Positions 1-64,000 of a stretch of DNA of 64,000 nucleotides are shown here, one piece after another. Source of the stretch: Leptolyngbyaceae cyanobacterium (lineage in GTDB: Bacteria > Cyanobacteriota > Cyanobacteriia > Phormidesmidales > Phormidesmidaceae); assembly GCA_965263355.1 (NCBI GenBank), contig CBDHHL010000039.1:18821-82820 (forward strand), read 5' to 3'. The notes beneath the pieces are model-generated. The model had not been told where the DNA came from. It ran no database searches and was given only the letters and a program-made list of their open reading frames with translations. The position numbers and the translations under genes are program-made. How positions within the stretch are numbered: the stretch's first letter is position 1; the number at the start of each line of letters is the position of its first letter.

Positions 1-314
1 CATCCATGGTCCAAAAGCTCCTGAGTTTCCTTTTCTAAGCGAGCTACAAAATCTTCTGGGCTTAAACACGCTCCTCCTTCCCCGTATCGATTGCCCGAAA
101 TCATGTCCTCAAAGGAAGCATCCAGCATTGAAGATGTGCCTTTGAGATCGGCACGGTTGAGTCTATCCTGTAGACTCCATATGGCGTCTTTGCCGTACTC
201 TTCAAGATAGAATTCTTTGAATTCTTCCAGGCTCATGAGTATAGTTGCAGGTGCGTCCGTAACTTCTGAATACTCAAAATATTTATCTTCTATTTTGCCA
301 ATATGTCGAGACAT
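1..314 (-). CDS. Hypothetical protein, runs off left end (MSRHIGKIEDKYFEYSEVTDAP...)
   Basis: ATG at 314 with AAGGAGA RBS; frame open to position 1; not in supplied ORF track. Confidence 0.7.
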   Translation of the reverse strand, partial: MSRHIGKIEDKYFEYSEVTDAPATILMSLEEFKEFYLEEYGKDAIWSLQDRLNRADLKGTSSMLDASFEDMISGNRYGEGGACLSPEDFVARLEKETQELLDHG

Positions 315-371
315 TTTCTCTCCTTAATGTTCTTCTTTCTTTTCTTGACTAGCTGCGATCTCCCATTTCAG

Positions 372-656
372 TCATTTATTCCCGTCAGCATCTTTAACAC
401 CCAGCGACTGATCAATCCCATGCATATGAGTTTTTAGAAAATCAAGCAAAGCATCCATAGCAGTGGGACAGCAATCAGACTCCTGTTCGAAACAGTGATA
501 CGTCCATGACCATCCAACCTCATGGCTAGGTTGTCGGATGTCTAAATCGGGAATAGCTTGAGAAATTCGTTTTACTAGCCACTCGTTTTGATTAGCTAGT
601 AATTTTTCTCTGTAAATCTCTTTTAACATTGTCAGCTCTTCTTCTTGAGTAGTCAC
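372..656 (-). CDS. Hypothetical protein
   Basis: ORF with GGAGGTGG RBS upstream. Confidence 0.7.
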   Translation of the reverse strand: MTTQEEELTMLKEIYREKLLANQNEWLVKRISQAIPDLDIRQPSHEVGWSWTYHCFEQESDCCPTAMDALLDFLKTHMHGIDQSLGVKDADGNK

Positions 657-706
657 TTAAACCACCTCCAAATATTCTTTTTCTTGACTAGCTGCGTCCA
701 GGGCAA

Positions 707-976
707 CTAGTCAACGTCGCTAGAGCCCTTTTCTGTCAAGCTTTTTATTGGCAATATGATTACCCCTGGACTATTATTGGACTCTTTTTCGAGCATTTTT
801 ACATACTCCAATATAGAGCCAAGTTGAGCGTTAGGGAGTTTCTTCTCCCTCTCGTCAATTCCTTGTCTGTTCTTTAGCCCCAGTGCTCTAGCGGCTTGCG
901 CCTTAACAGGGACTTCTGCCTCCCTCCACTCAATCAAAAGGTCTGGCAGCGCTTCGATAAACTCGCTTAATTTCAT
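707..976 (-). CDS. Putative HTH repressor/regulator
   Basis: KAQAARALGL helix-turn-helix-like segment; divergent from the early promoter cluster. Confidence 0.5.
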   Translation of the reverse strand: MKLSEFIEALPDLLIEWREAEVPVKAQAARALGLKNRQGIDEREKKLPNAQLGSILEYVKMLEKESNNSPGVIILPIKSLTEKGSSDVD

Positions 977-1000
977 GTCAAGTCTAGTATTTACATCTGG

Positions 1001-1029
1001 ACTATAGCAAAGCAAAATTAATTTTGCAA
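1001..1029 (-). promoter_or_regulatory. Leftward sigma70 promoter TTGCAA-17-TATAGT
   Basis: Near-consensus hexamers with 17-bp spacing upstream of 707..976. Confidence 0.6.
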
Positions 1030-1045
1030 ATAGTCAATAAATTAC

Positions 1046-1074
1046 TTGACACCTGAAAACAAAAAAGGCATACT
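1046..1074 (+). promoter_or_regulatory. Early promoter P1 TTGACA-17-CATACT
   Basis: Consensus -35 and 17-bp spacer; shares GTCAATAAATTACTTGACA with P2/P3. Confidence 0.75.
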
Positions 1075-1107
1075 TGTTAGTAACAAAGCGAAACGGAGTT
1101 ACTTAAG

Positions 1108-1383
1108 ATGGACATTAAGTTCTTAGGGCATGAGTCAAAAACAGGCAAAAATCAAGTTTTGATCAACGATTTCAGGTTTGAATTTAAGCTAACTCCCAAA
1201 GGGGCTGCATCCTTCAAGGATCTAGATGGAATGTTCCCTGAGAAGAAAGGAAAAGTTGTAGCCAGAACATACAGATCTTTTAGAACCTTGCTAGGCATTC
1301 AGCCTGGTTCCCCTTTGGCGAATAGCTTAGTTACGTGTACATCGTGCGCAAGAATTCACTACCCTTGGATGTTTAGCAATTAA
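1108..1383 (+). CDS. Early hypothetical protein
   Basis: ORF between promoter P1 and a terminator; CGGAG RBS. Confidence 0.7.
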   Translation: MDIKFLGHESKTGKNQVLINDFRFEFKLTPKGAASFKDLDGMFPEKKGKVVARTYRSFRTLLGIQPGSPLANSLVTCTSCARIHYPWMFSN

Positions 1384-1396
1384 GCGACACCATCTA

Positions 1397-1439
1397 AACC
1401 CCGCTAACCACAACACCCCGGTTAGCGGGGTTCTTTTTT
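1397..1439 (+). terminator. Intrinsic terminator, copy 1
   Basis: AACCCCGCTAACC/GGTTAGCGGGGTT 13-bp stem followed by T run. Confidence 0.85.
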
Positions 1440-1452
1440 GTCAATAAATTAC

Positions 1453-1481
1453 TTGACATTTGAAAATGGATCTCTTAGTAT
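1453..1481 (+). promoter_or_regulatory. Early promoter P2 TTGACA-17-TAGTAT
   Basis: Consensus hexamers; predicted start site coincides with ATG at 1488 (leaderless). Confidence 0.75.
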
Positions 1482-1487
1482 TAAGAC

Positions 1488-1892
1488 ATGTCGGGCAACC
1501 GATTTGTTTTTCCTTTCGGAGGTTTTGAGTTTATGGCTGTTGTTACTCGTCGTTCCGCTGAAATTCTTGCTCAGGCTACATTTGGCGACTTTTCCCGCTA
1601 TTGCTTGGCTGTTGTACTAACTAGATTCGATAAAATCGAATTTCAAGTTAGTGATGCAGAACGTCCTGACGACGACGGAATGCCTAGCGTTATTCGACAG
1701 ACTGAAACTATCCAGTCCGCTTTAGAGGGGATGGAAGATGTCGAATGCTTTTCTCAGAGACCATGCACTGGGGATTTTATTGTAACTCTGGGGAAAACTC
1801 CAGCAGTCTATCTTGAGGAAGGCCGTGCTCGATGCATTCGCACAGGCGAGGAATTCTTGGTTGGTAGCTTTCATGTCATCAAAGGGTTTTGA
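1488..1892 (+). CDS. Early hypothetical protein
   Basis: ORF flanked by duplicated terminator/promoter modules. Confidence 0.7.
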   Translation: MSGNRFVFPFGGFEFMAVVTRRSAEILAQATFGDFSRYCLAVVLTRFDKIEFQVSDAERPDDDGMPSVIRQTETIQSALEGMEDVECFSQRPCTGDFIVTLGKTPAVYLEEGRARCIRTGEEFLVGSFHVIKGF

Positions 1893-1909
1893 TGGCCTTA
1901 CTCATTAGT

Positions 1910-1949
1910 AACCCCGCTAACCACACCCCGGTTAGCGGGGTTCTTTTTT
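1910..1949 (+). terminator. Intrinsic terminator, copy 2
   Basis: Same stem as 1397..1439 with a shorter loop. Confidence 0.85.
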
Positions 1950-1962
1950 GTCAATAAATTAC

Positions 1963-1991
1963 TTGACACCTGAAAAGCTATCGTTTAGCAT
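1963..1991 (+). promoter_or_regulatory. Early promoter P3 TTGACA-17-TAGCAT
   Basis: Consensus -35 and 17-bp spacer. Confidence 0.75.
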
Positions 1992-2015
1992 TTGAAGTGT
2001 AATTGAGGTCGAGCA

Positions 2016-2510
2016 ATGGCAAAAGTATTTAAGGTCAAAACACAAATTCCGCCTAGGAAACTTGGTCTAGTGGGCGATAGATCGTGGGAAGAATCCGAAA
2101 ATCTTTTCTATGCGCAAGAGCTTATCCAAGCTAAAGACCAAAAAGAAGCCATGGCGATCGCGGCTAAGTATGGAGCAATAGTTTCAGTGGAGGAAACAAC
2201 CATCAAGCCGAAGTCAAAAAGGCAGCAAGCCATAGAAAGCCTACTGTCTGTCAAGTCGGCACAAGAAAAAACATGGCACGAATTCGTATGCGAGTATGTA
2301 TTCCTTATGACTGGGCTTAAGAAAAATAGAGATCTTGTAAGCGGCTACCAGCTGAAGAAAAATAAGAAAGGATATTCAATTCGTTGGGACGGAAGAGACA
2401 TCATGCTAAATGATATGGCTGCTGACGTTGCTTATTCTTTCTGTTTGCGCCATGGATTATCTTACTTTGTCAGGGAAGCCGAAGATTACAGGATGGATTT
2501 ATTAGCCTGA
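2016..2510 (+). CDS. Early hypothetical protein
   Basis: ORF with GAGG RBS downstream of P3. Confidence 0.75.
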   Translation: MAKVFKVKTQIPPRKLGLVGDRSWEESENLFYAQELIQAKDQKEAMAIAAKYGAIVSVEETTIKPKSKRQQAIESLLSVKSAQEKTWHEFVCEYVFLMTGLKKNRDLVSGYQLKKNKKGYSIRWDGRDIMLNDMAADVAYSFCLRHGLSYFVREAEDYRMDLLA

Positions 2511-2539
2511 TTTTGCCTGATTTTTTGTCAAGAAAATAC

Positions 2540-2568
2540 TTGACACTTAAAAAGAGATTCGCTATATT
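2540..2568 (+). promoter_or_regulatory. Promoter P4 TTGACA-17-TATATT
   Basis: Near-perfect sigma70 consensus upstream of a long ORF-free region. Confidence 0.8.
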
Positions 2569-2574
2569 AGAAAT

Positions 2575-2962
2575 GTGAGAGACGGGATGCAACCCCGCAG
2601 TCAAAGCCACTGGCGAGGGGAGATACGCATTTTAACTCTTGGGGTTAGTCAAGATAAACGACGGGTTTTTACCCTGATATAGCGGAAGTAACCGCCTACT
2701 CATCGCGGTACCACACCAAACGACGGTGTCGGTCGTAAAGTTCGGAAGGAGCCGAAGGTGGGAGGACAAACAAAATGACTAACTAAAAGAACAGCAAGCC
2801 CGACTCATACCCGTTGAGCGCTTCGGTGCAATAGGCGACACATGTTAGGGCAAACTGGGAACCCATTAGCGGGCACACCGAGCTATATAATCGCGTGTCA
2901 TCCTGGCGAGCTGAGATGCAATCAGTAAGGGCTTTAGCGGTGTTGAGCCTTATCAATGCCGC
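2575..2962 (+). ncRNA. Candidate large structured ncRNA (~390 nt), family not recognised
   Basis: Follows P4; no long ORF; many hairpins including C(UUCG)G; long-range helix 2637-2651/2776-2790; 3' hairpin 2938-2962. Confidence 0.7.
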
Positions 2963-2984
2963 CTAGAATCTTTGAGGAAAACCA

Positions 2985-3050
2985 ATGAATAATCTTTATA
3001 TCATTGGCTACCTTTTGCTTCTCTTCACAGCAAATGTAGCCTTAATGTGA
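2985..3050 (+). CDS. 21-aa hydrophobic peptide MNNLYIIGYLLLLFTANVALM
   Basis: GAGGA RBS; one transmembrane-length hydrophobic stretch. Confidence 0.45.
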   Translation: MNNLYIIGYLLLLFTANVALM

Positions 3051-3060
3051 GCCTTCAAAT

Positions 3061-3095
3061 CGCCCCAGGCATGGCGTTAAACTGCCTGTGATGTT
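3061..3095 (+). promoter_or_regulatory. Repeated 5' leader element, copy 1 (predicted H-type pseudoknot)
   Basis: 34 nt identical to 3410..3443; lies upstream of an RBS. Confidence 0.6.
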
Positions 3096-3115
3096 TTATT
3101 AACGGAGAAAAGACC

Positions 3116-3403
3116 ATGGGCCAGTATTTTAGACCTGTTCACGTGCCGACAAATACGGCAGTTACAAACTTTCCATTTGCGTGCAATGGAGGCCTCACTT
3201 GGATTCCAAAGGTATTTTATTTCACAGATGAAGAGTTACTTGAAGAAACCGAGATTGTGGCTAAAGCTTATGGATGGGATGTCAATGACATTGTTTGGGT
3301 TGGCGATTATGGGCAAGTTGTGTCCTTGAAAAACGGTGTTCGTGATAATGGCGATGGAGAGAATCACGACAATCCATTAAAAACCTTGACTTGGGGAGAT
3401 TAA
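3116..3403 (+). CDS. Hypothetical phage protein (MGQYF..., WVGDY motif)
   Basis: ORF with GGAG RBS. Confidence 0.75.
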   Translation: MGQYFRPVHVPTNTAVTNFPFACNGGLTWIPKVFYFTDEELLEETEIVAKAYGWDVNDIVWVGDYGQVVSLKNGVRDNGDGENHDNPLKTLTWGD

Positions 3404-3408
3404 TTTGC

Positions 3409-3443
3409 TGCCCCAGGCATGGCGTTAAACTGCCTGTGATGTT
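3409..3443 (+). promoter_or_regulatory. Repeated 5' leader element, copy 2
   Basis: Direct repeat of 3062..3095. Confidence 0.6.
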
Positions 3444-3459
3444 GATAACGGAGAATGAA

Positions 3460-3666
3460 ATGAATAGAAACGATGTGACCAGGGAGGAGTATCTGGCCCT
3501 CGCTGGTCAGGTTGCCAACGGATTGCATGCATGCACTGGGTTTCTCAATGAGCCTGAGGACATAGCCGAATCCGTTCTAGAACGGACTGATGCGTTGGTT
3601 CAAAAGCTCAATGAGCGGTTTGCTCAAGAAGATTTTGAACCAAGTAGTGGCTATTATCGGCTTTAG
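3460..3666 (+). CDS. Hypothetical protein
   Basis: ATG at 3460 after GGAG RBS (shorter than the track ORF). Confidence 0.65.
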   Translation: MNRNDVTREEYLALAGQVANGLHACTGFLNEPEDIAESVLERTDALVQKLNERFAQEDFEPSSGYYRL

Positions 3667-3708
3667 GCTTTGATAGACTCCCCTGATTTCAGACGATTTC
3701 AACTGTAA

Positions 3709-3736
3709 AAATAACCGTCAAATAACCGTCAAATAA
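3709..3736 (+). repeat. 11-bp tandem repeat AAATAACCGTC x2.5
   Basis: Seen directly upstream of the start codon at 3739. Confidence 0.8.
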
Positions 3737-3738
3737 GA

Positions 3739-4176
3739 ATGAAAAAACTAATCACAGCGATCGCTTTCACCCTGTCCATGGCCACCACGGCCAACGCGTT
3801 ACCTGTCTGCTACAGCATGACTGAAGACGGAGACATTACTGACCTGTCCCATATGTGTCCAGCATCTGAGCAGCCAGTAACGATCGCGGCCAGACGATCA
3901 CCTGAACTACCCGCAGTGGAAGTTGCCACAGAATCGCCTAAAGCCACCTTCCAAGTCCGTCGCATTAACAGAACCAATTGGACAGCTACTGGGACGGTTA
4001 ATTTTTCAAGGGCTGCTGAACCAGGCGATCGCGTAGTTCCGTATTTACAGTATGAAGATGGGCGGGAAGCATCATTGCCCGCAGTAACATATGAGCGTGG
4101 GAACCGCAGAACGGAGATTACGTTTAATGTGGTTCCTGGCACTAGCACTAGTGAGGTAGACGGCGGTGTACGTTAA
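3739..4176 (+). CDS. Secreted protein with signal peptide
   Basis: MKKLITAIAFTLSMATTANA signal; CY..T.DG...DLSHMC motif resembling cyanobacterial exported proteins. Confidence 0.7.
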   Translation: MKKLITAIAFTLSMATTANALPVCYSMTEDGDITDLSHMCPASEQPVTIAARRSPELPAVEVATESPKATFQVRRINRTNWTATGTVNFSRAAEPGDRVVPYLQYEDGREASLPAVTYERGNRRTEITFNVVPGTSTSEVDGGVR

Positions 4177-4444
4177 ACAAAAGTTAATCACAGTAGTTGG
4201 ATGCACTCCTGGTGAGGCCGATGATTTCATTCAAGAATTTGGTTTAAGCAAAACTGAGATTGCTTTAGATTTAATGCTTTGCGGAATGTCTATAGACGAT
4301 GCTAAAGCAGCGGTAAACATAGATATTGACAATCACTTGTCTAACTCATTTATCAGGGCAATTATTTTGCAAAGTTACAATCAAAAACAAGACCAAAAAC
4401 TGGAATCTCTTAAAGATGCTTTGGCGAAACTAGAAGGTATTTAG
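4166..4444 (+). CDS. Hypothetical protein
   Basis: ORF overlapping the upstream stop; start uncertain. Confidence 0.55.
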   Translation: MYVKQKLITVVGCTPGEADDFIQEFGLSKTEIALDLMLCGMSIDDAKAAVNIDIDNHLSNSFIRAIILQSYNQKQDQKLESLKDALAKLEGI

Positions 4445-4493
4445 TCGGATGAAGACAGCATATTCTCAGTTAATGTTTAAGGAAATAAAGGAA

Positions 4494-5000
4494 ATGAATA
4501 AGAATGCTTTAATCGCGATCGCTTGCACAGTCGGTGTCATTGGCTTAACTGTGGGTACCTTAGTCACACAAAAAGTCCAGGCAGACGCTAGACGAGAAAA
4601 AATCCATCAGGCTTGGTTAGAACGCCAAGCAAATCCTGAACAGTATCAAGCAGAGATAGCGGCTAAGGTTGAAGCTACTAAACAGGAACAGGACAAAAAA
4701 GGTTTTGACGCTGCTGAGATTCAATCCTTTAGGGAAACAGTTGCAGCTGTCGATCCGAATGGTCTTGTTATCAAGGATATCCGGGTTGATACAGTGCGCC
4801 CAGTGGTTTCGATTACCGGCACTGCTGCATTGTTTGCCCAAAGCGACTTGCAGTTAAAAGAAATCGCTATGAATCTTCAGAGTATTTCTGATAAAACTTG
4901 CGGTTGCACATCGCTGGTAGTTTTCAAAACGCAAGCTGGTCAAACTGTGGCTAAGTCTGGCATGTTTGGAGGTGTTGATATTGTCGCCAAGAATCGATAA
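4494..5000 (+). CDS. Membrane-anchored hypothetical protein
   Basis: N-terminal hydrophobic helix; AAGGA RBS. Confidence 0.7.
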   Translation: MNKNALIAIACTVGVIGLTVGTLVTQKVQADARREKIHQAWLERQANPEQYQAEIAAKVEATKQEQDKKGFDAAEIQSFRETVAAVDPNGLVIKDIRVDTVRPVVSITGTAALFAQSDLQLKEIAMNLQSISDKTCGCTSLVVFKTQAGQTVAKSGMFGGVDIVAKNR

Positions 5001-5404
5001 TGGCAATCACTAATTTCGGCTTGTACCCGACTTCTATAGTTTTCCAGCTACCCACTGGCATAACTGATGACTTTGAGGGTGGCTCCGCTGATGGCCTAAC
5101 TGCTGTCACGGTGCCATGCCGGGTTAAAGTAGCGACTCAAAATAGAGCAAGCCAGTTCAACACTAGTGCGTTCGAAGGACCCAATAATAATAGTGTGATG
5201 CTACTTGGTTGGTGTGGCACTGAAGCAGCACCAACTGAGTATTTATTCCCTAATAATCTTAGGGGATGGCCTGAACCACCGACTGGGACGATGGAATTAA
5301 ACGGCATTAGCGGCAAAGTTGAAGTGCTTATTCAACCGTTCGCGATCGCTGATGCAGCCCCTGGCATTGGCGAACGGTTTATTGCACGATGGACGGCTAA
5401 TTGA
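5000..5404 (+). CDS. Putative head-tail joining protein
   Basis: Size, beta-rich composition and position ahead of the tail genes. Confidence 0.4.
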   Translation: MAITNFGLYPTSIVFQLPTGITDDFEGGSADGLTAVTVPCRVKVATQNRASQFNTSAFEGPNNNSVMLLGWCGTEAAPTEYLFPNNLRGWPEPPTGTMELNGISGKVEVLIQPFAIADAAPGIGERFIARWTAN

Positions 5405-5427
5405 GCATACAAATTTCTTGGCCTAAT

Positions 5428-5781
5428 TCAATCATTGAATCCCTGCTCCCAAACTTGTTCAGAGATTTTATACGGCTCGCCTTGATGCCTAGCCCATACG
5501 AGGACTAGGCCTTTTTGCATGGAAACTCGTTGCACTTCACTAGGCTGTAATTCCCGACTTAATCGCTCATTGGCACTGACTAACTTGGCAGCTTTTCTAA
5601 ACAACGCTAAACGACTGCTGCCTAATAAATGAAGATGCAAGATATTGACCATAAGATCCATGGTCCCGGTCTGAGTATTGACCCCAAAGTAATCTTTTAA
5701 CTCTGAAAACCGCTTCAAGGTTTTTCTAGACAAATGACCGGCTCTTATTTCGCCAGTTTTTTCAGGCAAGTTGCCAGCCAT
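5428..5781 (-). CDS. Hypothetical protein, possible DNA-binding regulator
   Basis: Basic ORF on the opposite strand inside the structural module. Confidence 0.55.
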   Translation of the reverse strand: MAGNLPEKTGEIRAGHLSRKTLKRFSELKDYFGVNTQTGTMDLMVNILHLHLLGSSRLALFRKAAKLVSANERLSRELQPSEVQRVSMQKGLVLVWARHQGEPYKISEQVWEQGFND

Positions 5782-5845
5782 GAAAAAAATTCCAAGATAC
5801 TTGGAAATTTTAACATATTGTCAAAAATGACTGTAGGCTGCAATT

Positions 5846-6238
5846 ATGGCAGTCCTAAATTTTGACAGAACAGCGTTTAATCGTGGCCTTGATAGGGGGC
5901 TACGAGGTTTTGCTGTAGATATGGATAGGTTGCTAACTGAATCAATTGAGCAACCGTTGTATCCATGGCCAGGGTTCACTAAACGGAAGTCTGGTGAAGA
6001 AGTTTTTAGTCCTAGAAATATTGTGGACTTGGGAGAATTTAGGGACTCGCAGCAATATAGTTTCCCTTCCCAATTGACTATTTTATTTGAATGGACTGCT
6101 CAACATTCAGTATTTGTATTTAACGGGTTCACGACTCGTAGCGGCTCAACGTATCCCGCTCGTAATCCAGTATTACAGACAGTAGAACAATATGACTTGG
6201 CTGCTGTCCTGGCTCAGCAATTACGGGAGGTGTTCTGA
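5846..6238 (+). CDS. Putative neck/tail-completion protein
   Basis: WP..TKRKSGE.V.SPRNIVDLG..RDSQ motif typical of cyanophage neck proteins; position. Confidence 0.55.
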   Translation: MAVLNFDRTAFNRGLDRGLRGFAVDMDRLLTESIEQPLYPWPGFTKRKSGEEVFSPRNIVDLGEFRDSQQYSFPSQLTILFEWTAQHSVFVFNGFTTRSGSTYPARNPVLQTVEQYDLAAVLAQQLREVF

Positions 6239-6681
6239 TGCCTGTAATTAGCATTGCCCAGATTAGAGACCAAGTTCAGACCCTAATGACTCCCTACCTG
6301 GGAACTCGTACGTATGTTACAGCTACGGGTACTCAGACATTGCCGTCGTTGGTGTTGGACTATGGCAAAACTCAAGATGTTGGTGGCATTCAATGGCAGA
6401 GACAGCCTAAGAGTCTAGAAGGCTTGGAGGTTGTTATTACGCCTCAGCAGCAAGCAACGCTTACACAGTTTTATTCTCAACAGCTTGGCCTGGAATATAC
6501 GACCACCATCACGCTGAAACAGTGGGACGAAGCGGGCACTGTAGCGGCTGCTGCTGCTGCGTTGATTAGTGGTATGGGTTATCTGTTTCAAGCTGGAGTG
6601 TCGGTTAAGACGCCAAGGGATTCAAGGCTCGACACGATTGAGTCTGAAAGTTTTCGAATTGTTCATCAAATCAGGAGTTAA
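6238..6681 (+). CDS. Putative tail terminator protein
   Basis: Directly upstream of the tail tube gene; ~150 aa. Confidence 0.45.
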   Translation: MPVISIAQIRDQVQTLMTPYLGTRTYVTATGTQTLPSLVLDYGKTQDVGGIQWQRQPKSLEGLEVVITPQQQATLTQFYSQQLGLEYTTTITLKQWDEAGTVAAAAAALISGMGYLFQAGVSVKTPRDSRLDTIESESFRIVHQIRS

Positions 6682-6686
6682 TCACT

Positions 6687-7397
6687 ATGCCAGGTGCTGG
6701 TAACAATCCGCTATTAATGCCCGATTCGCGGGAAACGAAAATCTTTGCAGCCTTAGTAACAAATAATACGAGCGTGCCCAGTCGGATTGCGCCGATCACT
6801 TTAACACTGGGTGCTGCTTTTACGGCTACAACTACGGGAACCGCATCAACGATGACTGCGAGCGCTGCTCCTACAGTGCCGATTATCGCGGGAACAGTGT
6901 TGCGGTTTGTCGATGCAGCTGGATCTTATATGGCCATTGTCACAACTGACAGCAACGATGGCAGCAATATTGAGCTGACGGCTAATGAAGATATCCCCAA
7001 CGGCGCAGTTGCCAATTGGCCCGGTGAGGTTGATTTGATTACGTCTCATAACCTGGGGGTCCAGACCACGCTGAATAATGTTTCGACATATCAGCACATT
7101 GGCTCTGGCGAATCTTCCCGTCAGGATACGACTAGAACTTTCACGATCGCGGCTAACTTATCTGAGTATTCCAGCGGCCAACGGATTTTACGCTATGCCG
7201 TGAATGCTGAGAACGATGTTTACCTTGAAGTTCAAGACCCGAACCCTGATGCCGTGACGTTTAGTACTCCACCGTTATCGTTTGGCGTTGCTCGAATGTC
7301 GGATGGTTCTAAGGATGGCCAGAACGGCAACAAGTTGGCACTGTCTCTTAATGGCACGTTCTCCGGTGCTGTGACTGAACTTGAGGCTGCTGCTTAG
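6687..7397 (+). CDS. Major tail tube protein
   Basis: Position upstream of chaperones and tape measure; Thr/Ala/Gly rich; C-terminal LSLNGTFSG. Confidence 0.65.
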   Translation: MPGAGNNPLLMPDSRETKIFAALVTNNTSVPSRIAPITLTLGAAFTATTTGTASTMTASAAPTVPIIAGTVLRFVDAAGSYMAIVTTDSNDGSNIELTANEDIPNGAVANWPGEVDLITSHNLGVQTTLNNVSTYQHIGSGESSRQDTTRTFTIAANLSEYSSGQRILRYAVNAENDVYLEVQDPNPDAVTFSTPPLSFGVARMSDGSKDGQNGNKLALSLNGTFSGAVTELEAAA

Positions 7398-7654
7398 TGA
7401 AGATTGAAGCCTTGCAAAACCAGCATATTTTTATGCTTGGCTGCACAGTTGAAGGGTCAAGGCTAAGGGCATTACTTAGCTTTACTAAGCCTAAAATGTG
7501 TGCTGGTTTTGCAGGGCAAGAGGCGTTACTGGTTGAACCGTATCGGCAGAACAATACTGAAATTGTTGTTGTGATGCCGAGTGACTTAGAAGCAATTTAT
7601 ACATACTTAGACTTGGAGGTTGTTCGTTGTGACTCAGACCTTATGGGAAATTAA
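7397..7654 (+). CDS. Hypothetical tail-region protein
   Basis: Translationally coupled ORF. Confidence 0.55.
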   Translation: MKIEALQNQHIFMLGCTVEGSRLRALLSFTKPKMCAGFAGQEALLVEPYRQNNTEIVVVMPSDLEAIYTYLDLEVVRCDSDLMGN

Positions 7655-8132
7655 ATCAGTCGATCGCGTGGTTCGGGTGCCTGGGATGGCCCCGGTTACT
7701 GTTCCGGTTTATCCGTCCTTATTAGTGCCAGAAGAAGAATATTTCCAGAGTCTTAGGGATAACGAAGAGATTAGCGATAAGCGATTGATGGACCTGTTAG
7801 TTGCGTTTTGCCTTAAACATCGTGGCGTACTTGGCGATGATGTCCCTACTGAAAAGATTATTGCAAATACTCCTAGACCATTGGCTGAAGCTTTGTTTAG
7901 CTTATTTATCTATGGCTTACCAGGGAAGCGAGTAAATCCAACTGAGTATATTTACGATCCTGAAACTGAGTTGGGAAACGACGAAACTCAGAGCCAATCG
8001 ACTGGGGGAAACTCTGCTGGCAACTCCAGCGCTGGTATCCAGGCTGCGAATATTTCAGACCTACCCAGTTTAGAAACTGTCCGTCAAAACTCGCCTTGGA
8101 TGCCGCCAGAGTCTGGCGCGATGACCGCATAG
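7620..8132 (+). CDS. Tail assembly chaperone (gpG-like)
   Basis: Precedes tape measure; contains in-phase G GGA AAC slippery heptamers. Confidence 0.7.
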   Translation: MFVVTQTLWEIKSVDRVVRVPGMAPVTVPVYPSLLVPEEEYFQSLRDNEEISDKRLMDLLVAFCLKHRGVLGDDVPTEKIIANTPRPLAEALFSLFIYGLPGKRVNPTEYIYDPETELGNDETQSQSTGGNSAGNSSAGIQAANISDLPSLETVRQNSPWMPPESGAMTA

Positions 8133-8395
8133 CTGAGCTAGCCGAGGAAGCCACGGCGACTAGTGAGGTTGCGGCATTAATCGCACGGGCGAATTTTAAG
8201 AACGCTGAAGACGCCAGCGCGACTGATTTTAATCGTTGGGGATTAACCCAACGCAGGAATGAGCTTGCTAAGACTATCCCCCCTGAAGCCGCAAAAATCT
8301 ATGTGAAGTTGCTGAAGAAAAGCCGAGTGCCAGATTGGGTCAGGGCGATTATGTCTGAACGCGATATGACGTTATTAGCAGGAAAGGTTGAATAG
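7973..8395 (+). CDS. Tail assembly chaperone gpGT extension, reached by -1 frameshift
   Basis: The -1 frame is open from 7970 to 8395 and encodes EPIDWGKLCWQLQRWYP... Confidence 0.7.
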   Translation, partial: GKRRNSEPIDWGKLCWQLQRWYPGCEYFRPTQFRNCPSKLALDAARVWRDDRIAELAEEATATSEVAALIARANFKNAEDASATDFNRWGLTQRRNELAKTIPPEAAKIYVKLLKKSRVPDWVRAIMSERDMTLLAGKVE

Positions 8396-11300
8396 TGGTT
8401 CAAGCTGGTTCGGTTGAATTCGCAGTTGAATTTTCGGAGTCGAGTATTACGGCTGCGATCGCTGACTTGCGGACACGATTCAACCGGGTTGATGACCTTG
8501 CTATTGATGTCAGGCTGAATGATGAGACTGTTATTCGTGGCATTAGCGACATTAGACAGCAGCTTAGTAATGCTGATAATGTTCGGCTGGATGTCAACCT
8601 TGACGATTCAATTACGAGAGAGATAACCCAGCTTAGACAACAGCTAGAAGCTATCAACAGAACTCAGGCAAGTGTTGACTTTGGGCGCAGTGCTGCTCAA
8701 GCTGACGCGATCGCTCAGTCACTGACTCAGTTAAGAGCCCAATCAAATATTCCAGTAACTGTCAATACGAATGCTGCCCAGCGTAATGTTCAGGAGTTAA
8801 GGCGTGGGTTTGCAACGGTTCAACAGGCTGTTGATGGATTGAGTCGTGAGAGGATCAACCTAGAAGTTAATGCTCGAAATATTCAAAATCAGATTGCGGC
8901 GGTTGATGCCAGAATTCAACAACTGCGTGACAAAGAGATTCAGATTCGAGCAAATTCTAGAGCAGCTGAAGCAACAATTCGGAATTTAGACGCTCAAGTT
9001 ACTGAACTTCAGCGCAATCGTTCTGATATCCAGCTAAAGATTGATGCTCGCACTGAAGAAATAAATACTATCGAGCAAACGATAGAACGGCTTAGAAATA
9101 CTCGAATAAATTTAGAGCTAAACCCATCCACCAGTAACCAAGCACTTAATTTGTTGGATCAGCGAATCCAGCAATTAAGCAACGAGCGAATTAAGCTAGA
9201 AACCGATAGCACGTTACAGAATCAAATTCTGCAGATAGAAGATAGGATCGGCAGAATTCAATCACGACGACTTCGGTTAGAGGCTGATACACGCCAAGCT
9301 GAACCACGCATTAGGCAGATTCAGACTCAGCTCGGTACGCTTGACGATAAGCGAGTTCGATTAAATGTCGATGCCGACAACGCAACTGAACAGATCCGCA
9401 CTCTTGATAGACGGTTAGAGGCATTAGGGGGCGGGAACGCTAGGCAGGCATTACGGCAAATTAACAGGGAATTAAGACAATTAAGTTCTCCCACAATATC
9501 GCCCAATCTAGATCTTAGTGGCATCCGGAATAGTAGCGGAATTGTTCAAGGAATTTTCCAGGGGATTGGCCAAAGAGTTTTTGATACTCTAGCTAACGCT
9601 ATTGGAGGGGGCATCAGAGCAGGGCTTTCAACTGTTCAAAATGCAGTTGGCTTTGAGCAGGCATTAGTTACGTTTAGCGCTCGTGCGGGTGGAGCTGAGG
9701 AAGCGATCGCGGCAGTTACTGAAGAGTCTAGACGATTAGGAATTGAAACCAGTAAAACGCCTGAAGAAGTGGCGCGCATCGCTACTCGAATGGTCGAATT
9801 AGGCGGTGAGGTGACTGAGGTTGGTGATAATGTTGCAGGCGTTGTAGCTGCACTAGAAGGAACTGGTTTTACTAATATTGATGCGACCGCCAAAGCTATT
9901 CAGGCAGGAACAAATATTTTTAACGAGTCTGCCGATGCTTTGGCCGATAAAATCACGCTACTTGCCAATACAACAGCAGTTACATCGGCTGAAGGCATTT
10001 TGCAGGCATTTGGTAAAGCGGGCGGTTCGTTTGTCGATGCTGATGTTAGCGCATCGACATTACTGGCAACATTTGCTAAATTCTCCGAGACAGCCACTCC
10101 TGAAGTGGCCGCGACTGCAACCAGGAATGCCCTGGATGGTTTAAGAGGTAGGACTGATGTAGCAAGAGAAGCATTAGACAGGCTAAACGTTTCATTCTTT
10201 GATAATCAAGGCCCGACCGCGTTTACGGACACATTAGTAGATCTTAGAGATGCACTTGAGCCGCTAAGTGAAGAAGATCGATTTACAGCTTTACAAGATA
10301 TTTTTGGCGGCAGAAGTGCTTCACAGATAGGATTGTTATTGCAAGGTTTAGACGATGTAATCGCAAAAACTGATGAACTTGAACAGGGTTTCGGCGCATC
10401 CGGTGAAGCTGCAGACAATCTAAATCAGGGTGTTGCTGCGGCGGTTAATCGACTGCAAGGAACCCTGACCACTGCCGGAACCGATCTTGGTTTGGCACTG
10501 ACACCAGGTATAGAGGCGGGCGTTAGAACATTAACCGCGTCAATTAATGCTGCCATTGAAGACGGTGATGCTTTTGGGGACACAGCGGCCTCGGTTGAAG
10601 CATTATTGGCGGCTGTTGACGGGTCTGAAGTTGTCGACGTTTTATCAGCTAGCCTTCGTAGCTTATTTGATTCGGTTGATGCGGGGGCAGCCAGCCTGAT
10701 TGATTCGCTATCTAATATATTGAGTGATCCTGAAAATCTCGACAGATTTGGCCAATCAATTGAAAATCTTGGGACTGTCCTGGGTGGAACCTTAAGAATT
10801 GCGGGCGTTGCTGCTGAGGCGTTTACTGTACTATCAGCAGCATATTCTGACACGATAGGCGAAGGCCCAGCTGAGGCAATTGGGCAATTTTCATTAATTC
10901 TTGAAGGGATTGTCCCGGTTGCAACTCAGGTTAGAGATTCGATATCCGGTTTAGTAAATCCGGTCACTGAATTTTTAGATCGCTTTTCCTTGGTTGGTGA
11001 TTTAATAAATCAGTTTGGCACCTTAGGCCCAGCTATTGGCGCGATAGGCCTAGCCTTTACCGGGGTCACTAATACAGTTCAGTCATTGCGGGAACAGTTA
11101 GGGTTTTTAACAGCTGAGGCAGTCCAGCCAGCTGTAATTACCGATGCTGGTGCTGAGGGTGTTCAAGCGTTAGCGAATGCCGGAAGTAGATTGTCTTCTG
11201 ATGCTGGCCAAAATAGCAGAGAGGAACAGTTGGCAGCAGCACAAGCATTGGCTGGCCAGTTGGGAGATATTGAAGCCAATGGCGTTGAATTATCTGAACG

Positions 11301-12867
11301 GAGAAAAGAACAGCTCAGGGAAGAATCGTTGCAGGCATTAGAGGATACTCAATCGGCTGCCCTGGCAAGATTAGCAGCTCAAGAAGCTGAACAGATTAAT
11401 GATATTCGTCAGGCTCAATTGGCAGCTGGCCCTGAAGATCCAACAGCCGAAAGCAATGCAGATTCGGCTATTCGTGATATTCAAGCTGACTTTGCCCAGC
11501 AACGAATCCAGATTGCTCAAGATGAAATCGATCAAATTAATCAACTAAGAGCCGATGGCATTATTACAGCTGAGGAAGCTGAGCAACGGTTGGTCACTGC
11601 TAAACAGGAGTCTGCCGAATTGTCAGTGCAGGCGATTGAGCAGCAGATCGCAGCTGAACAAGCCGCTGCTGATGCTGTTAGAGAACGGATTGAAGAGGAA
11701 TTATCAGCCAGAGAGCGGTTAAATGCCCTGGCATCCGAACAAACAAATTTGCAGTTTGAGGTTGATAATTCTGGTTTAGAAAATCAATTATCAATATCCC
11801 AAGCGTTAGCTAATGTTGATGCTGCGAGAATTGATTCAGCGGCTCAATTAATTAGTGCTCAATTGGCTCAAGCAGAGGCAACTGAAAACTTTGCAGCAGT
11901 TGAGGAAGCCAGAGATCGGCTATTGCTTAATCAGTTGCAATCAATTCGAGCAGGCACTCAAGCCCAACAGCAACAGATTGCTATCCAACGGCAAATAGTA
12001 ACGCTTGATGGTCAGAGACAAATAACGTTAGCTCAGATTGCCCGTGATGAAGCCCAGATTGCAGTAGATAGAGCCCGTTCGAGCCAGGGAATATCGACAG
12101 AGGAGCTTAATGGGCTTCAGTCGATTGTTGAACTTAGGGCGCAAGGAATTGAATCTGCTAGGGCAAATTTAGATGTTCAACTGAGTATTTTAGACGCTCA
12201 AGAAGAAGAACAAAGCATCTTAGCTGAAACCGCTGAAGCTGAGGCAATCAGAGAGCGGAGATTGGAGGGCATTGAATCATTAATTGAACGCCAAACTGAT
12301 TTACTAGACGAGCAAAAAGACTTAGAAAGTGATATTGCCGATGAGACAGAACGACGGCAGAGTGCTATTGATTCGATTGTTTCGTCATTAAGCGGCTTAG
12401 AAGATGTTGGTGCTGAGCAGGCATTAGAAGACTTGAACCAGCTTGAAGATAATTTACGTTCAGCCAGACGAGCAGGCGCAATTGATAGTGAAACTGCGTC
12501 ACAGTTGCAGTCAGGAATTAATCAGGCCCAGCGGCTAGCACGTTCCGGCGACGGATTCACAGTAGAGGAAGCTTTTAATTTTTCAGATAGCCAAAATCCA
12601 TTTGCTCAAAGCATTTTGGATAGTTTAGGGCTTGGTGGAGTTAATGCATTTGCTGAAGCTCAGCAAGAAATTTTATTAGCCGATACTCAGATAGAACAGC
12701 TGACAACCAAGTTAGAGGAAGTTAGAGACGCTGTTGCTGCTTTGCCAGAGACCTTGCCCACTGGCATAGAAAATCTAACCGTATCGACTCCTGACCCGAT
12801 CGCTGATGCTGCTCAAATTACAGCCGATCTAACCCGGCAACAACAGATTGCGGAGGGAGTTATCTAA
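8395..12867 (+). CDS. Tail tape measure protein
   Basis: 1490 aa, helical and Ala-rich; TP901-type core (FEQALVTF...RRLGIETSKTPEEVA). Confidence 0.9.
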   Translation: MVQAGSVEFAVEFSESSITAAIADLRTRFNRVDDLAIDVRLNDETVIRGISDIRQQLSNADNVRLDVNLDDSITREITQLRQQLEAINRTQASVDFGRSAAQADAIAQSLTQLRAQSNIPVTVNTNAAQRNVQELRRGFATVQQAVDGLSRERINLEVNARNIQNQIAAVDARIQQLRDKEIQIRANSRAAEATIRNLDAQVTELQRNRSDIQLKIDARTEEINTIEQTIERLRNTRINLELNPSTSNQALNLLDQRIQQLSNERIKLETDSTLQNQILQIEDRIGRIQSRRLRLEADTRQAEPRIRQIQTQLGTLDDKRVRLNVDADNATEQIRTLDRRLEALGGGNARQALRQINRELRQLSSPTISPNLDLSGIRNSSGIVQGIFQGIGQRVFDTLANAIGGGIRAGLSTVQNAVGFEQALVTFSARAGGAEEAIAAVTEESRRLGIETSKTPEEVARIATRMVELGGEVTEVGDNVAGVVAALEGTGFTNIDATAKAIQAGTNIFNESADALADKITLLANTTAVTSAEGILQAFGKAGGSFVDADVSASTLLATFAKFSETATPEVAATATRNALDGLRGRTDVAREALDRLNVSFFDNQGPTAFTDTLVDLRDALEPLSEEDRFTALQDIFGGRSASQIGLLLQGLDDVIAKTDELEQGFGASGEAADNLNQGVAAAVNRLQGTLTTAGTDLGLALTPGIEAGVRTLTASINAAIEDGDAFGDTAASVEALLAAVDGSEVVDVLSASLRSLFDSVDAGAASLIDSLSNILSDPENLDRFGQSIENLGTVLGGTLRIAGVAAEAFTVLSAAYSDTIGEGPAEAIGQFSLILEGIVPVATQVRDSISGLVNPVTEFLDRFSLVGDLINQFGTLGPAIGAIGLAFTGVTNTVQSLREQLGFLTAEAVQPAVITDAGAEGVQALANAGSRLSSDAGQNSREEQLAAAQALAGQLGDIEANGVELSERRKEQLREESLQALEDTQSAALARLAAQEAEQINDIRQAQLAAGPEDPTAESNADSAIRDIQADFAQQRIQIAQDEIDQINQLRADGIITAEEAEQRLVTAKQESAELSVQAIEQQIAAEQAAADAVRERIEEELSARERLNALASEQTNLQFEVDNSGLENQLSISQALANVDAARIDSAAQLISAQLAQAEATENFAAVEEARDRLLLNQLQSIRAGTQAQQQQIAIQRQIVTLDGQRQITLAQIARDEAQIAVDRARSSQGISTEELNGLQSIVELRAQGIESARANLDVQLSILDAQEEEQSILAETAEAEAIRERRLEGIESLIERQTDLLDEQKDLESDIADETERRQSAIDSIVSSLSGLEDVGAEQALEDLNQLEDNLRSARRAGAIDSETASQLQSGINQAQRLARSGDGFTVEEAFNFSDSQNPFAQSILDSLGLGGVNAFAEAQQEILLADTQIEQLTTKLEEVRDAVAALPETLPTGIENLTVSTPDPIADAAQITADLTRQQQIAEGVI

Positions 12868-13358
12868 TGGCCCTGCCTACCACTACAGAACGGGGAATCG
12901 TTCTAAATCATGCCGATTACAGCCTAGCTATCACTTTGTTTGGCCGTTACCCTGGTCAATTCCCACGGGTTGATGGTCGTTATAAAGGGATTGTTCGTAG
13001 TAAACGGGGGGCAGCAGCTAGGACGGGGGCTTTAACTAGATTTGCTATTTGGAATTTTGTTGGTTGCCTAACCCTTGACCAGCAAGAGATTTTAATCCGA
13101 ATGGAAGCTGCTTATTGGGGCAACCCTGGGCCATGGATTATTTATGACTATACAAATTATTGGTCTGAAAATGGGACGACAAACACTAGAGCGATCGCGC
13201 CCAATAGCACAGTAGCAGCTGACGCTAATACAATTTGCTACTATCCCCAATGGCAAGCCGAGCCAACAAACCAACGAGGGTTTGAATACAGTGAGAAAGC
13301 TGATGGAGTTCGTGTAGCTCAGTTTCAGTTCACAGAATCGGGGGTTATCGTGGCATGA
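12867..13358 (+). CDS. Putative distal tail protein
   Basis: Immediately follows tape measure; C-terminal FQFTE. Confidence 0.55.
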   Translation: MALPTTTERGIVLNHADYSLAITLFGRYPGQFPRVDGRYKGIVRSKRGAAARTGALTRFAIWNFVGCLTLDQQEILIRMEAAYWGNPGPWIIYDYTNYWSENGTTNTRAIAPNSTVAADANTICYYPQWQAEPTNQRGFEYSEKADGVRVAQFQFTESGVIVA

Positions 13359-15358
13359 CCTCTTTCACTATTGATGCTCAAGATAGGGACTGGACAGCAA
13401 GCCTCGAAATTTTAGACGCTAATCGAGCCGTGATTAGTGGCCCGCATGATATTTCTGATGCGTTGATTAGCGTCGATATTGACTTTTCCGAACTGAGATC
13501 GGGGAACAGGCTAAACGGTTGGCTGGCATGGGAAGGCAGCATTGTATTAAGCCCAGAATTGTCCACAACAGTTAGTCTTGATAATCGCGATACTGCCTCT
13601 AACCCGTCAGGTGCTGAAGTGCTGGCTATGGGAAACCGGATCACACTGAGCATGTGGACGGGGGCAAATTATGAAAGATTTTGGCCACCGTTTTATATCT
13701 TGAGGGAAGCATCCCCTAGGATAGAAATTCCTACAAGCGATTCTCAAGCTCAGATTACGATTGACTTAGGGGATCTTGGCAAATCACTAGACTTATTTAC
13801 CCCAGAGAATAATTATTCAGGAATTACCCAGGGAACAACCACAACGCCCACAACGTTAATTCGTAATATCGCAACTCAGATAGGCATCCCAACATCATCA
13901 GATACGATCTCGGGCGGTTATTCAGTCAATACAGCCGTCCAGAAAAAATCTACCCGGTCAACAGTGCGTGAGATTGGGGAAATAGCGGCAGCTCAAAAGT
14001 ATGTTGTTTGGCTTGATGCTGCTGAAGAATTAAGGCTCACTCCAGCTGACTTTACACTCAAAACAGCACCAGATTTTAGCCTAACTATCGGCATTGGAGG
14101 AGACGAAGTTGGCGAGAACGGATGGGAACCCGTCAATCTTGAAGAACGACCGCCGGGAGAATTAACAGTAACGGGCGGTTCAGACCTCGCTCAAGAGATT
14201 GAAAATCCTAGCGTAATCGTTCGCACTGTTCCCGGTCCAGGCTATACGTCTCTGACCAGCACTGAGACTAAAACGATAACGCCAGTTGGGGGCGCGCCTC
14301 AGACAGTAATTACGTATGAAGAACGCCAAGCTGAATTACAGATACAGCCCAGAGTTCTCACTATGGATAACTCTGGCGTTGTGCCGACGCTGCTGACAGA
14401 CACCGACAATACGAGCAATGGTCTGCAAGATTCTGAAGATAGTTCGATTACCCATCGATATAACGGAATCACTAAACGACTGACTGAAACAGTTGAGTTG
14501 ATTCGTAAAGCACGGGGGCTTAGCGGTGGCGATGCGTTTAGAGAGGAAGAAAATAGCTCAGCACTGACACTACTTGACAATAGTCAAACGACCACGACCT
14601 ACACTTACGACAATATTTTAGGCGTAGTCAGTTCAAGAACTATCACAGAACGTCGGCCATGGTGCTTGTGGGAATGGGGCGAAGTTACACCTACCAACTA
14701 TGATTTGAATCGCTTTTTAGAACGTGATTATCTAACCCAAACGACTACCTGGACTAGAGTGCTGGACGTTAGCGGAGATCCTACGATTGAGGCGTGGCGT
14801 GTTGAACAAGTTACTCAGCAGCCGAGGGGGGTGGTTTTTAAGAATTACACGGGGGCTAACCCTGAGACCCTGGTGAACAATCCAGATCCTGATCTGACCT
14901 TCACACTGCAAGCCAGTGACGGTTCAACCCGACCGCCGGATATTGAATATCAGGAAAGTATTTATACAGAAGAACACCAAGAATTTACGGGGTCAGTTAC
15001 GGTCCAGCCAATCTCTGGGAATGCCCATAAATGGAAGGAGGGGGCAATTCGGGTTAATGCTGATGTGATTGTGAGCGATATTCAATGTAATGACTTAGCA
15101 GCATGGGCCGCAAAATGGCAACATGGATTGAGCCTGGGTCGTTCATTTATTGGAGCAATCCCAACAGAATTATTTACTGCCTTTGATCCGGTATCGAGGG
15201 TTGATGTGACTGTCGATGGGGCCGTTGATGCTTACTTTTTGAATGGTTTTAGTATCTCGTCAAATTTAACTGAGACTCTATTTGGGTGTAACTTTGGGTT
15301 GATTGGTCAGGTTGGGGCAACGCCAGATATAATTACTTCGTCAATAAATATCCTATGA
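13355..15358 (+). CDS. Putative tail hub/baseplate protein
   Basis: Position; Thr-rich beta composition. Confidence 0.55.
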   Translation: MTSFTIDAQDRDWTASLEILDANRAVISGPHDISDALISVDIDFSELRSGNRLNGWLAWEGSIVLSPELSTTVSLDNRDTASNPSGAEVLAMGNRITLSMWTGANYERFWPPFYILREASPRIEIPTSDSQAQITIDLGDLGKSLDLFTPENNYSGITQGTTTTPTTLIRNIATQIGIPTSSDTISGGYSVNTAVQKKSTRSTVREIGEIAAAQKYVVWLDAAEELRLTPADFTLKTAPDFSLTIGIGGDEVGENGWEPVNLEERPPGELTVTGGSDLAQEIENPSVIVRTVPGPGYTSLTSTETKTITPVGGAPQTVITYEERQAELQIQPRVLTMDNSGVVPTLLTDTDNTSNGLQDSEDSSITHRYNGITKRLTETVELIRKARGLSGGDAFREEENSSALTLLDNSQTTTTYTYDNILGVVSSRTITERRPWCLWEWGEVTPTNYDLNRFLERDYLTQTTTWTRVLDVSGDPTIEAWRVEQVTQQPRGVVFKNYTGANPETLVNNPDPDLTFTLQASDGSTRPPDIEYQESIYTEEHQEFTGSVTVQPISGNAHKWKEGAIRVNADVIVSDIQCNDLAAWAAKWQHGLSLGRSFIGAIPTELFTAFDPVSRVDVTVDGAVDAYFLNGFSISSNLTETLFGCNFGLIGQVGATPDIITSSINIL

Positions 15359-16353
15359 ACGCTCTAACCCAAAGGCTAGCCAGCCGGAATAAGCAACGCA
15401 CGACTCAACGCCTTCAAGCACAAATGGCTGAGGCAAAAATCGGCGCTGCCACTATTACTGGCACGCTTACGGGCAGCAGTGCTGAAGGAATCACACTTAG
15501 AACAGAGTCGGGGGGTTTTCTCACAGTCCCTAGATCTACTGCTCAAAAACTTTCACGGCAACCAGCGATCGGGCAGTCTCGGCAGTTATCGACCGGGGGG
15601 CAGCTAGAGCTATTAGGAAGCAGCACAGAAACGATTAACCAGCCTGTCAGTCAAACACAACCGCAAGTCAGATATCCTCTTAGGCCGCCTACTCAGGGAG
15701 CAGACTTTGGGGCCAATGGCGATTTGTGGCTTGAGCAAACTGGCATTCAGGGCAACTTTAACGAAGCCAATGCTTATGTTTGGATACAAAAAATTGGCCA
15801 GTTTGTGAAGTTGGCTTCCGGCGGAGTAGTTGTTACATTCGAGCCCAACGACCCGATCACGTCAGGGACAGTAAACGGCCAGCTGCACTACAACACGACT
15901 AATTCGTCAGTATTTTTTTATGACCAAGCTGCTGATATATGGCGACCTGTTGGTGGGGGGGGTGGGGGCGCAACTATTAACTATGTTGCAGGGCCGCCCC
16001 CTACGCCAGCTCCACCAGGTACCGTTGATGGGGAAGGCCATCACGATACTGTGGTTGATCGTTTGTGGACTTATGATCTAGCCAATACAACTTGGCGTGC
16101 TGCTGGTTCGAAGAATTTTTTCCAGGGGGTGCCTAGCGCAGCGGGGCCGACATCTTTTGTCAGGGGGGATCGGGTAACTCTGTATCAGACTAGCGGTAAT
16201 ACCGTTACTCCGTGCGATTACATTTGGTCCGACCAACAATCAGATTGGCTATTAGTCAGCTGTTGTCCTGGCTGTGCCGAAGACTTTTTTAATAGTCGTT
16301 GCGATGACGATGAAGGTTCTGACGGCGGCAGTTGCACACCACTTCCACCATAA
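15355..16353 (+). CDS. Putative tail fibre/minor tail protein
   Basis: Repeated G.L.YNT....F.YD....W units, Gly/Pro linkers and Cys-rich C-terminus. Confidence 0.55.
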   Translation: MNALTQRLASRNKQRTTQRLQAQMAEAKIGAATITGTLTGSSAEGITLRTESGGFLTVPRSTAQKLSRQPAIGQSRQLSTGGQLELLGSSTETINQPVSQTQPQVRYPLRPPTQGADFGANGDLWLEQTGIQGNFNEANAYVWIQKIGQFVKLASGGVVVTFEPNDPITSGTVNGQLHYNTTNSSVFFYDQAADIWRPVGGGGGGATINYVAGPPPTPAPPGTVDGEGHHDTVVDRLWTYDLANTTWRAAGSKNFFQGVPSAAGPTSFVRGDRVTLYQTSGNTVTPCDYIWSDQQSDWLLVSCCPGCAEDFFNSRCDDDEGSDGGSCTPLPP

Positions 16354-16357
16354 TCTT

Positions 16358-17257
16358 ATGCAAATTTATTCTCAATTCCCGCCTAATAAAACAACAACTC
16401 AAAATGTAATCAGAAACAACGGTATCAAGCCTGTGATCTCGGCTGATCTCAGAAAGGTTTATGGCCTTTCAGTTGTTGCTGATGTTGGCGCGTTTGGACG
16501 GCGGGCAGATTTAACTGAGCTTGACAAACAACTTGACCAGGCTACGGGCTTAGACGTTCATATTCACCCAATCGTCTGCCGTTATCCTGAGTTAAAAGGC
16601 CGCGATTCGTTAGCGCTGAAAGGTCATGTCAATAGCTTAGCCCGCCCAATCATTAATCACTGCGTCAGTCGAGGAATAAAAAAAATAACCTTGGCAGGAG
16701 AATTAACCCTATGTGGTGATATTGATCTTTGGGCAGAAATAGTTGATTTTTATAAATCTATCCATACTGAATATCCTGAATTAGAACTCTGGATTTCATC
16801 GCATAGAATTCGCCAGCAAGGCGATCGCGATAGTATCCTAACTCGGCTCGAAGACCTACAGGGCATCGTATCAGGATTTATCGGAGCTGATTATATTAGC
16901 CTGTATCGAACAAAGTCTGAAATTCCTAAGCAGGTTGGGCCGGTGCAATGGATGAAGATATCAGCCATGGGAACAGTTTCGCTAATGCGACTAAATTATC
17001 TCCCTCCATTCTGGAGAGAACTGCAAAGCGCTGGGCTTAAGGTCGCGTTTGAAACGTCAGCGCTGTCTACAGTTGACTTGCCTATTATCAGGAAAGCGCA
17101 AACACAGATATATAAAGAAATCAGCGCCAAATGCGAGCATCATGGCGCTGATTTATGGCTTTGGAATATTTGTGAACAAAGCTCCCGAGACCACCAGGGC
17201 AACCATAGCTACTCTGGCGTTTGGGATGATCGCGGGAACATGCGGTTAAGCATCTAA
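16358..17257 (+). CDS. Hypothetical protein, possible glycoside-hydrolase-like barrel
   Basis: Alternating alpha/beta pattern; LAGE and AFET candidate acidic residues; C-terminal GVWD.RG. Confidence 0.35.
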   Translation: MQIYSQFPPNKTTTQNVIRNNGIKPVISADLRKVYGLSVVADVGAFGRRADLTELDKQLDQATGLDVHIHPIVCRYPELKGRDSLALKGHVNSLARPIINHCVSRGIKKITLAGELTLCGDIDLWAEIVDFYKSIHTEYPELELWISSHRIRQQGDRDSILTRLEDLQGIVSGFIGADYISLYRTKSEIPKQVGPVQWMKISAMGTVSLMRLNYLPPFWRELQSAGLKVAFETSALSTVDLPIIRKAQTQIYKEISAKCEHHGADLWLWNICEQSSRDHQGNHSYSGVWDDRGNMRLSI

Positions 17258-17279
17258 AAATCGTATCGCTGGATGCTTT

Positions 17280-17678
17280 TCATTCTAGATACTCCGGCCA
17301 CTTAGCCTCTAGGTCTTGACCCCACTCCGCAGAAAATCTAGTTAGTTCTGCAAGTATGGTTTTATCCGTTGCTAGGGTGACACTCGCCACTCCGCTATGT
17401 GTTCCCATGCGCGCAAGCTGGCATAGGCAGTCCAGGGCTGCTTTCCCCTGCTGATATGCAAAGGCAACATCCGGATCTTGGATGTTTTCAAAATATACTC
17501 CTCTTAGGATGTTTGATAGCGTATCTGTGTAGTTTCCATTCGAGTATCCCCTAAGATACCCTTTCCGAGTATTGTATTCATCTTGAAACATACGAATTGT
17601 GTTGGCGGCACGGCTGTTGTCATCTGCACACAAAGCTTGAGTTATCGGGGTTAGGTCTATGGTGTTTGGGTAGTTCAT
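17280..17678 (-). CDS. Hypothetical protein
   Basis: ORF coupled to the upstream gene. Confidence 0.6.
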   Translation of the reverse strand: MNYPNTIDLTPITQALCADDNSRAANTIRMFQDEYNTRKGYLRGYSNGNYTDTLSNILRGVYFENIQDPDVAFAYQQGKAALDCLCQLARMGTHSGVASVTLATDKTILAELTRFSAEWGQDLEAKWPEYLE

Positions 17679-17959
17679 CTTTTTGGCTCCTTCGCCTTAA
17701 CTGGTTTAGTTATATCCAATATTGGATATAACTGACAACCCCCTTCTGAATCTTTTTTTGGGACTGTCCATTCTCCGTTAATAATTTGGCTAAAAATAGC
17801 CCCAAGATATCCTTGCCAGTGGGGAGCTGTAACTCCCCTACGGTTAATGATGTAGCCTTTCGAGATCGCGTCATTTCTGATAGTGTCTAGCATCATGCTG
17901 GGCATATTCGCCAGCAACGTTTTTGTGTTTTTCTTTGGTCGTGGCATGGCCCTATTCAA
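17675..17959 (-). CDS. Hypothetical protein (MPRPKK..., possible DNA binder)
   Basis: ORF. Confidence 0.55.
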   Translation of the reverse strand: MNRAMPRPKKNTKTLLANMPSMMLDTIRNDAISKGYIINRRGVTAPHWQGYLGAIFSQIINGEWTVPKKDSEGGCQLYPILDITKPVKAKEPKR

Positions 17960-18020
17960 TATTGATTAGACCCCACCCTAGCACAGTTTAACTTGCGTTG
18001 TTGAAGACCCCTCTTCCAAC

Positions 18021-18053
18021 AAAAAAACCGCTACTCGTAAAAGCAGCGGTTTC
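18021..18053 (-). terminator. Intrinsic terminator
   Basis: AAACCGCT...AGCGGTTT stem with T run on the minus strand. Confidence 0.65.
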
Positions 18054-18070
18054 GTGGTTTGTATTGTCAA

Positions 18071-18277
18071 TCAAGTCAAAACTCTAAGATGCTTTCCCGT
18101 TGGCTTTCCGCTTTTCAGTGCTGCTTCAGGGAATTCTGGCAATGATACCTCATCAGGGGACTGAAACATGCCATTACGACGCCTGCCGAGATATTCTCCT
18201 GTTTTAGGATCAAACTGATAGCCCAGCTTACGAGCTAATTCGTGCCGTTCGTTTGGAACGTCTGAAAGATTCGCCAT
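18071..18277 (-). CDS. Hypothetical protein
   Basis: ORF. Confidence 0.5.
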   Translation of the reverse strand: MANLSDVPNERHELARKLGYQFDPKTGEYLGRRRNGMFQSPDEVSLPEFPEAALKSGKPTGKHLRVLT

Positions 18278-19178
18278 TGCTAAAAATCCAAAATATTATC
18301 CAACTAAATGCGGCTGCGTCGTACCAAAAAATAGACCACAGCAAAAAAATAGACCACACCAAAAGCACCCTACCGCGAATAGTCCAGAGCAACCAAGCCC
18401 ATAGCCAGCCATAAGCTAGCAAGCCTAGGAAGCCTGTTTCTATTAGCCTGTCGAGCCAAATATTATACGAATGCTTAGTATCTTCATCAGGGAAAGCGCC
18501 GTCCGAGCATTGATACGACCACCGCGAATATTGAAGTATGCCCACTTCGCGGCATTGACGAAACGCTTTTTGAAGATTCAAGCCATTGAACCCGTAGCCA
18601 ATCAAAGGCGATCGCTGAGCATATCTGAATGCCCTAGCCCAATAGTAGGTTCGATTTGAACTGATCCGTCTGATCTGCGCCATCACTGGAGTATGGGGCG
18701 ATGCTGTCTCCCCAACTTGCTTATTGTTTGTCACAAGTCCAATAAAGACTAGTGCCGATAGCACGACGGGGATACTTCGCTTCCAGCCAATAGCTACCAA
18801 GTTGCAAATAACGGCCCCCAGCATGGCTATCCTTACGCCAGTATTCAGTGTGGCAATCGTATAAAGAACCAATAGCCATTTATTGGCTTTGTACTGAGCA
18901 GCAACGGCGCAGCACATCAGCATAAACCCTGCATATGCGCCAAAGTTTCCGAACAGCCCATGCATGGGATACTGTTCAAAGCCAATGCCAAAAAAGTGAA
19001 GTACCCATTGAGTGAGGCCAGCGGCTGCATTAATTACCCCTCCAATATGGAAGCCCGTTAGTTGGGCTTGGAATAGTTCGGGTCGTTCTTTAAGGATTAG
19101 TCTGTTAAACAAAAAAAACACAGCCACGGTTATCCACCAAAGAAGCCCGCAAGCTTTTCCGTAGTAACCAAGGACACT
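18228..19178 (-). pseudogene. O-antigen ligase (Wzy_C/WaaL-like) membrane protein, 5'-truncated at the IS605 end
   Basis: R...W..A......SPLIGYG and HSYNIWLD.LIETG.LGL motifs; many TM helices; the track start codon lies inside the IS right end. Confidence 0.7.
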
Positions 19179-19218
19179 TTGACAAACTCCCACGGATAAA
19201 TCACGTGGGATTCCCCGG

Positions 19219-20343
19219 TCAAGCAGCGATAGCAGGCTGAGCCCGTCTTACATCGCCTTCCGGTTGAGCGGTCATTGCCCCGACCGCTTTAATGTTCTTG
19301 CTGGCGTTATCATCCCGGTCGTGAATGGTCAAGCACTCTGGACACTGCCATTCACGCACCTTGAGATCTAGGCTATCGAGGACATGACCACACTCTGAGC
19401 AGGTTTTAGAGCTGGGATACCACTGGTCAATGTAGACCACTTGCTTACCCTTCTTAGCTGCAACACATTCCAGAATGCCGAGGAATTCAGCAAAAGCTAA
19501 ATCGTTAACCTTGCGTCCCCATAGCCGTTGCATCCCCTTGAGGTTCAACGTCTCAAAATAGAGAATATCGAACTCATCGGTTAATCTGTGGGCCAACTTC
19601 CAAAACCAATCTTTACGACGGTTAGCGATAGTCTCATGCTTGCGAGCAAGGTTTAATCGTGCCCGTTCCCGATTAGCCGATCCCTTTTTCTTTCGGGATA
19701 ACTGGCGGGATGCCTTTTTGATCTCCTTAATAGACTGCTTAAAGAACAATGGCGACTGAATCTTGAAGCCTTCAGAGCAGGTGAGAAAGTCTTTCAGGCC
19801 AAAGTCAAAACCAGCGGTTTTACCCGTCTCGGCAGTGACCCGAACGTCTACAGAATCAACGACAACGGCAATAAATAACTCACCTAACGGTGTCCGCTTA
19901 ATGGTGAGCGTTTTTACCTTGCCATCAATCTCTCTACTATTCCAGAACTGATAGACCTTATTCCCTATCTTCAGACGATTGCCGCCAAGGAACTTATAGC
20001 CAGCTTGCTTAAGTGTGAATGATTTATACTTTTTAACCTTCTTAAATGACGGTGGCTTAACCCCCTTGTCATGGTGCTTAAAGAACAACTGATATGCCCG
20101 CTCAATCCGTTGACAGATATCCTGCACAGCTTGAGACCCCACCAACTGCCAAAACGGGTTACGCTTTCTAAGCTTGGCGATATGCTTCTGAAGCTTGGCA
20201 CAGTTCAAGTGCTTGCCAAACATGCGGTAATACCGCTTATGCAAAGCAATGCAGTGGTTATAGATAACGCCAGCAGCATTGATAGACCGCTTTAGATACC
20301 TATTCCGTTTGTGACTGTATAACTTAAACTTCAGTGTTCTCAT
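19219..20343 (-). CDS. tnpB: TnpB RNA-guided nuclease
   Basis: RuvC GFDFG / FETL / DRDDNA and zinc ribbon CSECG..CPEC; start MRTLKFKLY. Confidence 0.95.
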   Translation of the reverse strand: MRTLKFKLYSHKRNRYLKRSINAAGVIYNHCIALHKRYYRMFGKHLNCAKLQKHIAKLRKRNPFWQLVGSQAVQDICQRIERAYQLFFKHHDKGVKPPSFKKVKKYKSFTLKQAGYKFLGGNRLKIGNKVYQFWNSREIDGKVKTLTIKRTPLGELFIAVVVDSVDVRVTAETGKTAGFDFGLKDFLTCSEGFKIQSPLFFKQSIKEIKKASRQLSRKKKGSANRERARLNLARKHETIANRRKDWFWKLAHRLTDEFDILYFETLNLKGMQRLWGRKVNDLAFAEFLGILECVAAKKGKQVVYIDQWYPSSKTCSECGHVLDSLDLKVREWQCPECLTIHDRDDNASKNIKAVGAMTAQPEGDVRRAQPAIAA

Positions 20344-20384
20344 ATGTCTATGATAACATGATATAGACATATAGCAATAGACAA

Positions 20385-20783
20385 ATGGCGCAAAAATATC
20401 GACATGATAATACGTCGGTCTCACTCATCAACTATCACTTTGTTTGGATAGTGAGACGACGCAAAAAGATATTGAAGGGGGATCTAGATAATCGCCTGAA
20501 AGAACTGATACGTCAGGCAGTTACAGAAATTGACTGCCAGCTGATAGCACTAGAAACCGATTTAGATCACGTTCATCTATTTCTGAATGCTCACCCACGG
20601 TTAGCGCCCTATCAAATCATGCATAAGGTTAAGGGGTTAAGCTCCAACGTTCTGAGAAAGGAGCAACCCTGGTTAAAACAAAAACTCCCGTCACTATGGA
20701 CAAGGAGCTATTTTGTGAGCACTATGGGCAATGTCTCAGGGGATACGATTAAGCGCTATGTTGAGGAACAGAAAACTAAATGA
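20385..20783 (+). CDS. tnpA: IS200-type Y1 HUH transposase
   Basis: YHFVW, DHVHL, LWTRSYF and YVEEQ motifs. Confidence 0.95.
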   Translation: MAQKYRHDNTSVSLINYHFVWIVRRRKKILKGDLDNRLKELIRQAVTEIDCQLIALETDLDHVHLFLNAHPRLAPYQIMHKVKGLSSNVLRKEQPWLKQKLPSLWTRSYFVSTMGNVSGDTIKRYVEEQKTK

Positions 20784-20849
20784 TTGTTCGTTTTATATCC
20801 CACGGTTGAAACCAGTGGGCTTTACGGTGTTTGCTGTAGCTAATAATGT

Positions 20850-20901
20850 ACGACTACACGAGCGCTTCAGGTCACCAAACCTGAAGCGCTCGTGTAGTCG
20901 T
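20850..20901. repeat. Perfect inverted repeat with 23-bp arms and 6-nt loop
   Basis: ACGACTACACGAGCGCTTCAGGT-CACCAA-ACCTGAAGCGCTCGTGTAGTCGT. Confidence 0.95.
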
Positions 20902-20931
20902 CTGTTTCGATGTTTGTAGTTTAGGTAAAAC

Positions 20932-22191
20932 TTAGGAAAGCTCTTCTTTTAGTCCTGAGATTTCGACATTACGCGGTTCCTCAGCCATTCCTGAGCCTGC
21001 GTTTTCATCGTTCCCAGCTGTTCGACTACGATCGCTGTTACTGCCATAAACACCAAGCCCAGTAGTCCATTCAACAACAGCAGCAGTCGCATCTCCTGCG
21101 GTTTCGGCTGCATAGTTTGGCGGGTCTGGTTGGTCTGAGTCTGCATGGTTAATAATCCCTAAACGACCTAGGCCATATTGAACGTACTTACTTCCTGTGA
21201 TTAAAACGAACAATCCAGCTAATAGAAAAACCGTAAAACCTAAAATGCTGGCAACTGTGCGGCCTAGTTCAAGTGCTGTAACGACGATAGACTGGATAAT
21301 TTTAATCGTTGCGCCAAAAGCAGCTTGAACATATAGCCAAGCCAACAATGGTAACTCTTTCCAATCAAATCCTGGCTCACTCTTTTGCTCACTTGGTTTT
21401 TGCTTAAAGTCTTCAAGAATATCTCGAAGCTCACCGAACATATTTTCAAGGTTGCCAATACGCTGGTTGGTGGAGTAACCACCACCATAATTTTTAGTTT
21501 TGCCCATGTTCTTACCTTCTAGTTTGAACTCAATCCATCGATGATCCGATGGATTTTCGGCCTTGTTACACGGGATATCGCTGGTTTGTGCAGTCCCCTG
21601 CAACCCACGCACAAAAACTAGATCCAATAATGATCTATGCCGGGAACAATGCGTGGGTTGCTCTCTATTTTGGGGACGGATCCAATCAATATCCCCTCCA
21701 ACAAGCTTGTAAAAAGCAGGATCACGACTGCCGCCTTCCCTGCTCTCAATATCTAAATTAAAGTCGCCAATTGCAATCACTCGCGGCTTAGTCAGCATCC
21801 AGTTTCTAAGCCTGACCGCTTCACAAGCCCTTGCCATTCGATTGCGACGACGCAAGTGAACAACAACTATCCAGAAGTTGTCTCCAACTTCAGGCTTTAA
21901 GTGCAGTGCAATACTGGCTCTGCCTTTTCCGTCACAGTTAACGTTATTAAGTTCTCTATGCTCTAAAACGGCAATTGTGTCGGCAACATATATCGACAGT
22001 GTTTGGCCACCACACGGCTGGGTAAATGCTTCATAGTGCCTGCCGGAAAGCTTATAGAGTTCTTCGAGCCAACTTATATCTTCGCCTGCTTGGACTTCGG
22101 CAAAAGCGTAAATATCTTTGCCGGGTGGGAGATGGGGCACGATCTCACTCGCACCCTTCATAAACCCATTCCAGAAAACTACTGATTGCAT
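20932..22191 (-). CDS. Endonuclease/exonuclease/phosphatase domain fused in frame to a membrane protein
   Basis: FWN, AFAEV, VVVH, GDFN, LDLVF and SDH motifs; internal ATG at 21507 with its own RBS. Confidence 0.75.
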   Translation of the reverse strand: MQSVVFWNGFMKGASEIVPHLPPGKDIYAFAEVQAGEDISWLEELYKLSGRHYEAFTQPCGGQTLSIYVADTIAVLEHRELNNVNCDGKGRASIALHLKPEVGDNFWIVVVHLRRRNRMARACEAVRLRNWMLTKPRVIAIGDFNLDIESREGGSRDPAFYKLVGGDIDWIRPQNREQPTHCSRHRSLLDLVFVRGLQGTAQTSDIPCNKAENPSDHRWIEFKLEGKNMGKTKNYGGGYSTNQRIGNLENMFGELRDILEDFKQKPSEQKSEPGFDWKELPLLAWLYVQAAFGATIKIIQSIVVTALELGRTVASILGFTVFLLAGLFVLITGSKYVQYGLGRLGIINHADSDQPDPPNYAAETAGDATAAVVEWTTGLGVYGSNSDRSRTAGNDENAGSGMAEEPRNVEISGLKEELS

Positions 22192-22334
22192 CCAAATAGT
22201 AATTGACGGCGTTGCTTGGATATTAGCCTAGTTTTTTGATTTTGGCACTGGTAATAATTGTCATGCAAAATACAAATCCGGATGTTGCGGTCAAAATTGT
22301 GAATGCTTTAACAGTCGTGCATTAATAACTACCG

Positions 22335-22601
22335 ATGTTTCAAAAAATTGCGAAAACGATCGCGCTGAGCAAGGTCGACGAAGTTCTTAGCCGGGATCGG
22401 CGTATCAGTATTCCAGCTCAAAAGTCTATCAACCTATGGGCTTTGGCTGAACTAGGCAAGCCTGCTTATTCAGATGATGGGATTTTACAGGACGGGTTTG
22501 CTATCGGAGGCTGGGATTTGTTCAGCCGATATTTTTGGATTAACCACTCCACTGGCAAAAAAGCAAAATTTTCTAATGCCACAGGTAATCGTAAAAAGTA
22601 A
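22335..22601 (+). CDS. Hypothetical protein
   Basis: ORF. Confidence 0.5.
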   Translation: MFQKIAKTIALSKVDEVLSRDRRISIPAQKSINLWALAELGKPAYSDDGILQDGFAIGGWDLFSRYFWINHSTGKKAKFSNATGNRKK

Positions 22602-22907
22602 CCTGCATCGCCACAGGATAGTCAGGCAATGCAGGTTTCTTAAAAAAGACTTATTTTGGTTTGTCGGCAGTGGTGGCGACTGGCTTTGTATTCGGTCGGA
22701 CGGCGCGATCGTAGGTGGTCGCTGTGAATTATTTGTTGATGTGCGCGTTGAATAAAGCAAGCATCACTTCATGAACCTGTTGATCTTTTTCTTTGATGCG
22801 ATTTGCGATGTCGCATTCATCCAGTCTGTAGACGATTCTTTCAGCAGCATCACGGCATTCAGCCATGAGCTTAATTGAATTCGAATTCAAGAAAATAGGT
22901 GTCATAA

Positions 22908-23459
22908 TTATTTTCCAATCCTTAGCACTAATGAACGAACGTTAAGCCGGATTTCATCCAACGATTTTAGTATTTGTTCTTTTCTGGATACACCAGTTAA
23001 TTCTTTTTGCCAGCCTGTTTTATTAATGCCCGTCTTTTCTTCTAACACTTGACCAAACGTCGTGCTATCAAAACCACGATCCCTCGCCTCTTCTACACAG
23101 TAAAAATACTCGTTAGGAATAGGTAATCTAACGCCTGACTTAATTAGGCAAGCTGTCCCAATCCCTGTCATTATCCCAATAAATGGTAAATCTTCTGCAG
23201 TCTTTTTGTCCCAATTAATATCTAAAGCACTTTCAATTGAGATGATAATATCTGTTTCTTGAACTAAATCTTTTTCTATTAAATAATGAGCCCTTTCAAA
23301 ACAAAGGTCTGTTCCCTGTGGAATGCCCACAGGTTGCTCAATCGTGGTCGGGGTTTTATAGCCTATGACTTCAATTTCTTTCCCCCATTCAAAGGAATGA
23401 ACCCATTCTTCAACTACTGGTAATTTGTGTTGACTTTGACTGGTTACAACTATTTTCAT
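22908..23459 (-). CDS. Non-canonical purine NTP phosphatase (YjjX/DUF84, ITPase fold)
   Basis: IVVTS.S.HK, EQP.G, ERA, ISIES and LTG.SR motifs. Confidence 0.7.
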   Translation of the reverse strand: MKIVVTSQSQHKLPVVEEWVHSFEWGKEIEVIGYKTPTTIEQPVGIPQGTDLCFERAHYLIEKDLVQETDIIISIESALDINWDKKTAEDLPFIGIMTGIGTACLIKSGVRLPIPNEYFYCVEEARDRGFDSTTFGQVLEEKTGINKTGWQKELTGVSRKEQILKSLDEIRLNVRSLVLRIGK

Positions 23460-23502
23460 TTTTGTTTCCCAAATAACATTTCTTGAGGCCAGTATCCATC
23501 TA

Positions 23503-23547
23503 TGAACTACCCCACCGTGTAGACGGATAGGGAATTCCGCTTATTTG
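23503..23547 (-). mobile_element. Orphan IS200/IS605 right-end hairpin remnant
   Basis: GAATTCCCTATCCGTCTACACGGTGGGGTAGTTCA has the GAAT-hairpin-TTCA layout. Confidence 0.5.
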
Positions 23548-23766
23548 TTAAATATTTTCACGATTAACCACAATCTCTTCTAGAGTTTCTAGCCGTTGGG
23601 TGTGATTTTTCAGGATGTTCACTTGTTTGTTTAGTTCGTCAATTTCTTCTTGCAAGAAAGCAATTTTCTTACTTTGTTTTCTGCTAACGCCAGAAGTGGC
23701 GATGTTTTCTATTGCCATGATAGCCATGGCTATTAAGCCAAATAACAAAAAATCCATTTTAATCAT
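23548..23766 (-). CDS. Small membrane/coiled-coil protein
   Basis: N-terminal TM followed by a heptad pattern. Confidence 0.6.
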   Translation of the reverse strand: MIKMDFLLFGLIAMAIMAIENIATSGVSRKQSKKIAFLQEEIDELNKQVNILKNHTQRLETLEEIVVNRENI

Positions 23767-23816
23767 CGCCTCGCATACGTCGCATCATTTCAATTTGATC
23801 TCGTCGATCCATTCCC

Positions 23817-24194
23817 TCAAACACCCCTGCCAAAATGAATTCCTAAAAAAATCGAACAAACAAACAAAATAACGCCTACTACAATCCCAAATCCCCAAGC
23901 GCCAACTAACCCACAGGGGACGCCTAACAATAAAACAGTCCTAAAAACTTTGATTGCGAACTGCCTTTGAGCTTCAAGTTTTAACGCGGCTAGCTCTTCA
24001 CCGCCTTCTTCTGACATATATACTTGAGTCTGCCAAAAATTAGTTATGCCTTGTTCATACCGTTGATGATACGAATCTTTGAGGATGGTTAATTGTTGCT
24101 CTGCCAAGGCAGTTCCCAACTGTCGTGTTGCATCAACAAGACGATTAGTAGATGGGGATTTGACTTGTATTTCTGTGCTTGCCATCCCGACCAT
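23817..24194 (-). CDS. Membrane protein
   Basis: C-terminal TM helices; GGAGG RBS. Confidence 0.65.
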   Translation of the reverse strand: MVGMASTEIQVKSPSTNRLVDATRQLGTALAEQQLTILKDSYHQRYEQGITNFWQTQVYMSEEGGEELAALKLEAQRQFAIKVFRTVLLLGVPCGLVGAWGFGIVVGVILFVCSIFLGIHFGRGV

Positions 24195-24243
24195 CCTCCA
24201 AATGCATACATACCCATCATGCAGGCTAAAAACAAAAATCTTT

Positions 24244-24532
24244 TCACTGCCGCTTTCTCCAAACCACTACGCCTGACACGATCGCGCCTACTCCGCTAGC
24301 CATTGACGCTGTATCAATGCTGCGAGCCCGATAGCTCTTTAGGTCACCGGATGCGATCGCTAGTAATAACTGAGCTAAAAACAATACTCCGAAACAAGCC
24401 CCCACCCCGCAAGCTAATGAAAAATATTTAGGTTGCTTGGCAATGGATTGAGCAGTGATATTAATAGTTTTTTCAGCAGTAGTAGCAGTCCAACCTGGGA
24501 GATTGCCATAGTTAAACGGATCAACTGACATG
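24244..24532 (-). CDS. Membrane protein (probable start MSVDPF)
   Basis: Two TM helices; GGAGG RBS. Confidence 0.6.
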
Positions 24533-24826
24533 GCCCACCTCCAACCGAGAGTAAGGCTGTGGTTGCTGTTGCCTTGGTGCTCTAACCGTCCAAAGTAAAA
24601 GCCACATAGACAGCAGTGCAAAAATAGCCGCTATAAACAATGACTGATACTCTTTTAACCTATTGGACAATAAAGACTTTTTTTGCACCTGACTGAGGAT
24701 AAGTGAAGCCTCGGTTGCATCCCCTTCGTACTCAAAGCAAGTGCCGTCAGGGCTGGTAATTTTGATTGTCGTAATAGGCTGCTGTTCAGCCCTGACGATA
24801 TTTGACATCTTCCTAGCCTTCCTCAA
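24521..24826 (-). CDS. Membrane protein
   Basis: One TM helix; overlapping operon arrangement. Confidence 0.6.
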   Translation of the reverse strand: MRKARKMSNIVRAEQQPITTIKITSPDGTCFEYEGDATEASLILSQVQKKSLLSNRLKEYQSLFIAAIFALLSMWLLLWTVRAPRQQQPQPYSRLEVGHVS

Positions 24827-25184
24827 CCACTAATAGATCTTCGGCAATAGGCGCATATGCATCCTGAACGGAGGCAATAAGCATGTTTGCTACTTGCGCA
24901 TTCACATCTTCCATAAAGTGCACAACGTCTTGTGCAGCTATATTCATCTCTTTTAAGTAGGCATTAGCTGTAGCCGCTTTCCATGCAGTTGCGTTAGAAA
25001 TAGCAATTTGCTCTGGCGTAACCGGAGCAGACACTTCAGTCTTGATATTCTTTGCGGCCTGATCACCGTTCAACTTGGCAGTACTACGCTTTTTAGTGCG
25101 CCGTTCAATTTTATTGTTTTGAACGGCGTTAGCAGTAGCTAGCGCGCCATCTTTAGGTTTTGCCTGAAATTCACTCATCATCAT
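24813..25184 (-). CDS. Hypothetical protein
   Basis: ORF in operon. Confidence 0.65.
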   Translation of the reverse strand: MMMSEFQAKPKDGALATANAVQNNKIERRTKKRSTAKLNGDQAAKNIKTEVSAPVTPEQIAISNATAWKAATANAYLKEMNIAAQDVVHFMEDVNAQVANMLIASVQDAYAPIAEDLLVVEEG

Positions 25185-25567
25185 TCTCCCAATAATCGTT
25201 TTCTTTTTTCAACTAATGCTTGCTCGAAGCGACTTTCAAGATCATCGCGTGACCCACCGACTAGATCCACATATCCCAGCTTTGTCTCATCAGTAGGGCA
25301 ATCAATCGCGTAGTCTTTGCGATCACCTCGCCAGCATGGATTACAACTTGACTTCCAAAGCTTCCAACAAAGGAATGCATACAAAATCCAAGCATCATGA
25401 CGATCAATGCAACCGCTAGAGCAGTTCACCCTAGAAACATCAATCTTCAAATACTTGCAATCCTGAGCCAAGGCAGAATGCGAACGACCAAAAAGCTGCC
25501 CCGCTTCTCTTAGCGTTAGTAAGTTAGAAGGCGATTCAACTTTTTGAACACTCAACCAAGGCAACAT
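25181..25567 (-). CDS. Putative HTH DNA-binding protein
   Basis: LTLREAGQLFGRSHSALAQDC. Confidence 0.55.
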   Translation of the reverse strand: MLPWLSVQKVESPSNLLTLREAGQLFGRSHSALAQDCKYLKIDVSRVNCSSGCIDRHDAWILYAFLCWKLWKSSCNPCWRGDRKDYAIDCPTDETKLGYVDLVGGSRDDLESRFEQALVEKRKRLLGE

Positions 25568-25815
25568 CTTACTGCTTTTTGACTTTCTGTCAGTATCTTA
25601 GCAGTAAAAACTAGCCTGTCAACGGTTTATTTCTGGTGCGTGCGGTATGCACTCGATGTCTTTGCCTTGTTCTGTATAATTCGCTACCGTTTTAGTTGTA
25701 TAATATGCTTCACAGAATTATTCTGACTTAGGGTGAATTCTTTGACTGGAAAGGGTTCTAGGCTGTAAAGGGTCCTCGTAAGGGGTTAAGGACAAAAAAT
25801 CAGATTTGCAGCAAA

Positions 25816-25850
25816 AAGCCCATCTTTTTGGGTAAAGATGGGCTGAAAAA
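25816..25850. terminator. Intrinsic terminator
   Basis: AGCCCATCTTT...AAAGATGGGCT stem with flanking A runs. Confidence 0.65.
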
Positions 25851-25872
25851 AATATTTAGTTGTGTCACGCGG

Positions 25873-27084
25873 TTAGACCTTTTGGGCGCTGTACTTAGCT
25901 AATGTGTGCTGATCGACGCCCACCGGCATCCAAGCCCCATCGATAAAGCAGATGCGAGAATGGCCCGCTAAATCTGCGGAGACGGGCGGCATTGTAATTC
26001 CCTTGAAGTTTCTGGCAACTTGTTCATAAAGTCCCTTGTCAAACGTAAAGGTTTGCCCTTTCCATTCGATAGAATCTGTAGGCGATACGGAGACGTAACA
26101 AAGATTCAATTTTTTCACTGCCTTAGCATCATCTACCAGGGTCGTTGCTGTGAACTCTGGTGCAAGCGTCCAAATAGCCCGTTGTCTTTTTGCGCCTGCA
26201 CTGGTTAAAGTTGCAATTTTATCAGCGACAACATGCATCAACTGATCTAGTGTGTCTGAATAAATATTACTAACTGAACCCGTGTAAGCCAGTTCGTCAA
26301 ATATTAATAAGCTGTTCGGTTCCTGAAACCATTCCAGCACTAACGCGATCGCATCCTGAATTTTATTGACGGCAGTATTGGCATCGACAGAGGATAAATC
26401 GCAGCGGACAGATTTTGCGTGTTGCCAGTATACGCCGTCTTCTTCTTCGCCATAGCTGCATAGATTTATGTGAAATACTTTAGTTTGCTGCAGCCGATGT
26501 AACGCGAGTGAAGCACAAGCTGCCAGGTAACTTTTGCCCGTTCTCTGTCCTCCAAAGATAGCTCTAGAGATGAATGGCGATTTTAATAATGTTAAAAATG
26601 CGGTTGGCTTCGTCCTTTCAGTCGGTTTAGCTGCGGGTTCGGCTTGAACCTTAGGCAGTGCCATAGCTCCTTTGACTGATAATTCAGCTAATTTAGCTTC
26701 AGCTTTTGTCGCGGCTGCTGACTCGGCAACAGGCTTCATCGCCTCTAATTCACTCGCAGTAATTAATTGTTGCTGTTGGACTTCTGCGTCTAAAATTACA
26801 GCCTGAGTTGCCAGCCTGGTTTCTTCAAACTCCTCAGCTTTGCCAACTAAAAAAAATGCCCATGTCGCCATACTAAACCCAGCGGCAGAGGCAATAATCT
26901 TTAGCCAGCCATAGCTAGGGCTAACGTCAATAACTTGTTTATTAGTCGATTGAGCAACAGCCCATGAATTGACTTGCTGTCCATCCTGCAAGGTATACGT
27001 GGGTTCTAACCGCCCTACACCTGCTAAAAGAGTAAGGCTAACCGACGCGGCCCCAACGATTGCAGCTTTAATCCTTCCGTCCAT
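25873..27084 (-). CDS. Membrane-anchored P-loop ATPase (FtsK/HerA/VirD4-like)
   Basis: Two N-terminal TMs, coiled coil, Walker A GGQRTGKS, Walker B LLIFDE. Confidence 0.75.
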   Translation of the reverse strand: MDGRIKAAIVGAASVSLTLLAGVGRLEPTYTLQDGQQVNSWAVAQSTNKQVIDVSPSYGWLKIIASAAGFSMATWAFFLVGKAEEFEETRLATQAVILDAEVQQQQLITASELEAMKPVAESAAATKAEAKLAELSVKGAMALPKVQAEPAAKPTERTKPTAFLTLLKSPFISRAIFGGQRTGKSYLAACASLALHRLQQTKVFHINLCSYGEEEDGVYWQHAKSVRCDLSSVDANTAVNKIQDAIALVLEWFQEPNSLLIFDELAYTGSVSNIYSDTLDQLMHVVADKIATLTSAGAKRQRAIWTLAPEFTATTLVDDAKAVKKLNLCYVSVSPTDSIEWKGQTFTFDKGLYEQVARNFKGITMPPVSADLAGHSRICFIDGAWMPVGVDQHTLAKYSAQKV

Positions 27085-27478
27085 TGCTCTGGCCCTCGCT
27101 CAAAAATACAAATGCTCCAATAATTCCGATAACTACAATTGCTACCCAGTGCTTAAGCCCGACTAACTGCAATATTTCAGCAGCATCCCAAGACCCTAAT
27201 GCAATCCCTGACAATTTAGCCAAGCCCGCCAAAGTAATAGACAATCGCTGATCACCTGGCGTTAGTGCCGCCCATGCCAATAACGCGATCGCGCTAGCTC
27301 CCATAACGATACCAATCACAGGGGCAATAGGCGGCATAGTCCTAGCCAGCTGCGTCAAAAAGCAGCTAAGCGATGCCATCCCTACATAAAGGCATGCACG
27401 ACGGGAACGGCCCCATACGGTTAACTGCGGTGCCTGTAATGGCGGTTGCGCGTTGAATAATTGTTGTTGTAAATCCAT
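27068..27478 (-). CDS. Multi-pass membrane protein
   Basis: About four hydrophobic helices. Confidence 0.7.
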   Translation of the reverse strand: MDLQQQLFNAQPPLQAPQLTVWGRSRRACLYVGMASLSCFLTQLARTMPPIAPVIGIVMGASAIALLAWAALTPGDQRLSITLAGLAKLSGIALGSWDAAEILQLVGLKHWVAIVVIGIIGAFVFLSEGQSNGRKD

Positions 27479-27930
27479 TAGCTAAATAATCTCCTCAGTC
27501 CTTTTTGTTTCCCGCCCTGCAACCGCTTATGATGTTTTCTGCCTAGCTCAATTAAGAGTCGCTGACGCTTTGTCTGCTCAACTTCAACATCACTAGCCGC
27601 TTTAGCTTGGGATAGCTGCTTAACAGTTTCTGCCTTAGCCTCCATAGTGGTCATATGCCCTTGATGGCCTAGGACAGACTTCAGCATTTGCAATTTTTGT
27701 TTGTCAATTTCTCTAAGTTGCTCGTCAGCTGCCTTATATAAATCAGCCTGGGTTTTAACCGTTTTAGAGATAGACCTGAGCTTAGATTTAACAGCCCTAG
27801 CGTAAACGATGGCATACTGAGCCTGTACTTTTGCTAGCTCAGCAGACTGAGCCATTGCCGTTACATCTTCGGGCTTTACGTTAGTTATGTCCGTAATGAC
27901 GCCAAGTTGCTGAAGTCTCTGGTCTAGCAT
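27478..27930 (-). CDS. Coiled-coil protein
   Basis: ORF coupled to the next gene. Confidence 0.7.
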   Translation of the reverse strand: MLDQRLQQLGVITDITNVKPEDVTAMAQSAELAKVQAQYAIVYARAVKSKLRSISKTVKTQADLYKAADEQLREIDKQKLQMLKSVLGHQGHMTTMEAKAETVKQLSQAKAASDVEVEQTKRQRLLIELGRKHHKRLQGGKQKGLRRLFS

Positions 27931-27980
27931 ACACTTAATTGATACTGAATTCAGCTTAGTTTAACTCAATCTATACTAAT

Positions 27981-28196
27981 ATGGGAACGAATGAATCGGA
28001 CAAGACTTTGCGCATCCAGGGAATAATCGATCCAGGGATGGCAGCCGCTATTCGTTCATATATGACTTTGGCTGGAGTCGACTCGCCAACGTCAGCAGCG
28101 ATCACGTTGCTCAGAAATTATCTGTATAGTTCCGAGTATCAAAGATATTTAGATAATGTAGCGTCACATCCAAGAGAAAAAAATAACTATGAATAA
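27981..28196 (+). CDS. Small regulator, possible ribbon-helix-helix
   Basis: Divergent small ORF with beta-alpha-alpha pattern. Confidence 0.45.
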   Translation: MGTNESDKTLRIQGIIDPGMAAAIRSYMTLAGVDSPTSAAITLLRNYLYSSEYQRYLDNVASHPREKNNYE

Positions 28197-28497
28197 CCTA
28201 GAAGAATTGTACCAAGACCTAACCGCTGCCACCATGGCCCAGCTAACAAATGCGTTGGGAGTGTATGCGTTCGCCGTTTCTACTTTCGATTGGCCGGAAG
28301 AAATCACAATTGGCATGGCGCTGAAGATGCTAGACGAGTTATTCGAGAACTCAAATCGGTTCTCTAGGGTGGAAAAAGATTTTGTTGATGAGGCTAAGAG
28401 GCGCACTGAAGCCGCTATCATAGATGCGCTAAAAACTCAAAGACAAATTATTGGCCAGATCAAGCAGTCTTTACCGAGTGAAAATGATAAAAAATAA
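28189..28497 (+). CDS. Hypothetical protein
   Basis: ORF. Confidence 0.6.
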   Translation: MNNLEELYQDLTAATMAQLTNALGVYAFAVSTFDWPEEITIGMALKMLDELFENSNRFSRVEKDFVDEAKRRTEAAIIDALKTQRQIIGQIKQSLPSENDKK

Positions 28498-28618
28498 ACC
28501 GTTGGTTCGCTCAAGAAAACTAAAACCGTGCAAAAAGACGATGAGTCTGGTTAAGCTGCAAGAGATCGCAAAAATAAATAAACAGGCTGAACAGATATTA
28601 AATTCAAGTTTTTAAGCC

Positions 28619-28990
28619 ATGACTTATATATTGAAAGAATTAAAAACAGAATCTACCGAATACTCAATCAAACTAGAAATCGTTTTACGAAAATCAAACA
28701 ATTTGTTGATTATCACTGCTGAATCAACGCAAAGAGGGAATGCCTGGGCATTCGCTTCTTGTTTAAGCGAACTGATTGGGACTGACGTAGAGGCACATGT
28801 CACTAAAAACAATGTTTTGATTGACAAGTGCCTGTTAAATGGGGATGTGCTTAGTGAGCTATCAACGTTTGAGCAGACTAAGACAATAGACGCATTGTTT
28901 GAAAAAATCTGGCGTGTTTCAAAAACACTTATACCAGAAGAAAGCGAGTGCGAAGAGGTTATTGTGTCGATGGTTGATAAAAATGATTAA
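28619..28990 (+). CDS. Hypothetical protein
   Basis: ORF. Confidence 0.6.
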   Translation: MTYILKELKTESTEYSIKLEIVLRKSNNLLIITAESTQRGNAWAFASCLSELIGTDVEAHVTKNNVLIDKCLLNGDVLSELSTFEQTKTIDALFEKIWRVSKTLIPEESECEEVIVSMVDKND

Positions 28991-29058
28991 AAAAATATTG
29001 TGCGCCATTGGCTGGCATAAATGGACTTGACTGCTGTCTGAAGTCAGGCATGTGGAAA

Positions 29059-29277
29059 ATGAGTAAACAGCAAATCAATCAAGAAATACAAGACCTATGG
29101 TTCAAAGCGTTCCTGAGGGATCTGGATGAATTATTTGAGGGCAACGGGCTATCTTTGGTGCTAGAGGCCCAAGGTAGCTCGCTGATGATTCGCCTTATTA
29201 ACGCAGAAGATGCTGATTTTGACCCAAGTGATTGGGTAAATCTGGTGGATTTGCCGTTAGCCAATTCAGACAAATAG
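29059..29277 (+). CDS. Hypothetical protein
   Basis: ORF, probable start MSKQQ. Confidence 0.5.
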   Translation: MSKQQINQEIQDLWFKAFLRDLDELFEGNGLSLVLEAQGSSLMIRLINAEDADFDPSDWVNLVDLPLANSDK

Positions 29278-29315
29278 GCTGCGAATCGCGAGATCGAGTG
29301 GCTGAATGTAGATCT

Positions 29316-29588
29316 TTAGCTTTCATCCATTACTGTAGGGCAATTTTCAGGAATAACAAATGCTTCAAACCGTTGGCCTGGCCCTCTCGCTGGCCTATTT
29401 TTGAGTGCCTTAACGAAGCTTTCATTATTTAATCCCAACGGGATAGCGTCACCACCAATAACAGCGTTTAGTCCATCGCGTCGATAATGACCCCAAGAGC
29501 TGGCACAGGAGCAATAGCGAAGCCCATAGGCCAAAGCTCTGATATCTTCGCATTTTGGGCAAAATATAAGCTTCATCACAAACTTCAA
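29316..29588 (-). CDS. Zinc-binding hypothetical protein
   Basis: CPKC and CSC motifs. Confidence 0.65.
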   Translation of the reverse strand: MKFVMKLIFCPKCEDIRALAYGLRYCSCASSWGHYRRDGLNAVIGGDAIPLGLNNESFVKALKNRPARGPGQRFEAFVIPENCPTVMDES

Positions 29589-29646
29589 TAAGCCGCTGCC
29601 AACCTAGGCATCTTATATCGTGAAAGCAGCGGGCACACACACATTA

Positions 29647-29682
29647 TAAAGGCTCAGGACTTAATAAAATCCTGAGCCTTTT
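29647..29682. terminator. Intrinsic terminator
   Basis: AAAGGCTCAGGA...TCCTGAGCCTTT. Confidence 0.7.
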
Positions 29683-29941
29683 AGCATTAAACCTTAGTCA
29701 CCGTTGCCCCTGGATTATCGGCCCTTGCCTCTCTCAAGGCTTGAGCATAATCTTGGTAAACGTATTCAACCGTTGGACCATTATTTATCTTGAACTTGAA
29801 CGTCTGTAACTTCTGCTTCATATTCTTGACTTTTTCCGAATATTTCCAATAGCAATTTTTGTGATACACCTGATTGTTTTTGAGCTTTTTTAGCAGCTTC
29901 TGCAAGTGCCAGCTCAATACTTCTATCTGAAAGTAGACTGC

Positions 29942-30253
29942 TTAGTATTTCCATGAATTCCTTCTTTGCCTAAATTGTGTTTTATGGAATCCTCCATCAT
30001 GAGCTTTAGAGTCCCCAAACGATGTTTTCCGATGACTTCCTGACGGCTTCGCGATCGACTGTTGCACATAGCCGAGCGCCTTTAATGCCGCCACACTAAG
30101 CCAACCAACACGCGGCAGAAATGCATCTCCTGTAACAGTATCAAAAGACAAATTAATGTCTTGTCCTTTATGCTTGAAAGGCCACTGAATGACCCGTTGA
30201 CTATTACAACTTTTCAAGATATTCCCCCATTGCTTTTGAAATAACGATTTCAC
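29942..30253 (-). CDS. Hypothetical protein
   Basis: ORF in a run of small overlapping minus-strand genes. Confidence 0.5.
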   Translation of the reverse strand: MKSLFQKQWGNILKSCNSQRVIQWPFKHKGQDINLSFDTVTGDAFLPRVGWLSVAALKALGYVQQSIAKPSGSHRKTSFGDSKAHDGGFHKTQFRQRRNSWKY

Positions 30254-30395
30254 GTTGTTTCTGAGTTTTAACCGGCATTCCTGTTATGGCTGCATACTGA
30301 CGGATTGCCAGGTTTAGCGCCGTTGGTTCTGTGGCTGTAGCGATCGTTTTAGCTACAAATTGTCGCCATTCTTTAGAACTAAGGACTTTAGCCAT
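30204..30395 (-). CDS. Hypothetical protein
   Basis: ORF. Confidence 0.5.
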   Translation of the reverse strand: MAKVLSSKEWRQFVAKTIATATEPTALNLAIRQYAAITGMPVKTQKQREIVISKAMGEYLEKL

Positions 30396-30633
30396 GGTTA
30401 TTTAACGCTTGCAAGATTTTCATTTTTGTTTCGTTATCAACGCCTTGAAGTTGATTAACCAAGTCAGGCATCAACAAATTAATTTTTTCTTGCTTGCTTA
30501 ACCCTGTCGGCAGAGTCGGCCTAGTAGCTGTCAAAAGCTTTTTATTAATTGGCCTTCTTTCTTCCCGTTGCCATGCCTGAATCGCCATAATCTTTCTCGT
30601 AATAAACATCAATCCTTGGCCAAAGAACAACAT
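30388..30633 (-). CDS. Hypothetical protein
   Basis: ORF; start uncertain. Confidence 0.45.
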   Translation of the reverse strand: MLFFGQGLMFITRKIMAIQAWQREERRPINKKLLTATRPTLPTGLSKQEKINLLMPDLVNQLQGVDNETKMKILQALNNHG

Positions 30634-30869
30634 ACAAAGCAGTTAATACAAGGGATGCCGCCAAGATTACGATCCCTACCTGCAAGAAAAGACTTACCAT
30701 TTTACTGAAACCTGCGTACACAACGCCTTTTGTTGTTGATAATCGTAGATCGCTTCCTCGTGAGTCGCGAAACATCGGTCAGACACTAGAATATTTGTTT
30801 TCCATGTCCAAAAACCATCTGAAGACTGGAAATATGTAACTTGATCCACTACTGCAACTCCTATTCGTT

Positions 30870-31196
30870 TTACTGATCAGAAAAAGCTAAATGTATTTTC
30901 AGTAAATCTGAAAGATGTTGTTTTTCAATTTCGAGAAGAGCTTTTTCGTTATTTTTTTGACACAATTCAGCGTCGAGATTGATATACTCTTCGTTCGTGC
31001 TTGTTAGATGGCTTAATGCAGCTTTGCGAGCGTCTGCATTTTTTAACGTTTTATCACTATTAACTTCCTGGCTTAATTCAGTAAGCTTTAGTGACATCGC
31101 TTTATTAATGCCAGCAATTAAATTAGATGTCGCTAATATATCTAACTTAATCTGATGCAACTTATCAGCTAGATCAATGCATTCGTTTTTCATCAC
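30870..31196 (-). CDS. Coiled-coil hypothetical protein
   Basis: LKNADARKA motif; helical. Confidence 0.6.
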   Translation of the reverse strand: MMKNECIDLADKLHQIKLDILATSNLIAGINKAMSLKLTELSQEVNSDKTLKNADARKAALSHLTSTNEEYINLDAELCQKNNEKALLEIEKQHLSDLLKIHLAFSDQ

Positions 31197-31453
31197 AATT
31201 CTTCTGCTAGTTGTTTAATAAACTCTCTAACACCCTGTTCATTCCTGGTGTAATCGACGAAACTTGCCCGTTTTACACCAGTCACAAGACCCGCAGCTTC
31301 TAACTGCCTCAAATGCCTAGAAGCCGTAGGATGATGCACCCCTAAGGCGATAGCAACCTGGCCACTAGTGAGCACGCTTTCTCTTTTCAGCACTTGCATA
31401 ACCTCCAGTCGGCCAGGGTTAGCAAGCGCTGAAAGACAATCATGTACGCTCAT
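31193..31453 (-). CDS. ArsR-family HTH regulator
   Basis: ALANPGRL.V...L and PTASRHLRQLEAAGLV. Confidence 0.85.
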   Translation of the reverse strand: MSVHDCLSALANPGRLEVMQVLKRESVLTSGQVAIALGVHHPTASRHLRQLEAAGLVTGVKRASFVDYTRNEQGVREFIKQLAEEL

Positions 31454-32177
31454 TTTCCGTTTTTAGGCAAGTAACAGAGAGTTTCCCAACATATAAACCG
31501 CTGTGTTTTCGACGCTTTGACGGCTCGATAAAGACTTCAGCGATATCCCCAGACTGATAACCGTTAATAGGTCTTAACGGATAGTTTGGATGCTGTTTAT
31601 TCTCGGCAATGGCTGCAGCTTTGCAATCCTCCAGGGAGCCTGTTGCTGCAACTGGCTGGCCATATGGCGAATACTCCCAGCGCATAGCTGTGAGATTGAA
31701 TCCGATGTGGCCCAGTTTCTCTGCCTCGTTCAGGACAATCCATTGAGTGCTGTGAGTTTGGCGAAATGTTATGGTGGTCATAAGGCTAAATAATTGTGGG
31801 ATCTTCTCCCAAGCATTGCTGTAAAGTTTGCCTCGAAACTGTTGGGAAAGGTTGATAGACAAGAGACACAGGCTTATAAACCGTTCGTCTATACTGTTTA
31901 ATCTCAAGTCCTCAGAGCTACAAACTGGCGGTCATTCGCAGGTGAGTCGCATTAAAGCGTCACTTTCTCAACGTAGATACTTAAACCCTTGCTTTCGCAA
32001 CTTCAGTCATTTCTGAAGATTCTGCACGTTACTTCCCTGCTAAGCAGGTTTGACTACATCTGTACGGATTTGTCTAGGTTTTTAGTAACGGTTCCAGTTA
32101 AGTTCTATGTGCCCCTGGTAGCCTTTCTCTGGCAGAAAAATAGACCAGGAGTCACTGCCTTTTTCTTTTAGTGTCAT
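31440..32177 (-). pseudogene. Hypothetical gene interrupted by a 240-bp mini element
   Basis: Removing 31852..32091 joins MTLKEKG...IELNWN in frame to LSQQFRGK...; promoter TTGACA-17-CATAAT and AAGGA RBS upstream. Confidence 0.65.
31852..32091 (+). mobile_element. Non-autonomous IS607-derived mini element (omega-RNA-like right end)
   Basis: GG at both junctions; end TTTGTCTAGGTTTTTAGTAACGG resembles TTTGTCTAGTTATTTAGAAGCGG of the IS607 at 59760. Confidence 0.65.
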
Positions 32178-32237
32178 TTTCCTTTTTTGGAAAGTGTTCA
32201 ATTCCAATTATGGATGTTATTTCCAAATCTGTCAATA

Positions 32238-32591
32238 CTAAATTGCCGCAAACTGTTGAATTGACAGATTAATCTGCTCTCGCTTCTGCCAAAGGCTGCC
32301 TAGCTTTTTAGATTGTTTTTTCTCTAGCCAAACACCATGTTCAAGATAGTAGCTAATCTCATGTGCCTTTAGCCCTCTATGGGCCAAAATCTTTTCTAAT
32401 GCCTGAAAAGAAAAGTCGTCTAGTTGCTTAACATAATTGCCAGAACGCCAAGCCGCAATTGTTTGATGACTTGCTAGTCCATCGCAGCGATCGCTTAGGT
32501 CTCGAACCGTTGCATCAATTCCAGCTGCTTTAAGTATCTTTTTCGATAGCAGCTCTGATAATCTTTGTTTATATTGCGTTGATGCTCTCAT
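32238..32591 (-). CDS. Putative HTH regulator
   Basis: TVRDLS...ASHQTIAAWRSG. Confidence 0.5.
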   Translation of the reverse strand: MRASTQYKQRLSELLSKKILKAAGIDATVRDLSDRCDGLASHQTIAAWRSGNYVKQLDDFSFQALEKILAHRGLKAHEISYYLEHGVWLEKKQSKKLGSLWQKREQINLSIQQFAAI

Positions 32592-32601
32592 GGCCGTTAA
32601 A

Positions 32602-33453
32602 CTATGAAACTAAAACTTTCAGGCTAATTATTTCGATGGGGGGAAGTGCCCCTAGTGACAACATGCCCTGCTTACATTCATGAGCAAGGCTCAAATCAGG
32701 CTTGCTTGCTAAATTTACTCCTCTGTAAATAGTATTTACAGATTCCTTTGATTCTAGGATATCAAATTGTTTGGGCGGTCGCAGTAAATCAATTAAGTAT
32801 TTTGCTGAACCATCGCTTAAGTTATCGGCTTTATCGCCGACTGCTATCTTCCATCGCCAAACATCATCACATCTAAATGATTGATAGCTAGGCAATGCCC
32901 ACCATTTTTGACGTTTCTTAGATTGCTGGTTCCATTTGCTGCAAAGCCAATTAAATATCTCTTCTCGACTTCGAACCCGTGGTGGATGGTTGCGAGTATT
33001 TAGCCAAAAAATATCAGGGTCTTGGACTAACCCATGCCAGTCACTATCAACGGTGGCCAAATAAATCTGATCGATTAATCCTGAGCTGCCATCTAGCCAT
33101 AGCCGAACAATAGCAGCGGCTACGTCGTCGGCTTCTTGTGATTTTATGTCAATCAAAGAAGCACTACTGCTTAATATGCCCTCCATCGCAGTATGAAATG
33201 ATGCGGGTTTAGGTTTTCGGCCTGCTTTGTAGTCGGGGAATAACTGATTACGCCAGTAGGGCTTAGAGTCAATTGCCCAGACGCATCTACCAGTTGATTG
33301 CAACGCGGGAATCCAGCCTAGTGAATTAACCCATTCTGCCGCCATGTAAGCGTAAGCTTTAGCATTAGTTTCGGTTAGGCCTGCCTTGTCAATCTGTGCC
33401 GACATTTGGAAGGCGATCACAGACGTATCAACAACAATTAAATTATTCATCAT
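32602..33453 (-). CDS. 5'-3' exonuclease / flap endonuclease (PIN fold)
   Basis: VVD, WR...PDYKAGR, EADD, DSD and GDKADN motifs. Confidence 0.85.
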   Translation of the reverse strand: MMNNLIVVDTSVIAFQMSAQIDKAGLTETNAKAYAYMAAEWVNSLGWIPALQSTGRCVWAIDSKPYWRNQLFPDYKAGRKPKPASFHTAMEGILSSSASLIDIKSQEADDVAAAIVRLWLDGSSGLIDQIYLATVDSDWHGLVQDPDIFWLNTRNHPPRVRSREEIFNWLCSKWNQQSKKRQKWWALPSYQSFRCDDVWRWKIAVGDKADNLSDGSAKYLIDLLRPPKQFDILESKESVNTIYRGVNLASKPDLSLAHECKQGMLSLGALPPIEIISLKVLVS

Positions 33454-33731
33454 TAAAAAAATATTTTTGGACTATTTTGATCCAGCTTCCAAGTACTTGG
33501 GATTAATGCAGGACCGCCATCGCTCCAACCGACAGGGATGACAGGAAAAGAACACTCAGAAGCTTTGCAGCTATTACTTAACGGGTTACCCTGCATCAAA
33601 GCTGACGGTCTATAACCAGGAAATACGGCCCAGATAAACCCATCAGCGCGAGAAAATACAAGGTAGTAGTGACCGAGAATATTGACGTAATCACCAATAT
33701 TGCCGTGTAGATTGAATTTCATTTTGAGCAA
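33453..33731 (-). CDS. Hypothetical protein
   Basis: ORF. Confidence 0.5.
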   Translation of the reverse strand: MLKMKFNLHGNIGDYVNILGHYYLVFSRADGFIWAVFPGYRPSALMQGNPLSNSCKASECSFPVIPVGWSDGGPALIPSTWKLDQNSPKIFF

Positions 33732-33838
33732 AAGTTTCCTCTATTTCTTCTGGTGTAGCTTGACGTTTTCGACCATAATCATCAATCCAATATTTGCCAT
33801 CGTCGTAATACATGGCCTGACCTATTTTGTTTTCACGA

Positions 33839-35380
33839 TCAATCTCTCATTAATTTGTAAATTAAACTTTGAGCTTTAGCGATGCATTCTTGAAACTCTT
33901 TTTCCTGAGCAGAGTCGACGGCGTACCACAATGTTTCTAGCCCTGGGATTGCAAGAAACCCGTCAATTTCGTACTCTTCACAAAAGCAGTCAATCAGGCA
34001 GATCATGACGTGCATAGCATCGGTTAATGGTCTTAATTGCAGCCAGTCAGCCTTAGCTTTTTTGTTTGCTTTCACTGGCTCAGGCGGTTTAGCAAAATGC
34101 GTTTTAATGTTCGGCTGGCTGGCTAGTGTTTTAGCTAATGCATTCCCTGGAACCGTTGGCATCGGAACCCTAGCTTCAAACAGCATGTAACTAGTGGTCG
34201 GCTGATCACTAACTCCAGTAATTAAAAATTGCCGAATCATCCAATGATGACTCCAAATAGTGCTTTTGGGCATCCCTGATACATCGTGAGCAGGGTTAAA
34301 GCCCATATTGACCATGCCGTTAACGCTATATCCATCGCGAAATGTACGCAAATGTGATTTGCCCCAATTAACTAGAGCAATATCATTAGAATCTCGTTTG
34401 CTAAGCTTGATTTTTTTGGCTTTTTCGTATTCAGTTTCTATATAAGAAACAAGTTCTTGCCAATCACCAACCGGATATCTAAGCCCAGTCGTTGCCGCCA
34501 TGCCATAAAGAATCACTGGGCTTGGGCAATAGATGTTAGAAACCAGTGGCCATAGTTCTTGAAACAATCGAAGGGTTACCCAGACATCTTGAGCGCAATA
34601 CTCAAACAGTGTCTGTGGCCCTTCTCCACCAACTGTTTTCAGAATCTCAATTCCCAGCACATCACTAGCTAAACTGGCCAGATCCATGTCGGACGCCTGA
34701 GTTACCCAATCAGGAGCAGGCTTACCATTAGCGATCGCAACCTTGTGCTTCTCATACTGCGATCGTTGTTCTTTGTGAATGCCTCTGACAAGCATTGCCA
34801 GGGCCATCACATCTATAAATAGACAACGTTCTGGGCCATACTCTGCATAAGAGCTACTAAGAAATTGCGAGTCATGGGCAGCCCCGTTCTGAGTGATTAT
34901 GATGCAACCAGTTGGGAACGGAATAGTACGCTGCGCAGTTTCCGTCCAGCGATACATTGGATTTTGCTCTTGCCATGCATACCAGTAACCATCGGCCCCA
35001 TAGCAAATGCATAGGCAGGGCAACCATGCGTCTATATCAGCGTTGGCTGTGAATGCTTGCAGCTCGATGGATTCAACATCGAGCACCATGGTTGTAGGCA
35101 GATCATCAGGATCTATAAAATCCCAAGTCCAGCCTCCATCAAAGCGAGCCCAACCATTCCCACCTAACTGGTCCAATGTTGGGATAAATTCAACCGGGAA
35201 TCGCTCAACTTGCACATTATTTAATAGGGGGGTTAATTCAACTGCAATGTCATACCAAAGATCCCCAACCATTCCTTCTAGCCAAGCTCGCCATTCGGCA
35301 CCTGTGGCCCCCTCCTTAGGATATGGATAAGAGCTGAACTTTGGTTCTGTTACTGGTCTAGTAATTGTTGTTGCTGACAT
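33839..35380 (-). CDS. DNA polymerase gamma-like protein: 3'-5' exonuclease motifs intact, polymerase domain degenerate
   Basis: VLDVE, QN.AAHD, FIDVM, YCAQDVW.T..LFQ and CP.PV.L.GM; motif C region reads LAIPGLET instead of ISIHDE. Confidence 0.75.
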   Translation of the reverse strand: MSATTITRPVTEPKFSSYPYPKEGATGAEWRAWLEGMVGDLWYDIAVELTPLLNNVQVERFPVEFIPTLDQLGGNGWARFDGGWTWDFIDPDDLPTTMVLDVESIELQAFTANADIDAWLPCLCICYGADGYWYAWQEQNPMYRWTETAQRTIPFPTGCIIITQNGAAHDSQFLSSSYAEYGPERCLFIDVMALAMLVRGIHKEQRSQYEKHKVAIANGKPAPDWVTQASDMDLASLASDVLGIEILKTVGGEGPQTLFEYCAQDVWVTLRLFQELWPLVSNIYCPSPVILYGMAATTGLRYPVGDWQELVSYIETEYEKAKKIKLSKRDSNDIALVNWGKSHLRTFRDGYSVNGMVNMGFNPAHDVSGMPKSTIWSHHWMIRQFLITGVSDQPTTSYMLFEARVPMPTVPGNALAKTLASQPNIKTHFAKPPEPVKANKKAKADWLQLRPLTDAMHVMICLIDCFCEEYEIDGFLAIPGLETLWYAVDSAQEKEFQECIAKAQSLIYKLMRD

Positions 35381-35709
35381 GATTTATTAGTTTGTTTGAA
35401 CTTTTGACCGGCCCATTGTGCGTGCTTACGTTTCGCATTTTGAGCTTCTGTTTCTTTTGTATCGTCGTCATGGGCCACACCAACAGCTTGGCGACGGTAT
35501 ACCTCAATTAAGTAAGGGATTTTATGCTTTTTCTTATTGAGGCAATCAAGCCGTTGGTCAACATCTACCCACCAAATGCCATCAGAACGAGTTAGGCAAT
35601 AATCACAGCGACATAGGCTAGCGTCTAAGCCTGGGATGATGGCATCCGATGGGGCAGTGCATTTGGTTTTAGAACGACGGGTTAAGGGTAGTTCTAATTG
35701 GTGAGGCAT
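35350..35709 (-). CDS. Hypothetical zinc-binding protein
   Basis: CRCDYC motif. Confidence 0.55.
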   Translation of the reverse strand: MPHQLELPLTRRSKTKCTAPSDAIIPGLDASLCRCDYCLTRSDGIWWVDVDQRLDCLNKKKHKIPYLIEVYRRQAVGVAHDDDTKETEAQNAKRKHAQWAGQKFKQTNKSCQQQQLLDQ

Positions 35710-35711
35710 GG

Positions 35712-36551
35712 TTATACAGGAAAGATTTCTAGTGGGATACCTGCGCCTGTTTTTTTCAGGACTTGAGCGAATTCATTGTCAATCAAATAAGCTTTCCACT
35801 TGTACATGGCCAATGGAACCATGTCGAATTCTTGCAAGCACCATTCTTTATAGCTTTGATACCATTTAGAAATTGGTTTTTGTTGGTTTCTAATCAAAGC
35901 TAAGCTAGCCAACCAGTTCTCAACACTGCGGGCCTGTAATTCACGCTTTCGTTTGATAAGGTACTTTTTGCGATTATCTTCTGCAATCAATTGAGCGCAT
36001 GCATACTCTGGATAACAAATTAGTGCAGCTCGGTGCTTAAGGTCTCGGGATTGAGCGCAGTCCTTTGGAAACACATCTTCGATTTGCTCAACCATTTTAA
36101 TGAACTTAAGCTCATGGGCTGGGATTGACTCTTCAGCCTCCAATCGGCCTTCAGTCATATAAGTACGAACCCATTTGCTAACTTGCAGGGCAAATGCTGG
36201 GCTGCACCACATTGCAAATTGAATAGCAATATCAGGGTGTGCCCATGTCCCACCATTACGGCCTTGGATGGTTCTAATAGGTGGCTCAATATCCTTGCTA
36301 TCACTAGCATTTTCTGAAAACTCCCCCTCTGAGGGGGTAGATAAGTACGGACACTTTTGATGTCTTAAAAACTCATCAAACAATTCTTTCGTGGGCTCGG
36401 TTTTTAGCCAATGATCAATTCGCTTGCCGGTAGCATTAGCCATCTGATTGAGATTGATATAGCCATCTTCTCGCTTTTGCCAGATATCAACTTGATTAAA
36501 GCTGCGAACGATATTGGAATCGTTATTGTCGTTGGAAGTGTTTATGGTCAT
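35712..36551 (-). CDS. KilA-N domain protein with primase-like C-terminal winged helix
   Basis: DGYINLNQMANATGK and GTWAHPDIAIQFAMWCSPAF. Confidence 0.85.
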   Translation of the reverse strand: MTINTSNDNNDSNIVRSFNQVDIWQKREDGYINLNQMANATGKRIDHWLKTEPTKELFDEFLRHQKCPYLSTPSEGEFSENASDSKDIEPPIRTIQGRNGGTWAHPDIAIQFAMWCSPAFALQVSKWVRTYMTEGRLEAEESIPAHELKFIKMVEQIEDVFPKDCAQSRDLKHRAALICYPEYACAQLIAEDNRKKYLIKRKRELQARSVENWLASLALIRNQQKPISKWYQSYKEWCLQEFDMVPLAMYKWKAYLIDNEFAQVLKKTGAGIPLEIFPV

Positions 36552-36622
36552 AGTTTTTAGCCTTTTCTTGTTTGATTTGAATTACTTGAATTGATGCACC
36601 GTGAATTGACGAACTTGACTAG

Positions 36623-38341
36623 TTAGCACATAAAAATCAACTGTTTACGTGCCCTAGTAGCTGCGGTGTACAGCAGCTTTCGAGGATCCCAAGTTTCGTC
36701 AAATTTTGCTTGTGCGTTCGACATAAGAGTCTTCATGTCAAGCACGACAATATCTACTGTTACGCCTTGCAGCCGATGGCAAGTGCTCACATAGCTGTAA
36801 CTGGCCTTATCAGCAAAGTTGGCCAAGTCAAAGTAGTCTATCCACAATCTCGTTTTAAGCTTTTGATATTCATACTGCTGTAAAGGTTTGCCGTTCTTCT
36901 TTTCCCACCAATTTTTTAAACCAAACTCTTCCCAAACAGCCTTAGCCTGCTCCCCTTCCTGTCCTCTAATACCTGTAGATTTACGACTGCGGGTCTGAGT
37001 AACTTTTGCTCGGCTAGCTAGCTGCTTACATTCAAGCTGCCATTGGTCGTACTGAGCTGGGTTGAGCAAACATATTGCTTTTCGTTCCGAGAACGGTAGC
37101 CCTGACTCATAACGCCGATACCGAAAAATCATCCGGCTAAATTTAGTACCAAGCTTTGATGTCATCTCAAATGACTGGTCTGTAAGAATTGTTCCAGAAG
37201 TGCCAAGACTTACATATGCACCCGGTCCGCATAGGTCGCCAAGTTCTAAAAGTGTGCTGGTGTGTTCTTCCAGCTTCGATTTTTTCCCACCGCAAGCAAC
37301 GTCATAAGCATATGAACTGCTACGGCTAACAGCATTCAACGTCAACACAACATCCCCTGGATCGTAAAATAGTCCAGACAAATCCCCATCTTTGAGAATG
37401 CCGCGAATCTGATAATTAAGGGCCATCACCCTAGCGTTAGTCGCTGCAGCAAATCGGATAGACTCCCCAGCTGCGTACAGTTCTTTAAGTTGAGGCATGA
37501 CTTCCCACTCTTGCAGAACCATTAAAGTGTCATCTTCCTCCACTCGCTGATGCAGCCAGTTGTAATCTCGTTCAGTACGAACCTTATTGCAGTATTCAAG
37601 AATTGCGCCCTTATAGCGAACAACCTCTGTTAACTCTTGGAATGACGGCAAAGACTCAACCTTGCTAATTGTTTCGCCAATAGGTGGCAGCTGAGCAGGA
37701 TCCCCCAAGAAAATAATTTGAAAGTCAGGGTGCATCACTGGGTCATTCGCTAGTTCGCAAAAAAGCCCATATAGAAGCTTGTCGATCATTGACCATTCAT
37801 CAACTAACAAAAACCTGACTTTTTCTATTCCTTCCTTGAGCTTTCCGCTAGGCACAAACGATTGAACTTCAGCGTCTGAAGCGTTGCGACGTATCAACAA
37901 AGCATCAATTAACGCCGATTCATCCGTACTTCTAAGCTCTTCTTTAATGCCTAAAAGGACATCTAATTTATCTTGGTCCTTTCGTTTGAACTCAACTGTC
38001 TTAGGCCGCAAACCAAGCAATGAATGAGCGGTGGTCACCTCAGTGACAGCACTTCCCCTCAACGAGTTCTCAATCACCCCTTTAGCTTGATGAGTAGGAG
38101 CGCAAGCCCAGACAGGACCATTAATAAGCCCCTCTTCAATAGCAGCCTGCACAACATATTTAATCACGGTGGTCTTTCCCGTCCCAGCAAAGCCAGTCAC
38201 ACGAGCAAGCTTAGAAGGCTTAAGCCTTAGCCATTCCAGTACCTCAGCTTTAAGAACCTCTTGCTGGCCTGTCAACGTTATTTTTGGCGATTCGTCATCG
38301 CCAGTAGCCATCAATAATGACGACTGAATCGCCTCAACCAT
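36623..38341 (-). CDS. RecD/Dda-like SF1B helicase
   Basis: GFAGTGKT, APTH, VDEWSM, GDPAQLPP, TCHRLQG and LYTAATRA. Confidence 0.9.
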   Translation of the reverse strand: MVEAIQSSLLMATGDDESPKITLTGQQEVLKAEVLEWLRLKPSKLARVTGFAGTGKTTVIKYVVQAAIEEGLINGPVWACAPTHQAKGVIENSLRGSAVTEVTTAHSLLGLRPKTVEFKRKDQDKLDVLLGIKEELRSTDESALIDALLIRRNASDAEVQSFVPSGKLKEGIEKVRFLLVDEWSMIDKLLYGLFCELANDPVMHPDFQIIFLGDPAQLPPIGETISKVESLPSFQELTEVVRYKGAILEYCNKVRTERDYNWLHQRVEEDDTLMVLQEWEVMPQLKELYAAGESIRFAAATNARVMALNYQIRGILKDGDLSGLFYDPGDVVLTLNAVSRSSSYAYDVACGGKKSKLEEHTSTLLELGDLCGPGAYVSLGTSGTILTDQSFEMTSKLGTKFSRMIFRYRRYESGLPFSERKAICLLNPAQYDQWQLECKQLASRAKVTQTRSRKSTGIRGQEGEQAKAVWEEFGLKNWWEKKNGKPLQQYEYQKLKTRLWIDYFDLANFADKASYSYVSTCHRLQGVTVDIVVLDMKTLMSNAQAKFDETWDPRKLLYTAATRARKQLIFMC

Positions 38342-38558
38342 ACAAATCACCCAAAATCTCTACAACCACAATAGTAGCAACCACAACCATACCTGTAAAG
38401 ACACTTGACAAAAAATAAACGCCACTGACAGGCCAGCAAGCGAGTCCTTCAAAAGCAAAAATCAGAGCAACTGGCACACTAAAAAGCAAATTTAACGACA
38501 GAATGCGGGTTTCAGCGCTTTTCAGCTTTAGTGCATCAGTACTATAGTTTTTGGGCAA
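38334..38558 (-). CDS. Small membrane protein
   Basis: Two hydrophobic segments. Confidence 0.45.
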   Translation of the reverse strand: MPKNYSTDALKLKSAETRILSLNLLFSVPVALIFAFEGLACWPVSGVYFLSSVFTGMVVVATIVVVEILGDLYG

Positions 38559-38559
38559 A

Positions 38560-39170
38560 ACTTAGATTCTATTTAACAGACATTACCCCCCTGGATTCTG
38601 CAAAAAAGCATTCAAAAAATCACTGGGTTTCACCTATTAATCCACTGCTTTTCAGTAGTTATTTCATAGTTATTTCAAGCGCTTTTTATCGGCTGCATCC
38701 CTTGCTATATATACGTTTCAGCTATTTCTATGCTTTAATATTTTATATATTTCAATTTCAAACTTTCTGTTTTAGAAATAGATAGAGGCTAATAGGGCAT
38801 AGATAGGGAGCACTCCCATAGAAAACAGAAAGTTTGAGCCAAAAAATGGCCATTTCGATAAAAAAATCGCTGAAACCATTGATATAAAAGGATTTCAAAA
38901 TTCAAGTTTTAGTGAAATTCCTAGGAATTTACTAATGATTTTTGTGAAAAAACTGATCACTTTTTGGGTTCAACTACCACTAGTCCTACAAATCACTATC
39001 AACTGGCACACTCAACCAGGGTTTTATGAAGACAGCCTACTTGGTGTCATTTGATACATCGCTAAGCTTTTCTTAGGCCCCCTCGTTCTAGGAAAGGGTG
39101 AGGGGGGGAGCGGCGGCAGTTTTGTTTTGCTGGCTCTAGGGCTGGTTGCAGCGGTCGATATTGGCAAAGT
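38560..39170. other. Probable replication origin region
   Basis: AT-rich gap between primase and helicase; 16-bp inverted repeat 38758-38773/38822-38837; TGAAACC..TTTCA palindrome near 38870. Confidence 0.45.
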
Positions 39171-39202
39171 AAAAGCGCCTCAGGTTTGGTGACCTGAAGC
39201 GC
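39171..39202 (-). terminator. Terminator downstream of the primase gene
   Basis: GCGCTTCAGGT-CACCAA-ACCTGAGGCGC-TTTT on the minus strand. Confidence 0.7.
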
Positions 39203-39233
39203 TCGTGTAGTTGTCTGTTTCGATGTTTGTAGT

Positions 39234-41483
39234 TTAGTTGAATAGTCCTAGCATTTTTCTAATGTCAACGTCTTTTAGGGGAGGCAGTGTTAGCGGTATG
39301 CCTTCTCCTGTCTTCCTCTGAGTTTCGGCCCCGGCGGCAAGGATGTATTTTTTCCAATTTCGCATTTTTAATGGTTTGCAGCCCGTGTCGATCACCCACT
39401 CTTTATAGCGGTTGTACCAGACACTAATTATTTGAGTTTGAGCAACGGATAGTTCTAAATGCTCCATCCATTCATAGACAGTATTTGACTCTGCCAAGTG
39501 ACGTTGCTGTAATGCTATGTTCTCCTCAGACTTGAGGTGGGTTTTTAGTACCTCCACTGCTTCATCTAGGGAGATAGCCCAGGCCCAATTAAATATTCCT
39601 GGTAGCTCAGCTTTTAACTTGTTGGCCAGCTCTGTATCAATCTCGGTAGGTTTGCGGCTAAATGGGATATATAGTACTCGCCTACTAAGGCCTTCTTGGT
39701 CAGCTGCCCTGGACTTGATCGGTTGGTTCATGGCTGCCCATAAGACAGTTTTGAATTCTTCGGTTCTTTTATCTTTATATTTAGCTTCTACGTCCAGGGG
39801 TTCGTTGACACAGATTGAGTTGATATTTCCAACCGCCTGACTGCTCAATTCGCCTTTGAGATCCATTGCAAAACAAGCCCGTTTGCCGGACATCCCGTTC
39901 ATGCCGCGAGCATCATTTACATTGTGATAATTCCAGGCGGCATAACTGCCCTCGCCTATCAGCTGCGTTAACACACTTAAAAATGTCCCTTTACCGAGGC
40001 CAGCGGGGCCAATTAGAACAGGCCAGATATGGATAGGGTAGGGGCCTTGTTTTTTAGGCGTGATCGTCCAACGAATAAGGGCTTGAATAATCTCTGGCCA
40101 CTTTTCATCATCTTCAAACAGCCAATTCAGCCAGGTTAGCCATTGGATGCACTGCGCCTCAGGGTCATACGAAAACCCTAATGTCTGAGTAATATAATTT
40201 TTAGGAGAGTGTGGAATAAGCTTTTTTTTATTAAGCTCCAGCACTCCATTAATAAATCCTAGTAGATGCGGTTGATCGAATTGATCTTTGCTTAATCGGG
40301 TCTTGTTCTCCACAAACCTCAGTTCTTGCGCCGCGATCGCACGCTTCCTATTTAGCCAGTATTGAGCGTCGGCTATTTGTTCGGAAAGTAGTTTCCAGGC
40401 TTCCTCGCCTACGTCTTTCCAGATGCCCTCTGGACAATATTGACGTTTTGAATAATCAGGGATATTGGCATAAATCCCATGCAAGGATAGCCAGCTGATT
40501 AACCCCCTAACATGATGCTGTTTATTAATAGGAGTATCTTTGTGGGCATCGTCTCCCAGTGGTTCAGCCGCAAACAGGCACTCAGTATCTAATGACTTGT
40601 CTTCCCATTTGCATTTTACTAATGGCAATGCATGTCTTAACAATTCCTTTACTGGTGACTCGCCTAATAACACAATTGCGTCATCTAAGCCTAGTTTTTT
40701 GGTCTTTTTTTCATTAGCAAGTTTTAATCGGGTTGGGAGCAGCGCATACTTTAATTTTTTAGCTAATGCTAGTGTTCGGGTAGGCACTCGCTCATTAGAA
40801 CATGTCTCGTCTATTTCGAGCTGATGATAAGCCTCTATTAAGTTTCCAGCCAATGCTTTGATAGCTCTAGCAACCTGATATTTGTGGGTGATGTCGCTGT
40901 CAAAAACTATGGTTAAATTTTGCGCGGCTCTGACATCAATTTCATCAACCAGGCATCCTAAAGCACGGTTACCCCATTCGTCCTTATCGCCAGTCTTGTA
41001 ACTGTAAACCCCTCCAATCCCTATGCATGGAATATTACAGAGTGTTGCCAGTAGGCTTTTTTTCTCGCCTTCTGTTAAGGCTAGATTAATGCCTGAAAGC
41101 TTAGTAAAATCGACTTTGTTAGCCACTCTCGGAAAATAAATCCGTGGGGGCGCCCCTTTTGGGGACAGATATGTGCATTTTGGGCTTGGCGGGTTGTCTG
41201 GCCTGAGTCTAAAAAATGGCCTGTTATCATCCCCCCATCGATATACGTCCTTGCCGTCAATCGTGAAATAAGTGAATATCAGACCGGCTCTACCGTGGCC
41301 TGTGAGCGTTCTAGCTAAGGCAGCATCAGCGCTAAATATGCCAGCTACCAGGGCAGCACTGGGACTTATACCGCTTTCTGCCAAATGACTAATGTGATGG
41401 GCTTCTAGATAGTGCTGCTCGGGCAGCTCGGGAATAAACTTGCGTATTGATTTCCATCCAAAATTAGCTCTTAATCCACTCAT
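39234..41483 (-). CDS. Primase-helicase (DUF3854 TOPRIM + D5-like SF3 helicase)
   Basis: TEGEKK, IGIGGV, FDSD, GLDD, F.NGVL and GPAGLGKGT. Confidence 0.9.
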   Translation of the reverse strand: MSGLRANFGWKSIRKFIPELPEQHYLEAHHISHLAESGISPSAALVAGIFSADAALARTLTGHGRAGLIFTYFTIDGKDVYRWGDDNRPFFRLRPDNPPSPKCTYLSPKGAPPRIYFPRVANKVDFTKLSGINLALTEGEKKSLLATLCNIPCIGIGGVYSYKTGDKDEWGNRALGCLVDEIDVRAAQNLTIVFDSDITHKYQVARAIKALAGNLIEAYHQLEIDETCSNERVPTRTLALAKKLKYALLPTRLKLANEKKTKKLGLDDAIVLLGESPVKELLRHALPLVKCKWEDKSLDTECLFAAEPLGDDAHKDTPINKQHHVRGLISWLSLHGIYANIPDYSKRQYCPEGIWKDVGEEAWKLLSEQIADAQYWLNRKRAIAAQELRFVENKTRLSKDQFDQPHLLGFINGVLELNKKKLIPHSPKNYITQTLGFSYDPEAQCIQWLTWLNWLFEDDEKWPEIIQALIRWTITPKKQGPYPIHIWPVLIGPAGLGKGTFLSVLTQLIGEGSYAAWNYHNVNDARGMNGMSGKRACFAMDLKGELSSQAVGNINSICVNEPLDVEAKYKDKRTEEFKTVLWAAMNQPIKSRAADQEGLSRRVLYIPFSRKPTEIDTELANKLKAELPGIFNWAWAISLDEAVEVLKTHLKSEENIALQQRHLAESNTVYEWMEHLELSVAQTQIISVWYNRYKEWVIDTGCKPLKMRNWKKYILAAGAETQRKTGEGIPLTLPPLKDVDIRKMLGLFN

Positions 41484-41581
41484 ATTTATTAAATTCCAGG
41501 AAGCCCATTATATTTGCTGCGTTTTATATAATGGCATTGCTTTACAAGCATGGCTGTATTTTTTCTTTTTTGTCAAGCCCC

Positions 41582-41610
41582 TTGACAAACTTGATTGTAT
41601 TTTTTAGGCT
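41582..41610 (+). promoter_or_regulatory. Promoter TTGACA-17-TAGGCT
   Basis: Consensus -35 preceded by inverted TGTCAA. Confidence 0.6.
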
Positions 41611-41687
41611 TGTACTTGTAAGGCGTTTAGGGCGGTTCGATACCACGTTTGCCCTAACTCGATGTTCAAAAATTGGAATTTATTATT

Positions 41688-42869
41688 ATGGCAAGATTTC
41701 AAAAGAAAGCCTCTAGTGCTCAAACTGTTGAAAATACTGCAACTGTGACTGCACCAAGCATCAATCTTACTCAAAGGTTAATAGATCTAGAGACAGAGTT
41801 ATTGAGTGCTGGGATTAACGAAGATAAGATTGACATCCCAGATCAGAGCTTACCGGAAGATATTCGTGGGGCGTTTAACCAGCTTGCCGCGAAACTTGGC
41901 TTTACTGAGTACAATCCAGATGGCTGTACTTGCGTTTTTGTAAAAAATGACAATGGCGGTTATTTAGCTACACCTGCTGTTTATGCCTATGAAGACGGGA
42001 TTTGCATCAGATGGGGACAGCAGCGATTTGTTATCCCTAATGAAACTGTATTTCCTAGCGATTTGTATGCGCTTAATTTAGGCGATGACACGCTGATTTT
42101 AGATCCATCTGGATATGCGTTGGTTTGCCCTGTTCGCTTACAGTATGAGTATCGCTCTGAAGATGGGCGAAAACTCGTTAGCGCTCGTTTATCTATGGCA
42201 AATACGCCTGAAAAACTTACTGAGTTTTTGCTGCGAGGAGAGGAAAGGGTTGAGTGGGGGGATGTAGAAGACGGTTCAGATATTGAGTTTGCCCATATTA
42301 AATGGGTTCCCAAGAGAGACAAAGAAGGTGAATTTTACGGATCTATCTTAGGTGTTGTCGGTGAAAAACCGGTGCTTTTTTACGCACCAGGCAATAAAGA
42401 AGATTGGGTAAATTTTTCTATTGATGAAAACGGCTGGTTCACTGAAGAATTAACCGTTTCCAAGGAAGGCAAAAAACTTAGTGTTAATGGGCATGAGTTT
42501 GAGCTGACGGGAGGCAATTACATGAAGCTTTCCGAGCTTAGCCCTGAGGCTGAATATAAGGTAGTTGGTTACAAAAAGACTCAGGGCAAGTTTGGTGATG
42601 GGGTTGAAATTTATGTCATTGTTGATGGCTCTGAGAAGACGATTAATGGCAATACTTATATTAAACGGGTGCTTTCGGGCTCTACTACTCAATTAAGCAT
42701 TGATGCCCCTGCAATCCTTTCTATTGATAGGATTGAAGAGATGAAGAACAAGAACAAGCGAGTTATTTGTCGTTTACGTTTGCCTGAATCTTCTCAAAGT
42801 TCTTTTGTTGCGGGCATCAAGGCTCGTATTGCTGAGAACTCTAAGGCTCCTCAGCCAGCCGCTATTTAA
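41688..42869 (+). CDS. Hypothetical replication protein, possibly SSB with OB folds
   Basis: Divergent from primase; beta-rich, e.g. YKVVGYKKTQGKFG. Confidence 0.4.
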   Translation: MARFQKKASSAQTVENTATVTAPSINLTQRLIDLETELLSAGINEDKIDIPDQSLPEDIRGAFNQLAAKLGFTEYNPDGCTCVFVKNDNGGYLATPAVYAYEDGICIRWGQQRFVIPNETVFPSDLYALNLGDDTLILDPSGYALVCPVRLQYEYRSEDGRKLVSARLSMANTPEKLTEFLLRGEERVEWGDVEDGSDIEFAHIKWVPKRDKEGEFYGSILGVVGEKPVLFYAPGNKEDWVNFSIDENGWFTEELTVSKEGKKLSVNGHEFELTGGNYMKLSELSPEAEYKVVGYKKTQGKFGDGVEIYVIVDGSEKTINGNTYIKRVLSGSTTQLSIDAPAILSIDRIEEMKNKNKRVICRLRLPESSQSSFVAGIKARIAENSKAPQPAAI

Positions 42870-42920
42870 TAGTTAGTTTCATGCAGGGGTCATCTGGCCT
42901 CTGCTGTCTTGCTTTTTGAA

Positions 42921-43961
42921 ATGGTCATGAAAACAGGTTTATTCCCTACCCCTGGTAGCAAAAAAGATCGCGTCAAGTATCCTGTATGGGATAGGCGTTA
43001 TGTTTATGATGCCAGCATTGAGCCTTTTGCCTGTGCTGGCCACTTCAGTCATTGGATGCTCGGCAACGGAATTGTTAAGCGGGCTTTTTTGGCTGATATA
43101 GATCCTGTTGTTCAGGTAATTTATCAATGCTGGCAAGATAACAGTCTAAGGCAGCAAGTAGAGAAGACTATTAATAATTGGTCTAAAGAAGTGCTCTCGA
43201 AGGGGCCAAAGGTTGTTTACGAAAACCTTAAAGTCATTGTTGATACTAAGGATACAAGCGACTGTGTAACACTTGCTGCCGCGTCATTGTTGATTCGCGA
43301 GTTCACGTTTATGAGCTGCCTCAGGGCGAATACTAAGGGGCGATTAAACGTAAAAGAGAGTCGTGATAAGGTAGCCAGTCTCAAAAAAAAGTCTGGGTTT
43401 GTGAAAAATGAGCCTCAACTGTCGCCAGAGTTACTTGAAACACTGAATGATGGCTGGGGTTATAAGATGCCCTGGTTTAGCCCTAATTGGAAGCTTCATT
43501 TTTCTAATGACGCTCATGCTTGCATTGATAGTTTTGAACTGTCTACTACTGGCAAAACGATCGCTTTGCATGATGCGCCTTATTGGGTGCCGAAAGGCTC
43601 TAGGCCGGGACGACGGGGGACAGGTGCATTAACACCGTCGTATATCTGCCATGGTGATCCGCAAGGGAGCGATTTGTTTGATTTGATTGTTAGCACGTTA
43701 GAAAGGCTGTTGGCTAACCCTCGAATTGAACGGGTTGTGATGACTAATTATATTTCAGACCCATTGTGTGACGCGATTGAACGGATGGATAAGCTTGGCC
43801 GTGATTGGCGGCTAACATCTCTTAGTGTTTTGACTGGGGGCAACAACGGGATTAACGGCAATAGTCGAGACGATCAGTTTGTCGAGGGTTTTTGGGAATT
43901 CGGGGGCGATTTTACGCTGGGCAAATATGAACAAAAAAGTTTATTGGAGTTGGCGGTTTGA
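42921..43961 (+). CDS. Dam-like (D12 class) adenine methyltransferase with variant motifs
   Basis: PGSK, IEPFACAG, LADID and HDAPY (DPPY-like). Confidence 0.7.
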   Translation: MVMKTGLFPTPGSKKDRVKYPVWDRRYVYDASIEPFACAGHFSHWMLGNGIVKRAFLADIDPVVQVIYQCWQDNSLRQQVEKTINNWSKEVLSKGPKVVYENLKVIVDTKDTSDCVTLAAASLLIREFTFMSCLRANTKGRLNVKESRDKVASLKKKSGFVKNEPQLSPELLETLNDGWGYKMPWFSPNWKLHFSNDAHACIDSFELSTTGKTIALHDAPYWVPKGSRPGRRGTGALTPSYICHGDPQGSDLFDLIVSTLERLLANPRIERVVMTNYISDPLCDAIERMDKLGRDWRLTSLSVLTGGNNGINGNSRDDQFVEGFWEFGGDFTLGKYEQKSLLELAV

Positions 43962-44632
43962 TGGCTGAATGGACATTAGAACAAATTAAGAACGAAGTTG
44001 AAAAATACGAACAGTCCAGAAAGATTAGAACCAAGATCTTAAATATGATTTGCCAGGGTGGGGGCCATGTTCTGCCACCGTCTCGATCAGGTGCTGTTTT
44101 AAGCGCGTTCCGTCGGGCTGGATTGCTCATAGAAGACAATGAGCTTGCCCCTGGAGTCCGTGAAATATGGATGAAGTACAAAAATCTTGAACCATTTACT
44201 GAGGTTGAATTAATCGAAGCAGCGTTTGAGTTATTGACTGACATTCAGGCTAGGCAGTTTGAAGATTTTTTAACTAAGAATTTGCCTATGAACCAGCGGG
44301 TTCGTGATGCACTTCTAAGGTTAAAGTTAATACAGCGTGGCTCAGGTTGTTATGATTTTTATGCGACTGAGTTGGTCAGAAAGCTATGGTTCAGGAGCAA
44401 TAGGCAACGGATAATTCAAACAGAGATATATTCTAGACCAAGAATTTTTAGGCAAGACCCAATCCGCGAAGTTTCCCCGTTTGATGGCTTGAAATATGCC
44501 GATATCTTGGAATATCAAGTGTTAAGGGAAAGTCAGAAAGACTATGTTTTTGCCCTGCTGCGTGATGGGGAAATCAATAAAGCCAAACAACATTTGAGAG
44601 GGAACAAGCGTGAACTGTCCAGAAGAAATTAA
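43958..44632 (+). CDS. Hypothetical protein
   Basis: ORF. Confidence 0.65.
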   Translation: MMAEWTLEQIKNEVEKYEQSRKIRTKILNMICQGGGHVLPPSRSGAVLSAFRRAGLLIEDNELAPGVREIWMKYKNLEPFTEVELIEAAFELLTDIQARQFEDFLTKNLPMNQRVRDALLRLKLIQRGSGCYDFYATELVRKLWFRSNRQRIIQTEIYSRPRIFRQDPIREVSPFDGLKYADILEYQVLRESQKDYVFALLRDGEINKAKQHLRGNKRELSRRN

Positions 44633-44801
44633 AATAATTGCTCGCCAAAATGAAATCAATAAAAAGTGGCGAGTGTATGCAGGCGATAAAGCTTTATTTC
44701 ACCTTGTATGGGCATGGATGTTTGCTGAGGAGCAAAGACGATGACAACCGCTAAAGAGATCTTCAGGCGACGAGCCAAACAGTATTACGAGAAAAAATAT
44801 T

Positions 44802-46262
44802 CTAACGGTAAAACTCAACTCTCACCCGCTCTTGCAGTGAAAGTTGTTTCCCATGAACAACAACCTGCTTAATCAGTGAGTCAAGGATAATCCTTAGCTC
44901 ACTGGGTGCTAACTCTTCCCAGAATTCAGGGTCAGCAGCAACTGTCTCGTAAATGTCAACGTCATTCGGGTCTATGTCTTGTCCAGTGGCTTGCTCCAGC
45001 TTTGATAGTTGCTGCTGTTTAGTCTGAATCACTCCACTCAGTTCTGGATCAGCCATTGCCTGTAGCTGCTGTATCTGGTTTCTGAGTTTTATTATTTCTG
45101 GACTCACTTCAGTGTTCGGTTCAGCAAATTCTTGAGCAATGTCGATCGCTCTAGCGCAAACCTGTGAAATCACTTCCTTAAAAAACTCATCTGTTTTGAT
45201 TGAATTTTTGTAGGGGCATCGTCTTTTTACTCGACTGTTAATGGTTGATTCTGTCCCACCACGGCAAACCAGATAAGAATACGTTTTTCCCTGCCTATGG
45301 ACAGTGCTATTATTGTGTCTGCCGCCGCATAAGCCACACTTAATTTTGCCAGCTAATGGCTTCCTGCTTCTGGGCTTCCCATCGTTCATCGGATTAGGGG
45401 CAGAGGCAATATTTTCGACAGTTACTTGCACAGCTCGCCATCGGTCAGGGTCCATAATCGCTTCATGGTCTCCCTTTCTGACTAGCTCATTAGGCTTGCC
45501 AGGGAAGTCAACCAGATAACCACGAATCACGGGAGATTTAACCCATCGCATAAATCCCTTAGTACTGACAGGGAAGTTTTTAGCGACTCCCCATCTGTCA
45601 GAATGTCGCTCACCATAACGATCGCACATCGCCCGAATAGTGGCCCGGTATCCTCCAAGCTCAATTAACGTATCGATCATTTCAATGGCAATTTCCCGAT
45701 AAGTCTGTCCGTCAGAACCAGGGAAAATATCATCATTAATTACTAGCCGCTGGTCAATGCCCTTTTTATAGCCAAATGGCGGATTAACTATTCTGTTTTG
45801 ACTACGCCTGAACGCATGCCCTTTTACGCTGTGTTCTCGTGCCTGGTCCCGTTGATGCTGGGCAAACGTGGCATCCAGATTAGCTTGCAGGTTCCCAGCT
45901 GCACTGGTCAAGTCGATAGGTGTTAAACCCTTATCCAGCTCAATTAGTTCGCAGCCATTTTCTAACAGCGTGTCTCTAATTTCCCCCCAAACTCTAATAT
46001 CCCGATGGATCCTGGAGTGATACGGGACTACAAAGTATTTTTTATTAGGATCCTGCAACCGGGCTAATGCCTTTTGTAAATCCTCGCGATCGAATGTGCC
46101 GCCGGATTCAGCGTCAGAATAAATATCAGTAGGAGCAATGCCGACCGATTCAAAATGCTCTAAATAACGCTCCGGACTATGGCCCTCTTGCTCTTGCCGC
46201 TGCGTTGAAACACGATAATATCCAATGGCCTGAGATGGATCGAAACTGCTGCTTGCGGACAA
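44802..46262 (-). CDS. Large serine recombinase/integrase (XisF-like)
   Basis: GYYRVST..Q, D.ESG...R, SRI.R, PFGY, zinc ribbon CGLCG..C..C and coiled coil. Confidence 0.92.
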   Translation of the reverse strand: MSASSSFDPSQAIGYYRVSTQRQEQEGHSPERYLEHFESVGIAPTDIYSDAESGGTFDREDLQKALARLQDPNKKYFVVPYHSRIHRDIRVWGEIRDTLLENGCELIELDKGLTPIDLTSAAGNLQANLDATFAQHQRDQAREHSVKGHAFRRSQNRIVNPPFGYKKGIDQRLVINDDIFPGSDGQTYREIAIEMIDTLIELGGYRATIRAMCDRYGERHSDRWGVAKNFPVSTKGFMRWVKSPVIRGYLVDFPGKPNELVRKGDHEAIMDPDRWRAVQVTVENIASAPNPMNDGKPRSRKPLAGKIKCGLCGGRHNNSTVHRQGKTYSYLVCRGGTESTINSRVKRRCPYKNSIKTDEFFKEVISQVCARAIDIAQEFAEPNTEVSPEIIKLRNQIQQLQAMADPELSGVIQTKQQQLSKLEQATGQDIDPNDVDIYETVAADPEFWEELAPSELRIILDSLIKQVVVHGKQLSLQERVRVEFYR

Positions 46263-46342
46263 CCTGGTACCTGACTAACACACCACAAAGCATGATATCA
46301 TCATCGTTGTACGCCAAGGGGTGAGCCCTGGCTTAGGAAAAG

Positions 46343-46600
46343 ATGTACAAACTTGTGGAACCAGTCGTATTAACGCCTAGGCAGCATGAGATTATTATGC
46401 TCATTAGCAAAGGCTGGCATAATAAAAAAATTGCCAGAGAGCTTGAAATCACCGTTCGTGTTGTCCGTAGTCATCTTAAGTTTGCTCGTGATAAGAATGG
46501 AGCTGTGACGACTGGACAACTGATGTATTGGATAGGGCAAAGAGGCGTCGTTTCCAGTGATGATCGCGGCAAACATATGAAGCAACTTAGCGTCGTTTAG
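46343..46600 (+). CDS. LuxR-type HTH regulator
   Basis: LTPRQ.EI...I.KG..NK.IA.EL.IT...V..HL. Confidence 0.85.
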   Translation: MYKLVEPVVLTPRQHEIIMLISKGWHNKKIARELEITVRVVRSHLKFARDKNGAVTTGQLMYWIGQRGVVSSDDRGKHMKQLSVV

Positions 46601-46781
46601 TCCAGCTTGGAACATAATCAGTACGATCGCAATTAGCCGCATATTCTCCAATTAACGGCAGTAGAACTTTATCGGCTGCCTTTAATATTTCGTCTCTTAG
46701 TAAGTCCTGAACTGGGATGCCCAGCTGTCTAGCCTTTTCAAGTACAGCTGAGTCCACTGGAATTGTAATATTTGCCTTCAA
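46587..46781 (-). CDS. Small CcdA/ribbon-helix-helix-like protein
   Basis: ITIPVDSAVLEKARQLGI. Confidence 0.5.
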   Translation of the reverse strand: MKANITIPVDSAVLEKARQLGIPVQDLLRDEILKAADKVLLPLIGEYAANCDRTDYVPSWTKRR

Positions 46782-46783
46782 AA

Positions 46784-47575
46784 TTAGCCTCCAAGTCCTT
46801 TGATATAGTTCCAGATCATATGGTCATCAACTATGAAAGCCTCAGCAATCTGCCCCTTGATTGCTGAGGCAAACTTTTCGATACGAGTTACTGTGTCAGG
46901 CTCTTTGGCTCTAACATTCTGCCATTCGTCAGGGCTTTCTATGATTTTCCCCGTTTGGTGGTTCGTAATTATTTCGTGGCACCATGGATGAGATGCACCG
47001 ACTCTGACATCTAGGCCGATTAGGTCTAATACTTTTTTAGTTGTATCGAAGCTCAGCATAATTCGGCACACGGGGTCAGATCCATTACGCACCTGCCAAG
47101 TTTTATCTTCTAAGCCTAGCGCCCGGTGTTTATCGGCTCCGGCTTCATCCATGCCCCTGGGTGCTCCAAAGGTGATAATACTTTCAATAGGACAACCATT
47201 GTCAGCTGCAATCATGCCGAACATCAAAGAGATCGCGCCTCCAAGGCTATGACCAATCAGTTCTAACGGGCTATCTAATAAATGTTCTTTCTGGCAATGC
47301 TGCATAAATTTCAAAGCACCATCATAGAACCCAGTATGAGCCTTGAAATCTTTGCATTCTTTATGGGGCCAAAAAATTAGATTAGACCGCTTCCAATCAG
47401 ACCATAGGGTATCGGTGCCTCTAAAAATAATGGTTGTTTTTTCTTTGCTTTTGAGATACCAAGCGACATTATTTTCTATCGTTATTTTTTTATAGTGCTC
47501 AAGAAAGCCAGCTGGGTTTTGCAGATAAGAAGCGTTGGCCAGTTGAGCTTGGTAGATAAGTTTAGTTTGCTTCAT
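46784..47575 (-). CDS. Lipase class 3 (alpha/beta hydrolase)
   Basis: IFRGT, HTGF, GHSLGG, TFGAPR, N..DPV and C-terminal DH. Confidence 0.9.
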   Translation of the reverse strand: MKQTKLIYQAQLANASYLQNPAGFLEHYKKITIENNVAWYLKSKEKTTIIFRGTDTLWSDWKRSNLIFWPHKECKDFKAHTGFYDGALKFMQHCQKEHLLDSPLELIGHSLGGAISLMFGMIAADNGCPIESIITFGAPRGMDEAGADKHRALGLEDKTWQVRNGSDPVCRIMLSFDTTKKVLDLIGLDVRVGASHPWCHEIITNHQTGKIIESPDEWQNVRAKEPDTVTRIEKFASAIKGQIAEAFIVDDHMIWNYIKGLGG

Positions 47576-47769
47576 TTTCGCGGGAAACAGTTAGCAATTT
47601 CAATGCTTAATACGCCTGCAAAAAATAGCAGAACGCTTAAGGTGAACGCGAGGGCTAGTAATAGACCAAATGCTTGCAGTAGGAAAGATAGTGGGATAAT
47701 TTTTAGGATCTGCATTAGCAAAAAACCTATCAGGATAGGTTGCCAGGACCTATTAAATATCTTGATCAT
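47572..47769 (-). CDS. Small two-TM protein (holin candidate)
   Basis: Hydrophobic; in the lysis operon. Confidence 0.45.
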   Translation of the reverse strand: MIKIFNRSWQPILIGFLLMQILKIIPLSFLLQAFGLLLALAFTLSVLLFFAGVLSIEIANCFPRK

Positions 47770-47778
47770 TTTTTCTTT

Positions 47779-47997
47779 TTAGCTTTCTTTTTCTTCTTCT
47801 TTGAAGTCGCCTTCCCATTCTTTGAATATGCTTTCTTCATGTAAGTCGAACCCCGCGTTAATAATGGCAATTGAGATGGTCTCAAACATCCAGATAGTGG
47901 CGATCGCTTGCAGCACTGAGAATTTAACGAACCACAAAGCGATCGCGCCAATCAGAGCCATGCTAGAAGTGAATAGCTCTTTCTGCTTTTGAGACAT
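47779..47997 (-). CDS. Small two-TM protein with acidic tail (holin candidate)
   Basis: Hydrophobic; in the lysis operon. Confidence 0.45.
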   Translation of the reverse strand: MSQKQKELFTSSMALIGAIALWFVKFSVLQAIATIWMFETISIAIINAGFDLHEESIFKEWEGDFKEEEKES

Positions 47998-48094
47998 CAG
48001 ATTTCCCTATAATTGCGGTTTTATTGATGGGGATCAGCTAAGGTGTTTCCGTCGTTAATGGCAAACAGAAAATGGACTTTGTATTTTACGTTGC

Positions 48095-48137
48095 ATTGCC
48101 ACTGGCGTTGTTACTGTTAATGCCAGTGGCAATTTTC
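48095..48137. terminator. Hairpin/terminator downstream of the lysozyme gene
   Basis: ATTGCCACTGGC...GCCAGTGGCAAT. Confidence 0.6.
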
Positions 48138-48145
48138 ACTGAATA

Positions 48146-48883
48146 TCACTCGAACGATTTATAGACTCCTTCATTAAATAGATGGGCTTCAGACTTGCGA
48201 CGACGTACTAAGCCTTGCAATACTTTGTTGCCGCCTTTAACCCACATATTGAAGGCATCGGCTACGCCTTCGAATTCTTCGTTGTTAACCCGCTTTAATA
48301 GCGTGGAATCCTCCAATGCGCCAAGCCCGCAGTTAAAAGCAAAGCTGACTAACGCCGAAAACTGATCATGGGTTAAGGGCACGGTCACCAGCTCTTGAAC
48401 CCCATTCATAAAGCGTTTCAGGTCTTTGTGCAGCAGATCGTCGGCTTCATCCTGGGAGATCGTCATGCCTTCTTGAATATGCTTGCCAGTGCTGCCGTAG
48501 CCGATTGTTAGGACATTTGAAGCACAATAGTAAGCAGTAAGCTTGCAGCCTTCGAAAGCCTTTAGTAGCTCTAAGCCTTGATCACTAATTCGGTTGTATG
48601 TCGCTGCTGCAGCACGCACATTAGGATCTGTAGTATCTGCAACTTCGTAGTCGGTGTGGCTGGGCACCAGATAGACACTGTTTCGCCCGTCAACAGTCTT
48701 AAATTTTTCACCAGGGTCTTGAGATAGCGTGATATATAAATTGTCACGCTCTAATTCGGGTCTTGCTGCAATTATATTGATCCATTCGCCCGCTCTGACT
48801 GGCTCTTTTTCGTAGTCCCCTAGTTGGTCAGGGGGGACCGGCCTGTGCTTCAGGAATGAATCCTGTAAAAATGTTACTTTCAT
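48146..48883 (-). CDS. Endolysin, GH24 lysozyme
   Basis: FEG..L.AY.C....TIGYG, QF.ALVSFAFN.G and GLVRRR..E. Confidence 0.92.
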   Translation of the reverse strand: MKVTFLQDSFLKHRPVPPDQLGDYEKEPVRAGEWINIIAARPELERDNLYITLSQDPGEKFKTVDGRNSVYLVPSHTDYEVADTTDPNVRAAAATYNRISDQGLELLKAFEGCKLTAYYCASNVLTIGYGSTGKHIQEGMTISQDEADDLLHKDLKRFMNGVQELVTVPLTHDQFSALVSFAFNCGLGALEDSTLLKRVNNEEFEGVADAFNMWVKGGNKVLQGLVRRRKSEAHLFNEGVYKSFE

Positions 48884-48888
48884 AGCCT

Positions 48889-49725
48889 TTAGAATCCGTA
48901 GTTCCACTCTGCAAAATAACCCCTAGAGTCACCATGCGTAAACACACTGGCAGACGCTAGGGCCACGCCGTTTCTGATGCACCATGGCCGCAAAATCGTG
49001 TTGATCTTGTGGCATGGAATTTGTTTTTTGTTAATAAACACAAGAAAATCCGTCCCGTCACCATAGCAATGACGAGAACGACTTGCGCCGCCTACACGAC
49101 GGTTGGTTTCAGGGTCGCGATACCAGCTGTTAAATGAAATGCTGACTTTCTCAGGCGTCGTTTGATACGCATCTGCAATAACAGCTCTGAACTTTTCAAT
49201 AGTTACATCGTGGGCAACAATTCGACTTACAACGCCAGCATCAGCGGGCTTGCGCCATGATTTTGTCTTGGGGTCAAAATGTAGCGCCTCATACCACTTG
49301 TTTCTTCCCTTGCCATAGCGGATGGGGGCGCTCATGTTAAAGGTGCCAGAACTACCAGGCAACGAAAATTTGAAGTCGTAGGCGTTTACAATTGGCTTGG
49401 GTTGGCTCTCTATCCCGCCATTAAGTGTTGTGATTGTATTCCCGACCGCCTTTTGCTTCTTCTGCGCATCAGTGCCGCCGATGACGACGTGTTTTAGGAA
49501 ACAAAACCAGTTATGAAATTTTTGCTTTTTTCTTTTTAGTGAAACTTGAGCATAGTTGCCCTCATCAATCGGTGTGCCTGCATCGTCCTGTTGAGCTTCG
49601 GCCCAATTCAGTTCAAGCACGTCGCCTTCATGTAGCTTGAACTTTTGGTCTTCAGGCAGTTTGCTAGATTGGGTGATTATTCTCAGCAGCCAAGTGTCCC
49701 GTTTAGCGGTTAAGGTTTTAGGCAT
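48889..49725 (-). CDS. Endolysin, peptidase M15 family
   Basis: SWYR....N..VGGA..SRH..G...D and FTH.D.RG. Confidence 0.88.
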   Translation of the reverse strand: MPKTLTAKRDTWLLRIITQSSKLPEDQKFKLHEGDVLELNWAEAQQDDAGTPIDEGNYAQVSLKRKKQKFHNWFCFLKHVVIGGTDAQKKQKAVGNTITTLNGGIESQPKPIVNAYDFKFSLPGSSGTFNMSAPIRYGKGRNKWYEALHFDPKTKSWRKPADAGVVSRIVAHDVTIEKFRAVIADAYQTTPEKVSISFNSWYRDPETNRRVGGASRSRHCYGDGTDFLVFINKKQIPCHKINTILRPWCIRNGVALASASVFTHGDSRGYFAEWNYGF

Positions 49726-49870
49726 GGCCCTCTCCTGTTCTACAATTTCCAAATTTGGCCCCTGATGCTACTATTGTATCGAAAGCGGGGTTTTTATTAG
49801 CTTGTTTTCTCCTTTTCTCCTTAATTGGCTACTGCCTCGCAACTCATGGACTGCGGGGTATTTTTTTTGG

Positions 49871-49899
49871 TTGACATCTCCCTCTGCTATGCATATAGT
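49871..49899 (+). promoter_or_regulatory. Promoter TTGACA-17-TATAGT
   Basis: Near consensus. Confidence 0.7.
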
Positions 49900-49923
49900 A
49901 GAAAGGTAGCTAAGGAAAAGGCC

Positions 49924-50283
49924 ATGAATTTAGTCGAGTTGCAGAGAAAAAGGATGGATAAAGCCGGTCTAGTCGGCATCAAGGTCGGCACGTTCGCAGT
50001 GCGTGGGCTGTTGCCTGGAGACCCAGCCGACGCGCATTGTGCCACGTTATGCGTTAAAGATTCGGCCAAGTGGGATGATACCGGCTGGGTTCTGAAGGGC
50101 GAGGCCGCTTATGCCTTGGCATGTTCGGTTGAGCATGTATTCTTATGCCTCGACAATGCAGTCGAGCGGATTTCAGACGACGGAGACCCGACCGCCTACA
50201 GGACAAAAGATTCGGCTGAGTCTGTAATTCAGCTATTCGGCCTAATTAGACCAGAGCCTGAAATTGATTGGGAGTCTTTCTAA
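49924..50283 (+). CDS. Hypothetical protein
   Basis: ATG at 49924 after AAGGA. Confidence 0.65.
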   Translation: MNLVELQRKRMDKAGLVGIKVGTFAVRGLLPGDPADAHCATLCVKDSAKWDDTGWVLKGEAAYALACSVEHVFLCLDNAVERISDDGDPTAYRTKDSAESVIQLFGLIRPEPEIDWESF

Positions 50284-50650
50284 ATTGGCAAACGAAAAAA
50301 ATTTGATTGCTGGCAAAAATAAAAAAGAAGGCGGCAAGAGGACCACAATGATTTTGTCTGGTAAAGCAAGGGAAATAGCTTCTAAATTAGGGGGTGGAAT
50401 CATGGCTGCAGGCGTGGAAAAGGCTTTAAGACAGCAAAGTTTTATAGCTGAGGCAACAAAAGCTGAGTTTGATCCAGGACTGATCTTAGATTTTCTGGAT
50501 GCCATAGAAAGTGACCCGATTTATATGGCATGGAAGGGGGAACCAACGATTCCTCGATTAGAAGAGTACAGAGACGATATGGACTCTAGATTTTATTCCC
50601 AAGCTGCTTGGGATGCCAGTTGCGTTAACGAGCCTATCCTTCCAAAATGA
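50264..50650 (+). CDS. Hypothetical protein
   Basis: ORF. Confidence 0.55.
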   Translation: MIGSLSKLANEKNLIAGKNKKEGGKRTTMILSGKAREIASKLGGGIMAAGVEKALRQQSFIAEATKAEFDPGLILDFLDAIESDPIYMAWKGEPTIPRLEEYRDDMDSRFYSQAAWDASCVNEPILPK

Positions 50651-50847
50651 TTGAAATTATATCTCGGCACACCTATCAAGCGTCCTTAGGTTCTGAGGCG
50701 CAAGAGCAAATAGTTACGTTATACATAGATCCTGAAACGGAGCAAGGGAGACTAATAGAAACAACAGACGGCATTGAGACAAATCGAATAGAACTTTCTG
50801 CGCCTGCAGTGAGTGTTTTAGCTGAAAAGCTGAAAGAAAAAATTTGA
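50647..50847 (+). CDS. Hypothetical protein
   Basis: ATGA overlap with the upstream stop. Confidence 0.55.
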   Translation: MIEIISRHTYQASLGSEAQEQIVTLYIDPETEQGRLIETTDGIETNRIELSAPAVSVLAEKLKEKI

Positions 50848-50963
50848 TTGATCTCTTTTTTCAGGATTAGCAATTGTTAGCGTTGTAGATATATTTGGAT
50901 GAAATCGAAATGAATGCGGGAATATTATGGGGCCACGGGAACGGCCCCATTTTTTTGCCCTAT

Positions 50964-51395
50964 TTATTGACCAGGCGCGTCAACAGAAACGAACTCAGAT
51001 GTTTGCGCAGGGCCATTCTTGTTCAGTTTATTGAACTCGGTGGGCTTAAATTCATCGTCGATTGCATCCAGAAGAATTTTTAGCTCTCGTGGGTTTTCAC
51101 CGATTTTTCCGGCGACTTGACGCATCCGGGATGTCATGCCGAGAACAGTGACTTCACCAGCGGCTACTTTGCGCAGCACATCAGCAGTCCCATCAACCAG
51201 ATCAATATGTTGAGCCAGCTTTGCATCAATCATGGGGAGAATCGTTTTAGCGATCTCAGTGTATTTATTAATTCCTGGGATAAATCCTTTTAGTGTCCGT
51301 GCTAACCGTGGGTTGATCACTAGTAGTACGGTGGACAATGCAGGTGCGATCGCGCCTGCAAGAATCGGGTTTAACGTGTCAAAATTGATGTTCAT
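50964..51395 (-). CDS. Hypothetical membrane-anchored protein
   Basis: N-terminal hydrophobic helix. Confidence 0.55.
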   Translation of the reverse strand: MNINFDTLNPILAGAIAPALSTVLLVINPRLARTLKGFIPGINKYTEIAKTILPMIDAKLAQHIDLVDGTADVLRKVAAGEVTVLGMTSRMRQVAGKIGENPRELKILLDAIDDEFKPTEFNKLNKNGPAQTSEFVSVDAPGQ

Positions 51396-51519
51396 AGTTT
51401 CTCGCAGTAGCTTCACGCTAATTTTAGCTGTAGCTATCAAAATTGGATATAATGTCCAATGATAAAGTGGTTCGATTGTTAATAACTAATAACCCCTGTG
51501 TCTGCTTGAGCACGGGGTT

Positions 51520-51747
51520 TTATTTTTTGGGATATCCGCGTAGTTTTTCCCACACATAATCAATTCCCATGACATCCTGCAAATAGCGTACGGCTGCTGT
51601 TCTGACAAAATCGGCTTTCGTTATCCCTGTTGCATTACAATATTCAGCTATCAACGATTCGATTGCTTGAGTAAAAATCACAGTCGTTTTAGAGTCGCCT
51701 TGGTGGTCAGTTGGGGGCATGGTGCTATTAATTTGCCGTATCAACAC
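51520..51747 (-). CDS. CopG/ribbon-helix-helix regulator
   Basis: TTVIF....IAEYC...GITKADFVR.A. Confidence 0.6.
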   Translation of the reverse strand: MLIRQINSTMPPTDHQGDSKTTVIFTQAIESLIAEYCNATGITKADFVRTAAVRYLQDVMGIDYVWEKLRGYPKK

Positions 51748-51844
51748 AAATCAAATCGTGTTAACGTAGGCTGTATAACGGTTCATAGCCTATTTTACGG
51801 CTACCTAGGGGCATCTACCGACCGGCCCATTATTTTCACCTCCA

Positions 51845-52609
51845 ATGGATACATGGTTAAGCCCACGCGTAATTGAGCGATGCGGAGACAGAGAACTAAC
51901 GCATGAAATCAACCTGGCTCAGGTGCCGGTTCGCATCGGTCGATCACCTGGGGTATATGAAGCTGATTCTTATATTCGGATTGGGGCTATTGCTCCTACA
52001 TTGATTCAGAAACGCATTAGTCGCTGTCAGGCCACTATTACGTATAGTTCAGACGGAGAATACTATATTAAAGATGGCAACGGGACTGAAAGCGGGCTAG
52101 GCGTTTATTATGATGGGAAGCGAATTGAAACGCCTCTAAAATTATATCCTGGCATCCGTGAGTTATTGATTGTTCCTCAGCTTCAAGGGGCTAAATATGA
52201 ATGCCGGTTTCAATGGCTGAAAAGCGAACAGTTAGAGGGGGAAAACGAGGTTGATCCCCTTAAAACGATGGGCGCTCGCAACGTATATTTGGAGTCGCAG
52301 TTAGAGTCTAAAAATGCTGAAAACTCGCAGCTAGTGGGCGATGTGATCGCGTTGCAGGAACAAGTAGAATATTTAACTGCTCAGCATCAAAAAGAGAAAT
52401 TAGCAGAAGTTGAGCAAAATCATAAGATTGCTCAACTTTACACGTCATGGCAGAAATTGAAAAAGCTTTGGACGGTGCTGGGCGTTTTAATCGCGTTGAT
52501 TGCAGTCGTTCTACTGGGGATTGACCCTGAGTTGATTAATAAATTGATTAGCGGTGTTATTGTGTCGTTGACTGCTTTTGGAGTTATAAAGACGCAATCT
52601 GATGATTGA
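51845..52609 (+). CDS. FHA-domain protein with coiled coil and C-terminal TMs
   Basis: IGR, ISR.QA.I and YIKDG...S..GVY.DGKRI. Confidence 0.75.
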   Translation: MDTWLSPRVIERCGDRELTHEINLAQVPVRIGRSPGVYEADSYIRIGAIAPTLIQKRISRCQATITYSSDGEYYIKDGNGTESGLGVYYDGKRIETPLKLYPGIRELLIVPQLQGAKYECRFQWLKSEQLEGENEVDPLKTMGARNVYLESQLESKNAENSQLVGDVIALQEQVEYLTAQHQKEKLAEVEQNHKIAQLYTSWQKLKKLWTVLGVLIALIAVVLLGIDPELINKLISGVIVSLTAFGVIKTQSDD

Positions 52610-52612
52610 GGA

Positions 52613-53725
52613 TTAGCTTGCAAGTAAGTCCAATAAGCTTAGCTGTTGCTTTTTGGGTGCTTCCTCAGGCGTTTCGGTCTGTTGTTTTAGCCAGTCTAAT
52701 CTAGCCTGCTGCGATACAAAGCTTTGTTCTTTGCCGACTTTGCCACGGGCTACATCTGCCCAATGAGGATCAATATCAATCCCAATAAAATGTCGTCCGT
52801 GCTTTTTGGCAGCTACTAGAGTATTTCCGGAACCACAAAAGCAATCTAGGACTACTGAATTAGGCTTAGAACTAGCGTTTATTATGTGCGCCATCATGGT
52901 CAATGGCTTCTCGCATGGGTGCTTGCCTGGGTAGCTTTGCACTGTGGGGAAGTCCCATATATCCGTGTAGGGTACGTTTGACGATACGATAAACGGTCTA
53001 CGTAGTTCTTCGTATTGCTGACGTAGTTCTTCGTATTGCTGACGTAGTTCTTCGTATGGGCGTTGAAAGTAACCGGGGAATGATGATTGGAGGGTTTTGT
53101 ATTGGTCTTTTAGAGGTAACTTCCATTGAATAGGGCTAAAAAAATGCGAGTCATGCCCCCGCATCCCAAGAATATGTATTATTCGTCTATGTGCAATTTT
53201 GGCTTTGGCCCTCTCTCCATCTAGATATGCCCGCAACGGCTCAAACACAAACCCGCGTAACTCATCGCACTTTGCCTGATAACCTGCTTCGCCTTTAGCT
53301 GCGTTATCTGCGCCGTAATGTTCACAAAAGATAATTGATTCTGATGCAGGGAAATAGCCTCTAAGAATTTCTTTGCATGATCCTTTATGAAATCCTTGTT
53401 CCTTCCTCCACCGAATATTATTCAGCACATTAAACCGATCTCTCAACAACACCTCAACTCGTGCTGACATTTTTGTGCTCGCGAAACAATACAGGCTGCC
53501 ATTAGGCTTTAAGATGCGTTGCCATTGTGCGGCTAGCTGGTCAATCCATCTCAAGAATTCTGCTGAATTATCCCAGGCGAGATCCCACCACTCGAATTTG
53601 CCTTTAGAACCGCTCCCTTTTACCTTAAAAAAAGGTGGGTCAGTTGCTATTAGATCAATGCTGCTATCAGGGATCTTGTCCATCACTTCTAAGCAATCGC
53701 CCTGAATAACTTGATTTAATTCCAT
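52613..53725 (-). CDS. Beta-class N4/N6 DNA methyltransferase
   Basis: GDCL, TDPPF, HPCEKP and LDCFCGSG. Confidence 0.92.
   Translation of the reverse strand: MELNQVIQGDCLEVMDKIPDSSIDLIATDPPFFKVKGSGSKGKFEWWDLAWDNSAEFLRWIDQLAAQWQRILKPNGSLYCFASTKMSARVEVLLRDRFNVLNNIRWRKEQGFHKGSCKEILRGYFPASESIIFCEHYGADNAAKGEAGYQAKCDELRGFVFEPLRAYLDGERAKAKIAHRRIIHILGMRGHDSHFFSPIQWKLPLKDQYKTLQSSFPGYFQRPYEELRQQYEELRQQYEELRRPFIVSSNVPYTDIWDFPTVQSYPGKHPCEKPLTMMAHIINASSKPNSVVLDCFCGSGNTLVAAKKHGRHFIGIDIDPHWADVARGKVGKEQSFVSQQARLDWLKQQTETPEEAPKKQQLSLLDLLAS
53000..53057. repeat. 21-bp tandem repeat encoding YEELRQQ, about 2.8 copies
   Basis: ACGTAGTTCTTCGTATTGCTG repeated. Confidence 0.95.
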
Positions 53726-53881
53726 AGCAAAACTCAACACGATCGCACCAGTACATTATCCCCTGAAAATGCCAGAATAGACCTAAGCTGTCAACTTTGG
53801 ATATACTGTGAGATTCCGTTTAATTGAAAAGGTTGAAAGCTAGTTGGCATTGTCTAGATCTTTCGTTGATGGGGTAGAGCA

Positions 53882-54298
53882 GTGATGAACATAACTGATA
53901 GTGATGATTATGTAGCTTTGATGATTGCTGCGGGCTCTCTAGCCTTAGGCGCGATCACAATTGTTGCATCGGCTGTATCTGACAAAATGGGCGCTGCTGA
54001 GACGACTGGGGGCTATGCCGTAGCTACAACTGGGTTAAGTGGCGCTGCGGGCTTAGCGCAAGGTGGTGGAAAAAAGAAAGATGAAAAAGACATCCCTGAT
54101 CCTGAGCCTACAGTTCCCACGCCTGAACCTACCTCACCGACATTCAGCAGCCCAGTAGAACCCGTGAGTATCGATCCCCCTGGTGGTGTTGGTGATACTG
54201 GCTATGCTCACATGGGCTTTCAAGTGCCGTCAGTCGCTGGGGATACAGGCTGTCTTAATGCGACACTTTACGGCATGGAAGTTAACTTCATTCCTTAA
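53882..54298 (+). CDS. Membrane protein with Pro-rich tail
   Basis: Two TM-like segments; PDPEPTVPTPEP. Confidence 0.65.
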   Translation: MMNITDSDDYVALMIAAGSLALGAITIVASAVSDKMGAAETTGGYAVATTGLSGAAGLAQGGGKKKDEKDIPDPEPTVPTPEPTSPTFSSPVEPVSIDPPGGVGDTGYAHMGFQVPSVAGDTGCLNATLYGMEVNFIP

Positions 54299-54396
54299 AC
54301 ATCAAAAAACGCTCAAGTTTCTCAGACTCAGAGCGTTTTTGACGGTGGTGACCATGCCAGACGGCAAGGGGATTTAATGTGTTCTAGCCTAGCACT

Positions 54397-54921
54397 CTAA
54401 TTTTGTTTGCCATACAAAAGACGACAGTAGTCTGGCGGTAGTCCTTGAGCACCGTTTAAGATTTGCATGGATTCAACCAAAGTTTTGAATGTTTTAAGAT
54501 AAATATCTGGATTCTTTTCCGAAAGCCGATTACCTGCGATGTTCACTTTTTCAACATCATTACTACAAATATAATCGGCTAATTCTTCGGCGCTAGGATT
54601 TATTAGCAATAATTTTTTTAGATTTTTTGCAGTTCCTATTGTGAGCCTTCCACCTGGGCTATTTTGACGACCGAACCATACAGTTAAGTCCGTGTCAAAA
54701 ACATTTGCTTTTGTCCTAGGTGGATATCCAGCCTCAGGGTATTCTTTGAGTCCGAACATTTTCAGTGAGCAATCCGATATATTCTCTCCCGACCAAGTTT
54801 GGATCATGTAACCTTTGGCGGCCCATCCACCCGTTTTGAATCCGCAAAATCTAGCAGCATCTAAGCCCGCTCTATCTGCTCCGGTCTGGCCACCAGAATG
54901 AAACTCTAATTTCTTAAACAT
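54397..54921 (-). CDS. SLOG-family protein (putative MoCo-carrier type)
   Basis: SGGQTGADRA.LD.A, GGW..KG, Y..RT..NV and NIAG.R. Confidence 0.85.
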   Translation of the reverse strand: MFKKLEFHSGGQTGADRAGLDAARFCGFKTGGWAAKGYMIQTWSGENISDCSLKMFGLKEYPEAGYPPRTKANVFDTDLTVWFGRQNSPGGRLTIGTAKNLKKLLLINPSAEELADYICSNDVEKVNIAGNRLSEKNPDIYLKTFKTLVESMQILNGAQGLPPDYCRLLYGKQN

Positions 54922-54999
54922 TTTTTTGCGCTGCGTTGTACGGAATGGAAATTAAATTTATCCCTTGAACATCAAAAAACTTGAGCGTTTTTTGATGTT

Positions 55000-55551
55000 T
55001 TATTGCGCCCATTCAGATGCCCATTGAAATGACACATTAGCATTTTCGGCGGCTAATCGGTCACTCTCCATGTCTCCAACCATCAGACACGTTTCTGGAG
55101 ACGGAATAAACCCATGAACATCACATGCTGCGAGCAGCATTCCTGAGTCAGGCTTTCGATACAATCCTACGAATTCAGGGGCGGTTGGGTAGTTCTTGAT
55201 TACTCGCCAAATATCGTTGCCAGATGGGTTACTTGATCGACCAGCGTTGCGCCAAACTACATAACATTCCTGACCTTCAAAGTCAGGGCACAACCAAGCC
55301 ATAGAGATATAGGGAAGAATGTCCATTGCATATTGGACTTCTTCTATTGCACTATCAAGCGTTTTGTAACCAGCGGCTACCCCGCCCTGGTTGGTAACCA
55401 CACAGCAAATGTCGCCCTGACGCTCATGTCGGGAGATAGCGTCCTTAACACCTGGCAATAGCTCTTGACCTGTGGGCGTTTGGACATATTTATTGCCACC
55501 AGTTGGCTTGACAAGTGTTAAATCTTTATCGAGTAGGATTAGACGCTTCAT
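55000..55551 (-). CDS. HAD-IIIA phosphatase (GmhB/polynucleotide phosphatase-like)
   Basis: LLDKDLT, TNQGG, RKP..GM and MVGD..SD. Confidence 0.85.
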   Translation of the reverse strand: MKRLILLDKDLTLVKPTGGNKYVQTPTGQELLPGVKDAISRHERQGDICCVVTNQGGVAAGYKTLDSAIEEVQYAMDILPYISMAWLCPDFEGQECYVVWRNAGRSSNPSGNDIWRVIKNYPTAPEFVGLYRKPDSGMLLAACDVHGFIPSPETCLMVGDMESDRLAAENANVSFQWASEWAQ

Positions 55552-55624
55552 TATTTTCTAATATTTATTGACATCTCCTAATTTACACGCTACGCTTTTG
55601 AGCGTCAACATAAATATTGAATTG

Positions 55625-55867
55625 ATGCCAGACGTAAACATAGAGATTACGCTGGAGCTAGCCGAGAAAGTTCTTGACACCTTACCTGAACTACTTAAAG
55701 TAGAAACCCATGGCTTGACTCAAGAAGACTTAGGCTTAAAGCTAGGCTTAACAAAGTCTTCGGCCAGCACTACGATTTCTAGATACGAAAAAAGTTCATA
55801 CCATGGTGTTAAACTGTGGAGATTAAGAGAGGTTGTAAAAGCCCTTTCAGATCTAGTCCAAAAGTAG
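55625..55867 (+). CDS. XRE-family HTH regulator
   Basis: GLTQEDLG.KLG...TISRYE; promoter TTGACA-17-TACGCT at 55568. Confidence 0.8.
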   Translation: MPDVNIEITLELAEKVLDTLPELLKVETHGLTQEDLGLKLGLTKSSASTTISRYEKSSYHGVKLWRLREVVKALSDLVQK

Positions 55868-55975
55868 GCCAGAACAAAAAACGCTTTCAACAGAAGTATT
55901 GAATAACAAGGGTTGTAGCGTAGTTGATTAGTTGCGGTTGCAGCAGCAAGTCAAAGTAATTTAGGAATAAAAACT

Positions 55976-56236
55976 ATGAGTTTAGGTTTCGGCCTTGATC
56001 CAGACATTTGGACAGACGATCTCGATAAGCTAACGGCAAGCGACAGTAAAGGCGTTTTGTATGCTGGCTTTTCCAAAAGCAATACGCTTTTCTTTTTCAT
56101 TTCTATGGACCGGTTTGGAGAATTTAATTTGTGCAAGGTGACTCTTGGTAAAGGAAAGTCTGGGAGTTTAACTGCGCTTAAAACGCTGCCTAAATATTGG
56201 ACAGAAGCGAAGAATTTAGGCGTTAATTGGAGATAA
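55976..56236 (+). CDS. Hypothetical protein
   Basis: ORF with AGGA RBS. Confidence 0.6.
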   Translation: MSLGFGLDPDIWTDDLDKLTASDSKGVLYAGFSKSNTLFFFISMDRFGEFNLCKVTLGKGKSGSLTALKTLPKYWTEAKNLGVNWR

Positions 56237-56391
56237 GGTAGGTTAAATCGCTTGCTGTAACGTTGTACTCATCCCAGGGGCGATAAACGGGGTTATTGTA
56301 TCAGTCTTCATCGTCTCGCCCTGGTCTGTCCCTGGCACTGGTGAAACTGTCCCCTGGTAGACGATCTCTATCATTTCAACTTCAGTTTCTT

Positions 56392-56775
56392 TTAGTCCAG
56401 ATAATGGCTCGGATACACAGGGGGCTGTCTTGTATCAATTAACAGGTCATGCAGACGGAAAAAGATTCTAGGGTCCGTTGGCGTTTGCCATAACTGATAG
56501 ATATCTGGCCCAGACCCTAGCCCCAACTGAATATTTTGGGTCCGATAAGCCGTCTGCATAAAGACTTTGAAAATTATGCCCGTTGCATTAATGGGATTAT
56601 CTAATAAAAGTTCAATATAATTGCTATTCCCATTGGTCGCAGTGCCCGCGATGCGAGCCCCATCATTCGAAACATCAAAACCCGTCGTCACTAAATCAGT
56701 CCTGATCGTATTGGCCAGGGTGCGACCCGTGAACGTGGGATAGAACTGGGTTAGGCTTAGGCTTGGTGCGACCAT
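56392..56775 (-). CDS. Hypothetical protein, possibly virion-associated
   Basis: ORF; Thr/Gly/Asn rich. Confidence 0.5.
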   Translation of the reverse strand: MVAPSLSLTQFYPTFTGRTLANTIRTDLVTTGFDVSNDGARIAGTATNGNSNYIELLLDNPINATGIIFKVFMQTAYRTQNIQLGLGSGPDIYQLWQTPTDPRIFFRLHDLLIDTRQPPVYPSHYLD

Positions 56776-56933
56776 GAGCTGTTAGGGTGATGACAGCATT
56801 GTATCAATTAGTCAATACTGACAGCAATAGACCAAGGATTTCAGCTGCGGTCATTTTTGGCAAAAGAAATTACTGACAAAAACTTTTCCAGGTAGTCATG
56901 TCCAATGTACGGATGAATGACAGGGGGTTGCAT

Positions 56934-56988
56934 TGTGACAAAGGGTGAGGGTATATTAGAAGAGTAGTTGAGAGAGAAAAAGATTATG
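56934..56988 (+). repeat. Duplicated promoter-to-start-codon block, copy 1
   Basis: Nearly identical to 57953..58006; contains TATATT -10. Confidence 0.85.
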
Positions 56989-57360
56989 CAAAAGGTATTT
57001 ATTTTTGACAAGTCGGGTTATGTGGACTTAGATGAATGTGTAGATGGTGTTTATACCGTATTCATGGAAGATCATACGATCTACTATGCGCAACTAGATG
57101 AAATTATCGTGGCGTCCAACGAGCAAAAAACGTTAGACATTAAACTAAATGATCAAGTTTTTGCGGTTGCTGTGGGCACGATAAACCAGTCTGATAGCAA
57201 AATAGCGAGTCAGCTAGCTAATCAGTGCCACGAAAAAGGATTTTCAAAAAAAGTTAAAAACTTTTTGGGTGAGTTTGGTGTTGCGCCCCCTAGATGGAAC
57301 AAACAACAATCTTTGGTCGCAATTACAGATTTTTCCAAAGAGGCGATTCATGGAATCTAA
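56986..57360 (+). CDS. Hypothetical protein
   Basis: Starts at the duplicated leader. Confidence 0.7.
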   Translation: MQKVFIFDKSGYVDLDECVDGVYTVFMEDHTIYYAQLDEIIVASNEQKTLDIKLNDQVFAVAVGTINQSDSKIASQLANQCHEKGFSKKVKNFLGEFGVAPPRWNKQQSLVAITDFSKEAIHGI

Positions 57361-57790
57361 TGTTGATGAACAACTGTTAACGCTTGAACGTGTTTTATGT
57401 TCAGGCGCTGACAGGTTTAATCACTACAAACAGCAGCTTAATGATTACAACAGGCTTAGACAATTATTTCAGTTAACAAGTAGAGAAAAGTTAGTCCTCT
57501 TAAAAGAGGCGCTGAGTAGTAGTCTTGTTATCCCTGAACAACCTTGCGTAAAAAGATCTCTAGGGCGATTAAATCACTTGGCGCTTCTTTCACTTGAAGA
57601 AAAAGGCGTGTTAGTGCCTTTCTCGATCTCAAGTTATGACGTTAAGGACAAGCAACGATGCTTAATGATAAGACCATCTGATTACGAAAGCAGAGAAGAT
57701 TATAAAATATGGAAACAATTGAAGCAAGACAAAAAGTTAACCCACAGTGCCCACATTGTAAGGGAAAGACACAAAAGAACAAACTTCTGA
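57350..57790 (+). CDS. Hypothetical protein
   Basis: GAGG RBS; overlaps the upstream gene. Confidence 0.6.
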   Translation: MESNVDEQLLTLERVLCSGADRFNHYKQQLNDYNRLRQLFQLTSREKLVLLKEALSSSLVIPEQPCVKRSLGRLNHLALLSLEEKGVLVPFSISSYDVKDKQRCLMIRPSDYESREDYKIWKQLKQDKKLTHSAHIVRERHKRTNF

Positions 57791-57939
57791 AGTCAGGCAG
57801 ACAGCAATATAAATGCACCGCCTGCAAGCGCTGTCATACCCCAGGGAAAACCGTAGGTGGTAGGCCCCCAGTCGATGACCCGTCAGCAGCAACGCTTAGA
57901 AAGCGGAAAAGTAGGGCAGCAAAACGTACGGATGAATGA
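57709..57939 (+). CDS. Zinc-ribbon protein (InsA-like finger, GRP motif)
   Basis: CPHC..SGRQQYKCTAC. Confidence 0.6.
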   Translation: METIEARQKVNPQCPHCKGKTQKNKLLKSGRQQYKCTACKRCHTPGKTVGGRPPVDDPSAATLRKRKSRAAKRTDE

Positions 57940-57952
57940 CACTCCCTAGACA

Positions 57953-58006
57953 TGTGACAAAGGGTGAGGGTATATTAGAAGAGTAGCGAGAGAGAAAAAG
58001 ATTATG
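57953..58006 (+). repeat. Duplicated promoter-to-start-codon block, copy 2
   Basis: See 56934..56988. Confidence 0.85.
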
Positions 58007-58264
58007 TTAACTGGCAACTATTGCATTGACAAAGCCGCTAAAAACGTTCTAGAGGAACAAGTAAAAGCAGCTAGCAAAAAACTTAACGAATATCCAAGAG
58101 AAGCCAATGGGTTAACACCTGCATCTACAAAGGCCATGGTCGGCTGGCAGGAAGCTAAAATCGCTTATGGCAATGCATTTAACTCTCTTCGTAAGTTTAA
58201 CGGGGTATTTTGTAAGCGATATAAAAAAGAAATTCGCGCTGAACGTAAAGTTAAGGCAGCATAA
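58004..58264 (+). CDS. Hypothetical phage protein
   Basis: NGLTP...K....W..AK..Y..AF..LR.FN pattern; own promoter and terminator. Confidence 0.75.
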   Translation: MLTGNYCIDKAAKNVLEEQVKAASKKLNEYPREANGLTPASTKAMVGWQEAKIAYGNAFNSLRKFNGVFCKRYKKEIRAERKVKAA

Positions 58265-58312
58265 AACAAAAAACCTCGCTAACCTTTTCTTGATTAGCGA
58301 GGTTTTTTGTTT
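58263..58312. terminator. Bidirectional terminator
   Basis: AAACAAAAAACCTCGCTAA...TTAGCGAGGTTTTTTGTTT between convergent genes. Confidence 0.85.
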
Positions 58313-58326
58313 TATGGCGCTAAGCT

Positions 58327-58815
58327 CTAAAGCTTAAACTGCTCTAACACGCCCGAATCAATTTGTTCTTCTGACAAGCCCATATTAAGCAAAACTTGCC
58401 TTGGAAGATTGCTTAAGTCTTGCGTCCGCTCGATTTCTATCCACGGGTTTTCTTCATCTGGCAATGGGGCATAGCTAAACTTAAACGTATAGACTGCATT
58501 GTATGCGTGAGTAGGGATAGCAGGAATATATTCTGCATAGTCATCATTGACCATAGGAATATCAGGAATATATTCTTCATACTCATCATCAATTAGCCAT
58601 GGCCCCAAACGTTGATGAGTAGGCGCGCCGGGGAACCTAGGATCTACGCTGTCAGGGTCTATTTTCTTTTCAGTCCCCATGCGTTCTTGATCGTTAATCT
58701 TTGCCCTGCCACTGTAATCGACTAAAACACAAGTCATGTCTTGAGCTTCATCGTAAAGCTCGTCAGGGATTCGATCCATGTCAGGGATGCAAACAATTAA
58801 ATCTGGCTTATTCAT
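58327..58815 (-). CDS. Acidic hypothetical protein with a short internal repeat
   Basis: DDEYEEYIPDIP / DDYAEYIPAIP. Confidence 0.65.
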   Translation of the reverse strand: MNKPDLIVCIPDMDRIPDELYDEAQDMTCVLVDYSGRAKINDQERMGTEKKIDPDSVDPRFPGAPTHQRLGPWLIDDEYEEYIPDIPMVNDDYAEYIPAIPTHAYNAVYTFKFSYAPLPDEENPWIEIERTQDLSNLPRQVLLNMGLSEEQIDSGVLEQFKL

Positions 58816-58820
58816 GACAA

Positions 58821-59240
58821 TTACTCCTCCTCTTCGAATATGCGTGTTTTGAGCATCTGTGCTATAGCATTGCGTTTTTCGAATTCATCTGTAGGGAATG
58901 TCCCATTGATATATTCAGTTAGCTTTGAATACCTTGGCATTTTCTCAAGACCTTGAGGTTTACGGGCAAAAATCCATTGTGCATGTTGTTGTGCTTTGGC
59001 ATATTCGCCATCACTGGCTAGCTGATAAATTGCATCCATGCAGGCATCAAACCAGCCGTAATGCCCCCAATAAGTCTCTTCTGCATTCAGCATTTCTAGC
59101 GCTACAGATTCAGGCAATTCAAATGAGCTAAAGTCTGTTGCTTGTTGTTTTGATTCATCGCCTGAAATATAGGCGTCGAGGTCTGGCATCGGCTGGTTTA
59201 CGCCTTTATAAGCAGCATCAAATTTAGTGATTAAGTTCAT
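58821..59240 (-). CDS. Hypothetical protein
   Basis: ORF. Confidence 0.65.
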   Translation of the reverse strand: MNLITKFDAAYKGVNQPMPDLDAYISGDESKQQATDFSSFELPESVALEMLNAEETYWGHYGWFDACMDAIYQLASDGEYAKAQQHAQWIFARKPQGLEKMPRYSKLTEYINGTFPTDEFEKRNAIAQMLKTRIFEEEE

Positions 59241-59243
59241 TTT

Positions 59244-59588
59244 TCAATTCCAAAACTTACGAACAATATCGCGGGTTTGTCGTGCGTTCAATCCTCTCCC
59301 TGAATCAAGCTCCTCGTACTCTATGCCTTTTATGCTTAGATAGTAGCTGTTCAATGCTTCGCGAACTTGATCTACACTAGCGATTTGCCAAATAACAGCA
59401 GCGTTATAGCCAGTTGCAACTTGGATTAGCTTGGCTGCCCACCCGCGAGAAACGCCACGATTTTCAATGAATTTGAAGAAAACCGATCCCTGTTCTCGAC
59501 AGTTTTGGCGTATGGCATTCTCGCTAGCTTCACTCAACCATTCGTCAAACTCAAAAACTAAATGCTGTATTCTGTCTAAATTGGTCAT
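59244..59588 (-). CDS. Hypothetical protein
   Basis: ORF with GGAG RBS. Confidence 0.65.
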   Translation of the reverse strand: MTNLDRIQHLVFEFDEWLSEASENAIRQNCREQGSVFFKFIENRGVSRGWAAKLIQVATGYNAAVIWQIASVDQVREALNSYYLSIKGIEYEELDSGRGLNARQTRDIVRKFWN

Positions 59589-59590
59589 GA

Positions 59591-59761
59591 CTAAGCGGTC
59601 TCCAATGTTTCAGAATCGCTCTTTAGCACATCCAGAATTGAGCGATACCAAAAGAGTTGGTCTTTATCTGACCTGCTATTGGTTGAGACTGGCTTGCGAT
59701 CGCTGTAAGGTTTACCTTTCTCGGTGGCAGACCATTTGTTGTCAATCTTTTCTTGATAGCC
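59591..59761 (-). pseudogene. C-terminal remnant of an antirepressor-like gene
   Basis: GYQEKIDNKWSATEKGKPY...QLFWYRSILDVL; begins exactly at the IS607 right end. Confidence 0.6.
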
Positions 59762-59866
59762 GCTTCTAAATAACTAGACAAATGTGGTCAAGTATTACCA
59801 TATCTACCTAGCCAGAAAATCCACGGTGTATTTTCAGAAAACCTACTCCTAGTGCTTTCGCTTGCG

Positions 59867-61273
59867 TCAGCAGCTGTGTAACTTACTGCGCTTGTCCAGG
59901 AATTCCCAGTTAGAGATAGAGTAAAAGGTATGTCGCCTTACTCGTTTGGTTTTCAGTTGTTTATTCAGTTGTGACCAGTGGCTCCAGATGTGCTTTCCAG
60001 AGTTCACCTCTAGATAGGCATTTATGGAGCTTGGGAGTCTTTCGGATAGCCTCATAGCACGTCTAGCAATTGCTAGCGCTGCTGACTCATCAGAGGCTAA
60101 ACCATATTGTTTAGAGTACTTAACCAGACCTATAACTGAGGTATAAGCTGGGTTTACTCGTAGAACTCGGATACCACGGTTTTGACAAATACTATCTAGC
60201 AACTCATTAAACCGACTATAAGCCCACCCTGACAGCATCCGAGCATACTTTTTACCTTGTTCCTTGAGTGATGTTTTCTTATTACTAAAGTCTAATTTCT
60301 CAGCAACGATAGGGCATTTATAAGTTTTAGCTAGGGTGACAAGTTGCATAACTGCATCAACAATCTGAGCATCCTGTTTACCTGTGGGTAAACCCATTTG
60401 TAAGGGGATCTGGCCATGAGCTTTTAGGTTTCCATCAGTATCGGCATAAGCCCACCCTATAGAGCCTGGGTTGAGGTCAATACCGATGCACCCATACATT
60501 GAGTGCTTAGAGACCCTTTTAACAGCGCTAGGGGTGAACTGAACAGCTGCTACCCACTTGCCATCCTTACGGTAAAAATGCCAAGTCTTAGCACCATCTG
60601 AGGGTATCCGGTTAATGTTGCGCTTAAACCCACCTAGCTTAGTTTCAACATGTTTACCAAATTTAGATTCTAGGCAATAGGGAACACGAAATTTAATTGT
60701 GTTGCCAGCCCACTGAACTGTTTGGTTACCATAGCTTTCATCCTTAGAGCCCACTACAAAGCATTGAGACCGGGGAACAGTAACTTGAATAGCTTTAGCC
60801 TTAAGGTGCTTAACCTGGGTTTCTAAAACGGCTATACGTCGCTTTTTATGGTGGATAGCAAACCGTAGGTCTTGTAACCGGGTTCTACGGGTATGTAGGT
60901 TACAGGCTGAGTAAAAGTCTTTGCGTTTAATTCGTTTAAGTGACTTTTTCACCCACTGCTTAGCAGATTTAAGCTTGCCCTCAAGCTGCTTTATATGAAG
61001 TTTACGGCACTCTTTCGCACTGTCTACACTACCCTTTGCACTGGATATAACCCCATTAGCATGACGCTTAGAAATGCCATAGGTTTGCTGTAGGTGGGTA
61101 TTCCATTTTGATTTATTGAAACTACCTGATAGCAACTGAGTAACAGTTTCACAAACAGCTTTATGAAATATAGGTGCATAGGCTGTTAGAAACATTTCAA
61201 ACTCAGTAAAGCCAATAGCATTTAGCTCATCAGCTGGAGTAGGTAAACCTTTGCAATAGGTTAGTGTAGGCAT
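59867..61273 (-). CDS. tnpB: IS607-associated TnpB
   Basis: RuvC GIDLN / VAEKLDF / NPAYTS / SDESAA..IARR. Confidence 0.9.
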   Translation of the reverse strand: MPTLTYCKGLPTPADELNAIGFTEFEMFLTAYAPIFHKAVCETVTQLLSGSFNKSKWNTHLQQTYGISKRHANGVISSAKGSVDSAKECRKLHIKQLEGKLKSAKQWVKKSLKRIKRKDFYSACNLHTRRTRLQDLRFAIHHKKRRIAVLETQVKHLKAKAIQVTVPRSQCFVVGSKDESYGNQTVQWAGNTIKFRVPYCLESKFGKHVETKLGGFKRNINRIPSDGAKTWHFYRKDGKWVAAVQFTPSAVKRVSKHSMYGCIGIDLNPGSIGWAYADTDGNLKAHGQIPLQMGLPTGKQDAQIVDAVMQLVTLAKTYKCPIVAEKLDFSNKKTSLKEQGKKYARMLSGWAYSRFNELLDSICQNRGIRVLRVNPAYTSVIGLVKYSKQYGLASDESAALAIARRAMRLSERLPSSINAYLEVNSGKHIWSHWSQLNKQLKTKRVRRHTFYSISNWEFLDKRSKLHSC

Positions 61274-61343
61274 CGTATCGACCTGCAAACGACATAATTA
61301 AAATATACCCATATCTGCCCAAACTGTCTATAAGCATAATGGC

Positions 61344-61967
61344 CTATTCTTGGGTAGCTTTGACCACAGACTCAACTATCTTTTTATTCTTGTGAGACCT
61401 TGACCCGTAAAGCTTTGCGCTAAAAACCGTGATTAATTCGATCATGTCAGCTACTAACTCAGACTCAAAATCACGTTCTTTGGGTGACTTATTAACTATG
61501 ACAACCTCAACATTAAACTCATCACACATCATGAATATGAGTTCAGCGCCAAACCTTAGAAGCCTGTCTTTATGGGTAATAACAAGGCGCTCAACTTCAC
61601 CACTGAGTATCATTTTGACTAATTTCTTTAGTCCTTGTTTCCTGTAATTCAGTCCTGAGCCTAAGTCCTGAATTGTGAGGTATTGCCAACCGTGAGAGTT
61701 ACTGAACTCCTCTAATCGGGCTACCTGGCGTTCTAAGTCTTTTTTCTGGTCATGGCTTGATACTCGACCATAGTTAACTGTTATGCGGTCAGCATCAAAG
61801 GTCTTGGATTTAGCTTGAAGCTGGGAACGGTAAAAGCGCCTATGGCCACTAGGGGTACGTTCAAAAGGGATTTTACCTTTGTCGGCGTATCTCCTAACAG
61901 TCTTGACGCTAACACCCAGTATTTCGGCTGCTTCGCCAATACTGATAGGCATTTCTTCAGATGTCAT
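61344..61967 (-). CDS. tnpA: IS607 serine transposase with N-terminal MerR-like HTH
   Basis: IGEAAEILGVS..TVRR, YGRVSS.DQK.DL.RQ, GSGLN and DRL.RFG. Confidence 0.95.
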   Translation of the reverse strand: MTSEEMPISIGEAAEILGVSVKTVRRYADKGKIPFERTPSGHRRFYRSQLQAKSKTFDADRITVNYGRVSSHDQKKDLERQVARLEEFSNSHGWQYLTIQDLGSGLNYRKQGLKKLVKMILSGEVERLVITHKDRLLRFGAELIFMMCDEFNVEVVIVNKSPKERDFESELVADMIELITVFSAKLYGSRSHKNKKIVESVVKATQE

Positions 61968-62020
61968 AAAACTACCCTACTGACTACATACTGATTATGT
62001 GGACAGTCGGATAGTTTTGT

Positions 62021-63193
62021 CTAGTTATGGGTAGAAATTACCGAACAGTTAACCACCCCGTAAGGATCCCCTCGCCTGAAAACAATATTCCCTATCGAGA
62101 GATCGGTTTCCGCACGGTCGTACTCTACGTCTATGTGACCGTTGTTATAGATCACCGATAGATACGGAGTGCTAGGATCTGCAGTAAGATCCTGAAAGTC
62201 ACTAAAGAGATAGGGATTGTTAGCCGATAGAAACGCCTTATAGGTAAACAAGACATGGGTAGCTAGAGACAGGTCAACCGCCGTCCCATTGCCCATGCTG
62301 ATAGGTGACTCAGTCCCTGATTTGCCCAGAGTCACATTTCCGGTCCACTGAAAAAACGATGTTAGGCCTTGGAAGCTGAGGTTGCTTGATGGCTCTTCAG
62401 CGCCCGCCGACTCTCTAACCCAGCCTGTACCATCGTTGTATAACTTCAGCCCTTGAGATTCAGTCAAGCTTGCGTTTGTGTAAAGCGTTCCGTCGACAGT
62501 GACAGCGCTGTTTGGAGGAATGATCGCATCAACTTTTTTAGCTGTATTTATATTTGTTGTTAGCGTATAAGTCCCACCAGCTGACAGATAACCAATAGAG
62601 GCATAGCCCAGCGTTGCACCGTCCAGCTGCTGAGTGATCTCTTTTCCGTCGTCCTCGGTAACAAACGTGTTCCAATCTGCCGCCACAAAAGGCCCCGGTG
62701 GATCAAGACTCGCCTTATTTGCTGTGTAAAGCGTGCCTCCTTGAAAAACCTGAGTACCCGCGAGATAGCCACCCACTAGCGCTGGATCATATCCGCTAGG
62801 AATCTCTGGCAAAAGTGCCGCCAGTTTGTCCTCTTGGGCATCAGGAACCTCGTTTGCAGTAAACGCGTCAGAATGCCATCTGTTATCCTCTGTACTCCAG
62901 CTCGCAAATGTTCGGGTAGTGACGCTTTCATTATTTACAACATAACGCCTCTGTCCGTCTGTAGTTGGGTCTGCTTCAATTGTCCAGATCGTTCCATTAC
63001 TGCTGACTACATAATCTCGATCTGTTGCTGCAATTATCAGCGTATTGCCGTTATTGGCTGTCGCTGGATAGGTAGCAGATATCGCAGCGATCGCAGCAGC
63101 GCTACCCGTGGCTGCAACCGCCGTGCGATCTTGTACGATGGTTGCGAGTGTATCCGTGGATGAGGTTGGGGTTTGTCGTCTGATGACAGGCAT
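62021..63193 (-). CDS. Putative virion/tail-fibre protein; C-terminus cut by IS607
   Basis: Thr/Ala/Gly rich; Y..G..V...G.LY.A...W module; stop codon lies inside the IS left end. Confidence 0.55.
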   Translation of the reverse strand: MPVIRRQTPTSSTDTLATIVQDRTAVAATGSAAAIAAISATYPATANNGNTLIIAATDRDYVVSSNGTIWTIEADPTTDGQRRYVVNNESVTTRTFASWSTEDNRWHSDAFTANEVPDAQEDKLAALLPEIPSGYDPALVGGYLAGTQVFQGGTLYTANKASLDPPGPFVAADWNTFVTEDDGKEITQQLDGATLGYASIGYLSAGGTYTLTTNINTAKKVDAIIPPNSAVTVDGTLYTNASLTESQGLKLYNDGTGWVRESAGAEEPSSNLSFQGLTSFFQWTGNVTLGKSGTESPISMGNGTAVDLSLATHVLFTYKAFLSANNPYLFSDFQDLTADPSTPYLSVIYNNGHIDVEYDRAETDLSIGNIVFRRGDPYGVVNCSVISTHN

Positions 63194-63227
63194 TGTTTTT
63201 GTGAAGTAAAAGCAGCTTTACGTAGTC

Positions 63228-64000
63228 TCAAACCCATTTCCAGGCCAGATAGTTTTCGATACTTTCTACCTGGGAAAGATCACTAGTGATAATCATCTCG
63301 CTAAGCTCGACTGTTGTGTATCGTTGATTAAATTGGCCAATAGCAAACGTCCCAGTATCGGTCAATGCAGTGCTATAAGTTCTTGATGCCACTGTTATGC
63401 CGTTAATACGGTTGCTAACCGTATTAACGGCAAAATCGAATACTTGGCTGTAAACTCCAACCTTGTCTATTAGGTTGGAACCATCTGCGGGGACTTCTGC
63501 GAAATTGCCGCCTGCATTGCTAGTCAAAAAGCCCAAAAACCTTGTCGGATCTCCAGACCTTAACTCAAACGTGTTTGTAGACCCTCCTGTAAACGAGTAC
63601 ACCCCTGAGCCTGTAAACGGCCCCAAAAATCCTCTAACCACATATCTGCTAATTATTGCAAAAGTAGCAGGGAAGCTGAAAGAAGTGTTCTCTAGTGTTT
63701 GTTCAGAAATATGGTCAAAGTCAAGCCTATTTAAGACGATTCCTGGGTCTACAGTTGAGACGGGCTGCTGTGATTGTGTCGCAAACGACATATGGTTGCT
63801 ATTCCCAGACTTATCGGCTAGCTGGCTTACGGAATTGCCTGTGCTTGTAGTGATAGTTGTGACATCCGAAGGGTCGTACCAAGCAATTGTGTTGACATCT
63901 GGTTGAAATACTCCTAACACAAAATTTGCTTGGCCTGTAACAGCAATACTTCTTATCTCAGTTCCGACAGAACTGAAGCTTAAGCCAATTTCTTTATTGA
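63228..64000 (-). CDS. Putative virion protein with ConA/LamG-like domain, 5' part outside window
   Basis: AWYD.SD..TI....VSQ..DKSGN and IENYLA.KW; frame open to 64000. Confidence 0.65.
   Translation of the reverse strand, partial: NKEIGLSFSSVGTEIRSIAVTGQANFVLGVFQPDVNTIAWYDPSDVTTITTSTGNSVSQLADKSGNSNHMSFATQSQQPVSTVDPGIVLNRLDFDHISEQTLENTSFSFPATFAIISRYVVRGFLGPFTGSGVYSFTGGSTNTFELRSGDPTRFLGFLTSNAGGNFAEVPADGSNLIDKVGVYSQVFDFAVNTVSNRINGITVASRTYSTALTDTGTFAIGQFNQRYTTVELSEMIITSDLSQVESIENYLAWKWV

Follow-up and report, generated by a model that had tools for sequence, protein, structure and literature searches.

A long non-coding stretch behind a repeated promoter of a cyanophage-like genome, tentatively read as the 5' leader of a phage operon

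In phage lambda, the unit pR'-6S RNA-tR' provides the late operon with a long untranslated leader. Morons of temperate phages are units of a promoter, a gene and a terminator, and the type I toxin mRNAs of the hok/sok and ibs/sib systems carry long folded untranslated regions. The large structured RNAs GOLLD and ROOL are often located near tRNA islands in phages or prophages; many GOLLD members exceed 800 nt, and the numbering of ROOL runs past 460 (PMC12286853).

An earlier note on the DNA described here had proposed a phage-encoded RNA of about 390 nt, comparable in complexity to GOLLD and ROOL and made from its own promoter, within the window (the whole stretch of 64,000 nucleotides that was analysed). 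A predicted non-coding RNA with a strong promoter of its own is well supported by the sequence. With a probability of roughly 0.42, we tentatively favour reading it as the long untranslated 5' leader of an operon of the phage rather than as a free-standing ornate RNA. If this is correct, the locus holds an ordinary though unusually long regulatory leader, and the value of the result lies in the annotation of a highly divergent phage lineage.

The window represents a temperate, highly divergent cyanophage-like genome. It contains a tape-measure protein gene (8395-12867) and genes for a DNA polymerase exonuclease domain, a D5-type primase, an SF1 helicase, a large serine recombinase, a lysozyme, an M15 peptidase and a DNA methylase, with the replication genes at 32-41 kb and the integrase at 44.8-46.3 kb. 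A scan of 30 window proteins against PHROGs revealed no match, and ARAGORN detected no tRNA or tmRNA gene in the 64 kb. Also present are an IS200/IS605 unit, with TnpA at 20385-20783 and TnpB at 19219-20424, and an IS607-like unit, with a serine recombinase at 61344-61967 and a TnpB-like gene at 59867-61288. The closest TnpB relatives, with at most 74% identity, belong to filamentous and pleurocapsalean cyanobacteria (such as Limnoraphis, Lyngbya and Xenococcaceae), and the host of the phage-like genome is therefore likely cyanobacterial. The adjacent genes at 54397-55551, one for a circularly permuted YpsA SLOG-family protein and the other for a polynucleotide kinase 3'-phosphatase-like HAD protein, may serve nucleic-acid repair or counter-defence. 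The most stable folds of the window were found at 20541-21840 and 58241-58631 (GC-corrected z down to -3.8); their source are perfect 23-bp hairpins at 20850-20901, beside the IS200 TnpA gene, and at 58260-58316, in the space separating convergent genes. Short hairpins are densest in the AT-rich stretches 23200-23900 and 38546-39233, with as many as 28 per 391 nt, the latter stretch corresponding to a 448-nt gap upstream of the primase gene that may be a replication origin.

Inspection of the region upstream of the stretch confirmed the consensus promoter described before, a sigma-70-type site TTGACA-17-TATATT on the + strand (2540-2568) with 11 of 12 consensus positions. It is the sole consensus-like site within 2000-3600 and the best within 1-18500. 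Its -35 hexamer is overlapped by a palindromic operator-like element (2527-2545, + strand), the fourth copy of a repeat. This 19-nt palindrome, GTCAAKAAAWTACTTGACA, has the -35 as its right half. It is found four times in the window and always on the + strand (0 expected), with copies starting at 1033, 1440, 1950 and 2527; a blastn comparison within the window agrees. The palindrome is likely a repressor operator. Copies one to three lie ~0-30 nt upstream of the start codons of small ORFs (1108, 1488 and 2016), and two of the cassette promoters are directly preceded by the same strong terminator, a hairpin plus T-run (1398-1431 and 1910-1942). The region 1033-2568 is a row of self-contained expression cassettes. 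In the second one (promoter 1453-1490), only ~6 nt separate the -10 from the ATG at 1488, suggesting a leaderless mRNA. The fourth cassette has the best -10 of all four promoters; unlike in its three sisters, ~410 nt without a usable frame come next.

The untranslated RNA predicted from this promoter covers ~410 nt of the + strand (2575-2984), from a start placed ~7 nt past the -10 to the start of a 21-codon ORF, and consists of 57% purines. The gap in which it lies (2511-3115, 605 nt) is the longest in the window. The GC content of the element is 0.519 compared to a window mean of 0.443 (rank 3 of 491 windows), and this gap is the sole long one that exceeds the genome mean, the other long gaps showing values of 0.385-0.437. 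The stretch had been described as free of any meaningful ORF, and this held: none of the six frames stays open through 2569-2985, and each carries 5-8 stops of mixed type. Since the stop types are mixed in every frame, no recoding rescues an ORF, and hidden coding under another genetic code was ruled out. Pfam returned nothing for the short ORFs of 35, 45 and 57 aa, and the 57-aa ORF has no homologue among 5.8 billion proteins; on these grounds a remnant gene was rejected. A CsrB-like GGA sponge was likewise rejected (8 GGA motifs, with ~9 estimated from base composition), as was antisense pairing to the rest of the genome (matches of at most 13 nt, E at least 0.48). With respect to an independent small-RNA gene, the stretch has its own promoter and lacks an intrinsic terminator of its own. 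A simple scan of the + strand over 2569-4900 revealed no terminator-like site, though canonical terminators are used in this genome.

All pairings and hairpins listed in the earlier note are present in the sequence. The statement that the stretch is packed with them stands for a modest excess of short hairpins and for one domain of ~150 nt, but not for the global fold, the long helices and the repeats, which are near chance. On the + strand the minimum free energy (MFE) is -126 kcal/mol compared to -117.1 ± 5.4 for dinucleotide shuffles (z -1.66; 10 of 150 shuffles as good), whereas the - strand gives a z of +0.09. The z of the ensemble diversity is -1.19 for the + strand (sharper) and +1.69 for the - strand (more diffuse). 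Among 982 windows of the same size from this genome, with GC regressed, the + strand fold takes rank 313 (z -0.45). Its folding energy, proposed before as a means of refutation, is hence barely better than that of shuffled sequence and ordinary for this genome. The longest Watson-Crick helix, at 8 bp, is about what shuffles give (7.6; equalled in 91 of 200). There are 9 repeated 7-mers versus 4.3 (11 of 200 shuffles with as many) and 3 repeated 8-mers versus 1.0 (17 of 200). The motifs GATGCAA and CTGGCGAG, singled out because each occurs twice, are not enriched in the window, and motif repeats are altogether near chance. A 15-nt direct repeat at 2610 and 2903, identical at 13 of 15 positions, is mildly unusual; beside it, two hairpins at opposite ends of the stretch carry near-identical AUGCAA loops.

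Local structure stood modestly above chance. Hairpins of 4 Watson-Crick bp number 15 compared to 7.3 ± 3.2 in shuffles (4 of 200 as high), and a count of at least 15 is found in 58 of 979 genome windows and in 3 of 143 GC-rich ones. The central branched domain on the + strand (2640-2787; z -2.07, 6 of 200 shuffles; helix probabilities 0.5-0.97) is built from a 9-bp closing helix (2643-2651/2776-2784) around the hairpins GGGU/ACCC and GCGG/CCGC and a Y-shaped arm, and is the only part with the same fold in every context. Its reverse complement, with a z of -1.93, scores nearly as well. Four of five subdomains (z +0.39 to -0.95) are not better than shuffles. The pairing AAAGCC/GGCTTT, which had been taken to close the ends, gives way to other helices once 2575-3115 is folded, and the same applies to 2610-2631/2889-2910. 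In these models the global architecture is unstable, as it depends on the chosen 3' end. The 10-bp hairpin at 2937-2962 (+ strand) has a pair probability of 0.99 and no T-run after it; judged from the model, it may mark a 3' end or act as a barrier to processing, but is not a canonical terminator. Pairings found by hand in a GC-rich stretch of 400 nt are not evidence of an ornate fold, because windows of the same size from this genome fold equally well once GC is allowed for.

Downstream of the stretch lies ORF21, a wholly hydrophobic ORF of 21 codons (2985-3050, + strand) with a GAGGA ribosome-binding site (2974-2978) 6 nt upstream. Its start codon is part of a predicted hairpin (2982-2988/3001-3007), which is kept in the MFE and centroid folds. 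In a variant contig the start of ORF21 is retained, and its first five codons differ by one synonymous change and two conservative ones. In the runs, more contigs cover the ORF21 segment than the sequence around it, and the summed depth is higher there; the segment has differing flanks on either side and looks like a small mobile module. A 34-nt element with the hairpin CAGGCA-11-TGCCTG (3062-3095, + strand) is positioned directly before the ribosome-binding site of ORF95, and an exact second copy (3410-3443) before that of the ORF at 3460-3666. The repeat is predicted to fold as a 6-bp hairpin with an 11-nt loop, and may function as a translational operator or mark a processing site. Summed contig depth in the runs is several-fold higher at 3421-3450. 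ORF95 (3116-3403, + strand) is the first sizeable gene of the transcription unit and is conserved in a handful of relatives.

Variants were taken from short contigs in three DNA-type runs of one study, and the figures cover the differences listed. Some contigs over the element (2538-2722, 2645-2800) are identical to the window sequence. One haplotype over 2524-2674 shows 9 changes and a 5-nt loss at 2562 (~6%). On the basis of these sequences, its divergence is similar to that of the gene ORF164, in which 24 of 442 positions differ in one contig. Among the differences listed, three could be placed: the substitution 2888 T>C, the loss of 3 nt at 2720 and changes at 2802-2805. Each of them falls on unpaired positions of the MFE fold. 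The 3-nt loss lies inside the AAACGAC loop and represents all depth there in two of the three runs, so that these 3 nt are missing from the main haplotype of these runs. As the loss removes part of ACGAC, it speaks against an ACGAC/GTCGT pseudoknot, and the crossing pairings previously thought to indicate pseudoknots are at chance level.

We interpret these features as a leader as follows. The fourth cassette promoter would fire at ~2575, and ~410 nt of GC-rich, purine-rich non-coding RNA would be transcribed. Without a terminator, transcription would run into ORF21, ORF95 and the genes beyond. The leader would act in cis, with the 10-bp stem at 2937-2962 and the stem burying the ORF21 start setting the rate of downstream translation and the stability of the message, and cleavage at the repeated 34-nt hairpin elements may release it. 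Start, end and read-through of the transcript are all predicted from the sequence.

No terminator precedes ORF21 or ORF95, and a long 5' leader is therefore the best reading. The stretch lies on the same strand as the downstream ORFs and is contiguous with them, with no intervening promoter or terminator. The leader reading is further supported by the promoter, which matches the consensus at 11 of 12 positions and belongs to one of four operator-repeat copies, and by its sisters, which lie ~0-30 nt from their start codons and are separated by canonical terminators. The good ribosome-binding site of ORF21, its hairpin-held start and the conservative nature of its variant changes point in the same direction. 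So do the properties of the gap, as the longest in the window and the sole long one above the mean GC, the better and sharper fold of the + strand compared to the - strand, a hairpin density twice that of shuffles, and the three placed variants in unpaired positions.

Several points argue against a leader. A length of 410 nt is unusually long for a phage operon whose neighbour cassettes have almost none; cyanobacterial terminators may escape a simple scan; and a separate RNA could end at, or be protected by, the modelled 10-bp hairpin (2937-2962). A high GC content in a non-coding gap is a criterion of searches for structured-RNA genes (PMC8723152, PMC6429828). The ORF95 alignment matched in 1 of 401, 0 of 144, 0 of 61 and 1 of 90 genomes, the single genome matched being G251. 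The distant homologue in G251 (34% identity) has only ~100 nt upstream and no similar RNA there, and as it lacks the long upstream gap, the leader is not an obligatory companion of ORF95. Contig breaks at ~2971-2978, just upstream of ORF21, suggest that leader and ORF21 are separable modules in related genomes.

Such breaks also speak for a second explanation, according to which the stretch is a transcribed spacer without function, either a hypervariable recombination slot or a decayed remnant between modules, and the promoter merely serves the downstream ORFs. Contigs of related strains break at five places (~2521, 2558-2568, 2800-2806, 2971-2978 and 3048-3054). One variant contig continues past 2800 with a ~20-nt motif that has 2 mismatches to 59762-59781, a site at the end of the IS607-like unit that lies just past the stop of its TnpB-like gene; the motif recurs at 32070-32089. 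At the sequence level this suggests that some genomes carry an insertion sequence within the element. The IS607-like insertion sequence may be active in the population. In one weakly anchored contig, with 30 letters on the shorter side, 2587-2862 (276 nt) is replaced by 24 letters. Each of these hints is weak, and together they point to a variable, dispensable slot. A functionless spacer would also agree with the ordinary thermodynamics of the fold and with the ~6% divergence of the 2524-2674 haplotype, close to that of ORF164. However, 400 nt of junk directly behind the strongest promoter are rare in phage genomes, the GC content is well above the genome mean, opposite to the other long gaps, and the hairpin density is enriched with no trace of a former gene found. 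We consider a spacer unlikely; it ranks directly behind the leader.

More doubtful is a stand-alone structured RNA of ~390 nt as the payload of the fourth cassette, which would end or be processed near 2937-2962, act in trans as a scaffold, decoy or ribozyme and represent a new class. It would occupy the slot in which the sister cassettes carry a protein gene, and the long GC-rich gap is of the kind selected in structured-RNA searches (PMC8723152, PMC6429828). The hairpin excess, the reproducible branched domain, the strand asymmetry of the fold and the near-identical AUGCAA loops at both ends beside the 13/15 direct repeat also favour it.

The absence of a match to any Rfam 15 family is in line with a stand-alone RNA. 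A cmscan of the whole window against Rfam 15 at gathering scores gave no match, and lowering the threshold to E = 10 for 2400-3150 gave four unrelated weak matches, the best of which (E 0.37) was a yeast snoRNA outside the element. The stretch could not be matched to tmRNA, RNase P, group I/II introns or omega-RNA in the earlier note; Rfam 15, and for tmRNA also ARAGORN, gave nothing for these either, and Rfam 15 also gave no match for HEARO/omega RNA, riboswitches or phi29 pRNA. The Rfam check thus left the proposed novelty in place.

The search for relatives, in contrast, counts against a stand-alone RNA, as no homologue was found in the collections scanned, and hence no covariation. The blastn search for homologues that had been suggested revealed none among phages, plasmids and 401 cyanobacterial genomes: comparison of the region with phages and plasmids was empty or at chance level, and 2560-3120 gave four short matches in the 401 genomes (E ~0.003) that were chance on inspection. 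A covariance model (R1) built on the central domain 2640-2787 found nothing in 151 genomes and matches only itself within the window. Two RNA patterns gave zero matches and one chance match in viral contigs, the promoter/operator pattern gave 24 single chance matches there, and a 23-nt hairpin probe detected one unrelated metagenome contig (L025). ORF164, the upstream gene, has two protein homologues (94% and 79% identity; P0001, P0002), and ORF95 has four (96, 81, 63 and 47% identity; P0004-P0007). The ORF164 alignment was empty or at chance level in genome and metagenome contigs, tblastn of ORF95 found none in phages and plasmids, Atlas look-ups of both gave viral hypothetical clusters only, or nothing, the flanking proteins gave nothing beyond chance in viral contigs, and a 667-aa tail protein had none in 401 genomes of the order.

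Further points against a stand-alone RNA are that its fold is no outlier for this genome, that the long-range helices change with the 3' end and four of five subdomains equal shuffles, that no terminator is present, and that motif repeats and the longest helix are near chance. The window holds no tRNA island, unlike GOLLD and ROOL loci (PMC12286853). The variant contigs suggest that the region tolerates the end of an insertion sequence joined at 2800, and perhaps a 276-nt replacement. Slightly less credible again is the specific version in which the fourth early cassette yields a free-standing RNA of ~390 nt, with the core 2640-2787 and twin AUGCAA end hairpins, as the founding member of a new phage-RNA class. 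Such an RNA could be made early in infection or from the prophage and act as a decoy or scaffold, for example against host defence. If a stand-alone RNA were real, it would be a large structured RNA from cyanophages, where no known large class has been placed, and an early-expressed RNA to test against host defences.

An arrangement similar to type I toxin-antitoxin systems, in which the folded RNA is the untranslated part of a toxin mRNA and silences the 21-residue peptide until processed, appears improbable. ORF21 is short and hydrophobic, has a good ribosome-binding site and a start predicted to be sequestered, lies downstream of a long structured RNA and is found in more contigs and at higher depth than its surroundings. 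However, no convincing antisense promoter was detected (the best site on the - strand matches 8 of 12 positions, and none passes a standard scan), further genes follow ORF21 without a terminator, and no homologous peptide is present in the four cyanobacterial loci with short DNA matches. A site acting at the DNA level, such as a replication origin, packaging or recombination site, is highly improbable: the central inverted repeat scores equally on both strands and direct repeats are found at both ends, but the replication genes, the integrase and the AT-rich hairpin-dense gaps (23.2-23.9 kb and 38.5-39.2 kb) lie elsewhere, no terminase gene was recognisable nearby in Pfam and PHROGs scans, and the stretch is GC-rich, directly behind a promoter and on the better-folding strand.

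Compared with the known systems, the element resembles GOLLD and ROOL in being non-coding, encoded by a phage, rich in hairpins and without a known protein partner. The phage context of these RNAs is found here (tape measure, lysozyme, primase), but not their tRNA islands. The element matches neither Rfam model at any threshold tried, and with ~390 nt it is well below GOLLD in size (PMC12286853). It also differs in having no homologues or covariation found, an unexceptional fold and no closing terminator. Marginal folding energy, an architecture dependent on the 3' end and the missing terminator do not support the large multi-domain RNA of GOLLD/ROOL type that had been proposed.

With type I toxin mRNAs the locus shares a long folded RNA before a very short hydrophobic ORF with a start that is predicted to be base-paired; it differs in that no antisense promoter was found and that ORF21 heads an operon instead of standing at the end of a short mRNA. 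As in morons, the element belongs to a series: it is the last of four consecutive units with a common promoter/operator, and canonical terminators close two of these units. Its own payload, however, is non-coding, and its unit has no terminator here. The lambda late leader differs from the favoured leader in several respects. No terminator ends the leader here (scan of 2569-4900), and scans of ORFs in Pfam and of 30 proteins in PHROGs recognised no Q-like antiterminator. The promoter type found here also drives three small upstream genes. Lambda 6S RNA has about half the length of the element. What the two share is a strong sigma-70 promoter and, behind it, a long untranslated RNA heading a long one-directional gene block; downstream of the 2540 promoter, this block includes the tail tape-measure gene.

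Follow-up and report, generated by a model that had tools for sequence, protein, structure and literature searches.

A truncated, polymerase-dead relative of Pol-gamma as a probable 3′-5′ exonuclease in temperate cyanobacterial phage DNA

P0001, a protein of 513 amino acids encoded on the minus strand of the 64-kb stretch of DNA analysed here (the window), is almost certainly a Pol-gamma-derived protein that is kept by selection and is dead as a polymerase. It belongs to a conserved protein family and is not a wreck. With a probability of roughly 0.6, P0001 would act as a 3′-5′ exonuclease for the ends or flaps of phage DNA intermediates, its palm and a basic thumb stump cradling the duplex while the host carries out the synthesis. 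The features on which this reading is based are collected in Table 1.

Table 1. Features of P0001 and of the surrounding module, in positions of the window
Feature	Position	Strand	Evidence
P0001, Pol-gamma-derived exonuclease with dead palm, 513 aa	33839..35380	-	ORF, Pfam, PDB matches, model
N-terminal helix and DEDDy 3′-5′ exonuclease domain, residues 14-300	34481..35341	-	PF18136 at 75-217, model, structural match from POLG 127
Exo I, D101-x-E103	35072..35080	-	D in 12/12, E in 10/12 members covering the site
Exo II, N165...D170	34871..34888	-	N and D in 13/13 members
Exo III, Y261...D265	34586..34600	-	Y in 12/13, D in 13/13 members
Thumb stump, helices 307-322 and 331-348 joined directly	34334..34480	-	Model, alignments, profiles
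Eroded motif-2 and motif-A region, residues 350-409, strand 398-404, no DxD	34154..34333	-	Motif-A profile, model
Last fingers helix, Q-helix and motif C palm, residues 410-513	33842..34153	-	hhalign; no match of fingers profile
Motif C column, L481-E482-T483 instead of H-D-x	33932..33940	-	phmmer, family alignment
119-aa ORF, Cys/His cluster, no family	35350..35709	-	Overlaps P0001 start by 31 nt; conserved and adjacent in L002
QLELPL, clamp-binding-like hexapeptide, residues 4-9 of 119-aa ORF	35683..35700	-	5-sequence alignment
KilA-N protein, variable slot between helicase and 119-aa ORF	35712..36551	-	PF04383
Stand-alone 5′-3′ exonuclease / flap endonuclease, acidic motifs present	32602..33453	-	PF02739, weak NCBIfam matches; L002 homolog directly downstream
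117-aa ORF closing the module	32238..32591	-	37% identical L002 homolog, same place
Dda/RecD2-like SF1B helicase	36623..38350	-	Pfam, PHROGs, NCBIfam-type searches; 60% identical L002 homolog
DUF3854 and D5/P4-type primase-helicase	39234..41483	-	Family searches; 48% identical L002 homolog
398-aa protein, divergent	41673..42869	+	38% identical L002 homolog, same place

The reading frame is uninterrupted, as the initial annotation of this DNA had stated, and the POLG-like motifs that it had quoted are all present in the translation, namely GWARF (residues 76-80), VLDVE (99-103), FIDVMAL..VRG (188-200), YCAQDVWVT..LFQ.LWP (261-278) and CPSPVILYGM (285-294). A further motif, DAMHVMI...CEEYEIDGFLAIPGLETLWY, lies near the C-terminus at residues 454-486. 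The Pfam family DNApol_Exo (PF18136) matches residues 75-217 with an E-value of 5.3e-11 and 42.6 bits against a cut-off of 26.7. A search of PDB sequences with P0001 gives 18 matches at E ≤ 10; the best 14 are POLG or MIP1 (best E 1.1e-9) and, like the PF18136 match, go beyond chance, and the remaining four are at chance level (E ≥ 0.64). In a third, weak stretch of the phmmer alignment, residues 441-488 fall on the motif C region of POLG and L481-E482 on H1134-D1135, the numbering following from the 8v54 and 8udk rows, which are offset by 10 residues. When a profile of 14 family sequences is used, the POLG match reaches an E-value of 4.5e-27 and the motif C stretch is included again. PHROGs assigns two weak DNA-polymerase families to the N-terminal half, and Mic1 is the only match to P0001 among 50,697 phage records.

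The predicted fold leads to the same relatives. The AlphaFold model of P0001 (mean pLDDT 88.6, pTM 0.89) matches human POLG with Z 33.5 and rmsd 3.3 over 455 aligned residues. Residues 14-513 superpose on POLG 127-1167, and therefore exonuclease and palm keep the packing of POLG in spite of the loss of about 500 residues between them. Thirty-five POLG/MIP1 entries (Z 19.6-33.5) outrank the first other family-A polymerase (Z 17.1), and Foldseek agrees, so that the best matches fall in the Pol-gamma clade by sequence search and by both structural comparisons, and the ancestry originally proposed is borne out. The best viral fold matches are entries of 959 and 608 residues. P0001 shares with mitochondrial POLG/MIP1 (PolA cluster 2, CDD cd08641) the PF18136 exonuclease, the Q-helix palm and the domain packing. 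It differs from human POLG in its size (513 against 1239 residues), in the absence of spacer, thumb tip and fingers, in the replacement of HD and in being encoded by a phage.

The exonuclease site of P0001 retains all five DEDDy residues (D101, E103, D170, Y261 and D265) in the expected pattern, that is, D-x-E in Exo I, D in Exo II and Y-x3-D in Exo III. Each of them is found in 10-13 of the 12-13 members covering it, in agreement with the intact exonuclease motifs first reported. P0008, with D-x-D in Exo I, and P0011, without the Exo I Glu and the Exo III Tyr, deviate, so that catalysis is not essential in every lineage. Exo II of P0001 is one residue longer in the alignment than that of A-HIS and POLG-type rows, a feature common to most of its clade.

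The polymerase moiety, conversely, has lost whole subdomains. Profiles of the single subdomains were built from 25 active relatives. Thumb/spacer, motif A and fingers are absent by these profiles from every short member (≤8.9 bits), and the same profiles give 70-169 bits in the training set and 33-150 bits in six full-length proteins not used for training (P0017, P0047, P0049, P0050, P0052 and P0056); the motif C palm profile matches most short members. For P0001 itself the motif-A profile scores 1.2 bits against 70-111 in the 25 active training sequences. By hhalign, residues 410-511 align with residues 650-759 of the active relatives (probability 98.5, E 2.7e-15), and the last fingers helix therefore follows directly upon the motif-A strand, motif B being skipped. 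About 100 residues of the fingers, including motif B (R-x3-K-x7-Y-G), are deleted, and the fingers profile finds no match. The Asp of Exo III and the Trp of the Q-helix stand 174-209 residues apart in 13 short members, as against 410-724 in the 25 active relatives.

What is left of the palm does not keep the catalytic carboxylates. The Asp of motif A and the HD of motif C are each present in 25/25 active relatives, whereas HD occurs in none of 14 short members. The motif C Asp column of these 14 (counted without the near-identical P0002) holds E in four, D and R in two each, and Y, N, A, F, G and T once each; P0001 has an acidic residue there (E482), but the residue varies across the family. 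For motif A, whose register is uncertain, we take 398-404 to be the surviving strand, which puts R404 in the place of the Asp, D392 being the alternative: a weak hhalign alignment (probability <1%) puts D392 on the motif A Asp, and anchoring on the preceding Tyr gives R404. A salt bridge between the motif A Arg and the motif C Glu, swapped in P0005, was considered and rejected, as it fits the six closest sequences and fails in distant members.

The thumb is reduced to a stump. About 130 residues of thumb/spacer are absent from P0001 relative to the active P0018, and the thumb/spacer profile has no match. Residues 330-400 align weakly by hhalign, in one alignment colinearly with motif 2, the arginines of which are lost, and with the descending thumb helix, and in another, of slightly higher score, not colinearly. 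We infer that the second stump helix (331-348) is the descending thumb helix, an assignment on which hhalign is ambiguous; if it holds, W307 and W339 are 32 residues apart in P0001 as compared to 160 in P0018. R329, W339 and G340 of the stump are invariant, and R301, K341 and H343 nearly so.

Having lost the fingers that bind dNTPs, and with palm carboxylates that vary across the family, P0001 is predicted to be unable to polymerise. The dead polymerase of the initial annotation is thus sustained by a predicted structure in which the two catalytic Asp residues are not both in place and HD is replaced by LE, and some of its details need correction. The C-terminus does align with POLG motif C without HD, as phmmer indicates, but the Asp column is acidic in P0001 and not simply absent. 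Motifs A and B, described as unrecognisable, indeed give no profile match; however, motif B was deleted together with the fingers and not eroded, a strand survives at 398-404 in the expected place of motif A, and the thumb/spacer is deleted as well.

Judged by its tape-measure protein, endolysins, serine integrase and methylases, the window is apparently a portion of a temperate phage. P0003, which is 50% identical to P0001, lies at a second locus (L002) on the 122-kb contig G001:C1 of the cyanobacterial MAG G001. This contig carries a prophage of about 96 kb, which has genes for a small terminase, a DUF4055 protein, a P22-type coat protein and a lysozyme and is flanked on both sides by host-type genes. 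The gene order common to both loci is the divergent 398-aa protein, the primase-helicase, the Dda-like helicase and a variable slot, followed by the 119-aa ORF, the Pol-gamma remnant, the 5′-3′ nuclease and the 117-aa ORF. The 5′-3′ nuclease and the two helicases initially noted as neighbours are therefore conserved beside the remnant in two genomes. The variable slot is filled by three other ORFs in L002, and the 398-aa protein offers a weak lead to ssDNA-binding proteins only (atlas scores <0.9). Searches of viral and metagenome contigs that started from members of the family or their near relatives, P0021 and P0019 among them, confirmed no further locus, and a scan for promoters and terminators gave counts at or below shuffled expectation. 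In the G001 prophage a second DEDD-like ORF of 207 aa was recognised by eye, and 3′-5′ trimming may for this reason be redundant there.

A separate active polymerase gene, for which a search had been suggested, was found neither in the 64-kb window, which represents about two thirds of the phage (a near-identical relative is on a 99-kb contig), nor in the 122-kb G001:C1. A six-frame search of both with the subdomain profiles revealed no thumb, motif A or fingers gene (Mic1 control E ≤ 1e-17). Among 69 window ORFs, Pfam recognised no polymerase family except the exonuclease match of P0001 and DNA_pol3_a_NII (E 0.026), which falls on the 119-aa ORF; 90 of the 114 ORFs of at least 100 aa on G001:C1 contain no polymerase domain besides the exonuclease matches of the remnant. 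The G001 MAG has no match to PolA, PolB, Pol III alpha or Prim-Pol (PF00476, PF00136, PF07733 and PF09250), and it is incomplete, because host PolA and DnaE were also not found.

Short polymerase-less forms number at least 15 (P0001-P0013, P0023 and P0085, P0009 and P0085 being partial) among the 57 of 153 proteins, at the top of the list, whose subdomains were scored (P0001-P0056 and P0085). The complete ones measure 469-525 aa and, where aligned, are 27-94% identical to P0001. Of 4513 candidates in a word search, five proved to be full-length homologs (493-517 aa), and when 1.84 billion representatives were searched with a HMMER profile, 379 matched at E ≤ 0.001, the best 150 of which were listed. 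No longer form (906-2585 aa) was found at E ≤ 0.001 by word search among 3537 candidates; this blank is due to low sensitivity, as the profile search found many. In a phylum sample around G001 the family occurs in one of 401 genomes, G001 itself, and is therefore rare in that sample. The loci of the family known to come from a phage or a cyanobacterium are two, those of the window and of G001.

The polymerase remnant is under purifying selection. Between the window and the L002 gene, pN and pS are 0.374 and 0.815 in the remnant, as compared to 0.335 and 0.809 in the exonuclease; pS above 0.75 is saturated and an exact dN/dS is therefore not obtained. The comparison of rates first suggested as a check accordingly gives depleted non-synonymous change in the remnant, at values near those of the exonuclease. 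Variants of P0001 in public contigs point the same way: 36 of the 40 listed differences (the best 40 of 150) lie inside the gene, in 32 codons. In the remnant, which has 118 synonymous and 455 non-synonymous sites, the codons with synonymous change outnumber those with non-synonymous change by 14 to 4, and in the exonuclease, among the differences listed, by 11 to 3. These contigs come from three public runs of one study and at most two samples, and the counts are indicative because the listed variants are a support-ranked subset. P0002 differs from P0001 at 5/162 positions in residues 350-511 and at 17/224 in the exonuclease core.

Descent was examined in trees of the exonuclease domain, by FastTree on the 150 of 157 sequences that passed a coverage filter and by IQ-TREE (LG+G4) on 53 chosen rows, rooted by a chosen outgroup. 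A clade of 32 rows (100/99) contains 12 short forms, six other polymerase-dead proteins and 14 active polymerases. A-HIS1, S-TIM5, S-CBWM1 and Mic1 form a separate clade (100/97) with four long rows, which we take to be eukaryotic from their length and motifs, and the 150-row FastTree shows the same split. Thus P0001 does not branch with the described phage Pol-gamma proteins in either tree, and its clade is apart from the long POLG-like rows, among which human POLG is not included. The nearest active relatives of its family are metagenomic proteins of 745-1110 aa. The six other dead proteins (P0021, P0027, P0032, P0044, P0029 and P0039) have eroded motifs and are either full-length or truncated in part, and the first three keep thumb/spacer. 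P0044 falls among six active enzymes in a group supported at 100/99, and parsimony counts three changes. Monophyly of the dead forms is rejected by an AU test with p 0.03 (under a simple model, for a group named after the first tree). These trees indicate that polymerase loss occurred at least twice, and probably three times. Given its place apart from the A-HIS1, Mic1 and eukaryote-like rows, the P0001 family is a derived side branch and not a step toward mitochondria. The phylogeny proposed as a check hence places P0001 among Pol-gamma matches, nested among active Pol-gamma-like polymerases, and the relevance claimed for the phage origin of POLG has weak support, in that the family displays the diversity of phage Pol-gamma; its bearing is indirect, the family being in a separate clade.

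The preferred mechanism starts from a phage Pol-gamma-type replicase which would have been cut down to a single-function enzyme, with an active-looking DEDDy exonuclease packed on the palm and the thumb stump. Palm and basic stump (R301, R329, K341 and H343) may keep the old duplex-binding cleft, which would feed 3′ ends to the exonuclease site. P0001 would trim 3′ ends or 3′ flaps of replication or recombination intermediates as the counterpart of the neighbouring 5′-3′ flap nuclease, together with the Dda-like helicase and the primase-helicase. The phage DNA would be made by a host polymerase, as no phage polymerase was found in the window or in the related prophage. Substrate and pathway are suggested by the neighbourhood, which is known in two genomes. 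According to the available part of PMC7156551, phages with an active Pol-gamma share Pol-gamma, FEN, helicase and primase, and A-HIS1/A-HIS2, S-TIM5, S-CBWM1 and Mic1 resemble the present case in having a Pol-gamma homolog in a FEN/helicase/primase module. As far as that source describes it, the P0001 module is the active Pol-gamma phage module minus synthesis. Those phages differ in keeping motifs A-C (Mic1 across an intron-split ORF pair) and in belonging to the other clade.

The first of the alternatives, unlikely as it is, involves the 119-aa neighbour, which would bind the host beta-clamp via QLELPL and allow the exonuclease to proofread in trans, in an epsilon-like manner. The genes of P0001 and of the 119-aa protein overlap at the start codon of the remnant in both genomes, and the failure to find a phage polymerase is also in keeping with this scheme. 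Q4, L5, E6 and P8 are invariant in 5/5 homologs, in an otherwise variable N-terminus. The hexapeptide fits the clamp-binding consensus Q-phi-x-L-x-L, as in Hda (bioRxiv 10.64898/2026.05.27.728225, available part), exactly in three of the five homologs, with I4 or A6 variants in the other two, and QL.LPL matches only the 119-aa ORF among 130 window ORFs. Against this, the motif is short, the five sequences are fairly close, and a loose clamp pattern occurs 14 times in the same 130 ORFs; 5/14 of these are within 15 residues of an end versus about 2.5 expected by a rough estimate, which is not convincing. The protein, with its Cys/His cluster and basic C-terminus, could be an unrelated regulator. 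Its predicted fold is unusable (pLDDT 43), the atlas offers no usable match, and prediction of a complex with P0001 (residues 14-513) scored 0.00 in two runs, which, the fold of the partner being uncertain, speaks neither for nor against binding. QLELPL is therefore regarded as a putative clamp-binding motif and as a lead. It is possible, although doubtful, that an undescribed clade of phage Pol-gamma-like enzymes gave up synthesis repeatedly and independently, down to a family-A pseudo-polymerase without fingers or thumb in which the palm does nothing but present DNA to the exonuclease, and that the remnant, docked on the host beta-clamp via the small partner, edits or trims the DNA of the host replicase.

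An enzyme of defence or host-DNA degradation, acting on the ends of superinfecting phage DNA or in nucleotide salvage, is also improbable. The intact nuclease motifs and the temperate context (the serine integrase of the window and the integrated relative) would suit such a role. However, P0001 sits in a co-directional replication operon in both genomes, PADLOC (2023 library) finds no match for P0001, P0003, P0008 or P0021, and bulk degradation would presumably not need a primer-template cleft.

There is somewhat little to recommend a scaffold or DNA-end-binding hub for helicase and flap nuclease, with nuclease activity incidental. The only invariant columns over 14 aligned members (two rows partial) are R329, W339, G340 and W446, all outside the exonuclease site. 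P0011, moreover, is without two of the catalytic residues. On the other hand, D101, D170 and D265 are kept in every member covering them (27-50% identity), and the best conserved segment in most pairwise comparisons of the family is the exonuclease core.

It is very improbable that P0001 is still a polymerase or nucleotidyltransferase, using E482 and D392 or a fingers subunit in trans. The motif C column is acidic in 6/14 short members, D392 is invariant in the six closest sequences and is the residue that the weak alignment puts on motif A, and split PolA genes exist in S-SBP1-like phages (PMC10201439, available part). Yet the column is occupied by R, Y, N, A, F, G or T in 8/14, D392 varies in distant members and lies in a loop of the P0001 model, and neither the window nor G001:C1 has a fingers gene. 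Least credible of all is a decaying prophage pseudogene, which the IS605- and IS607-like elements of the window (best matches in cyanobacterial plasmids, 12/13 and 3/3 records) might suggest, but against which stand reading frames that stay open and hardly vary in length even at 27% identity, a confident fold, a strong excess of synonymous change in the remnant and a single listed indel in the gene, of three bases in total.

Reading P0001 as a trimming exonuclease with a dead palm invites comparison with other known systems. The split exo/pol PolA of S-SBP1-like phages and CCPol likewise have a family-A exonuclease apart from polymerase activity, but in S-SBP1-like phages, as described in the available part of PMC10201439, an active polymerase gene adjoins, whereas here a dead palm is in cis and no polymerase was found. 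The literature on families Y, X and B includes polymerase folds kept without catalysis or reduced to a nuclease, in other families than that of P0001. DnaQ/epsilon is similar as a stand-alone 3′-5′ exonuclease, possibly editing for another polymerase and tethered to the clamp (here the motif is on the neighbour only); it differs in being DEDDh and not DEDDy of Pol-gamma type, in having its own clamp and alpha contacts and in lacking a palm.

For family A, the 2023 classification (PMC10201439) reports strict conservation of the catalytic residues throughout its clusters, and the losses in the family-A sections of the literature compared here are of a dead exonuclease with a live polymerase, the reverse of P0001. 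Further literature for comparison includes PMC12926913 and PMC9690074. The literature searched contains no account of a Pol-gamma or family-A group that is dead as a polymerase, although a mention in subscription papers or supplements is possible; the polymerase-dead Pol-gamma family is apparently undescribed.

The family-A section of a 2026 bacterial survey, in the portion available, describes only the reverse loss. The P0001 family appears to be the missing opposite, in which the family-A fold is kept for the nuclease as an exonuclease-plus-palm core of POLG of about 500 residues. As a small and well-folded protein, P0001 may serve as a model for the role of the palm in POLG-type editing. 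The succession of active, full-length dead and truncated forms would trace a stepwise route by which a phage hands its replication to the host, and the large unnamed reservoir of Pol-gamma-like polymerases to which these proteins belong is one for inclusion in studies on the phage origin of POLG.

Two short joints around the gene of P0001, the 513-aa Pol-gamma homolog, are present in contigs of the public sequencing runs X2 and X3. One lies at window positions 35396-35588 and skips 191 bases, the other is found at 33716-33831 and skips 114 bases, and in both cases the sides of the joint are 30 letters long. In contigs of these runs, loose ends also occur at 35711-35773, where other sequence takes the place of the KilA-N gene.

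Further features of the window and of the related prophage on contig G001:C1 are collected in the table. The conserved 398-aa protein encoded divergently from the primase-helicase belongs to no Pfam family and has a weak atlas lead to phage SSBs. The 350-aa ORF gave zero matches among the Pfam, PHROG and NCBIfam models. Loose clamp-motif-like words are observed at the termini of three window proteins; that of the helicase, as judged by eye, is not kept in the helicase of locus L002 in the related prophage. The IS200/IS605 and IS607-like elements have their best plasmid matches in cyanobacterial plasmids. In the related prophage, the 207-aa ORF, which has no match in Pfam, is a possible second 3'-5' exonuclease on the basis of its motifs, and the gene product that matches the Acb2/Tad1 hairpin domain is possibly an anti-defence sponge.

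Features of the window and of the related prophage (G001:C1)
Feature	Location	Strand	Remarks
O-antigen-ligase-like membrane protein	18228-19193		cargo-like
IS200/IS605 element	19219-20783		TnpA+TnpB
Helicase	36623-38350		clamp-motif-like word, N-terminus
398-aa protein	41673-42869	+	
350-aa ORF	42909-43961	+	DNA adenine methylase-like by eye; clamp-motif-like word, C-terminus
Class 3 lipase	46784-47575		cargo-like; homolog in G001:C1
FHA protein	51845-52609		cargo-like; homolog in G001:C1
Methylase	52613-53740		clamp-motif-like word, C-terminus
Circularly permuted YpsA SLOG and adjoining PNK3P-like phosphatase	54397-55551		cargo-like
IS607-like element	59867-61967		
207-aa ORF	L009:17037-17660		DEDD-like motifs by eye
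Acb2/Tad1 hairpin domain match	L010:10447-10809		
PAS histidine kinase and receiver-domain genes	L013:6229-8983		within prophage, adjoining lysis genes

Among the more distant Pol-gamma-like homologs, an unnamed clade (P0014-P0016, P0018-P0020, P0022, P0024, P0026, P0028, P0031, P0033, P0034 and P0036) consists of compact polymerases of 745-1110 aa which appear active and which lie far from the described cyanophage enzymes. The residue after HD in their motif C is S, A, R, H or Q in place of E. P0011, a member of the short family, lacks the Exo I Glu and the Exo III Tyr, yet is full length, and may be dead in both activities. In six further Pol-gamma-like proteins, namely P0021, P0027 and P0032 (726-769 aa), P0044, P0029 and P0039, the motifs of the exonuclease are intact and those of the polymerase are eroded. 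The six are full length or partly truncated, and they appear to represent stages, independent or intermediate, in the same loss of the polymerase.
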